Shown here one piece after another: positions 1 through 45,631 of a stretch of DNA of 45,631 bases. The notes under the pieces are model-generated. The model made no database searches. It worked only from the letters and a program-made list of their open reading frames with translations, and was not told the origin of the DNA. Origin of the DNA: Puniceicoccales bacterium (lineage in GTDB: Bacteria; Verrucomicrobiota; Verrucomicrobiia; Opitutales; JAIRKQ01); the NCBI GenBank assembly GCA_031283685.1, contig JAITBI010000003.1, positions 1 to 45,631 of the forward strand. The letters are read 5' to 3'. Every line of letters starts with the position of its first letter. Positions within the stretch are counted from its first letter, which is position 1. The translations under genes and the position numbers were made by a program.

Positions 1-525
1 ATCCAATGCAGCACTTGCAATACTTAAACCTGTATTGGCGCTTCGCACTCGTTCCAATAGTTTTCCTTGTTCCTGCAGATGACAATTTCTTCTATGCAAA
101 GTGATAGCAGTAGCCGCCCCAACTAATACCCCAACAAGAGCCCCCACAACAATACAGCATGTCAAAGGCGCTGCAAATATACTTGCTGTCACAGCAACTA
201 TGCCACCAATGGCGACGGTGGCCATGAGAGCAAACATAGAAATTTTCTTTGTCGGCATGTGAGCGCTTCCTAGCTCGGCAATTTCCTGGCTTATTTTGCC
301 AATTTCATTTTGCAATTTTGTTTGTGTCTCTTTATTGGCATCCATTTGGTCCCGATAGTCAACGCGGGTAGCATCACGCCCTCCCAGTACTTCCCCAGAT
401 ACAGCACTGGTGTGGCGTGGAAAATTTTCGCGCCTTTGTTGCACACTGGGAGATCTGGCGTTTTGCCCTGACCCAGCTCCAGGTACTATACCTTGTTCAT
501 CCCGTGATCTTAATTCCTCTGTCAT
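1..525 (-). CDS. Hypothetical membrane protein with a long bilobed hydrophobic segment (Inc-like), runs off the left edge
   Basis: Hand-translated from ATG at 525 with no stop before position 1: MTEELRSRDEQGIVPGAGSGQNARSPS...ETQTKLQNEIGKISQEIAELG...ISMFALMATVAIGGIVAVTASIFAAPLTCCIVVGALVGVLVGAATAITLHRRN. Purine-rich AGGGGAAAAAGAC precedes the ATG. Not in the ORF track because the stop is outside the window. Confidence 0.75.
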   Translation of the reverse strand, partial: MTEELRSRDEQGIVPGAGSGQNARSPSVQQRRENFPRHTSAVSGEVLGGRDATRVDYRDQMDANKETQTKLQNEIGKISQEIAELGSAHMPTKKISMFALMATVAIGGIVAVTASIFAAPLTCCIVVGALVGVLVGAATAITLHRRNCHLQEQGKLLERVRSANTGLSIASAALD

Positions 526-643
526 GTCTTTTTCCCCTACTAGATAGTAGGGTATGAATTGTAAAATGTTTGTCAACAATTTCCCTATTTTGTCTAATTA
601 CAAAATTGACTAATTTGTATCACGGGCCAATTTGGGAGTTTCG

Positions 644-1606
644 ATGAAACGATTAATTTCACCCTACAACGATATTAAAATTTTCTCAGGGACATCAAAT
701 CCAACACTGGCAGAGTCAATTTGCTCTTTCTTGGGAACCAAAATTTCTCGGGTAAAAATTGAAAATTTCCCGGACGGTGAAATTGGTGTGCAGATAGAAG
801 AAAGTGTCCGTGGTGGTGACGTTTTTATCGTACAGTCGACCAATTTCCCAGCCAATGATAATTACATGGAATTGCTTATCCTAATTGATGCTGCCAAGCG
901 TGCCTCCGCCGGAAGAATTACGGCCGTACTTCCATTTTTTGGATATGCGCGGCAGGATCGGAAAGATAAATCGCGTGTTCCTGTAACGGCCAAATTAGTC
1001 GCTAATCTCCTGGTGGCGGCTGGGGCCGATAGGATCCTGTCCATGGATATGCATTCCCAACAATTGGTCGGTTTTTTTGATATTCCCGTCGACCACCTGT
1101 TCGCTTCTGCTTTGTTCATAAAATATCTGCGCAATGAGAATGCCAAAAACTTGACCATTTGTTCCCCTGACTTCGGAAATGCCAAAATGGCGGTGGCCTA
1201 TGCCGATGCCCTTGGGTGTCCATTAGCACTGGTTGGCAAACGTAGGTGTGGAGGAAATGATGTGAAGTCTTTGAACGTGATTGGAGAAATCAACGGCCGA
1301 GATATTTTATTTGTCGACGACATGGTGGTAACGGCAAAAACATTGGTCGAAGCAGCCAAGTTACTCAAAAAAAACGGAGCAAACAGCATTAAAGCTGCCG
1401 TGACGCATTGCATATTGACGAAATCTGGCTATGACCTGCTGACAAACAGCGTAATTGATCAGCTTTTAACTACTAATTCCACGCGAATTGCATATGAAAA
1501 TGAACGCTTTACGATTTTAAACATCAATGGGATATTTGGAGAAGCGATTACGCGTATCCATAATAACGCCAGCATAACAGATCTGTTCGAAATAAAAGGA
1601 ATTTAA
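644..1606 (+). CDS. prs: Ribose-phosphate pyrophosphokinase
   Basis: FPDGEI, VRGGDVFIVQS, YARQDRK, DMHSQQ and KRR motifs. Start moved to ATG 644, which follows GGGAG (ORF track starts at 632). Confidence 0.93.
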   Translation: MKRLISPYNDIKIFSGTSNPTLAESICSFLGTKISRVKIENFPDGEIGVQIEESVRGGDVFIVQSTNFPANDNYMELLILIDAAKRASAGRITAVLPFFGYARQDRKDKSRVPVTAKLVANLLVAAGADRILSMDMHSQQLVGFFDIPVDHLFASALFIKYLRNENAKNLTICSPDFGNAKMAVAYADALGCPLALVGKRRCGGNDVKSLNVIGEINGRDILFVDDMVVTAKTLVEAAKLLKKNGANSIKAAVTHCILTKSGYDLLTNSVIDQLLTTNSTRIAYENERFTILNINGIFGEAITRIHNNASITDLFEIKGI

Positions 1607-1758
1607 TGGATGTTTAAATTTAAATTCACCCGTGGCCAAATGTTATGCACACTGCTGCGGCAACAGCTTTCTCGACAAACCTTCTGCAAAATAAATAGAC
1701 CAACTGAAACGAAAGCAACAAGGAGCAACACGTAGCCTTTGTGCCATTAACCTTCAAT

Positions 1759-2490
1759 CTATCTATCCCTCAACTTTGCTAGCAGTCTCAAAAGTTCTAG
1801 ATATAACCAAATTAGAGTTACCATCAGCCCAAACGCTGCATACCAGGACATGTATGCTGGCATTCCACGATCGGAAACCTTCACTATAAAGTCGAAATCT
1901 ATCGCCAAGTATAAAGACGCAATGGCAACAACAAAAACACTGAATAGAATACCAAAGAGGCCCGAAGAATGTATCAGTGGAACTGCGATGCCGAAAAACG
2001 ATAGAATCCAACTGACCATATAGAATGCCGTAATGCCAAACATTGCGGATCCCACAATCATTCGAAACCTATCGGAAACCTGTATTATACCCGCCCTATA
2101 CAAAGTAAGCATACCAAATGCCACGCCAAATGTCAGAGCGACCGCCTGAAAAGCAATCCCATGATATGCGAAATCGAATAATCTCGAAATGGACCCGAGA
2201 ACCAGACCTTCAAATATCGCATAGAGTGGTGCAGTTACCCCTGCCCATTCTTTCTTGATACAAGTTACAAGGCCGGTTACAAAACCTAGAATAAGGAACA
2301 GCGTCAGCTTGCTACCTACCGCTGAAACAGTTGTTCCTGGGCTAACCCATGAAAATAGAGCAGCCCCAAAAACAAGGCCCAGCAAAATCAAACAACGATT
2401 GATTGTCATGCTCAAAGTCGCAGTAGATTCCGACTCTGCATATGAGAAACTTCTCGAAGATAAAATTGGGTTTGAAGAATCGTAATTCAT
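1759..2490 (-). CDS. Bax inhibitor-1/YccA family membrane protein
   Basis: N-terminal SSNP motif, about 7 hydrophobic segments, C-terminal AAFGLMVTLIWLYLELLRLL. Likely start MNYDSSNP at 2490. Confidence 0.88.
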   Translation of the reverse strand: MNYDSSNPILSSRSFSYAESESTATLSMTINRCLILLGLVFGAALFSWVSPGTTVSAVGSKLTLFLILGFVTGLVTCIKKEWAGVTAPLYAIFEGLVLGSISRLFDFAYHGIAFQAVALTFGVAFGMLTLYRAGIIQVSDRFRMIVGSAMFGITAFYMVSWILSFFGIAVPLIHSSGLFGILFSVFVVAIASLYLAIDFDFIVKVSDRGMPAYMSWYAAFGLMVTLIWLYLELLRLLAKLRDR

Positions 2491-2501
2491 AATTGTAGCA
2501 T

Positions 2502-2530
2502 ACTGTAGTGTATAAATTTTGTAAAAGCAA
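2502..2530 (-). promoter_or_regulatory. Putative sigma70 promoter for the YccA-like gene
   Basis: Minus strand TTGCTT-17 nt-TACAGT, ending 11 nt before the ATG at 2490. Confidence 0.4.
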
Positions 2531-2618
2531 GAAAAATCATTTACCTTTTTAGTGGTTAGTGTCCCTGAGATGGTGTGAGCCGGTAAATTTTTGTGCCACA
2601 TTTACTTTTTTATTAGTG

Positions 2619-3164
2619 TTAAATGACGATGAATTCCGGGACCATTGCAAAGTTTGAAAATGAAGCTGATGTTACTGGCGGGGATTGGTAATTTAAATAT
2701 GCGCTAAGTGTTTTGTTCAAAAACGTGAATTCCCTCGCAATGTTATTCATGCCCGGGATTGGCCATAGACATAGATTTATTAGATTAAAACTGTCAGCCT
2801 CTTCAAAAATTAGTTTCAACCCTATCTTAGACTTATCATCTATATCAAAATATACCCCATCCAATTTCAATGCTACAATATATGAAGTTTGAGTTTGGGA
2901 GTCGAAGTTTGTCATTTCAAAGGTCGCCGGTGAAATCAGGCGATTTTTCGGAGCGACCGATGACGTGGCAGAAAAATTTCGATATGTTTGTATACCATTT
3001 ATGGCATAGACATAGGAAACCGTCAACGACGATAATGTCCAATATGTTTTACAGACGTCGTGAGGTGTTATTGGATATAGGGTAGCCTGGGAAGTATCGC
3101 TGCTATGCGGTAAAGTATGTGGAACCCCGGCAAAACTTACACGGGTTAAAAATTCGTCATTCAT
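2619..3164 (-). CDS. Hypothetical protein, last gene of the phage-like cassette (possible distal tail component)
   Basis: 181-aa ORF starting 14 nt after the 579-aa gene. Function inferred from position only. Confidence 0.6.
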   Translation of the reverse strand: MNDEFLTRVSFAGVPHTLPHSSDTSQATLYPITPHDVCKTYWTLSSLTVSYVYAINGIQTYRNFSATSSVAPKNRLISPATFEMTNFDSQTQTSYIVALKLDGVYFDIDDKSKIGLKLIFEEADSFNLINLCLWPIPGMNNIAREFTFLNKTLSAYLNYQSPPVTSASFSNFAMVPEFIVI

Positions 3165-3178
3165 GGCTTTTCGAAGTT

Positions 3179-4918
3179 TTAGGAAGAATAGGGCTCACTC
3201 GCAAGGGAATATCGCTTTTTTAAGACTCCAGATTCGCAAACATCTTCTTCGCGCAGCTTGACGGTTACCGCCGAAACTGCAATGTCTGCCGTGTCTATTT
3301 GAATAGACCTACCTGAGTTATTTGGGTCCGCAAATTTTATCATTTTATATTTTCCGGGACCGAAGGATGTGTTGTCTACGCGTGCATAGATTCCCTGTTC
3401 GACGGTCCCATCGCTCGACACTTCCGCCGTTATACGTTCACTGTGATTTTTACTTTCAAACAGTAAGCGTCCGGAACGTGTCAATTCTGCCAGATCTGCA
3501 GCTCCCAGGTGTTTAGCCGGTCCAAATTTTATAAAAATTTTCCCAGAATCCAAATCTTCTACGACTTCTTGGACCACGGCATTCATTGTTTCCCAGGAAG
3601 GCTGTCCTCCGATAATATTTAACATTTTTCCAAAAAAATCCTGCGATATTTCCTCCGAAACAGTTACCACGGTACCATCGTATTGTAAGGGATTAACGGA
3701 GTTGTAAATTTGTTCCGCTAGATTTAAAGGTATCGACTCCGCAGTCGTTAGTGACAATAAATCTTTATAGGTTCCCGTTGTAGCATCGGTTGTTAGTATC
3801 CGTACAGCAACTTCGCGGTCGATGACAGCTTCACTAGCGTCTGCATATGAAATCTTACAACGGACGATATCGGTTTCTGCGGTTTTGTTCATCCAGTTGG
3901 CTACCGTTCCAGTAATCAATTCATTCGGCAGTGTACTGGATCGGCTAACATTTCCTATGGAAATATTCGATGCCGGAATATTTGTAAGACCTGGAACGTG
4001 TGCTTGCCACCAGGAGACAGAAGATGTTTCGATGGCAGCGGTTGTTATATTCTGGACGACGTAGTTTGCCTTTGATCCTTCCAAATTTATCGTCAACACG
4101 AGAGCTTTTAATTCGGAACCCGTACAAGTTTCAGGGTACTTTTGTTGGATTGATTCCTTCCAAATCTTTCCATTTATGCTATTTGTCGTCTCAAATTTTA
4201 AAACAACGGCCGGAATTTGTAAATCGTAGCGCGGTTGGATTGAAAATTCTTGCACATGCGACGAAAGATTGAGCGTGATCGATGGCATCTGAAGGCGTCT
4301 CAAAAATGATATGGTAGGAACGCTTGGACCATAATCTATGTAACAAATTGTATCGGGTACCCATCGCAGCAGTCGACGGATTATGTCGGCACATGACAGA
4401 TCTTTACATTCATCCAATGGAATATGAACCGGAATATCGATATCTCCCATTGCTAAATTCACACCGCAAGAAATAGCGTAGTTAATTACGTCCGTAATTT
4501 GTTGCCCTATGCTTAGCTGCACACCTGATATGTCCAGCCCAAGGATTACCCTACTTTTATAAACATTATATAGCGTCGGTGAGTCTTCCATGGGATCGAT
4601 TGGTTCCTTCCATGCTTGTTGGTATATAAGATTTTCCAGGTACCACCAAAATCCAGATACTTCATATTGGTACGCTTCACCATTAGACGAACAATGGAGT
4701 GGTGTTTGAGTAACAATACCACCGAACCACCCATTGCCATCGTTAAAAATTTTTATGGATGTATTTGCAGAAAATGTTGGCAAAGATGATAAAGCGTTCC
4801 CTTGCACATACAATATTACTTTGTCGGTTAGTAAATTTTTTCTAACCCGTTTGATACTGCTTACCCCAAATGATGCGATGGGTTTCGTAGTACCATCATA
4901 TTCTAATGTCCAAACCAT
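3179..4918 (-). CDS. Putative tail hub/baseplate-like structural protein
   Basis: 579 aa, Thr/Ser/Ile-rich. N-terminal WFGGIV...YQYEVSGFWWYLE resembles the start of phage hub proteins. GGAG RBS; distal position in the cassette. Confidence 0.6.
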   Translation of the reverse strand: MVWTLEYDGTTKPIASFGVSSIKRVRKNLLTDKVILYVQGNALSSLPTFSANTSIKIFNDGNGWFGGIVTQTPLHCSSNGEAYQYEVSGFWWYLENLIYQQAWKEPIDPMEDSPTLYNVYKSRVILGLDISGVQLSIGQQITDVINYAISCGVNLAMGDIDIPVHIPLDECKDLSCADIIRRLLRWVPDTICYIDYGPSVPTISFLRRLQMPSITLNLSSHVQEFSIQPRYDLQIPAVVLKFETTNSINGKIWKESIQQKYPETCTGSELKALVLTINLEGSKANYVVQNITTAAIETSSVSWWQAHVPGLTNIPASNISIGNVSRSSTLPNELITGTVANWMNKTAETDIVRCKISYADASEAVIDREVAVRILTTDATTGTYKDLLSLTTAESIPLNLAEQIYNSVNPLQYDGTVVTVSEEISQDFFGKMLNIIGGQPSWETMNAVVQEVVEDLDSGKIFIKFGPAKHLGAADLAELTRSGRLLFESKNHSERITAEVSSDGTVEQGIYARVDNTSFGPGKYKMIKFADPNNSGRSIQIDTADIAVSAVTVKLREEDVCESGVLKKRYSLASEPYSS

Positions 4919-4926
4919 AGTTTCTC

Positions 4927-5157
4927 CTACCGCAAATTATTGATTCTGGAAATGAGATCATCGATGCTGGTATCAATTTCATCGAATTTTTGATCGATGT
5001 AGGCTTTGAGATGCTCCAATCGAATTTCAAAAATATTCAATTTATCTCGCATAAGTTTAAAATTTGCCTTGCTAAAATCTTCCATGATAATACTTTCAAA
5101 ACTTCTTTTGTTCTGGAAATGGCTCCGGGACCGTCCCAGAGCCATATGTTCCCACAT
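4927..5157 (-). CDS. Small coiled-coil protein (possible vestigial tape measure)
   Basis: 76 aa with heptad-like C-terminal half (KLNIFEIRLEHLKAYIDQKFDEIDTSIDDLISRINNLR), directly upstream of the hub-like gene. Start uncertain. Confidence 0.5.
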   Translation of the reverse strand: MWEHMALGRSRSHFQNKRSFESIIMEDFSKANFKLMRDKLNIFEIRLEHLKAYIDQKFDEIDTSIDDLISRINNLR

Positions 5158-5254
5158 ATTAGATGAAATCTATATTTGGTAACCTTTGGGAAGTGATATT
5201 GGTTCCGTGAGCCATATTTAGTGTAATAAATTTAACTTGGCTATCACACCAACC

Positions 5255-5668
5255 TCACCCAACAAATGGATTGTTGGAAACAATTTGTTCACGAATTGAT
5301 TTGCGTTCTAAGTATAGCGCTGAAATTTCTTCCTCAATAGCTTGCAGTTCATTTTCCGTTGAATAATCTTCTTGTGCAATCAGATCCTGTAATACGGAAA
5401 TGTTATTGGTTATGGGATCAGACATTTCTTTATACAGCTCCCTACGCCTATTTCTAGTAGCTTCATTTGCTATTTCTGTAGGCATCGATGGTGCTTCGGA
5501 CTGTTTGTAGTATATGCCGTCATGGACAGTGTTGTAATATGGAACGATTGATTCTTCCGTTTCTTCGATATGATCAAGCGTTATACCCTTGATCGATGCG
5601 TTGATTGCTAAATCTTTCTGTGATGCACTAAAAGCGACGATATTACCGTCTTTTTTCCCTATATACAT
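5255..5668 (-). CDS. Putative tail fibre assembly/chaperone protein
   Basis: Start MYIGKKDG at 5668, 1 nt after the fibre stop, with GGAG upstream. Helical C-terminus (RRRELYKEMSDP...RKSIREQIVSNNPF) fits fibre-associated chaperones. Confidence 0.55.
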   Translation of the reverse strand: MYIGKKDGNIVAFSASQKDLAINASIKGITLDHIEETEESIVPYYNTVHDGIYYKQSEAPSMPTEIANEATRNRRRELYKEMSDPITNNISVLQDLIAQEDYSTENELQAIEEEISALYLERKSIREQIVSNNPFVG

Positions 5669-5669
5669 T

Positions 5670-7151
5670 TTAAATAGCTCCTTTTGAATAGATGAATCGA
5701 AAAATATTAACCGTAAGATTACTGTTAAACATCTTGAAAAGATACCCATTTGCTACTGGAAATAGTAAAAAAAGGTCCTTGTTCGCAGAATAGGTGGTCG
5801 CTCCGCCGCCATATACTCCCGAACTTGCTCCCGTATTAATTATTACTCTTCCAATTATATACGCATTGGTATTAGAGGTGGTACATTCGACATATATCCA
5901 ACCATCTGCTGGCGCAGTGTAGGTGTCTCCCGATGCACCGTAGGTGATGTCGACACACTGGTTACTTGGCACCCAAGAGTCGGAACTACCACTTCCGCTA
6001 CTATTACCACTAACTGCACTTGCTATCCCTGTTGATGGGTTAACGGTGATGGTTGTTCCGTCCGGCTTAATACCACCAAGCATATCCGCTGTTGCTACAG
6101 GCAGGGCATAGGATTGGTCATCGGCGGAAAGAACTCCATCCGTGATGGTAAGATTGTTTCCGACCTTAACTCCACCAAGAGTATTCGTCGAAGCGGTAGG
6201 CAGGGTATAGGAGGAGCTTTCATTTGCCCACCCAAGTCCATCGATCATAGACTTTAAAATCTGGCCATCGGAACCCTTTCCCAATCTCACCGCCACACCA
6301 GATTCACCTCCGACGATAAGATCCCCTTCGGTTGTCATAGGATTCATCATCCCTTCTACATTCGCAGCTATTGAGGATGAAATTGTTACCTCTGAATCAC
6401 TTACCGCTATGGTAACGTTATTCCCAGCTTTTAACGTTTTAAATTTTAGGTCTGCATCGATTTTCTCCTTAAAAATAGCTGTACCAGTTCCCAGATTACT
6501 TGCCGAAGTAGCTTCTCCTTGTCCAGAAGTTGCGTGTTGATCTACGTAAGTTTTGACAGCCCCCTGGGAAGGAACCATGTAGTCGGATGTTCCGAGGTTG
6601 GTGTTTGTGTCAATGGCTGCTAATTGCATGAATCGATTGTCGCATTCGTTGGACGTGTAATAAATTTTGATTGGATCTGGTGGCGCAGAAAAGTTGCCTC
6701 CTCCTACTTCGAGTATGCGGACTATTCCGGCACACAATGTTATAATTTTTGGAGTTATGTTGCTTGTTATTGCCCAAATCGACAACCAATGATCGCCCGC
6801 AACCACATTGCTTTCGTCCGAAGAAAATGTGATCGCTGCGTGTTGTTTTGTACCATTCTTCCATGTTTCCGATGTCAAAGTATCATCGAAGGACGTACAG
6901 GTTTTCTGCATGAGAGCAGGTGTACTCGCAGATGGGACCTTTCCGTCATCCGTCAATTTACGAATCGCAAGGGAAATGCTTGCATAATTCGATACGCTCC
7001 AAACGTTTTCACCGTTGAAAATACCAATCTCAAACCTAATATCGTTTCCTCGCCAAAATTGCGGAATCTCTCCTCGGAGAACGTCGATTGGATTGTTAAA
7101 ACTTGACGTGTCAGCCTTTATTCTGACGATTATTTCATTCAAATTGTCCAT
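5670..7151 (-). CDS. Tail fibre / receptor-binding protein
   Basis: Gly/Ser/Thr-rich, with fibre-type motifs VPSQGAVKTYVD, NLGTGTAIFK..LKFKTLKAGNNVTI, MTTEGDLIVG..RLGKGSDGQIL, two YxLPxAxxxxLGG(V/I)K repeats and a C-terminal YTAPADGW domain. Confidence 0.75.
   Translation of the reverse strand: MDNLNEIIVRIKADTSSFNNPIDVLRGEIPQFWRGNDIRFEIGIFNGENVWSVSNYASISLAIRKLTDDGKVPSASTPALMQKTCTSFDDTLTSETWKNGTKQHAAITFSSDESNVVAGDHWLSIWAITSNITPKIITLCAGIVRILEVGGGNFSAPPDPIKIYYTSNECDNRFMQLAAIDTNTNLGTSDYMVPSQGAVKTYVDQHATSGQGEATSASNLGTGTAIFKEKIDADLKFKTLKAGNNVTIAVSDSEVTISSSIAANVEGMMNPMTTEGDLIVGGESGVAVRLGKGSDGQILKSMIDGLGWANESSSYTLPTASTNTLGGVKVGNNLTITDGVLSADDQSYALPVATADMLGGIKPDGTTITVNPSTGIASAVSGNSSGSGSSDSWVPSNQCVDITYGASGDTYTAPADGWIYVECTTSNTNAYIIGRVIINTGASSGVYGGGATTYSANKDLFLLFPVANGYLFKMFNSNLTVNIFRFIYSKGAI
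6012..6209 (-). repeat. Two imperfect 33-aa (99-bp) repeats in the fibre gene
   Basis: YTLPTASTNTLGGVKVGNNLTI starts at 6209 and YALPVATADMLGGIKPDGTTITV starts at 6110. Confidence 0.75.
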
Positions 7152-7154
7152 ATT

Positions 7155-7547
7155 TTAATCTTTTGTAAAAATTCCACCTATAATTTTATAGACATGGGAT
7201 GAAACCACCCCTTCACTGAGAGACTGTACTTCACTAATAACAGCATCATTTAATGAATAGGTATCCTGGGATGGTTCTTCGGTGATCACCAAAGACGACG
7301 GTAGGTTTGTCAGTGATGCAGCATGTTGAATGGCATAGGCCTGTGCTTCTTCCACCGAAGGATGTCGTTTGGACACCTTAAATTCCAATGTCGTTTGCTG
7401 ATTGCCCCGGTCAAATCCCCTTACGGCGATGGCTCTCATGGCAGGTGCAATTTGTACCTGTCGAGAATTGTTGATTTTTAGGTCGTAGGGTTGTTCATTG
7501 GCAACGTTTCCCCCGGCTAAAATAATGGTTCCTATTGTAATTTTCAT
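7155..7547 (-). CDS. Hypothetical phage tail/neck protein
   Basis: 130 aa, 3 nt from both neighbours. Function from position only. Confidence 0.6.
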   Translation of the reverse strand: MKITIGTIILAGGNVANEQPYDLKINNSRQVQIAPAMRAIAVRGFDRGNQQTTLEFKVSKRHPSVEEAQAYAIQHAASLTNLPSSLVITEEPSQDTYSLNDAVISEVQSLSEGVVSSHVYKIIGGIFTKD

Positions 7548-7550
7548 CGT

Positions 7551-8015
7551 CTAGATAAATTTTAAATGGCATGGTATGCCAAAACACATGGAAAAGTAGT
7601 TAATGTTATCCTCCCGTGTGACTTTGAAATTTTGTGGTTCCGAAGATAATTCCAGCTGATAGTTTTCGTCTAAAATATCGGGGTGCCACATGTGCAGATG
7701 CTGCATGATGATTTCGGCCAACGATAGTAGACTCTTGCCCAATTCATTCATTGCGGTGTTTTCTATGATTTTTATCTCGATGGTTACGTCATGGAAAACA
7801 GGCCCCGCAACATGGGTACGTGCATAGCTTGGAATGGGAGGCATGAGCAAAATCGCTACGCCGATTCCCGTTTTAACATTTGCCTCAATGACAGAATGTA
7901 GGTCGCTCTGCTTATACGTCAAAATTGGAACATTTCGCAATTCATTCAAACTGAGCAATCGCTTTTCGATCGAATCTTGTAATTTTTCCAAAATTCCTTC
8001 CGTTTTCATGATCAA
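7551..8015 (-). CDS. Putative tail completion/terminator protein (Mu gp37-like position)
   Basis: 154 aa, ATGA overlap with the gp36-like gene; size and position fit. Confidence 0.55.
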   Translation of the reverse strand: MIMKTEGILEKLQDSIEKRLLSLNELRNVPILTYKQSDLHSVIEANVKTGIGVAILLMPPIPSYARTHVAGPVFHDVTIEIKIIENTAMNELGKSLLSLAEIIMQHLHMWHPDILDENYQLELSSEPQNFKVTREDNINYFSMCFGIPCHLKFI

Positions 8016-8485
8016 AAACCTCCCAAAAATTTTTCGGATGCATGGTGTAGCCTACGGTGTACAACCTGACATCCGATATTTGAACTAAAATCACCGATTG
8101 TGATGGCATCGTCTGGAACGGATACGGGAACTTCCCCCTGGGCAATGCGCTTTAGGTAATCCTTCGCATCGGTTGCCAGACGGATTTGGTCAGCCGTCAT
8201 TTTTAAACCAGGCAAGCGGGTCTGTGCGCTTTCCAAAATCAGGCAGCAGGCAAAACTTTTTAAATCGTGAGGAATTTTTGTTCTATCTGCACTTAGCAAA
8301 TTGTGTCTATTCCCGCTGATTTCAGCACGAATGCGGGCCGTAATGTCCCCAATAATTTCGTCGATTGGGTTTGTTTGATCATTCGCCATTTCCAGAGTTT
8401 TCAAAGCGTTCAGCTGCGTTGAGCATAAATAGTCATTGAGATCGGAAATTTGTATAGTTATCCACGTTGCCATAGAATTTTTCAT
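8012..8485 (-). CDS. Head-tail adaptor, Mu gp36/DUF1320-like
   Basis: WITIQISDL start, IPHDLKSFACCL, and AKDYLKRIAQGEVPV matching the gp36-like A..(W/Y)L..IA.G pattern. Follows the capsid gene. Alternative start at 8473. Confidence 0.72.
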   Translation of the reverse strand: MKNSMATWITIQISDLNDYLCSTQLNALKTLEMANDQTNPIDEIIGDITARIRAEISGNRHNLLSADRTKIPHDLKSFACCLILESAQTRLPGLKMTADQIRLATDAKDYLKRIAQGEVPVSVPDDAITIGDFSSNIGCQVVHRRLHHASEKFLGGF

Positions 8486-8500
8486 TGAAGGATTAGGGGG

Positions 8501-8533
8501 TATCCGGGAAGATTTCCAAAATCTTCCCGGATA
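8501..8533. repeat. Perfect 15-bp inverted repeat (stem-loop) between capsid and adaptor genes
   Basis: TATCCGGGAAGATTT-CCA-AAATCTTCCCGGATA. No U-tract follows on the coding (minus) strand. Confidence 0.9.
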
Positions 8534-8558
8534 TGGGTGTAGGTCTATTATGTTGCTG

Positions 8559-9515
8559 TTATGCTGTTGTTACCGTGAGTTTTCTTATGCCTTCCTTTGA
8601 GGTCAAAACCACATTGCTGTAATGTTCGACCGTCAAATCCGTAAACTTGCTATGCTCATCCGCATACACACGAAATGTGCTACCGCCGTCGATGGGGGTG
8701 ACGAACCGTTTAATATTCGCCGGCTCATCTTTCATAATGTCATTCCGGGTATAGAACGCGTATATCTTGTTCCCGAGTAGGTTGGATTTTTCCGCACCAT
8801 TTTGGTAGCGGGCACTCATTACCCGTACTTCGTCGACGAACAGCTTTCTCGCCAGTTCTTCCGGAGTTAGCCCTGCTGCCCGTGTGGCTCCAGCTGTATT
8901 TTGGGCATCGTAGGAATCACTTCTTAGATCCCATGCGCCTTCTCCAATGACGATCCTGTTCGGGCGGATACCGGTGATATCTGCTGCCGCTTCCAATTCG
9001 GCCCGAATGTGAGAATCCGGATTGGCAGAAGATCCCCAGGTGTAGCTGACAGATATTGACTCGGCATTATCTTCCAACGCTGAAATCGCACGGCGTAACT
9101 CATTGCGTAGCAGGCGCTGGAGTAGTAACTGGACATAGCGCTCTCTCCAATCGTCTCCTGCCACATCGTCATGGTCGACCCTGACCGTCAAGCCTTTGTT
9201 GTAGGTCCTAGATGTTATGGAAGTTCCGATGAATTCTACGCGCTTGAAAGATGCACCAATTGATCGGATGTCATCGGTCTCAGACAAAAAGCATTGTTCA
9301 TTGTTTGAGAGCTTGAATTCAAAACGTTTTGCTACGGGGATGACCGGTGCGATGAAATTCAACAGTTCTTCTATTTGTTCTGAATCTTTCCAACCTACTG
9401 TAAATGCGGTTAAGGGTTCCGAATATGTCGACGCGGTGAACCTCGCCTCATTGGCAGCGCAAATTGTGCCGCACTCTTGAAAACCATCATCTTTTGGTAA
9501 AATTTCTATGTTCAT
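8559..9515 (-). CDS. Major capsid protein (putative HK97 fold)
   Basis: 318 aa after the protease and decoration genes. SEPLTAFTVGW and GIRPNRIVIGEGAW resemble lambda-gpE/Mu-like capsids. AAGGA RBS. Confidence 0.75.
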   Translation of the reverse strand: MNIEILPKDDGFQECGTICAANEARFTASTYSEPLTAFTVGWKDSEQIEELLNFIAPVIPVAKRFEFKLSNNEQCFLSETDDIRSIGASFKRVEFIGTSITSRTYNKGLTVRVDHDDVAGDDWRERYVQLLLQRLLRNELRRAISALEDNAESISVSYTWGSSANPDSHIRAELEAAADITGIRPNRIVIGEGAWDLRSDSYDAQNTAGATRAAGLTPEELARKLFVDEVRVMSARYQNGAEKSNLLGNKIYAFYTRNDIMKDEPANIKRFVTPIDGGSTFRVYADEHSKFTDLTVEHYSNVVLTSKEGIRKLTVTTA

Positions 9516-9535
9516 AGGATCCTTTTGGTAAAATT

Positions 9536-9985
9536 TTAACTACCTTTGACTACGTGTTGTTGGGGTACACAGCTCATAAATTCTATGAGCTGGCCATCCA
9601 CCGTTGCCGATGTTAGTGCAATGCCCATCATTGTGTAGGTTTGATCGTTCGCTGTCGGTGTTGGCAGAGGTTTTACTTTGCCATTTCCAGCAGGAACAAC
9701 GATTGCGCCTGCCATAACCGCTGTGCTGGCTACTGCCTGCAGCGTATTAGGGGATCCAAGCAATGCGACGTTGACAATTTCTTTGGACCCTTCCGAAGTA
9801 GGAGCAGTTGCCTCGTCGGTGATAATTCCAATTGGCAAATCGGATACACCACACAGGGCAATGTCGGTCTTTTGTGTTCCAAATTTACCGAGGAGATATT
9901 TGGTTGGGATGGCTTCTTCTGCCTGCTTGGTAACATTACAAGCATGGGTCCCAATGTCGGAATTTGATAATATTAGTTGTGTCAT
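9536..9985 (-). CDS. Capsid decoration/cement protein (DUF2190-like)
   Basis: LPIGI...VNVALLG...AVMAGAIVVPAGNGKV...GIALTSATVDGQLIE pattern, located between protease and capsid genes. Confidence 0.7.
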   Translation of the reverse strand: MTQLILSNSDIGTHACNVTKQAEEAIPTKYLLGKFGTQKTDIALCGVSDLPIGIITDEATAPTSEGSKEIVNVALLGSPNTLQAVASTAVMAGAIVVPAGNGKVKPLPTPTANDQTYTMMGIALTSATVDGQLIEFMSCVPQQHVVKGS

Positions 9986-10001
9986 AATTTCCTAGTTAAG
10001 G

Positions 10002-10793
10002 TTAAAAGTTTTTATTGAATAATGCGGGATTGTTGCGTTTGACCGCATTCCACGCGTCATTGTATTTCTCTGAAAATTTTTGCATGCGTTCGAAGACAAG
10101 TTCCAAAATCCTTTCGCAATTTGATTTATTAAAAATTGGTTGTTTCAAATCTTCCGTTTGCGAAACCGTGTGGAGGATTATCTGGGACGGTAGAATTAAA
10201 ATGTCTTCATCCACGGAATCTGTCACCTGTTGCCCAGGCTGATCTTCTTCACTTTCCAGAAAAATATTTTCGGAGCTGACATCACGGCAATTCTCTTGGC
10301 CATCGATTGCAAAGTTTTCCCTGTTATTATCATCTGGTGAAGCTATTTGCCCATTGGCTTTTTCAACTTTTGACACGTGATCGCATCTGATATTTGGATG
10401 ATTGGTTAACCCGACTGACAATAGGCGTTTGGGAGACAACCTGCCGTCCTGTGTTGGAGTCGTCAACCACCGGGGAGACAGATACCTAAGGATGCCATTT
10501 TTAAACAACTCCTGGCCAATGTCTGTCCATTTTACCAGAATCCACAGGGCATTATCTTCCACTTTCATATTTTCTATGCGTCCATAGACCCTATTATTTT
10601 TCGATCCGAACTCCGGGTCATCTGGATGGCCGATAAAGATTGGAAGCCCTTGAAATCTGCGCATTAGGCGACTTCGCAGAGAATGGAAAGAATCGATAAT
10701 TCTTTCGGCAGACTGGGAGTCCAAAAGTTGTGTCCCTTTGGGGTGGAAATATTCGCCACAATTTACTAATTTCAACCATTCAACGTGCATCAT
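10002..10793 (-). CDS. Mu-like prohead protease with C-terminal scaffold region
   Basis: IFIGHPD, LVKWT..GQEL...YLSPRW and LLSVGLTNHPNI match Mu gpI-type proteases. GGAGG precedes tandem ATGs at 10793/10790, overlapping the portal stop (ORF track starts at 10823). Confidence 0.82.
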   Translation of the reverse strand: MMHVEWLKLVNCGEYFHPKGTQLLDSQSAERIIDSFHSLRSRLMRRFQGLPIFIGHPDDPEFGSKNNRVYGRIENMKVEDNALWILVKWTDIGQELFKNGILRYLSPRWLTTPTQDGRLSPKRLLSVGLTNHPNIRCDHVSKVEKANGQIASPDDNNRENFAIDGQENCRDVSSENIFLESEEDQPGQQVTDSVDEDILILPSQIILHTVSQTEDLKQPIFNKSNCERILELVFERMQKFSEKYNDAWNAVKRNNPALFNKNF

Positions 10794-12069
10794 TGCCTCC
10801 TTCAATTTCGCCGTTACTTTCATACTGTGCCATGGAAGTTAGCATCTGCTCACCCTCATTTGGCGTTGCCAGGTTAAACCTTTCCCGAATATCATTTATC
10901 GAGATTGGAACTCCCATTTTGTATAATTCACGATACAAATTCAGTTCATCGGCTACATTTCGCTTAACATTTGGGATAAACTTTATATACGCCTTTACCG
11001 GAACATCGCCGAACAGATATTTTACAACAAATCTGTCGACCTGCGTGTTAAGAGCTTCCGAAATCATTCCTGCGTCATCCTCTTCCAGGATCGCCGTTTC
11101 ATCGGCTTGTAGAGATGCACCTGCTCCGCTTTCCCTCGATAACGTTGCCAGATCGGAACCTCTCCATAGTGCAGAAATCGCACGGTCCATCCGGTCTATT
11201 AATTTTGGATAGGGCAATTCCCCTTTCGTCGATAGATCTATCGCTTCGATGTTAGTACCCTTCGACATCAATGCACTAAATTCAGCCCCAAAATCTTCCA
11301 CGGCATCGCGGGCCGCTTCCCATTGTTCTGTATTTGGAACCGCATCGGTAACACCTTTTACCCCCGGCATACCATTTCGTTCACAATAAACCAGCCAGTC
11401 GCGTAGCGGCAGATGTTTAAATAGGTATGCAATGGAACAGGCTTCCATCAGACCATCTCCTGCCGTCACTAACCATGCTCCTGCTTCCAAGGGAATACCG
11501 GACGTGGCGCCTTCGTTCGTCAAAAACTTCAATTTACCATCGTGGTTTTCAAAAAACCACAGTGGAACAAATCGGAATGTGGCTGTTAGTAACGTCGAAG
11601 GCGCCATAGGTTTCAGCTTTGGAGAATCTTTTTCCGATGCCGAAATTTCATGGGGTTCGAAAATTATTTCATGGATGGCATACTTTTTGCCAATGGCATC
11701 CATCATTTGACGTACCAGAAGGGATATCCCTCCGAGCTCATTGCTATCGCACGCACTTGTTGCCGATAAATTGTTATAGAAATATTCCAGCGCGATTTTC
11801 TGTTCTCTGGCCAACTCAGAATCATCGACCGATAAAATTTCCCAATGTAGTCGAGCGATCGATTTCTTTCTCTTACTTGCCACTCCTTGAATGACGTCAT
11901 CCCGACGCTCAATGGCATCCCACGTTAGAGCAGCGGCTTTCAAATACCCCGTAGAAAAGGCATCCAACATCTGGGACAATGAGTCCGGGGTCAGGGTTTT
12001 GATTGGATTGAAGTGCGCCCGCATGGAATTTTTCACGCGAATTTCTGAAATTTGTGATACTGTTTTCAT
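10780..12069 (-). CDS. Portal protein, Mu gp29/DUF935-like
   Basis: IERRDDVIQGVASKRKKSIARLHWEI, MMDAIGKKYAIHEI, DWLVYCERNGMPGVKG and ISALWRGSDLAT; follows TerL. Confidence 0.88.
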   Translation of the reverse strand: MKTVSQISEIRVKNSMRAHFNPIKTLTPDSLSQMLDAFSTGYLKAAALTWDAIERRDDVIQGVASKRKKSIARLHWEILSVDDSELAREQKIALEYFYNNLSATSACDSNELGGISLLVRQMMDAIGKKYAIHEIIFEPHEISASEKDSPKLKPMAPSTLLTATFRFVPLWFFENHDGKLKFLTNEGATSGIPLEAGAWLVTAGDGLMEACSIAYLFKHLPLRDWLVYCERNGMPGVKGVTDAVPNTEQWEAARDAVEDFGAEFSALMSKGTNIEAIDLSTKGELPYPKLIDRMDRAISALWRGSDLATLSRESGAGASLQADETAILEEDDAGMISEALNTQVDRFVVKYLFGDVPVKAYIKFIPNVKRNVADELNLYRELYKMGVPISINDIRERFNLATPNEGEQMLTSMAQYESNGEIEGGNDAR

Positions 12070-13454
12070 AAAAATTCTTCTCTCCTTGTTTTTCGTTCAA
12101 CTTTTTCGAAATATGGTACTTGCTGATGCCTACAAGCATTTGCGGCATGTATGGCCAGTGCCAATGCCCAAAACCTATCGGCATGTCCGTTTTTCCCTCT
12201 ATCCCCTGCGAACCTGATATTTCCCGCGAATGTCGTTTCTCTCCTAACGGATCTCAGGTCTGCCCGAATAAAATCATCGCCGGGAATTTTTATCAATTTT
12301 CCCTCAAATACTTCTCGCAGCTGATAGGCTAATTCTTCCTTCGTTCTATTGGTAAACGTTACCCCTTCCACGCGATATTTCCAAAAATTTTCACTGGCAC
12401 GTTCGAAAAACTGGCGCCCGATCCCGGTTTGATCAATGCATATCCTCTTCAAATTTTTTATTTCAAAGAATTTTTGTAGCCTTTCTTCTTGCTCGGAGAA
12501 TGGAGCATTTTGCATGGTCAAAACTTTTCTTGTGCATAGGATATCGTTTCGGTTTTCAAGCAACCAAAACACCGTAAAATCGTGACTGCGAGCGACATCA
12601 ATTCCAAGAAAGCAATCATCGGTTCCCTTGGAAAAATCGTGCAATTCCCAAGAATTCTGTTCATTGGACTGATATTCACAGGCGGCTATCATGTTACTCG
12701 CTATGAATGCCGAACGGTCATCGGCTGGAACACACATGTATTCCTGCAAAAACGATTCCTCGTCGGGACAAGAATTTTTCACGGCGTCGAAATATTCCGA
12801 ATCCGACATTTGGTTCCGTTCATCGGATGCAGGTAGCCGAGTCTTTAACTTATTTAGTAAACCATGTTCGAGGGCATCCTGCAATGTTATACGATGATAG
12901 GAAAAATTTCCACGATTTTCCCCATTGCGTATTTCGCATATCAGTTTATTAAAAAAATTGTTTGATCCACGGTGGGTTGATAAAATTTCTAGCTGTCCGC
13001 CCCAGGTGATGCCTGGTAGTGCGATTGTATACAAATTCTTCTGGTCACCGTGCAATGCGAATTCATCGAGTATCCGCGAGCCTCTTTTCCCAGCCTGTGC
13101 ATTAATATTCGACGACAACGAATTGATTGACGTGCCATTGGAGAACCCTAGGGATGTTGAAGAATCAGTTCTTTCTTCTAAAATTTGCCTGTGGTTGAAG
13201 AAGTTACAGGCTGGAGACAGAATGTTCGCAAACTTTTTGCAATCGTCTATGAACAATTTCGCCTGCAGCTCATCCCGAGATGTTACCCAGGAATCATAAT
13301 TGTTTTGCCTAGAGACGTGCCGTCTAACGGTGCCATATGCCGTTGCCAGTGTCATCCCAATTTGGCGTGATTTTTCTAAAATTTTCAGCCGTGAATTATC
13401 TAAAATCCAGTTGACCTGGTATGGTAGAAAAAAGCTCTGTGCGATACCCTTCAT
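12066..13454 (-). CDS. Terminase large subunit, Mu gp28-like
   Basis: FLPYQ..W, Walker A EKSRQIGMT, Walker B ILDEFA, coupling motif LST, nuclease motifs GIDVARSHDFTV, IDQTGIG and GHADRFWALALA. Confidence 0.92.
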   Translation of the reverse strand: MKGIAQSFFLPYQVNWILDNSRLKILEKSRQIGMTLATAYGTVRRHVSRQNNYDSWVTSRDELQAKLFIDDCKKFANILSPACNFFNHRQILEERTDSSTSLGFSNGTSINSLSSNINAQAGKRGSRILDEFALHGDQKNLYTIALPGITWGGQLEILSTHRGSNNFFNKLICEIRNGENRGNFSYHRITLQDALEHGLLNKLKTRLPASDERNQMSDSEYFDAVKNSCPDEESFLQEYMCVPADDRSAFIASNMIAACEYQSNEQNSWELHDFSKGTDDCFLGIDVARSHDFTVFWLLENRNDILCTRKVLTMQNAPFSEQEERLQKFFEIKNLKRICIDQTGIGRQFFERASENFWKYRVEGVTFTNRTKEELAYQLREVFEGKLIKIPGDDFIRADLRSVRRETTFAGNIRFAGDRGKNGHADRFWALALAIHAANACRHQQVPYFEKVERKTRREEFL

Positions 13455-13840
13455 AGTAGTTGCAATTGCTCCTCCACAGTTTTGACGATATCACTTGGCA
13501 ATTTGCCTTTTTGCAAATTTTCTCGCATGGCTTGTAGTTCCTGTCTTTCATCGTCGAGATCAGCAGATTTCAGCCGTGCAATTTTTTTAAATTCGATGTC
13601 CTGAATTTTTTGGTGGCTTGCCGACAACTTTTGTATGACACAGGAAATATCCTTGAGCTCTCCAACGGAACCATCATCGCTTCCACAGATGGAGTCGAAC
13701 AGCATTTCCCAGGCACGGGAAAGAGATGCCATCGCAGTTTCCGTAGGCAATTCAAGGCCGATAAGGATTTCCGATGTGCGTGCTTTTGCGAACTTTATCT
13801 GGGCAAGGTGATTTTTAAAACTGTCATTTCCATCACACAT
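13451..13840 (-). CDS. Putative terminase small subunit-like helical protein (Mu gp27 position)
   Basis: 129 aa, helical/coiled-coil, ATGA-coupled to TerL. Assignment mostly positional. Confidence 0.5.
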   Translation of the reverse strand: MCDGNDSFKNHLAQIKFAKARTSEILIGLELPTETAMASLSRAWEMLFDSICGSDDGSVGELKDISCVIQKLSASHQKIQDIEFKKIARLKSADLDDERQELQAMRENLQKGKLPSDIVKTVEEQLQLL

Positions 13841-14187
13841 TATTCATCTGTATCAAAATTTTTAAGTGGATAATTATCCTTTAATCTATACCTGTCTCCG
13901 AATCCACATTCACTGATCTTTACAATACTTCCAGAATCTACCAAACCAGATATGCTAGCGATGACATGTTCCTTTGGACAATTTTTACAGGAACAAGAAA
14001 TTCCATGAAAAATTATATCGAAGGGTAAACTGGCAGGAGATGCTGCGATTAGCTGCAACACTATTAAATTTCGAATGTTTGAACGGTATAGGTCCGATTC
14101 ACTACCTCCGTCGATCATCTCAAAACCATCGAATCTTTCCGTTTCTAGTGAGTACTCGTTTGCCTTCGCCATACAATCTGTGGACAC
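13840..14187 (-). CDS. Putative winged-helix protein (Mu gp26-like position)
   Basis: IRNLIVLQLIAAS...HVIASISGLVDSGSIVKI....RYRL fits a wHTH pattern; TAATG overlap with the next gene. Start uncertain. Confidence 0.5.
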   Translation of the reverse strand: MSTDCMAKANEYSLETERFDGFEMIDGGSESDLYRSNIRNLIVLQLIAASPASLPFDIIFHGISCSCKNCPKEHVIASISGLVDSGSIVKISECGFGDRYRLKDNYPLKNFDTDE

Positions 14188-14326
14188 AAGTATATTCCAT
14201 ATTCTAAAAAGGAGAAGCGGTAGATTGTTTAGGTTTGTTACAAAGATTTATTTTGATCCATTGTAATATTTTTACCAAAGGTATCGGCAGCCGGTAGGTA
14301 GATTAAACTTTCACGAATATCAAATT

Positions 14327-14357
14327 TTGACATTTTTAATGAAAATTTTTATATGGT
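14327..14357 (+). promoter_or_regulatory. Putative sigma70 promoter for the plsC-like gene
   Basis: Perfect TTGACA at 14327-14332 and an imperfect -10 region (TTATATGGT) 16-19 nt downstream, which would favour the ATG at 14362. Confidence 0.35.
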
Positions 14358-15003
14358 TTCGATGACAGTTCATCCCATATATCGCATTGTCACATTCATC
14401 GCCAAAATGATGTTCAACGAATTGTTTGACGGTGATATCTATGGATATGAGAATATTCCCAGGCATGGGCCATGTCTATTGGCGTGTAATCATTTAAGCT
14501 ATTTCGATCCACCATTTATTGGTAGTGCGGTGCCTGGACGAGAAGTTTTTTCGTTGGCCCGCAGTTCATTGTTTAGCACAAAATTTCGCCACTGGTTGTT
14601 CAGCAACATGAATTGCATACCGCTCGATAGGAAGAGCGGAGATGTTATAGCCATAAAGACGGCATTACACCTATTAAAAAATGGAAAATGTGTGATGATT
14701 TACCCGGAGGGGACCCGATCGGCAGACGGTTCCATTGGCGAACCGCTGGCGGGGATAGGGATGTTGGCGTGCAAAACGGAAGTACCCGTTATTCCGTGTA
14801 GAATTTTCGGTACCTTCGAAATTATGAACCGCAATGCCAAGTTTTTCGATTGGAATCAAAAAGCTACCATAGTATTTGGGCAGCCTATTTTACCCAAGGA
14901 TTATATCATAGTATCCGATTCCCGTGGAAAATATAAATTGACGGCTGCGTACATAATGAATATTGTCCAGGGCTTACAAACCCCAGAGATAGACATCTTA
15001 TAA
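14353..15003 (+). CDS. plsC: 1-acyl-sn-glycerol-3-phosphate acyltransferase
   Basis: NHLSYFD (HX4D) and YPEGTRS motifs. Confidence 0.88.
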   Translation: MVSMTVHPIYRIVTFIAKMMFNELFDGDIYGYENIPRHGPCLLACNHLSYFDPPFIGSAVPGREVFSLARSSLFSTKFRHWLFSNMNCIPLDRKSGDVIAIKTALHLLKNGKCVMIYPEGTRSADGSIGEPLAGIGMLACKTEVPVIPCRIFGTFEIMNRNAKFFDWNQKATIVFGQPILPKDYIIVSDSRGKYKLTAAYIMNIVQGLQTPEIDIL

Positions 15004-15046
15004 TAATTTTGCCTTTGAAGAAATAGCGCCGGGTGGTGGGGAAACT

Positions 15047-15682
15047 TTATGGTAAGTATTTGAGCATTTTTAGGAAAATTTCTCGGCTTATCCAAGCATC
15101 CGTTGCAGCATATAAAATTTGTTGTGGAGTTAAAACTTTCTGTGTCCAATCGGTCAATTGCGACTTTTTCGAAATCCTAATGCGGAGGAAAATGGCGGCT
15201 AAATTTCTTAGCCCAGTGTGAGCTACTTTGAGTCGCTTACTAAATAAACCAAGGTCATAAAAACCTTGGGCATTGAATTTTTCTATTTTAAAAAGATTTT
15301 TTATGTCATGGTCGACTGATGCTCCAACCTTGACGATATCTTTCTTCCCTAGAACGGGTTTCAATGGTGTAAGGCCTCCAATTTTTTCCAATCTAAACAG
15401 ATAAACCTTTGCCGATGTAGCAATTTGTACCAGGGAAGGAGCATAGGATTCGCCCTTTGAAAATGCTGGTTTGCTTTCGATATCAAACCCCAAAAATTTT
15501 TCAGATAGTATTTCTCTGATTGCCAGATTGGCCGCATCGGTATCCTCTATAAGCACAATTTCTCCATCGAAAACCTTTAGCGGCATCCTAGAGATTTGTT
15601 TTGGCGTTATGCGTTTCTGCAGAACCATTCTTTTGAAATATTTTAAAATTTGGTCCATTAAACTTTTATGAATTTCATACAT
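15047..15682 (-). CDS. 3'-5' exonuclease, DEDDy (RNase D/WRN-like) family
   Basis: ExoI LGFDIESKP, LVQIAT, KVGASVDHDI and ExoIII QILYAATDAW. Confidence 0.88.
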   Translation of the reverse strand: MYEIHKSLMDQILKYFKRMVLQKRITPKQISRMPLKVFDGEIVLIEDTDAANLAIREILSEKFLGFDIESKPAFSKGESYAPSLVQIATSAKVYLFRLEKIGGLTPLKPVLGKKDIVKVGASVDHDIKNLFKIEKFNAQGFYDLGLFSKRLKVAHTGLRNLAAIFLRIRISKKSQLTDWTQKVLTPQQILYAATDAWISREIFLKMLKYLP

Positions 15683-15800
15683 ATGCTTTCGCCTGCGGAA
15701 AGATGATACAAAATAACTTCTTTGTCAATAGCTAAAAGATAAAGCTTTTGTTGTTAATTTTTTGCGCCAACCATTGGTGTAAATATTTAACCGAGGGAAA

Positions 15801-16685
15801 TTATCGCAATATAATTTTTACATCTATGGGGATCTGCTTTTTGAACCATGTTTTTTGCTTTTTGACTAATTTCAAAGTATTTTGCGAGATTTCGTTGACT
15901 AAAGCATCTTCGGTCGTGTTACTTTTGAGCCAGTTTATTGTTTCGCGATATCCTATTGCATTTTTCGCACTATCACTCAACCGTCCATACTTGGACAGTA
16001 GAAATTTCACCTCATGAATTAGTCCCATGTGCAACATTTTTTTTGTACGCTCCCATATGCGTAGTTTTAGATCCTCTTGATCCCTTTCTAGTAGGATCGT
16101 ATATTTTTGATATCGTTTGAATGGTGAATCTAAGGATATGAAATTGTTTTGTACACTGTCGAATGTCTTGCCGTACGCTAGACATCTTTTTAGGGCTGAC
16201 ATTACTCGCCTTGGATTTTTCATATCAATGGGCGGACACATCCCATCGTTGATTGAAATTAGCATTGGGACTAACCCGTCAAGGCCAGACTTGGCATAGA
16301 TGGAATTGATCAAATCATTAACATTTTGTGGAATTTTGGTTTCGTCGATGACGGGGCGATAAAAGGATTTTAAGTAAAACCCAGAACCTCCCACCACTAC
16401 TACATTTTTTCCAGAAGAAACTATGGAACTAATTGCTGTTTGGGCTGCTTCGATGAACATTGAAACATCAAATTTTTCAGATGGCTCTACCAGATCCATG
16501 CAATGATGCTCAATTCCTCTCATATCCGCTGGTTTTGGTTTTGCCGTCCCAATGTCCATATGTTTATACACCAGCAAGGAATCACATGATACAATTTCCG
16601 CATTATTTTTCATTGCAAAATTTATCGCATAATCCGTCTTTCCAACGGCTGTACATCCAGTAATGACGTATAATTTACCATCCAT
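15801..16685 (-). CDS. miaA: tRNA dimethylallyltransferase
   Basis: GCTAVGKT P-loop, DSLLVYKHMDIGTAKP, VGGSGFY, AIGYRE and KKQKTWF. Likely start MDGKLY at 16685. Confidence 0.93.
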   Translation of the reverse strand: MDGKLYVITGCTAVGKTDYAINFAMKNNAEIVSCDSLLVYKHMDIGTAKPKPADMRGIEHHCMDLVEPSEKFDVSMFIEAAQTAISSIVSSGKNVVVVGGSGFYLKSFYRPVIDETKIPQNVNDLINSIYAKSGLDGLVPMLISINDGMCPPIDMKNPRRVMSALKRCLAYGKTFDSVQNNFISLDSPFKRYQKYTILLERDQEDLKLRIWERTKKMLHMGLIHEVKFLLSKYGRLSDSAKNAIGYRETINWLKSNTTEDALVNEISQNTLKLVKKQKTWFKKQIPIDVKIILR

Positions 16686-16690
16686 AGATA

Positions 16691-18820
16691 TCAAAAGTCC
16701 AATAGCCTCAAATGCCAATCGAACTGGATGTGGTCTTCACGTTTTACGTGTGTCCGAGTGGTGATACCTACGTTAACTAACCACGAATTCCACAGCATAC
16801 CGGATAAACTAAATCTTTGCTGCGAAAATTTGTGAATTTTTGCATCGTATTGGGATCCAATCGTAATAGACGTTTGAGATGATAAATTGAAAGTAAAAAA
16901 CAATCCATACTGCTCGGTCGATTTTTGAAGGTTTACTCCATCAAATTTCAAATAATTGGTAGAAAATGCTAGCTTCCAAAAATCAGCGTCCTTTATGACG
17001 GTCGTTGTCTTTAGTTCGTGTAAATGTAATTTTGTTGGGTCAACCTTGCTATGGATGTCGAAATTAAGCCATGGTGTCGGATATATGCCAACCATTAAAT
17101 AGGTGTCGGAGAATTTCTTTTGGGGAGCTTGCCTAAAGCTATCATAATTTCTGGCAAAGAGTATGTCCTGGAATACATCCATTCGCATCAACTGTTTTGG
17201 AACATAGGATCCCGATTGGGTATATAGACTATTTTTTATGCCCAGCCGCACCATATTTTGCCGCTGTAGGTCATCCACATTGCGCATATCGTCCAAATCT
17301 ATCGAAGGAATTTCCACACTAAAACATTCTCTATGAAACTTTGGGATTTTAGTACTCTCATTGCCCGACGGGATCACGCGATATTGTATGATTGGGGTGA
17401 TGACATGTTTTAACCCGTTTATGCTAAAAGTTTCGTTGGTATAATCGGATTGGCCGGTGATTTTCATGTTAATGTCAAACCCACTCTGCAGGATGTTCTT
17501 CCCGTATGTTTCTCCATCAAAATTGCGATCATATACCAATGTCCGTGTGCCAAAAATCGGTTTTATTGTAAAAAAATCTTTATATCCCAATGGCAAAGAT
17601 ATTCCATAGTAAATATCGGCCCGGGAAACACTTGTGGCACCGTACAAATCCTTATCACGGTTGTATAACTTAACGACACCTAAGTGTGCACTGTGTATTA
17701 GCTTTGTATCGAACAATTTGGTCGGCAAATAGGCAATGCACAATTCCGGTATCTGTTGTGTGGTACTATAAAAAGTATTTGGTTCAAATTGTCCAAAGGC
17801 TGAGGCGATATAGTTTTGCCCCCGATAGGATATTTCGGCAAATGATCCCGGTTGTTGATTACGGTCATACCAAGCTTTTCTAAAATCTCGCTCGACCTCA
17901 GAATCGCTCAATGCTGTGGCCCTGGCGATTATGTCAATTCGATCATCATGGTGTTGCCTGTATGAAAACTCCAAAAAGTGTCTGTTGCTAGGAACAGGTT
18001 CACTTTTTATGTCAACCCCTTTTTGTTCTTCGCTTGCCCTGTCTTGGATAAACCCAAATTTGACTTCGGAAAATATTTGATTTTTCTCTGACCTATGGTC
18101 GATTTTTAACGCAGGACCAGCTAGTATTCCTCGTCTTGCATAAAAATCCAAAAGTCCACCCAGTTTAAGTCCTTTGTTTACTCCAAAATAAAAATTGTTT
18201 TGCAGGTATATTCCATTGCTGTGATTCAGTCCATAATTTTGTTCCAAATAAAACGGATGCGATGAAGTGTCTATTTCTGCCCAGGGTAAATACAATATCA
18301 CAGCTGGTCCAATTTTAAATTTTGTATCTTTTGTCTTAATGGATTCATTTGTTATTTTGAAACTTTTTACGAATATTGATGAAGCAAATTTTTGATCCAT
18401 AGAACCATGGAATATCTCCGCATTGAGACCGGTTTGTACGTCATTGTCTGTATCTAAATCGATATTTTCGATGCGGAAGTAGTAATTATGAACCTTTATT
18501 TTGCTGTTATTGACGTGGATCAGACCTGAATTTATATCATAGGAAATACGATCTGCCACGATGTAAACTTTTTTATTGTCAATTTTTACATTGCCTGAGG
18601 CGATTGCCATCGCCGGTTCCTTATGGAATGTTATTTCGTCGGCTTGGATGATAAAGTTTCCTGCCTCAATTTTTGCATCCCCTTTGACAACAAGTTCCTC
18701 TTTGTCGGCAATGTATTCTATCGGCTCATTTGAACTTACTTCAACCGCATGGCAGATGCCGTTGGAAAGAATTAGTAATAGGATCGTTAAAAATTTTTTC
18801 GGCACGTTGCTCAATAACAT
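16691..18820 (-). CDS. lptD: LPS assembly outer-membrane protein LptD-like
   Basis: Signal peptide, OstA-like N-terminus (IQADEITF...ASGNVKI...ADRISYD), beta-strand-rich barrel region, terminal Phe. Confidence 0.78.
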   Translation of the reverse strand: MLLSNVPKKFLTILLLILSNGICHAVEVSSNEPIEYIADKEELVVKGDAKIEAGNFIIQADEITFHKEPAMAIASGNVKIDNKKVYIVADRISYDINSGLIHVNNSKIKVHNYYFRIENIDLDTDNDVQTGLNAEIFHGSMDQKFASSIFVKSFKITNESIKTKDTKFKIGPAVILYLPWAEIDTSSHPFYLEQNYGLNHSNGIYLQNNFYFGVNKGLKLGGLLDFYARRGILAGPALKIDHRSEKNQIFSEVKFGFIQDRASEEQKGVDIKSEPVPSNRHFLEFSYRQHHDDRIDIIARATALSDSEVERDFRKAWYDRNQQPGSFAEISYRGQNYIASAFGQFEPNTFYSTTQQIPELCIAYLPTKLFDTKLIHSAHLGVVKLYNRDKDLYGATSVSRADIYYGISLPLGYKDFFTIKPIFGTRTLVYDRNFDGETYGKNILQSGFDINMKITGQSDYTNETFSINGLKHVITPIIQYRVIPSGNESTKIPKFHRECFSVEIPSIDLDDMRNVDDLQRQNMVRLGIKNSLYTQSGSYVPKQLMRMDVFQDILFARNYDSFRQAPQKKFSDTYLMVGIYPTPWLNFDIHSKVDPTKLHLHELKTTTVIKDADFWKLAFSTNYLKFDGVNLQKSTEQYGLFFTFNLSSQTSITIGSQYDAKIHKFSQQRFSLSGMLWNSWLVNVGITTRTHVKREDHIQFDWHLRLLDF

Positions 18821-19014
18821 GCATAATCTCTACCCTTGTGAAAATAAAAATCTTTCCTATTAATCATTGACCGTACTAAAATCGGGCCATGCCCATTTGT
18901 TCTAATCCAAGGGAGCAATTGGATTACTGCACAAGCAATACTCTGGAAGAGTTTTATGTCATTTCTTTTTGTCGTTTTTAAAACGGCGATTTTTACGGTA
19001 TCCGTGTCTATCAT
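18811..19014 (-). CDS. Small hypothetical protein
   Basis: 67 aa. Exactly fills the gap, with an ATGA overlap with the upstream gene and a 10-nt overlap with lptD. No family recognised. Confidence 0.4.
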   Translation of the reverse strand: MIDTDTVKIAVLKTTKRNDIKLFQSIACAVIQLLPWIRTNGHGPILVRSMINRKDFYFHKGRDYACY

Positions 19015-19550
19015 TTGTCTCTGAACAGGGTTTGTAAAGCTTGAGATCCCTTGTCTCCAACTTTAGAGGCGACATCAAGAACAATCGACATTTGTGTTAC
19101 TTCGTATTGTATACGCATCAAATCCTGTTGCGATAAATCCGGTTTTTGAGCTAGTTCCGCTGTCACGTTTGACATGTGGTCTAATTGCCGCTTGACTGAA
19201 GACATAAAGTCGGATAGCCGATTCTGATATTCTGCTACACCGGAAAATTGATCTATTTTCCCCTCCAACCCATGTACGACGCCTGGCATTGACTGTCCGA
19301 CATTTCTAATGGAATTAGAAAGGTCGGGATTAATATTGCTTAAAGCGTTTGCGGTTTGATCCAAACGATTGGTTACAGAATCAATGTTTATGTCAGTGTT
19401 GTTAAGTGCAGCATTGAATTTTGCCACATCACTTTGATTGATACCTGTAGATAGTGAATCAGAGAATTTCTGGGGATCCATTTGGTCCTCCGCCATGATT
19501 TTCTCTATTTGTTTCCGCAATGTTTCATCGACTATAGCTACTTGCTCCAT
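19011..19550 (-). CDS. Type III secretion inner-rod-like protein (SctI/YscI/HrpB2 family)
   Basis: C-terminus LSQQDLMRIQYEVTQMSIVLDVASKVGDKGSQALQTLFRDK matches the YscI/HrpB C-terminal pattern; Gln/Asp/Ser-rich N-terminus. Confidence 0.62.
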   Translation of the reverse strand: MEQVAIVDETLRKQIEKIMAEDQMDPQKFSDSLSTGINQSDVAKFNAALNNTDINIDSVTNRLDQTANALSNINPDLSNSIRNVGQSMPGVVHGLEGKIDQFSGVAEYQNRLSDFMSSVKRQLDHMSNVTAELAQKPDLSQQDLMRIQYEVTQMSIVLDVASKVGDKGSQALQTLFRDK

Positions 19551-19909
19551 AAACTTAAACCTTAGCTTTTTACAAAAAAAGTCAATATTTTTTGCAATCG
19601 ATGATAAGTTTTGTGTTAGGTTCAGGACTCACAAATTTAAATAAAAGATGAAAGAACAGGCGGTACAAATGGAAGAGAAAAAGGAATAGGCACGGTGATT
19701 GTAGTGGGTGGCAATGGGACACCAATTTTTCCATTTGCTCAAGGGTTTTTTCTTTTATCAGTTCCATTTCTTGGCCTTTTATTTCCTTTTCCCCTCCTCC
19801 TTTTCAATGCCTCTTTTTAAGTCCTGAGGCTAGGATACAAGGGTATTAAATCAAAGCATGCTACATAAACAATCTGGAAGGGATGGAGTAGCTTTTGGAA
19901 ATTTTCACG

Positions 19910-21625
19910 TTATTCATCGTCTGTGACAAAATTTTCAAACCCTGGACCTTCCGACTGCAATTCATTGTCAAAGAAACCATGCAACTGGCGAATTCTTGTG
20001 GGATGCCGCATCTTTCTCAAAGCTTTTGCTTCTATCTGACGAATTCTTTCCCGGGTAACATTAAATACTTGCCCCACCTCTTCCAAAGTCCTACTATACC
20101 CATCCCTCAATCCAAAACGTAGCATCAAAACCTCCCGTTCCCGTTGGGTTAAACTATCCAAAACACTGCCTATTTTCTCACGGAGCAGACTAAAGGCTGT
20201 CATGTCATATGGATTCTCAGCATTTTTATCTTCGATGAAATCTCCAAAACTGGAATCTTCCCCATCACCAACAGGATTTTGCAGGGAAATTGGTTGCTGG
20301 GCCATCTTCATTATGGTTTGCACGCGATCGATGGGCATTTTGACTTCCTTAGCCACGTCTTCTGCCGTTGGAGAATGGCCTAGTTCCTGGGTCAATTGTT
20401 TCTGTACCTGCATGACCCGATTCAGTGAATCTATCATGTGCACAGGAATGCGGATAGTTCTAGCTTGATCTGCAATCGAACGCGTGATGGCCTGGCGTAT
20501 CCACCAGGTTGCATAGGTTGAAAATTTGTATCCCCGACGGTACTCAAATTTCTCAACGGCTTTCATAAGGCCCATATTGCCTTCTTGGATGGAATCCAAA
20601 AATGATAGCCCACGATTGGTATATTTTTTTGCAATGCTAATGACAAGTCGTAGATTAGCTTCCACCATTGCCCGTTTTGCCTTATACGCTTCACCCATGT
20701 GAAACTTAAATGCTTTTACAATCTCAACCAAACGCTTGGGGTCGACTTCATGCTTAATTTCAAACTTTTTTAGAGCCTTATTAATTCTATCAATTGTTTC
20801 TACTTGCGAGTTGTCTCCATTGGCTAGAGCTTTGTTAGCCCGTTCCAAATCAGCATATAGTTGGTTAATTTGGCGAACATCTGGACGTAATTTTGCCAGT
20901 GGTTCTTCAAAAATTTTCATTTTGAAACAAAAACGTTTTAAAACAGTCTTTAGCTGCGTTTGAAACTGTTTCAATCGCGCCTCGATGGGTTTGATTTTTC
21001 CTTCGTCCGCTGTTTCCTTAGCTTCCTGGTATGCTTTCCAGGATTCTTTTACCTTTGCAAATAACATTTTGCTATCCTGCACAGCACGGGTCAGCATTGA
21101 GTAATAGGTCTCTCGACTCTCTATTTTTTTATCAAGAACTATGCGGTCGAATCGTTCATCCCGGCAAAGTAATTTTTCTGCCAAATCAATTTGAAATTCT
21201 GCCGTTAAATGAATAGAAAACAGCTCATCCTGTGCACGCAATTCTTCCCTCTCAATTGTTTTGGAAATAGCCACCTCTTCGGTACGCGTAAGCAATGGGA
21301 CTTGCCCCATCTGACGGAGATACATGCGAACAGGGTCTTCAATATTTTCTCCGGATGGCGAAACGGGCTCTGCCATTTCCTCTTCAACTTTACTCCGGTA
21401 CTGTTCAGCCTCTTCAGCATCCAAAATCTCAATGTTGAGATTTTCTAAAATATTGATGATATTCTCAGCTTCTTTTGGGTTAGTGAGAGCTCCTGGTAGT
21501 GTTTCATTGATATCTTGCAAAGATACATACCCTCTTTGCCGTGCCAATCGTATGAGAGATTGTACCCTTACGTTGGCATCTGCTGCTAACCTAACTTCTG
21601 AACTTTTTTTTTCGTATTTTGTCAT
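19910..21625 (-). CDS. rpoD: RNA polymerase primary sigma factor
   Basis: [56 protein letters not shown] and [15 protein letters not shown]. Confidence 0.97.
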
Positions 21626-21630
21626 TGTTT

Positions 21631-23466
21631 TTACAATTGAACAATTTGCGGTGGGTGCTTTAACATTTTACGCAAATTCAATCTGCATTCTTGTAAGGTT
21701 CTTATACTATCGCTTTGGTCAAGAGAAAATTTCCGAAAACTGTCATTAACTTTATTAATTTCTTCCCTGATGAAATTTGAATGGAGCTTGTGCAGGCATA
21801 AATTCGCAGTGGCTAGGTGCTCACAATCTTCGTCGAAATCAGCCAACAAAAAGTATATCAAATTCTTTTCATCATTCGAAAATAGTGGCGACTCTTCCAA
21901 TTTAGCAATCCCTTCCCACATATACTCTTTAATTTCATTTAGAACTTTTAGCAATACTTTTCCTTCATGGGATGTTAAATTTTGTAAAAATGGTTGTTCG
22001 TAGAAATCCAACATTCGCTTTGCTATCCTATCATTTGACAGGACTATGGCCAGCAATTGGCTTTCTGCGCTGGATAACTTTTCATGTGACATTTCCCGCG
22101 TCTCGCCTGCGACAATCTTCGAGTTTCCAACAAAAGGCTTTTTCTGCAAAAATGACTTAAAATCTTGCAAAATCGCATGTCGATCAAGATCCGCTGCCAT
22201 TGATAGCTCATCTAGGTATGATTTTTGAACGATGGAAGATTCGGCAATGGAAATTATTTCGTAGATTCTCCTAAGTGTTTCTACCTTTTCCTGTGCCGTA
22301 ATATTTTTTTTGACAAACCATCGGTTTGCCAAGAATTCTATCCCTGTCATGGAGGATCGCTGTAGCCCTCGGAACCTATTTTCAAAATCCTCACGAAAAT
22401 AACTATCCGGGTCCTGCCCTTCCGGCAGGATGAAAAATCTTACGTCCAGTCCAGCTGCGATTGCCATTGCTAACAAACGTTCTGCCGCTTTTAATCCTGC
22501 GTTATCACCGTCAAGCATACAATTCAAGTGTACGCTATACCGCCGCAAGGTAACCAATTGGGCATCTGTAACAGCCGTCCCCTGGGGAGCAATGGTGGTA
22601 TTAAGGCCATTATCCCAGCAACGCATGGCATCAAACTGCCCTTCGACCATCCAAAAAGCATCGTTTTGTTCTAGATATTTCCGAGCCCTGTCGAGTCCGA
22701 ATAGTATGCTTCCCTTTTGAAAAATTTCCGTTGCCGGAGAATTTATATACTTAGCATCGGCAAAATTACTTTGCTGCCCAATGCCATCTACAAATCTCGC
22801 CGAGAATCCAACAATTTTACCCTGCGTATTCCTGATAGGAATTGTTAGCCGTGAATTAAATCGCCCTATAAATCCACGGGGATCGGTTTCATTTTCCTTT
22901 GCATAGAAAATTCCACTAGCTTTTATGGCGTCCAAAGAATAGCCAGCCTGGAGTATTTTTTCTATCAATACCCTGTCATTATTTCCTGCGAGACCTATGC
23001 CATTTTCCCTCGCTACGTCCAGAGAAAACTTCCTATCTTCTACCCAGTATTGCCGAATTTTTTCTCCCCAAATATTATCAGCATGGAAATTTTTCACAAA
23101 AAAATCACACACCAAGTCATGCAAGTCGAACAGTGTCTTTTTGGCATATGGCTTTGGTTCAAAAGTTGCTGATTTTTCAAATTCTAGCGGAATGTTAAAC
23201 CGTTCAGCTATCATTTCCACGGCATCGATGAATGATACATTTTCTTTCAGCTGTATGAATCGAAAAACATCACCTGCATTCCCAGAGCTAAAACATCGAA
23301 ACATTTTTTTCGCTGGCATGACGAAAAAAGATGGTGTCTTTTCCTGATTAAAAGGGCTCAAACCACGCCAGTTAACCCCGCATCGCTTCAGCGTAGCATA
23401 TGGCGATACAACATCATAAATGTCGACAGAATTTTTTATCTTGTCTAGGCAATCGCGTGTTATCAT
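21631..23466 (-). CDS. dnaG: DNA primase
   Basis: [26 protein letters not shown] and DGDNAG Toprim motifs; directly upstream of rpoD. Confidence 0.95.
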
Positions 23467-23681
23467 TCCTTAAAGAATAAATATTCCATACCTTTAATTG
23501 CAAAAAAAACCCAAGAAAAGACAAAAAAATACTCTTCTCCCCTGCTTTCTAATCTCAGCCATAGGGAAACGGCTACATCTTATCCTTTCTTTCCCCAAAC
23601 TAAAACTTTTTTGCAGCTTTCCTGTTTATTTCTGCAGCCCACATGGTCAAGAACTTTTTGGGAAGATATAAAATACTGATC

Positions 23682-24245
23682 CTAGGGTACATCGTCCGAC
23701 TCACTATCCTGCGGCACTTCACCACCCTGCGATGCTATGGCATTTTTTGCTTTGCTTCTTCGATATGCTATAAATATTAGCGCGGGTATCGCAATAACGG
23801 CAACCATAATCGCGGTTGCAATAACAGGGTGAGCAACTGCCAATGCCCATGCAGATTTCCCTAGCGTAGCCACTTTGCTTAGCAGAGATCCAGCGGCATC
23901 CGCTGCTTCGGAACTTCCAGCTCCGGCGCTTGCTGCTGCTTCGGCGCCTGCTGTAGTTCCGGCACCCGCAGCTCCAACATTTGCCGATACTCCAGCCGTA
24001 CTTGCGGTTGCTCCTTCAAAGAGTACAGGGGGGGTGCTTGTTCCACTAATTGCCTGTGCAGTAGCTGTCGCAACTCCAGCCATACCCGTGGTTGTTCCTT
24101 CGAAGAGTACAAGAGCGGTGCTTGTCCTACTAATTGCCCGTGCAGTAGCTGTCGCAGCTCCAGTCATACCCGCGGTTGCTTCTTCGACAGGCACAAGAGC
24201 AGTGCTTGTTCCACTAATTGCTACTTGACCAAAGATTCCATTCAT
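23682..24245 (-). CDS. Ala/Thr/Gly-rich repeat protein with C-terminal transmembrane anchor (candidate effector or surface protein)
   Basis: Three 28-aa repeats, then the hydrophobic AWALAVAHPVIATAIMVAVIAIPALIFIAY followed by RRSK. No classical signal peptide. Confidence 0.72.
   Translation of the reverse strand: MNGIFGQVAISGTSTALVPVEEATAGMTGAATATARAISRTSTALVLFEGTTTGMAGVATATAQAISGTSTPPVLFEGATASTAGVSANVGAAGAGTTAGAEAAASAGAGSSEAADAAGSLLSKVATLGKSAWALAVAHPVIATAIMVAVIAIPALIFIAYRRSKAKNAIASQGGEVPQDSESDDVP
23970..24221 (-). repeat. Three imperfect tandem 84-bp repeats
   Basis: C(C/T)ACTAATTGC recurs at 24043, 24127 and 24211. Units begin AISGTSTALVPVEEATAG, AISRTSTALVLFEGTTTG and AISGTSTPPVLFEGATAS. 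Confidence 0.9.
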
Positions 24246-24473
24246 ACCAAAACCGCCATGGAGATTAATTTTCTAGGAAATTCTCATAAATCGCAAGTAA
24301 AAAACAAAAGAAACCTGAATTAAGTTTTATCGGATTCGATTCCACTTTTCCTGGGTTCTTTTCCAATAGCCTGTTGACTTCTTTAATGTTTTAGGATTTA
24401 CGCACATTTTTGTATCCATTGGCTGAACTGGGGGGTTGCTTTTAGAAAAACGATCATTACTTCATTTGTCATC

Positions 24474-25109
24474 ATGGTAAAATGCTTTGCAGAACGGGTA
24501 CCCCATTTAAATGATAATGATGACGATGATACTTCGGATTGTAGCTCGAAGGATTCTTCGAGTTGTTCATCGATGATGCAGAAACGATTTCTTAGGGAAA
24601 GGAAGATTTTTTTGTGGGGTGGCATAAATGATGTGACAGCAAAAGATATTACTGAAAAATTACTATACCTTGAGTTGTCGGATCCTGGCAAACCCATCGA
24701 TTTTTTTATAAACACTCCTGGGGGATCCATAACATCTGGCATGTCGATCTACGACACCATGATTTTACTTTCTTCTCCAATCCGTGTAATAGTGACCGGA
24801 ATTGCAGCAAGTATGGGATCGATTCTGCTCTGCGGAACCAAAAAAGGTAATCGGTTTTTATATCCTAATTCCAGAGTTTTGATACATCAACCGCTCATCA
24901 TGGGTCAGATTGTTGCCCAGGCGGTTGATATCAATATCCAGGCCAAGGAAATGGAAAAGACTCGGGCGGAATTAAATAAAATCCTAGCTGCGTCTTCCGG
25001 ACAACCGATAGAGAAAATTACAAAGGATACGGATCGAGATTTTTATATGAACGCAAAGGAGGCGATCGACTATGGGTTGGCCGATAAAATTATAAAAAAT
25101 ATATTCTGA
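24474..25109 (+). CDS. clpP: ATP-dependent Clp protease proteolytic subunit
   Basis: INTPGGS, AASMGS (Ser), IHQP (His) and DRDFYM (Asp). Confidence 0.95.
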   Translation: MVKCFAERVPHLNDNDDDDTSDCSSKDSSSCSSMMQKRFLRERKIFLWGGINDVTAKDITEKLLYLELSDPGKPIDFFINTPGGSITSGMSIYDTMILLSSPIRVIVTGIAASMGSILLCGTKKGNRFLYPNSRVLIHQPLIMGQIVAQAVDINIQAKEMEKTRAELNKILAASSGQPIEKITKDTDRDFYMNAKEAIDYGLADKIIKNIF

Positions 25110-25119
25110 TAAAAATTCC

Positions 25120-27150
25120 ATGGAGGGAGGCCCCATAAATATTGCCTTTGTTTTCGACGACAAATTTTTCAATCTATTCAAAGTCACGGCATATTCGATT
25201 GCGAAAAATACAAAGTCAAACTTGGCAATTTACATCATCGATTGCGGAATTTCGGAAACCCATCGAATGGAAATTGGCAAATTTCAAAAACAGTTACCCT
25301 GTGTGGTTGATATTTTTTGCAAAGAGCCGAAGAAGTTCGAAGTCTTCGAAAAGTGTCCTATTCCTGCCCATTTTTCATCCGCTGTTTTTTACAGATTGGC
25401 CATTGGTAAAACATTTCCTCACCTCACGCGCGTAGTATATTTAGACTGTGATGTTATCGTGGATGGGGATATCAAAGAACTATGGGATGTCGACCTTGGA
25501 AATAGGCCATTTGGCGCTTTGAATGACGAAACAAATTTCTTTTTGCCTAAAGATATCGAACGCCGTAAAAAACAAGCAGGTATCCCACCTGAACACACGT
25601 ATATGAGCTCAGGCGTACTGCTAATCGATCTTAAAAAGTTTGAAAACATGTGTGTGTTTGAGCGTGTGTTGAAATTTGTCGAACATTGTGAGATATCGCT
25701 GGCATGTCCAGAGCAAGACGCTATGAACATATGTCTCGACGAAAATGAACATCTACCGATAAATCCAAGATTTAATTTTACACCATTTGCTCCACAGGCA
25801 AAACGGTGTTTTAAAAAATTTGGTCCCCCCTTGATTATCCATTTTTCGTGCGGAAAGCCGTGGATTTTTAATAAAAAGTTTATCAATATATTAAATCGAC
25901 TCCATTTGTTTAACTATGAGGTTGGATTTATTAAAAAATATTGGAAATATTCCGATGGGGTCGATAAACACACATTTTCATCGAGGGACATGGGGCCTAC
26001 GGTTTTGTTTTTTTACAAACGTGTGTTTGGCAAACTTGAATATTTTGTTGCAAAAAAAATTCGTAACAAAATCATAAGGGGGCTTCGCAACATTTTAGGT
26101 AAAAGTGAGAAGTGTGTTCAGTGGGAGGGTACACAACCTCGCCTCGCCGATGAAGTTAATAAAAAGAGAATAAATATGATTGAAACCATAGATATCGCTT
26201 TTGTTTTCGACGATAAGTTTTCGGATTTATTCAGAGTTGCCGCCTATTCCATCGCTCAAAATACAAAGGCGAATCTTACGATTTATGTTATCGACTGCGG
26301 AATTTCGGAAATCAACAGGGAAAAAGTTCTCCAACTGAAAGAAAAGTGTGAAAACATTTTGTCCATAAAAATTGGCATGCCGGAACGGGTTGACGTTCTG
26401 GAAAATTTCCCAACTGAGGAACGTTTTAATTCCGTCGTTTTCTATAGGCTAGCGATCCCGAAGGTATTCCCGGAACTTAGCCGGGTGATATATTTGGACT
26501 GTGATATTGTTGCAGTTGGTGACATTTCTGAGCTTTGGAATGAAGATTTGAATGATTGTCCTTTTGGCGCAGTCGAAGAAGATGGTAATTTTTCCGATGA
26601 AAAAATCAGGGCGGATAAATTGGCATATTTGAAATTTCCGGAAGAAAACCGTTATTACAATTCCGGTGTTCTTTTGATTGACTCCCAAAAGTTTGAAGAA
26701 TCCCAAATTTTTGAAAGGGTGATTGAACAAGTAAAACAGACAAAGATTTTTTTCCCATGTCCGGAACAAGATGCCATGAACATATGTCTTCGCAACGACG
26801 AACATCTGTCGTTGCACCCGAAATATAATTTTATCCCATTTGCATCGTTGTCGAAAAAATGCTTTGCCAGCATTGGGGAAAATGTAGTCCTCATCGAATA
26901 TGCCTGCGTAAAACCGTGGGAAATGAATAGACCAACGGTCAAACTGTTCCATTACCTTGGCCTTTGCCGCTACTCAACTTTTATGCTCCTAAAATTTTGG
27001 CATTATGCCGATCAATTGGGAGACGTAAGTCCTAGTAATAAAAATCCTTTTCCCACGCTCAAATTTTTTTATAAACGACTATTTCAACCAATAGGACGGT
27101 TTTTCTCAAAAGCTATAGCAAATGTTAGAAAATCTCGTACGTGCAAATAA
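25120..27150 (+). CDS. Glycosyltransferase family 8 protein with two fused GT8 domains
   Basis: IAFVFDDKF, FYRL, YLDCD, (Y/M)(N/S)SGVLLID, PEQDAMN and KPW each occur twice. The second domain begins MIETIDIAF at 26176. Confidence 0.88.
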   Translation: MEGGPINIAFVFDDKFFNLFKVTAYSIAKNTKSNLAIYIIDCGISETHRMEIGKFQKQLPCVVDIFCKEPKKFEVFEKCPIPAHFSSAVFYRLAIGKTFPHLTRVVYLDCDVIVDGDIKELWDVDLGNRPFGALNDETNFFLPKDIERRKKQAGIPPEHTYMSSGVLLIDLKKFENMCVFERVLKFVEHCEISLACPEQDAMNICLDENEHLPINPRFNFTPFAPQAKRCFKKFGPPLIIHFSCGKPWIFNKKFINILNRLHLFNYEVGFIKKYWKYSDGVDKHTFSSRDMGPTVLFFYKRVFGKLEYFVAKKIRNKIIRGLRNILGKSEKCVQWEGTQPRLADEVNKKRINMIETIDIAFVFDDKFSDLFRVAAYSIAQNTKANLTIYVIDCGISEINREKVLQLKEKCENILSIKIGMPERVDVLENFPTEERFNSVVFYRLAIPKVFPELSRVIYLDCDIVAVGDISELWNEDLNDCPFGAVEEDGNFSDEKIRADKLAYLKFPEENRYYNSGVLLIDSQKFEESQIFERVIEQVKQTKIFFPCPEQDAMNICLRNDEHLSLHPKYNFIPFASLSKKCFASIGENVVLIEYACVKPWEMNRPTVKLFHYLGLCRYSTFMLLKFWHYADQLGDVSPSNKNPFPTLKFFYKRLFQPIGRFFSKAIANVRKSRTCK

Positions 27151-27154
27151 AGAC

Positions 27155-28141
27155 ATGACTGAAACAATAGACATAGCATTTGTTTTCGACGATAAGTTCT
27201 CCGACTTATTTAAAGTTGCGATGTATTCAATTGCCAAAAATACAAAATCGAACCTGGCGGTACACATCGTCGACTGTGGAATACCCGAAGAAAGCAAAGG
27301 TCTAATTCGAAAGTTTATATCGGAATTTAAAAACATTTCGTCGACAGAGTTCAAGATTCCCAAACGCATAGAAGCTTTGGAAAATTATACTATTCCAGCG
27401 CATTTTTCCACGGCCATATTTTATCGACTGGCGATTCCAAAGGTGTTTCCAGAACTTAACCGGGTGATATATTTGGATTGTGACACCATCGCCGTTGGTG
27501 ACATTTCTGAGCTTTGGAATGAAGATTTGAATGGTCGTCCTTTCGGTGCAGTCGAGGAAGATGGCAATTTTTTTAACGAAAAAACCAAGTGGCGGAGGAT
27601 GAAAGAAATCAATTTCCATGAAGATAAACACTATTACAACTCCGGTATTTTGCTAATTGATACAAAACAATTTGAAAAATCTCAAATCTTTGAAAGGGTA
27701 ATCGAGTTTGTAAAAAATACCGATCTTCGCCTGTTAAGCCCTGAGCAGGACGCAATGAACCTATGTCTTGCCGATGACGAACATATGACTTTGAGCCCAA
27801 AATATAATTTCATCCCCTTTGCATCATTCTCGAAAGAATGCCTTAAAAAGGTTAAAAATCCTACGATAATGCACTACGCCGGTAAAAAACCATGGGAAAT
27901 GAATAAAAAAGTTATCAGGTTTGCCGCATTGTGTGGCATGAAAAAGTACCACATGGCCATGATGTTAAAGTACTGGGAATATGCAGATTACGTGGATAAA
28001 AAAAAGTTTTCCAACAGAAATATTTTTCATACTTTGAAATTTCTTTATAAATGCTTTTTCCAGCCCATTGAACAATTCATATCGAGAAAATGTTGCCATT
28101 CCATAAAATCTCTTTTTGAACAGCAAAGGAAGAAGGTTTAA
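27155..28141 (+). CDS. Glycosyltransferase family 8 protein
   Basis: Same GT8 motifs (YLDCD, YNSGILLID, EQDAMN, HYAGKKPW). Start MTETIDIAF at 27155 by comparison with the paralogues. Confidence 0.9.
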   Translation: MTETIDIAFVFDDKFSDLFKVAMYSIAKNTKSNLAVHIVDCGIPEESKGLIRKFISEFKNISSTEFKIPKRIEALENYTIPAHFSTAIFYRLAIPKVFPELNRVIYLDCDTIAVGDISELWNEDLNGRPFGAVEEDGNFFNEKTKWRRMKEINFHEDKHYYNSGILLIDTKQFEKSQIFERVIEFVKNTDLRLLSPEQDAMNLCLADDEHMTLSPKYNFIPFASFSKECLKKVKNPTIMHYAGKKPWEMNKKVIRFAALCGMKKYHMAMMLKYWEYADYVDKKKFSNRNIFHTLKFLYKCFFQPIEQFISRKCCHSIKSLFEQQRKKV

Positions 28142-28143
28142 AC

Positions 28144-29148
28144 ATGGAAATGGAGAAAAAAGTCATTTTGACCGGTATGCAACCAACAGGCAAACTACAC
28201 CTGGGAGGGTTGTTGGGCGCAATAAATAATTGGCAGAAAATGCTAGATGATTACGATTGTTTGTTTTTTCTGGCAGATCAACATGCCATAACGATGCCAT
28301 ATGTTCCTGCAGAATTGAGGAAAAACACACTGGATTGCATCGCACAGTATGTCGCCTGTGGGCTGGATCCTGAACGGTGTAAAATTTTTCTACAGTCCCA
28401 AGTAATTGGGCATACGGAATTGATGTGGATACTGGGATGTATTACCCCCATTGGTCAACTAGAAAGGATGACCCAGTTCAAGGACAAGTCGAAAAAAGTA
28501 GGAGAATCGGTATGTTCAGGCTTGCTATATTACCCTGTTTTGATGATGGCCGATATCCTATTGTACAATGCTAATTTGGCTCCAATAGGGGAAGATCAAA
28601 AGCAACACCTGGAAATTACGCGGGATATTGCACAAAAATTTAATAATGTTTATTCCGAAACCTTTGTTTTACCGGAACCGTACATTGGAAAAACAGGAGC
28701 TCGCATAATGTCGTTGCAGGATCCAACTGCTAAAATGTCGAAATCCGACAAGAATCAAAGTGCAGTCTTATACATAACGGATTCCGACGATGTTGTTCGA
28801 AAAAAAATTATGGGAGCAGTAACGGATTTCGACAATAGGATATTTTTCGACCAAAAAAACAAACCGGGAATTGCTAATTTGTTAAACATATACGCAGCAA
28901 CAACAGATCAAAGCATGGAAAAATCCGTCGCACAATTTGTCGACTTTACAAGCTATGCTCCTTTTAAACAGGCCGTTGCGGATGCGGTCATCGCAAAAAT
29001 TTCTCCGATCAGAAATAAATATTTAGAAATTGTCAACGATGGGAAATATCTATTATCTGTGCTAAAGGCAGGCAAAGAAGAAGCCCAAAGGCGTGCCAAT
29101 AAGATGATAGCGAAGGTCTATCGTAAGGTTGGATTTTTGTTAGATTAA
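28144..29148 (+). CDS. trpS: Tryptophan--tRNA ligase
   Basis: TGMQPTG, ADQHAIT, RMTQFKDK, YPVLMMADIL, GEDQKQHLE and KMSKS. Confidence 0.96.
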   Translation: MEMEKKVILTGMQPTGKLHLGGLLGAINNWQKMLDDYDCLFFLADQHAITMPYVPAELRKNTLDCIAQYVACGLDPERCKIFLQSQVIGHTELMWILGCITPIGQLERMTQFKDKSKKVGESVCSGLLYYPVLMMADILLYNANLAPIGEDQKQHLEITRDIAQKFNNVYSETFVLPEPYIGKTGARIMSLQDPTAKMSKSDKNQSAVLYITDSDDVVRKKIMGAVTDFDNRIFFDQKNKPGIANLLNIYAATTDQSMEKSVAQFVDFTSYAPFKQAVADAVIAKISPIRNKYLEIVNDGKYLLSVLKAGKEEAQRRANKMIAKVYRKVGFLLD

Positions 29149-29159
29149 CACAGCGTCAA

Positions 29160-31598
29160 ATGAAAAAATTTGTAATATCTGAAAAGCCAAGTGTAGCAGC
29201 CGACATAGCAAAGGCACTAGGAACATTTAAAAAATTTGATGATCGCTATGAGAATGGTGAATATGTGATTAGTTGGGCTGTTGGTCATTTGGTTGAACTT
29301 TTCATGCCGGAAGATTTCGATGCGTCCCTAAAACGATGGTCGCTAAGCACCCTTCCCATAATACCAGAAAAATTCAAAACAAAGCCGATCGAGAAAACAA
29401 AAAAACGTTTTAATGAGCTTAAAAAATTAATTCAGCGCGATGATATCGACTTGCTCATAAACGGATGTGATGCGGGGCGGGAAGGGGAATTAATTTTTAC
29501 GTATATCTACGAATTGGCAAAGTGCAAAAAACCTTTCGTTCGCCTATGGCTGTCTTCTATGACGATGCAGGGAATTAGAGATGCATTCGAACATCTCAGA
29601 AGCGGCGAGGAAATGCAACATTTGCAGGATGCTGCCAAATGTCGTTCGGAAGCAGATTGGTTAATAGGCATCAACGGAACCCGTGCCGTAACGACGAAAA
29701 TGTTCCCAGTGATGGCTCGACAAGTGGCGACCGTAGGACGTGTTCAAACTCCTACTCTGGCGATGATAGTAAACCGAGACATTGAAATTGCCAATTTCAA
29801 ACCGACAAAATTTTGGAGGATTATCGGAACTTTTGGCATCCGCAATGGTTCCTACGATGGTATCCTACAGAAAGATCAAAAGCTGGATGACAAAAATCCC
29901 TACGACAAAACCGACAGGTTATGGGAACATGAAAACGCGTTGGCAATTGTTGAAGCGATTAAAAATGAGCAATTCGCCTCCATTTCCGAACAAAAGAAAC
30001 GGTCCAAACAAACATCTCCGAGGCTATACGATTTGACCACACTGCAAAGAGAATCCAATTCGCGTCATAGCATGCCTGCCAGCATGACATTGCAAATTGC
30101 CCAGTCTCTCTATGAGAAGCATAAATGTATTACCTATCCCCGCACCGATTCCCGTGCGTTAACGGAAGATTATGCGCCTACATGTTACAAAATACTAGCC
30201 GCCATTAATGACGAACATAGAATCTTTGCCCAACGCATAATTGAAAATAAAGCAATTAACGGAAATAACAGGAAAATTTTCAACAATAGACAGGTTACCG
30301 ATCACTTTGCAATTATCCCTACACCACAGGCTCCGGAAAACTTATCCGATGGAGAATATAAAATCTTCAACATGATCCTAAAACGTTTCATTTGCGTATT
30401 TTTCCCAGATGCAGAGTTCGATATAACCATCCGAATCAGCAAAATCAAAGAGCATTCATTTAAGACGGAAGGAAAGGTATTAGTGATCCCTGGATGGTTG
30501 GAAGTTTATGGAAAAAATGAAACCGAACAGGATGGCGCATTGCCTGCATTATCCGATAGTGACGGAATTCCCCCCCAGGCCAATGTCAAAGAGATAAAAA
30601 TTGCGGAAGATGCAACTCGTCCTCCAGCTCCCTACAATGAAGCAACCCTATTGACCGCCATGGAAGGAGCCGGCAAATTATTAGATGATGAGGAACTTGC
30701 CGATGCCATGAAGGAACGTGGCTTGGGGACTCCGGCGACGCGGGCTCAGATCATAGAACATTTACTAGCTCTAAAGTACATTGTGCGGGACAGAAAAGAC
30801 CTCAAGGCGACGGCGAAGGCTGAAGATTTACTAAACTTCCTAAAAGCTACAGACATTGAAACCCTTTCAAGTCCGGCTCTCACAGGCGAATGGGAATACA
30901 AACTTAGGCAGATGGAAAATGGTAATTTTACTCGCAAAAGTTTCATGGAGGAGATTGCGGATCTGACGACGGCCATAATTACAAAGACGAAAAATTTCGT
31001 CGAAGGAAGTGACATAACAAAGGAAACTTCCATAATTTCTCCTACCGATAATAAACCGCTAATGGAAGGGCTACGCTGCTACCGTTCTCAGGATAAAGCC
31101 TTAACAATTCAAAAGGTAATTGGAGGTAGGAAATTTTCAGAGGACGAAATTAAAGAATTGTTGGCAAATAAAAAGATTGGACCACTAGATGGGTTTAAGT
31201 CAAAAACAGGGGCGGATTTTTCTGCAAGTTTAGTTTTGGATGATACTTTTAAAGTAAGTTTAGTCTTCGAAAATTCAAACTCGGAGCTTAAAATCGCAAC
31301 GTTATCACAAGAAGAGATCGACAAATTTGAAGTCATTGGGAAATGCCCACTCGATGGATCAGATGTTATTATGACAGACACTGCTTACATTTGCAAAAAC
31401 TATTTCAATAAAAAGTGCAAACTTAGAATTTCAAAAAAGACACTCGATAAAGACATTGACGTGGAACAGGTTCAAAAACTGTTATCGGAAAAGAAAACTG
31501 ATCTACTGGAAGGATTCCGATCCAAACGAACGGGAAAACTATTTTCAGCCCGCCTAGGTTTGCAAAAGGATGGTAGTTTTAGGTTTGAGTTCAAATAA
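29160..31598 (+). CDS. topB: DNA topoisomerase III (type IA)
   Basis: SEKPSVA, DAGREGE, VGRVQTPTL, catalytic ITYPRTDS, GLGTPATRA and C-terminal GF(K/R)SK repeats. Confidence 0.88.
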   Translation: MKKFVISEKPSVAADIAKALGTFKKFDDRYENGEYVISWAVGHLVELFMPEDFDASLKRWSLSTLPIIPEKFKTKPIEKTKKRFNELKKLIQRDDIDLLINGCDAGREGELIFTYIYELAKCKKPFVRLWLSSMTMQGIRDAFEHLRSGEEMQHLQDAAKCRSEADWLIGINGTRAVTTKMFPVMARQVATVGRVQTPTLAMIVNRDIEIANFKPTKFWRIIGTFGIRNGSYDGILQKDQKLDDKNPYDKTDRLWEHENALAIVEAIKNEQFASISEQKKRSKQTSPRLYDLTTLQRESNSRHSMPASMTLQIAQSLYEKHKCITYPRTDSRALTEDYAPTCYKILAAINDEHRIFAQRIIENKAINGNNRKIFNNRQVTDHFAIIPTPQAPENLSDGEYKIFNMILKRFICVFFPDAEFDITIRISKIKEHSFKTEGKVLVIPGWLEVYGKNETEQDGALPALSDSDGIPPQANVKEIKIAEDATRPPAPYNEATLLTAMEGAGKLLDDEELADAMKERGLGTPATRAQIIEHLLALKYIVRDRKDLKATAKAEDLLNFLKATDIETLSSPALTGEWEYKLRQMENGNFTRKSFMEEIADLTTAIITKTKNFVEGSDITKETSIISPTDNKPLMEGLRCYRSQDKALTIQKVIGGRKFSEDEIKELLANKKIGPLDGFKSKTGADFSASLVLDDTFKVSLVFENSNSELKIATLSQEEIDKFEVIGKCPLDGSDVIMTDTAYICKNYFNKKCKLRISKKTLDKDIDVEQVQKLLSEKKTDLLEGFRSKRTGKLFSARLGLQKDGSFRFEFK

Positions 31599-31632
31599 AT
31601 TCCTTTCCCAGTTTTTCATGTTTTCTCTCCAA

Positions 31633-32370
31633 TCATTCGTCGGGGAGATTTCCCGGGATGGCGAGTATCGATAGCATGGTCCCTTCTGCTACTAATTGTT
31701 TGCATGTGCGAAGGCCAATACCTCGGCTCATCATGTAGAACATGATATCATCATCGATGGCACCGACCGTTGCACCATGGGAACACATAACATTGCTGTT
31801 GGCAATGTGGAGATCGGGACAGCTGATAGCTTGTGCCCCGTTGGACCACAGTACGTTGCTGCTACATTGTCTTGCATTGCTGTTTTCGGCAATTTCGCTG
31901 ATGTTAATTTTCCCATAAAACTCAGAAACTGCGGAATCATCCAAAATCGTTTTACTGATAACACTCGATTTTGAGTTCCTAGCATCGTGGGTTTGGGAGA
32001 TGGAAAATTTCTGCCCATCGGAATTTTTCCCATAAAAAAAACTTCCTATGTCAGAAATTGCCCACTCACCTTTCAAAATAGTTTCGACTGAACCGTCGAA
32101 CTTTTTGCAATTTTCCGAGAGAATTACGCATTTTAGCTGGCTAGATTTTTCCAGTTCAAATGTCAGCCGGATAGTACTTTTATCGCAATCGACTGCCAAA
32201 ATAATGATGTCCAAACATACTCCTTCACCTATACTAAACGTGGCATTGGAAATATTAGTGGAAGGTATAAACAATTCCGTATGGGTAACAATTTTTTCCC
32301 ACTGGAGATAGTTGCGAACAATGGATCGTCCGCCTAAAATTTTATCCATATGATTTTGAATTATCCTCAT
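31633..32370 (-). CDS. sufD: SufD-like Fe-S cluster assembly protein (short)
   Basis: FYGKINI...A.NSNARQ, PDLHIANSNVMCSHGATVGAIDDDIMFYMMSRGI. Confidence 0.78.
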   Translation of the reverse strand: MRIIQNHMDKILGGRSIVRNYLQWEKIVTHTELFIPSTNISNATFSIGEGVCLDIIILAVDCDKSTIRLTFELEKSSQLKCVILSENCKKFDGSVETILKGEWAISDIGSFFYGKNSDGQKFSISQTHDARNSKSSVISKTILDDSAVSEFYGKINISEIAENSNARQCSSNVLWSNGAQAISCPDLHIANSNVMCSHGATVGAIDDDIMFYMMSRGIGLRTCKQLVAEGTMLSILAIPGNLPDE

Positions 32371-32403
32371 TTCCTTTGAAAATTTTGAATTTTTACTATA
32401 ATT

Positions 32404-33723
32404 TTAACATATTAAACTTTCCAACTTATAGATACGATGGCCCTTTAGGTATACAATTCCATGAAAATTCGTTACCGTCTCCATTGCTTGCGATGTCGAT
32501 GGAAATACCTTCCAGTTGCAATTTATGGCATCCATCGAAAAATTCGCAGGTTCCCCTATGACAATCACTCCATCATTTTCGCGGAGTGGTAAATTTTTTA
32601 AAAGGATAGCGTTGTCATCGATTACACCGTTCCCTACCTCGCAACGGATCAAAGCTCCAATGACAAATAATCGATCGCCATGGGGAAATAGTCGATCGAA
32701 CTGAGCCAGGGAGTTAGCAAAGGCTATGGAGTTCGCATTATAGCAATCGGCAAAATATGTCCTCGTCGGTGTTTTTATAATTTCTCCGCGCCATTTGGAT
32801 GGCTTCCACAGATTAATACGCTTTTGAATATTAGTTGCGTCTATTCCACATTCTAGGGCACAAATACACGCCAGGACAAAATTCTTGACGATTCCTTGGC
32901 TCATTGGATGAGGCATGACAAATTTTAAAAATTTTCCCCTAAATATCACCTCGACATGGTATTGCTCATCTTTTATATTCATGCGGTAGCCCATGTCTTC
33001 TCCGTTTTCCTTGACAACCCTGCAGTGATCTTGAATTTTTCGGCAAGCGCTAAACCTCAAACATTCTTCGGGAAACATTCCATGGCCGTTATTTTTTATG
33101 GCCTCACGCAATAATTTGCTCTTTTCACGGGCGATTGTGGATTCACTTCTCATCCCGGACATGTGAATTTTGCCGATTCCTGTCAGTATGGCGATGTGTG
33201 GCACAACAAGCTCCGCTAGGTTATCCATCGTACAAATGGCATCAATGCCAACTTCGACGACCGTAAAGGCCTCGTCATTGGTTACGGTGGCAAGTGTCAT
33301 AGGTACCCCCCGCTGCCCATTTTTGTTTTCAAGCGTTACATTTTTTTCAACGGCAAGGAGCAACTTTAAAATATCTTTTGTTGTAGTTTTTCCAAAACTT
33401 CCAGTGATGGCGATCACTGTGCCCCTAAACATTGATCGTGCTAGCTTTGCCATTTTGATCATGGCCGCATTTGTATCATCACAAACAAATTGGGGCAGAT
33501 CAATATCAGGGTTTGGACGGGAAACAATGGCACATGAAGCTCCGTTACTCCTAGCATCTTCGAGAAAAATATGCCCGTCTCGCGCATCGATTAGGGAAAC
33601 GTAGCAATCATTTGGACACAATGAACGTGTGTCAGTGCAAAACCTTGCAAGCCGTATCGGTTTTTTGTCATACAACCAATGGCCAATGGAAGGGACAAAA
33701 ATAGAATCAATATGTTCTTTCAT
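32404..33723 (-). CDS. murF: MurF-like Mur ligase (divergent)
   Basis: TDTRSL, DGHIF, AITGSFGKTTTK, IAREK, DCYNAN and LKGHR. Confidence 0.78.
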   Translation of the reverse strand: MKEHIDSIFVPSIGHWLYDKKPIRLARFCTDTRSLCPNDCYVSLIDARDGHIFLEDARSNGASCAIVSRPNPDIDLPQFVCDDTNAAMIKMAKLARSMFRGTVIAITGSFGKTTTKDILKLLLAVEKNVTLENKNGQRGVPMTLATVTNDEAFTVVEVGIDAICTMDNLAELVVPHIAILTGIGKIHMSGMRSESTIAREKSKLLREAIKNNGHGMFPEECLRFSACRKIQDHCRVVKENGEDMGYRMNIKDEQYHVEVIFRGKFLKFVMPHPMSQGIVKNFVLACICALECGIDATNIQKRINLWKPSKWRGEIIKTPTRTYFADCYNANSIAFANSLAQFDRLFPHGDRLFVIGALIRCEVGNGVIDDNAILLKNLPLRENDGVIVIGEPANFSMDAINCNWKVFPSTSQAMETVTNFHGIVYLKGHRIYKLESLIC

Positions 33724-33770
33724 AATTATCCGATCGGTTGTTTTTCTCGGTACAAGCTCTATATGGGAAT

Positions 33771-36700
33771 TTATTTATTTATTTCGCTGAGCTTGGCCAA
33801 AGCATTCATCACGGCATCGGTACTATCAGCGTAATTCGATTGTTGAAAATTATTCAGCCCCTGGTGATTCTCACAGGAATCAACCATATTCATGCCGGAG
33901 AAAAAGCCCGCAGACTTAACATCATAAATCCCTTTGATCCCTTTTCCCCAAGCAAGGACAAACATATCCGATAGGGTTTTCAGATTTGGACTTCCGAGGA
34001 ATAATCTCAGGGATTGAGATTGATCGATCCATTTTTGTCGCCGGGCAGCTCCTTCGATAATTGCTTCATTGTCAATCATGTAGGCGGTGGAAAACATTTC
34101 TCGTATGGATTCAGGAATTTCATCGATGGCGGCTAACTCTCCTTCAAAATATCGAATTTGCTTATGGACTGCCTTATTCCAAATGCCAGACTTTTTCAAA
34201 ATCCTTACTAATTCCGGGGAAATAATCATCATTTCGTAGTTATCGTCCAAACGCTTAGTGAAAACATTTTTCGTTGCCGGGGATAATTCGGGATAGCATC
34301 CCAAAAGGCGGGCAATTTTCCTCGTTGGAGAGAATGCATTTAGATACGCATTTCTTATGCCATTTTCCTTTATCTTATCTCGCAGAACGTCCCAGGATAG
34401 CGTGCCAGCGTTTTTATCCTTGGCAAAGTCAAATGGTAGCTTCCCTTTTGCCCATTCCGAAGATTCAAATGCTTGGCAGGCTCCATATTTTTTCGCTAGC
34501 TCGCATGACTCATTGATCGTTTCGTAGGAAATTATTTCCGCACATTCCTCGCCAAACCTAATGGCTTCTTCGGAATTAAATGAAAGATTTTTGTTGTAGA
34601 ATGCATTTTGTAATCCCATCATGCCTAACCCTATCGCGCGGTACTTTTTGGCAAATGTTTCAGCAGCCTGCGAAGGGAAAAAATTAGCGTCTATCATCGC
34701 GTCCAACGTGCGGGTCGCGACCGCTATTGTATGGCGTAAGACATCTTTATCGAGGGAACCATCCGAGGTTAAATGTTTGTTGATGTCCAATGCTCCTGTG
34801 TTGCACACAGCGGTTTCGTTGTAGGCCGTATTCATAACGTGTTCCAGACACAACCCTGTTCCATGAATTGTTCCATTTTTGCACATATTCGCCCGATTGC
34901 ACGTATCCTTAAATGCAATCTTTGGATATCCTGCCTCGAAAATTCGTTGCATGACTTTTTGCCAAACCTCTCGACACGTTACCATTTTACCGGAAGCTTT
35001 ACCTTCCATGACACACCGTTCCAGTTCTTCATATTTTTTATCAAATCCATCGCCGTACAATTCATGTAAACCTCTGGCATCTTCTGAATTGAATAACGTC
35101 CAATCGGCATCCTGCTGTAAGCGATGCATGAAAATATTCGGAATCCATAGTACTGTTCCGAGGGTATCATCAGGCATGTTTCCATTCACATATCTCTTGC
35201 GATAATCTATAAACTCCATTATGTCGCTGTGCCAAATTTCTAAATACGCCGCTCCACGACCTCTACGGCGTTCGATCCCCTGATTTGCAATGGCCAATTG
35301 GTGCTGGTGAAGTTGTAAAAATGGTATTACACCGGGAGCTCGTCCCCTAGTTCCCGAAATTTTTGCACCTTTTTCGCGGACATTGGTCCAAGAACCCGCA
35401 ATACCTCCTCCCCACTTGGCGATGAAAGCATTGTCGGAAATTCCGCGCGTCATAATGCTTTGCATGTCATCCTCGACATGAAAAACGTAGCTCGACATCA
35501 TCTGAGCTTTCGGTGTTCCAGCGTAGTATAAGGTAGGGGTTGCCAGGCAAAACTTTCTGTCTCGCATCAATTTGTAGCATTCAATGACGTCGCCTTCGGC
35601 GTGCTCTTTTGCAAGAAATGCCCCCATCGCGACACGCATCCAAAGCATCTGGGGGGTTTCTAAAATTCGATTATCAAAATCCCGCATGAAATAGTGCTCT
35701 TTTAAACTTTGCAAAGCTATGGCATCGAATTCGCGGTCATAGGTAATATCTAGGGTACGAGAAAGCTGTTCAAGATCATACTTGAACATGTCCTTGTGAA
35801 GTAGGTTATTCCCAACGGCTGTTTTGACATATTTCACAAAAGCAATTGCCTGTTTTTCGTTCAAACATTCTAGGCTATCAGTGGTACAATTCCAATCGAA
35901 TATATCCTCATATAAATAAAGTAATTGTATCCTAGCTGCAAATACTGCTAAGACGGGGTCTTTTTCTATTAGCCGCTGGGCATTTTTGATGATATAATTT
36001 TTTAGTTCCGAAACGCTAACTTCCGACGAAATCCCTTCCTGTAAAGATGACAATATTTCATCGAATGTTAGGTGCGAATCCAGTCCCGCATTCGCAAATG
36101 CTATTCGTTTGTGTAATTCCGATCCATCCCACAAAAAGCTATCATCATTGGCATTCTTTACCACGATAATAGGCCCCTGATCCTGGGTTACTGTATATTC
36201 TTTCTCAATGTCTGACAGCTCTCTCAATCTTGCCCGTTCGGCCCTGTATAGGATATATGCTTCGGCAATCTTATATTCCCCCTGACGCATCAATTCTTCC
36301 TGCACGCAATCTTGAACATTTTCAATGTGAATGAACGATAACCCCTCGTCTAATATATTTTTTGTCACTGCCCGAGAGATTTTATCGGCCCGCTCTGGGC
36401 TTTGGTATTGGGAAATAAATGCCAATTCCACCGCATGTTTTATTTTTTCGATGTTCCATGGTACGACACTGCCATCTCTTCGGATTAAGCTTAATTTGCG
36501 ACTTTCCTTAACCCTCCTATAGTATTCATTCTCAAACCTACACTTCGCCACAAAGGCGTGGGCCATCTCCCTCCTGTTATTTCTTACTAAAATTTCTTCA
36601 ATGGCGTCATTCACAAGATCTTGGCTAGGCGGACAGGTTTCTCGAAGGTTGATACAGCGACAAACTTGTCTGGTCAACGAAACGACCAATTGTTTGTTTG

Positions 36701-36929
36701 CATCGTCGAAAATATCGGACCGCCCATTAACTAGGGAAATGTCCACAACCACCTCTCCAATCTTATCCGCAATTTCTCCAATATTGTAGTACTCACAAAC
36801 ACACTCGCTATCATTTTCGACGAGACGTTTCCAGTCGAATCGCGGCTTTTCTTCCATGGGGGTGCCAATCACACGTTTTAACTCCAAATTTTTTTGAATA
36901 CTCATTTTTTGCTCCGTATGGGGTAACAT
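33771..36929 (-). CDS. nrdA: Class Ia ribonucleotide reductase alpha subunit homologue with multiple ATP cones; catalytic residues degenerate
   Basis: ATP cone (IRRDGSVVPWNIEKI...AEAYILYR), ETPQMLWMRVAMG, ATPTL, ETAVCN, GLGMMGL, GIRNA and RQKWIDQSQSL. See findings for the missing residues. Confidence 0.85.
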   Translation of the reverse strand: MLPHTEQKMSIQKNLELKRVIGTPMEEKPRFDWKRLVENDSECVCEYYNIGEIADKIGEVVVDISLVNGRSDIFDDANKQLVVSLTRQVCRCINLRETCPPSQDLVNDAIEEILVRNNRREMAHAFVAKCRFENEYYRRVKESRKLSLIRRDGSVVPWNIEKIKHAVELAFISQYQSPERADKISRAVTKNILDEGLSFIHIENVQDCVQEELMRQGEYKIAEAYILYRAERARLRELSDIEKEYTVTQDQGPIIVVKNANDDSFLWDGSELHKRIAFANAGLDSHLTFDEILSSLQEGISSEVSVSELKNYIIKNAQRLIEKDPVLAVFAARIQLLYLYEDIFDWNCTTDSLECLNEKQAIAFVKYVKTAVGNNLLHKDMFKYDLEQLSRTLDITYDREFDAIALQSLKEHYFMRDFDNRILETPQMLWMRVAMGAFLAKEHAEGDVIECYKLMRDRKFCLATPTLYYAGTPKAQMMSSYVFHVEDDMQSIMTRGISDNAFIAKWGGGIAGSWTNVREKGAKISGTRGRAPGVIPFLQLHQHQLAIANQGIERRRGRGAAYLEIWHSDIMEFIDYRKRYVNGNMPDDTLGTVLWIPNIFMHRLQQDADWTLFNSEDARGLHELYGDGFDKKYEELERCVMEGKASGKMVTCREVWQKVMQRIFEAGYPKIAFKDTCNRANMCKNGTIHGTGLCLEHVMNTAYNETAVCNTGALDINKHLTSDGSLDKDVLRHTIAVATRTLDAMIDANFFPSQAAETFAKKYRAIGLGMMGLQNAFYNKNLSFNSEEAIRFGEECAEIISYETINESCELAKKYGACQAFESSEWAKGKLPFDFAKDKNAGTLSWDVLRDKIKENGIRNAYLNAFSPTRKIARLLGCYPELSPATKNVFTKRLDDNYEMMIISPELVRILKKSGIWNKAVHKQIRYFEGELAAIDEIPESIREMFSTAYMIDNEAIIEGAARRQKWIDQSQSLRLFLGSPNLKTLSDMFVLAWGKGIKGIYDVKSAGFFSGMNMVDSCENHQGLNNFQQSNYADSTDAVMNALAKLSEINK

Positions 36930-37075
36930 CTAAAAACCACTAGATGCAATTTTTCTACCTCTATTTCCTTACATTTCAAGCTCCGGTTGTAGAAAAAGTT
37001 TTATTTCCCGTAAATACTAGCTTGTGAGTCGAAAAAATAATTATTTACAAATTTTCCCCCATCAAGTTGAACCTT

Positions 37076-38566
37076 TTACCAACAATTAAAGCATAGGGCC
37101 ACCAATAGCGTAGGAATTATGGCTCCTAAGAATAAATATAAAGGGGATATTCCTTCGGTGAAGTATTTCGACAAAACATTCTGTCCCGCAGGATTTGGAG
37201 CATTGGCTATCACCGTTAGTCCTCCGCCCGTTACAGCCCCTGACAGGACAGCTTTTTGCATGGATGAGTTTGTTGAAAATTCGGAAACGAGGGATGATAA
37301 ATAGGTTATGGCCGCATTGTCGTTGAACGCGGTCAAAATTATAGAGCCGACGAACAACTGAAATTCTTTTAAACTCCTTAGGACCGGTGATATCCACCAC
37401 TCTTGCAGCCCTCCAAAAGTTACCAGACTAGCCAGAAAAAATCCGACTAAAATGGGAGATTTTAGGCTCACATCGTCCTGATATGTTTTTGTAGTTTTTA
37501 CAAATGCCAAGAAAAATAAAAACCCCGCTATTACCAGTGCAGGGGTATGTAAATTCAATACCGTCCATGCTAGGAATATACAGTGAGTAATGGTGACCGT
37601 CACTGGAATCGGTTTATTGTCACCATGCTTTTTATTGGCAGCGTCGCATTTGTTTTGCAATTCGGAAAATTCTTTTCTGAAAATTAAATAGTATACTAGC
37701 GTGTTGGTAATGACTCCTACAATGGCATGCGACCCTAGTAGCATAAACACTCGACCAATCGTTAGGTGCCACTTGTGGGCCACCATCAGTATGGGTGGTG
37801 CTGCGAAATGGGTCAATGTTCCACCAACGGAGACATTCACAAACAACAATCCTAGGGTGGCGTAGCATAATTTCTTCGAAGGTCGCAAATCGTAAAAATG
37901 TTTTGCAAGTAACATGGCCCCTATGGTCATGGCGGCAGGTTCGGTAATAAATGACCCCATGAACGGAGCGATAGTCAGAATGGATATCCACCAGGCCGCT
38001 ACTGTCTTTCTCCCCAGACTAGCAATTCGTTGCAAAATAGACTCTGCCAACGACAAAACCGGACGTGTAGCCGAAATAGCCATAATAATGACGACAAAAA
38101 CCGGTTCCACAAAGCTTGCGACATTATTAAAATAATGCCCCAGCGCATGCCATCCAAAAAAGATAGCCATACAGATCAACAGCGGAATTGCCCATAGCCC
38201 AAAAACTACTTCAACCTCTCCAAAAAAATGGCAAATGGTTGCAAAAAAGTGTTTTCTCGGTAAATTTCCCCCATCAGAGTCAGCAATTTTTTTAGACAAC
38301 ACTACGAACCGTGAGGCGAAGAAAGTATGAATAATCGCGCATAGGAACAGGGCCGTTGCGATTAAATTAAAGGGAGAAACTTGTACGCGATGTTTTAGAA
38401 TCCCCACCAATGAGAGATTTTTCCCAGCTTCCAACGTTTGATATTCTTGGAGAGATATGGGAAAATTTATGGTAGAATGTGGGACAGCATGAGCAACACC
38501 GCTTAGACAAATTAAAAAGAGAACACAGCCTACTATAACGATGATACAAGAAAACCTACTTCGCAC
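37076..38566 (-). CDS. Putative Na+/H+ antiporter (DUF1504-like)
   Basis: Polytopic membrane protein with GEVEVVFGLW, GSFITEPAAMT, NVSVGGTLTHFAAPP, DNAAITYL and GGGLTVIANAPNPAG. Confidence 0.8.
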   Translation of the reverse strand: MRSRFSCIIVIVGCVLFLICLSGVAHAVPHSTINFPISLQEYQTLEAGKNLSLVGILKHRVQVSPFNLIATALFLCAIIHTFFASRFVVLSKKIADSDGGNLPRKHFFATICHFFGEVEVVFGLWAIPLLICMAIFFGWHALGHYFNNVASFVEPVFVVIIMAISATRPVLSLAESILQRIASLGRKTVAAWWISILTIAPFMGSFITEPAAMTIGAMLLAKHFYDLRPSKKLCYATLGLLFVNVSVGGTLTHFAAPPILMVAHKWHLTIGRVFMLLGSHAIVGVITNTLVYYLIFRKEFSELQNKCDAANKKHGDNKPIPVTVTITHCIFLAWTVLNLHTPALVIAGFLFFLAFVKTTKTYQDDVSLKSPILVGFFLASLVTFGGLQEWWISPVLRSLKEFQLFVGSIILTAFNDNAAITYLSSLVSEFSTNSSMQKAVLSGAVTGGGLTVIANAPNPAGQNVLSKYFTEGISPLYLFLGAIIPTLLVALCFNCW

Positions 38567-38724
38567 GGGATTGACGTTATTATTTTTATGTAAAATTCTT
38601 AATGAGAAAATTCAAAAACACTGTATTTCCGACCATTGCCAGAGCTAAGAGCAACAAGCTTCCTTTTCCATCTGATTGTCATTAACTTGACCAAGTTTTT
38701 TGGAAGCAGGAAGAAAACATCCAT

Positions 38725-39282
38725 TCATGCCCCTATTATAAATTCAGGCGTTCCTTTGGAGGTTGAATTCGTTGAAGAAGAAGTTCCTCCAACGTTATTT
38801 TCACCCGATGCCTCTTCTCCCTTTGGCAGCGTCCCTTGTGTGTAGAGGACCATTTTTTGCTTCCAACGATCTACTTCATCCAAGAATACTTTAAAAAATT
38901 CTTCGAATTTACCTATATCCATAAACCTCAACGGAAATTGGTATCCAATGGCCGCATTGTTGCTTTCCGCATTATACGATAGCGTCATTCCTTTACTTTC
39001 CTCTGGATCGTTGTTAATTCGAAGCAAGTAACGCAATATCGATCCGGCGTTGGTTTCCGGAATTTGGCCGATTTCGGCGATGAATATCATAGAGTCGCGC
39101 TTATTTTCATGTTTTAAGTGAATAAGTGTTCCTTGATCTACGTCTAAACAGCAATATCCAGATGAATCAACCTGTAATCCAGACAAATTTATTCTATTGG
39201 CAAATTCGTGGAGAATGTCTGTAAAAGTATCTATTGGCATAAATGTTAGAGACATACTTAATGGATATACACATTTAGTCAA
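38725..39282 (-). CDS. Type III secretion class I chaperone, CesT/SycE-like
   Basis: Small and acidic, with the pattern F..ILHEFANRINLSGLQVDSSGYCCLDVD...LLRINN...FEEFFKVFLDEVDRW. True start likely 39255 or 39240. Confidence 0.75.
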   Translation of the reverse strand: MTKCVYPLSMSLTFMPIDTFTDILHEFANRINLSGLQVDSSGYCCLDVDQGTLIHLKHENKRDSMIFIAEIGQIPETNAGSILRYLLRINNDPEESKGMTLSYNAESNNAAIGYQFPLRFMDIGKFEEFFKVFLDEVDRWKQKMVLYTQGTLPKGEEASGENNVGGTSSSTNSTSKGTPEFIIGA

Positions 39283-39360
39283 CTTTTATTTCCCCATGAA
39301 GGAAAATTTTTATCAAATCCTTCCTTTACAACGGTGAAGGTTATATTTTCGAAATCATAC

Positions 39361-40071
39361 CTAATTTGCCGCTCGAATTTTGAACTCTTCGACGTGAGAC
39401 TTGCTAAAATTAATTATGTCCTGCAAAACAATTCTATTGCGGGGAGCAAAGATAGAATCACCGTCGTTTAAATTTTTATTCATTGCATGTTCGGGAATAA
39501 ATTCTTGAAGGACAAATCGTTTTGCTCCGGTTAACTGGAATATTATACTCCTTATGTCATAGGACGTATGGAATGCTGGAACGACTGTTGTGCGAAATTC
39601 ATAATCCACCTCACTGTTTTTAATCAAATCTATGGATTGTTTTATCTTGTCCATGCTAACAGAAACGTTGGCAATTTCGGTATACCTGTCAAACCTATGC
39701 TTAATATCCATGGCAACGTAGTCCAACAGTTTTGCCCTGTATAGGCTATCTAAAATTTCAGGCCGCGAGCCGTTAGTATCCAATTTTGTTAAAAAACCAA
39801 GCTCCTTTATTTTTTTCAAAAAGTCTTCCAAGTCGCCTTGCAAGGTTGGTTCTCCACCGGACATTACTACGGCTTCGATTTTTCCTTTTTTGGCGTTTAA
39901 AAAATTAAATATTTCGCGTTCCTCCATTGGAGTCCCAAATTTTTCAGGTAAAACCAAAGTCTCGTTATGGCAAAATTGGCAACAGAAGTTGCATCCCTGC
40001 GTAAATAAAACACAGGAGATTTTGCCAGGGAAATCAATTAGAGAAACTTTTTGTATGCCACCTATTTTCAT
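39361..40071 (-). CDS. nrdG: Anaerobic ribonucleoside-triphosphate reductase activating protein (radical SAM)
   Basis: IGGIQKVSLIDFPG, GCNFCCQFCHN (CxxxCxxC), SGGEPTLQ, KLDTNGS and YEFRTT. Confidence 0.88.
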   Translation of the reverse strand: MKIGGIQKVSLIDFPGKISCVLFTQGCNFCCQFCHNETLVLPEKFGTPMEEREIFNFLNAKKGKIEAVVMSGGEPTLQGDLEDFLKKIKELGFLTKLDTNGSRPEILDSLYRAKLLDYVAMDIKHRFDRYTEIANVSVSMDKIKQSIDLIKNSEVDYEFRTTVVPAFHTSYDIRSIIFQLTGAKRFVLQEFIPEHAMNKNLNDGDSIFAPRNRIVLQDIINFSKSHVEEFKIRAAN

Positions 40072-40185
40072 TGATCGTTACATGTGTAAAAATCCAAAAA
40101 AACATTGCAAGGTTAGTCTGTTTTAAAAATTATACCCATTTCTTGTTGAATTTAACGTTCAGTTATTTAACATCCCCTGGAGAAA

Positions 40186-41727
40186 ATGGTTGATAGGATT
40201 TTAAGTGAGATTAGGCAGGAAATTGCAAATTTAACCCGCAAAACTGAGGTAAAAAATGTCGGTAAGATTTTAACCCTTGCCGACGGGGTTGCGACCGTTG
40301 ATGGGCTGTCAAGAGCGATGTACAATGAAATGATCGAGTTCCCAAACAATATTTTCGGAATCGCTCTAAACATTGAAGAAGAAATTGTAGGTGTCGTTTT
40401 ACTTGGTGATAGTTCGTCATTGAAAGAAGGGGACGAGGCCAAAACCACCGGCAAACTATTATCGGTACCGGTTGGGATGGAGTTGCTCGGGCGCGTTGTT
40501 GATGCACTCGGAAATCCCATTGACGGGAAAGGCCCCATTGGGTGTAAAAATTTTCTGCCGGTGGAGCGTATTGCTCCCGGCATCATGACGAGAAAAGCTG
40601 TCAATCAACCATTGCAGACTGGAATTTTAGCAATTGATTCCATGATCCCCATAGGACGCGGGCAAAGAGAACTTATCATCGGTGATCGTTCCACGGGAAA
40701 AGGAAGCATCGCGGTGGATACAATTATTAACCAGGCAAATATAAATCGCAAAGGGCTTGCCAGTGGAGATCCGACATTTCGTCCAGTATATTCCATATAC
40801 GTAGCCATTGGGCAAAAGAATTCTACCATCGCCCGAATGATTCACACATTGGAAGAGTTCAATGCACTTGAATACACAATTATTGTGTCATCCAGTGCTT
40901 CCGATAGTGCTTCAAATCAGTATATTGCCCCCTACGCAGGTTGTGCCATTGGCGAATGGTTCATGCAAAATGGAATGGATGCCCTAATAATTTATGATGA
41001 TCTTTCGAAACATGCCGTAGCATACCGTCAACTTTCATTGATCCTGAAACGTCCCGCAGGACGAGAAGCCTTTCCGGGCGATGTTTTTTATCTACATTCT
41101 CGACTTCTAGAGCGTGCCGCCAGGATGAATGAAGAGAATGGAGGTGGTTCTCTTACGGCTTTACCGTTCATAGAAACACAGGCCGGTGACGTGTCAGCGT
41201 ATATTCCAACGAATGTAATTTCCATTACGGATGGACAAATATTCCTAGATGCTGACTTGTTTAACCGTGGTGTACGCCCTGCCATTTCCGTAGGCATTTC
41301 CGTTTCCCGTGTGGGGTCAACTGCTCAGGTAAAAGGTTTTAAACAGGTTGCCGGGCAAATAAAATTGGAATTGGGCCAATACTATGAACTATCAGCATTT
41401 GCCCAATTTGGGTCTGACCTCGATGAAAAAACGAAAACAAAACTAGCCCGAGGGGCACGAATCGTGGAGCTATTTAAACAAGCATCCCTACATCCAAAAT
41501 CCGTTGAAAGTCAAATCATGCTACTTTGGATGATGAAGAATGGCTATTTTGATACACTTCCAGTGGAGAAGATTTCAGCGATTGCCGTCGAATTGGAAGA
41601 ATACGCAAATTTACACTTTGCAAGTCTCATGGCTTCCATTGCATCCAAGAAAATGCTGGAAGAATCGGAAGAAAGTAAGCTGCATGCATTGGCAAAGGAA
41701 TGGCTGGGAACAAAAAATATTAAGTAG
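40186..41727 (+). CDS. atpA: F1 ATP synthase subunit alpha
   Basis: [43 protein letters not shown] and [14 protein letters not shown]. Confidence 0.96.
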
Positions 41728-41729
41728 CA

Positions 41730-44040
<2,311 letters not shown>

Positions 44041-44083
44041 AATCGTCAAAATATAATTCCACTCATTGAAGAAAAGCAATGCC

Positions 44084-44500
44084 ATGGCCCTGCTGCTGAA
44101 AATCGTAACTCCCACCGGAATAACACTGAACAAGGAAGTAATGTCTGTAGTACTTCCGGCGTCGGATGGCGAGATAGAAATTTTACCGGGACATTTGCCC
44201 CTTTTGACAATTATTCAACCGGGTGAACTTGTCGCCAAAAACGCCAATTCCCAGGAATGTTTTGCCATAGATTTCGGGTTTGCCATGATTTCCAACGATA
44301 ATGTTTTTGTTCTCACTGACGAATCACTAAACATCGACGAAACTGATTTGCACGAAATTGAAGAAGCAGAGAAGCGTGCTCAAAAAGCCCTTGAAGAAGC
44401 TCGCAACAAACGGGAGGCTCTAGATCCTGCCGAAATTGAAAAGCTTGATGCTAAAGTCAAATACCAAATGGCCAAAAAGCTTGCCAAAATACGACATTAA
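44084..44500 (+). CDS. atpC: F1 ATP synthase subunit epsilon
   Basis: LKIVTP, GEIEILPGHLPL and a C-terminal helical hairpin; follows atpD. Confidence 0.92.
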   Translation: MALLLKIVTPTGITLNKEVMSVVLPASDGEIEILPGHLPLLTIIQPGELVAKNANSQECFAIDFGFAMISNDNVFVLTDESLNIDETDLHEIEEAEKRAQKALEEARNKREALDPAEIEKLDAKVKYQMAKKLAKIRH

Positions 44501-44575
44501 TCCAACATTTTCTTTTTCACCGTTATTAATTTCTGTGTTGGTATGTCACCGGTCTCAAAATGATCAAGCGGTTTC

Positions 44576-45631
44576 CTAATCTTTATCTTCGTTAGATGAT
44601 TTCCGTTCCGTTGGACAGCCAGCTTTTAGCCAGGAATATATGAACTGGTCAATGTCGCCATCCATAACTTCTTGAATGTTGCTCGTTTCAGTCCCAGTGC
44701 GCAAATCTTTCACCATTTGATATGGTTGGCAAACGTAGCTTCGGATTTGATAACCCCATCCGATTTCTCCTTTTGGTCCATAGAATTTTTCCATGGCAGA
44801 TCGTTTTTCATCTTCCATTTTTTCATATAGGCGAGATCGCAGGTTCTTCATGGCGGATTCTTTATTCTTATGTTGGGAACGTTCATTCTGGCATGTGACA
44901 ACGATACCTGTTTGAATGTGGGTTATTCGAATGGCCGATTCTGTTTTATTTACATGTTGACCGCCTTTCCCGCTGGAACGATAGGTGTCGATGCGCAAGT
45001 CGGCATCGTCAATTTTTATATCCTCATCGTCTTCAATTTCAGCGACTACGTCGACGGAACAAAAGGAAGTATGCCTGCGTTTGTTGGCATCGAATGGACT
45101 GATGCGTACCAGCCTATGAACACCCCGTTCAGCTTTTACGTACCCGTATGCGTTTTCTCCAATAATCCTAATTGTTGCACTGTTGATTCCAGCTTCTTCT
45201 CCCGGTTGCATATCCTGAATTTCCGTTTCGAAATTGTTCCGTTCTGCCCAGCGCATATACATGCGTAAAATCATATCGGCCCAATCGCACGATTCAGTAC
45301 CTCCAGCCCCAGCGTGTATGCTCAAAATCGCATTGCAGTGATCATGCTTGCCACACAGATATGATGCTAGTTCTAACCTATTTAGATCCGTAGAAATTTT
45401 TTCTATGAGTGTAGCTGCTTCCGATAAATATTCCGTATTCTCCTGCTCGGATGATGCAAACTCTAGCAAAATGTTAATTTCATCTGCTGTTTTTCTTAAA
45501 TTTTCCACACTTGCTACTTTTTGTTTGAGAGCATGCAATTTGCTGCCCGTTTCCTTTGCCAGTAACTGATTGTTCCAAAAATCAGGGGCCGACATACTCG
45601 CTTCAATTTCGCCGATTTCATGCTTTATGCC
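44576..45631 (-). CDS. prfB: Peptide chain release factor 2 (5' end outside window)
   Basis: [16 protein letters not shown] (SPF) and GKGGQHVN (GGQ). The frame stays open from 45595 to the window edge ([13 protein letters not shown]). Confidence 0.95.

Follow-up and report, generated by a model that had tools for sequence, protein, structure and literature searches.

Inactive large subunits of ribonucleotide reductase (RNR) that have been kept for another role are represented by the betaherpesvirus R1 homologues (HCMV UL45, MCMV M45, and HHV-6B RNR), viral proteins reported to act on host immune signalling (PMC5469499; PMC11772975). In Leeuwenhoekiella blandensis NrdB (PDB ID: 5olk), control of activity resides on a non-catalytic polypeptide, and that study describes both chains as functional members of one class I enzyme (PMC5794259). 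It also identifies the N-terminal ATP cone of P. aeruginosa NrdA as the only cone of that protein that binds nucleotide (PMC5794259). The cones of the class III enzymes (NrdD) of S. thermophilus (PMC12662201) and P. copri (PMC11226230) bind nucleotide themselves, with Lys and Arg residues of a hairpin contacting the phosphates, and their position controls activity via the NxN flap; how ATP cones exert this control has been called an open question (PMC12662201). The NrdR repressor also controls dNTP supply through an ATP-cone nucleotide sensor, which it combines with a zinc ribbon and DNA binding.

The gene described here, nrdA* (33771..36929), lies on the minus strand of a 45,631-nt stretch of a Puniceicoccales genome (hereafter, the window; all features located below are on the same strand) and encodes a predicted catalytically dead homologue of class I (NrdAz-type) RNR alpha, 1052 aa long from the first ATG and free of internal stops. 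Met9 at 36905 is probably the true start, because it is preceded by GGAG and the first ATG is absent in G008. Pfam detected the barrel and all-alpha domains (PF02867 and PF00317) and one ATP cone at residues 149–233, and the TIGR02506 score was above the cut-off. The AF2 model (mean pLDDT 77.5, with low confidence at 479–560) had P. aeruginosa NrdA (PDB ID: 5im3) as its best Foldseek match (E 9e-60), and phmmer aligned the two proteins with an E-value of 2e-160. The fold and domain order are thus those of the class I NrdAz clade with multiple ATP cones, including P. aeruginosa NrdA and the canonical Opitutales NrdAs; with canonical relatives from the order, NrdA* shares ~42% identity. A class II (NrdJ) assignment was rejected: TIGR02504 gave 285 bits against a cut-off of 400, the equivalent of E. 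coli C225 is missing, and NrdA* nests within class I Opitutales NrdA in the tree.

Catalytic motifs were placed in register by HMMER alignment to P. aeruginosa NrdA and human RRM1. QMMSSY (from residue 476), TGLCLE (691), SPTRKIA (867), and KGIYD (999) aligned with QLSSCY, SNLCxE, APTATI, and KTxYY, respectively. Ser480 (codon AGC, 35490..35492) replaces the proximal redox cysteine C225, which leaves the C225/C462 pair incomplete, though Cys709 is kept. The tyrosine pair of the radical relay has become Tyr1002-Asp1003 (33921..33926), and its second Tyr (Y731) is missing from 45/45 aligned dead sequences. The C-terminal tail (33774..33905) lacks the CxxC re-reduction pair, the last cysteine being residue 1019. 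SPTRK (34317..34331) replaces APTAT in the substrate phosphate loop, with Arg870 and Lys871 invariant only in the window's family (f1). Ser480 together with Asp or Glu at 1003 occurred in 24/24 f1 sequences, and Cys and Tyr in all 18 canonical relatives from the order, so chance or sequencing error does not explain the substitutions. The possibility of misalignment or of compensating residues was discarded, as HMMER and MAFFT both kept the motifs in register with no local gaps. These alignments bear out the preliminary description, made by eye from the window, in its readings of Ser480, Asp1003, and the phosphate loop, in the missing C-terminal cysteine pair, and in the unbroken 1052-aa frame with at least one ATP cone; the proper alignment that it called for brought no compensating residues to light. 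Its reading of the finger loop (34803..34856) held for Gly692, Cys694, Glu696, and Cys709 in the window's protein; the loss of the N437 equivalent is not family-wide, because Asn persists in 10/24 f1 sequences (Gly in 14/24). From these substitutions, we infer that NrdA* is catalytically inactive.

The finger loop bears on whether the f1 protein has a modified active site performing different thiyl, redox, or metal chemistry. Cys694 and Glu696, the equivalents of C439 and E441, are invariant in 24/24 f1 sequences, as are Cys709, the new Cys683 and Cys878, and Arg870/Lys871, and the loop-2 residues Gln550 and Arg555 are retained in f1. A radical source for such chemistry was not found, with no nrdB match and the relay tyrosine lost, and outside f1 the thiyl Cys is present in only 1/21 dead sequences, all of them derived from the same dead ancestor. 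The last count disfavours thiyl chemistry, one of the options raised in the preliminary description, as a shared function, and we regard it as very unlikely even for f1.

Copies of NrdA* were found in 39 genomes, which belong to five families (f1, f4, f19, f36, and f20) of one order, all with small genomes. All 39 frames were open, some being interrupted by contig ends, and the substituted motifs were invariant within families. Other dead NrdAs occur outside the carrier clade, and a search for their genomic context brought up none. NrdA* forms a long branch, which distinguishes it, like its altered phosphate loop, from the rest of the NrdAz clade; a FastTree tree that united all dead proteins was distrusted because of such long branches, and a mixture-model tree separated them. 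No substituted NrdA was detected in 80 genome loci (76 complete and 4 partial) or in 80 metagenome loci (71 complete and 10 partial ORFs), and, the query itself excepted, the substitutions were absent among the matches listed for P0143 (119) and newly listed for P0150 (115). NrdA* is under strong purifying selection, with a median dN/dS of 0.064 in 45 pairs among 10 genomes of genus g1, compared with 0.046 for NrdD; values were higher in f19 (0.08–0.23). The loss of 90 canonical-invariant columns in all four core families and the disappearance of the gene from two clades could be read as early decay of a redundant nrdA following the loss of nrdB. This alternative, already named in the preliminary description, is refuted by dN/dS values of 0.05–0.09 at dS of ~0.5–1.2 and by the open frames and invariant motifs, and has practically no probability left unless the sampled genomes are unrepresentative. 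Retention of a ~3-kb gene in genomes of 0.7–1.3 Mb points to an important non-catalytic role.

The N-terminal part of NrdA* contains three cone or cone-like regions. Region 1 (residues ~49–135; 36525..36785), recognized from AF2 helices and alignments, lacks the nucleotide-binding hairpin, received no Pfam call, and is missing from the f19, f36, and f20 copies. Cone 2 (145–236; 36222..36497; PF03477, E 4e-23) is intact and aligns with the N-terminal, nucleotide-binding cone of P. aeruginosa NrdA. It is the most constrained region of the protein (dN/dS 0.023); 15/24 canonical-invariant columns were retained in all four families, and none was lost in all four. Cone 3 (253–340; 35910..36173) is a degenerate inner cone, identified by alignment and a weak PF03477 match (E 0.09). 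The specificity-site segment (35376..35471) carries Asp487 and Arg518, the equivalents of human D226 and R256; both are shared with the NrdAz clade and kept in 41/41 dead sequences from the four core families. Region 476–570, too, showed a low dN/dS (0.032).

The genomic complement separates NrdA* further from the canonical enzymes. In the window's genome (a 782-kb assembly, 89% complete), phmmer over 3840 six-frame ORFs detected neither a second nrdA nor nrdJ, and there was no match for nrdB, cognate or otherwise. Among f1 genomes, nrdB was present in 3/23, each time adjoining a separate nrdA, which had intact motifs in the two cases checked (G003 and G017); nrdB was found in 0/14 f19 and 0/12 f4 genomes. 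The class III activase gene nrdG (39361..40071; TIGR02495 above the cut-off) lies in the window, and nrdD is located beyond it on contig C6 of the same genome (L078:5231-7351, minus strand). NrdD was present in 23/23 f1, 13/14 f19, 17/17 f4, and 2/3 f36 genomes, and in G054 of f20. The preliminary description had proposed a retained pseudo-enzyme without an adjacent nrdB, in cells supplied with dNTPs by a class III system. In the window's genome, its suggested searches returned only nrdD among nrdB, nrdD, nrdJ, and a second nrdA; together with the intact nrdD and nrdG and the selection data, this supports the proposal.

NrdD itself is altered in f1, f19, f36, and f4. Its own cone lacks the KRDG hairpin, the phosphate-contacting element of the S. 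thermophilus and P. copri cones, and retains four helices, PF03477 matching only profile positions 16–88. Helix 2 of this remnant carries R49 and W56, both invariant in 33/33 carriers of NrdA* and found in 1/19 and 0/19 non-carriers, respectively; this pattern reflects two loss events and excepts G054. The non-carriers form two clades, g6 (14 genomes) and g22+g25 (5 genomes), and NrdA* was absent from 19/19 of them in searches run with a positive control, all being incomplete assemblies (64–95%). Among 319 NrdD columns invariant in the 33 carriers, 8 were lost in g6 and 4 in g22+g25, and the columns lost in both were R49 and W56 (expected overlap 0.10; hypergeometric P 0.003, for a motif that was noticed before being tested). 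If the comparison is limited to the 10 invariant columns of the cone, it is unremarkable for two sets of 3 to share 2 columns (~0.18, hand calculation); the signal is a concentration of losses in the NrdD cone. Jointly lost NrdD columns appeared in four of 28 clade pairs, namely g6 with g22+g25 and three same-family pairs. The two non-carrier clades had ratios of helix-2 dN to core dN of 4.3 and 5.3, compared with 0–2.6 in six carrier clades, and no column was lost among 38 invariant columns of the control NrdG. W45, also on helix 2, was retained in 8/14 g6 genomes without NrdA*. The loss of the NrdD hairpin in four families and the tracking of NrdA* by R49/W56 are new observations. Strict complementation, with NrdA* exactly where the NrdD cone is truncated, was rejected because 19 genomes have the truncated cone without NrdA* and because in G054 NrdA* coexists with an NrdD whose cone is intact and lacks R49/W56. 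NrdA* is also not essential for NrdD, since those 19 genomes live without it.

On this sequence evidence, we tentatively favour, at close to an even chance, the reading that NrdA* binds NrdD and provides ATP/dATP control in trans. It gives a specific form to the nucleotide-sensor option of the preliminary description, because of the co-evolution signal with the truncated NrdD cone. Cone 2 would retain ATP/dATP binding, and NrdA* would dock onto the R49/W56 face of the remnant cone; a nucleotide-dependent change in NrdA* could then move this cone and hence the NxN flap (ENSN at 124–127, just after the remnant cone), so that high dATP would switch NrdD off. The endpoint would be that of the S. 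thermophilus and P. copri enzymes. The broader scenario, to which we assign a somewhat smaller probability, is that a class I alpha subunit became a detached allosteric subunit of a class III enzyme after aerobic reduction was abandoned; NrdA* would read ATP/dATP, and perhaps other dNTPs at the kept specificity site, and NrdD would be gated through its nucleotide-blind remnant cone. Such an arrangement would differ from that of L. blandensis in that a class III enzyme would rely on a dead class I alpha as its sensor, and from NrdR in that NrdA* has no Pfam match to a DNA-binding domain. Against control in trans, a partner acting through its cone only would leave the retention of ~870 residues unexplained, and the support comprises two loss events, with the motif missing from G054, no shared NrdR box, and gene adjacency in one genus. 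The retention of W45 in g6, the higher dN/dS in f19, and the incompleteness of the non-carrier assemblies also weigh against it.

That adjacency was seen in genus g3, where nrdD lies directly upstream of nrdA* in 6/7 genomes, in the slot held by nrdB in most canonical relatives; it favours control in trans but is limited to this genus. NrdR is present in the window's genome, and mismatches to an NrdR-box consensus were counted upstream of 23 nrdA* and 23 nrdD genes. Box-like sites (≤3 mismatches) preceded 16/23 nrdD genes, compared with 17/300 random 280-mers, and the best matches upstream of the 23 nrdA* genes had 3–7 mismatches, no better than background. NrdR co-regulation of the two genes was therefore rejected. 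NrdA* could instead be a nucleotide sensor, buffer, or scaffold for a target other than NrdD, with R49/W56 reflecting parallel relaxation or another lost partner. The missing NrdR-box-like site, the variable neighbourhoods of nrdA*, the dead NrdAs outside the carrier clade, and G054, which pairs NrdA* with a self-sufficient NrdD cone, all fit such a target. We nevertheless judge it unlikely, given that the joint NrdD losses are restricted to two residues on one remnant-cone helix, with none in NrdG, and that nrdD adjoins nrdA* in g3.

The same co-evolution signal would fit if NrdA* bound NrdD independently of nucleotides, to stabilise it or help its assembly (shielding the glycyl-radical form, for example), with no on/off switch. 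The barrel is conserved throughout, as are residues 861–1008 (dN/dS 0.033), which accords with this role; in every family, the nucleotide-contact motif of cone 2 is the best kept of all parts, and we regard the role as quite improbable. We give even less credence to a host-directed moonlighting function, for which the inactive herpesvirus R1 homologues (PMC5469499; PMC11772975) are the precedent. An ATP/ADP translocase encoded in the genome and a CesT-family chaperone gene nearby suggest a host-associated life; however, the CesT gene was not seen in the G012 neighbourhood, and strong conservation over five families with a kept nucleotide cone is unlike a fast-evolving effector. NrdA* differs from the betaherpesvirus proteins in being bacterial, in keeping its ATP cone, and in its apparent co-variation with a second RNR class.

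If NrdD is regulated in trans by NrdA*, regulation would be shared by two RNR classes, and these genomes would offer a natural test of ATP-cone control over class III enzymes. The positions R49/W56 of NrdD and Arg150/Arg151 of NrdA* make the idea directly testable. We found no description of this family or of cross-class RNR regulation in the literature consulted, which was mostly from non-subscription journals. Motif and promoter scans across the window gave results at chance level. RNR alpha subunits receive an enzyme annotation by default, and NCBI and JGI name relatives of NrdA* 'ribonucleoside-diphosphate reductase subunit alpha'.

Dead nrdA (33771–36929, minus strand) is an unbroken reading frame that translates to 1052 residues with no stop, and its altered motifs lie where the preliminary description had placed them: Ser480 (codon AGC, 35490–92) at the C225 equivalent, the finger-loop motif TGLCLE at residues 691–696 with Cys709 also there, SPTRKIA at 867, and KGIYD at 999–1003. 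As also claimed, the C-terminal cysteine pair is missing (the last Cys is residue 1019) and an ATP cone is retained; Pfam calls one, besides the RNR barrel and all-alpha domain. Alignment with P. aeruginosa NrdA (5im3), the top solved relative by sequence (E 2e-160) and the top fold match of the AF2 model (Foldseek E 9e-60; mean pLDDT 77.5), put the altered motifs opposite the canonical ones, which confirmed their register. C225 follows E. coli numbering. Judged by sequence, the protein falls outside active class I alpha subunits and qualifies as a pseudoenzyme. Its start is likelier to be Met9 (36905, minus strand), which is preceded by GGAG, than the first ATG, which is missing in the genome G008. 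New residues by the former active site that are invariant in the window's family, f1 (Arg870 and Lys871 at 34317–34331, His697, Cys683, and Cys878), possibly form a remodelled ligand or metal site.

The gene is followed by murF and sufD and preceded by an antiporter gene, a CesT-family gene, and nrdG. Searches of the window's own genome (782 kb assembly, 89% complete) gave no match to nrdB, a second nrdA, or nrdJ, and the class III reductase expected from nrdG was found as an intact nrdD on contig C6, with SMCCRL, RIVGYL, and zinc motifs. The genome also encodes nrdR and an ATP/ADP translocase. The top DNA match of the window was a metagenome from termite gut, perhaps the very sample from which the window came, and we infer a host-associated anaerobe; a host-directed role of dead NrdA is conceivable in such an organism and, in our estimation, very unlikely.

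The altered gene was present in all 23 f1 genomes, with 57–94% identity to the window's protein. Three of the 23 had nrdB, always adjoining a separate nrdA that was just 25–32% identical to the dead protein (motifs intact in G003 and G017); the G003 pair was unlike the G017/G021 pair in length and gene order. These pairs lie at L079 (G017:C2), L080 (G003:C12), and G021:C71, and all three genomes retain the dead copy. Among other small-genome families of the order, dead copies were found in f19 (9/14; none in genera g22, 0/4, or g25, 0/1), f4 (g49, 3/3; g6, 0/14), f36 (three genomes), and f20 (G054), for a total of 39 carriers of 0.7–1.3 Mb. NrdD was present in f1 (23/23), f19 (13/14), f4 (17/17), f36 (2/3), and G054 (1/1). 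Across 221 genomes of the order, NrdA was matched in 165 and nrdB in 138; with G124 and G175 left out, all retrieved NrdA matches lacking an nrdB match were dead save that of G183 (83% complete), which has canonical motifs.

In a mixture-model tree, obtained by a quick search and containing long branches, the dead proteins of f1, f19, f36, and f4 formed a single clade (SH-aLRT 99), with those of G054, P0125, P0130, and P0171 directly outside. Catalysis appears to have been lost more than once, since P0143, P0150, P0165, and P0168 sit among other NrdAz lineages; searches turned up no close dead relatives or genomic context for these four. Together with P0201 and P0253, the P-numbered proteins are nine full-length NrdA homologues with catalytic residues lost, some from other NrdAz lineages, and no genomic context was found for any.

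Among 45 pairs from 10 genus-g1 genomes, the dN/dS check proposed earlier gave a median of 0.064 (range 0.049–0.090) for dead nrdA and 0.046 for NrdD; with these values and an unbroken frame, a decaying gene is hardly credible. Minima were in cone 2 (0.023) and segments 476–570 (0.032) and 861–1008 (0.033), and the maximum was in the tail (0.18); f19 values were 0.08–0.23. In cone 2, 15 of 24 canonical-invariant columns were retained in all four core families and none was lost in all four, and 861–1008 retained 13 and lost 21 of 65. Asp487 and Arg518 were invariant in 41/41 core-family dead sequences; loop-2 Gln550/Arg555 were missing from f36 and g49. The thiyl Cys was retained in 24/24 f1 dead sequences but in 1/21 of the others; thiyl chemistry, one of the earlier suggestions, is thus not the role that these proteins have in common, and residual chemistry within f1, where the residue persists, is quite unlikely. 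Cone 2 aligns with the N-terminal cone of P. aeruginosa NrdA, the nucleotide-binding one according to PMC5794259. An NrdD partner acting without nucleotide dependence, to be weighed against this conserved cone, is unlikely.

The KRDG hairpin was missing from NrdD of f1, f19, f36, and f4 and present in NrdD of G024, G026, G028, G032, and G054. The Pfam cone profile matched the remnant over positions 16–88 alone, and its four helices were still folded in an AF2 model. Published work describes hairpin Lys/Arg contacting nucleotide phosphates in S. thermophilus NrdD (PMC12662201) and cone position governing the NxN flap in class III NrdD (PMC12662201, PMC11226230). The NrdD at L068 (G030:C17), in a genome with canonical nrdAB, seems to have no ATP cone at all.

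We compared NrdD of 33 carriers with that of 19 non-carriers; G054 was excluded, as were genomes in which the NrdD N-terminus was not usable. Clade g6 lost eight of the 319 carrier-invariant columns and clade g22+g25 four. The two sets share R49 and W56, both on helix 2 (0.10 columns expected in common, P 0.003), a signal of two loss events in a motif noticed ahead of its testing, and the overlap is unremarkable for cone columns alone (about 0.18, by hand calculation). Non-carriers retained R49 in 1/19 and W56 in 0/19, and W45 persisted in 8/14 g6 genomes. Other joint losses among 28 clade pairs occurred solely in three same-family pairs, and the two non-carrier clades stood apart in the NrdD tree, each adjoining carriers. 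By leave-one-out, each non-carrier clade lost 3/10 invariant cone columns and 1–5/308 core columns, and carrier clades lost 0–2 cone columns; helix 2 evolved 4.3–5.3 times as fast as the core in non-carriers and 0–2.6 times in carriers. NrdG lost 0/38 columns. R49 and W56 are derived, since intact cones lack them. In six of seven g3 genomes nrdD is directly upstream of dead nrdA; contig ends break the seventh.

Our preferred reading, still tentative, is that nrdB would have been lost first, and the alpha subunit retained to sense ATP/dATP; it would dock on the nucleotide-blind NrdD cone and gate the active-site flap. A sensor or scaffold independent of NrdD is a less probable alternative. Several points limit the preferred reading: G054 has dead NrdA without the R49/W56 motif, non-carriers live without dead NrdA, and NrdR-box-like sites occur upstream of most nrdD genes and not of dead nrdA. 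Upstream of f1 nrdD (L078, G000:C6, and relatives), two such palindromes lie ~31 bases apart; none was seen upstream of dead nrdA or nrdG.

Dead R1 proteins are known in betaherpesviruses, and a relocated ATP cone is known in L. blandensis NrdB. A literature search, with most subscription journals outside its scope, found no described bacterial dead NrdA family, nor did the sections consulted in PMC9669993 and PMC9531940 contain one. The family is real, conserved, and, as far as searched, undescribed; this RNR pseudoenzyme gives a cross-class hypothesis open to testing.

Elsewhere in the window, genes for a terminase large subunit, a Mu-type portal, and a Mu-like protease, with several ORFs lacking Pfam matches (5255–14187, minus strand), may represent a prophage remnant or gene-transfer-agent-like unit in this 0.8-Mb genome. 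A CesT-family chaperone gene (38725–39282) and a weak, sub-cut-off type III secretion inner-rod-like match (19011–19550) lie on the minus strand, and a pair of GT8 glycosyltransferase genes stands side by side at 25120–28141 (plus strand), the GT8 domain occurring twice in the first of them.
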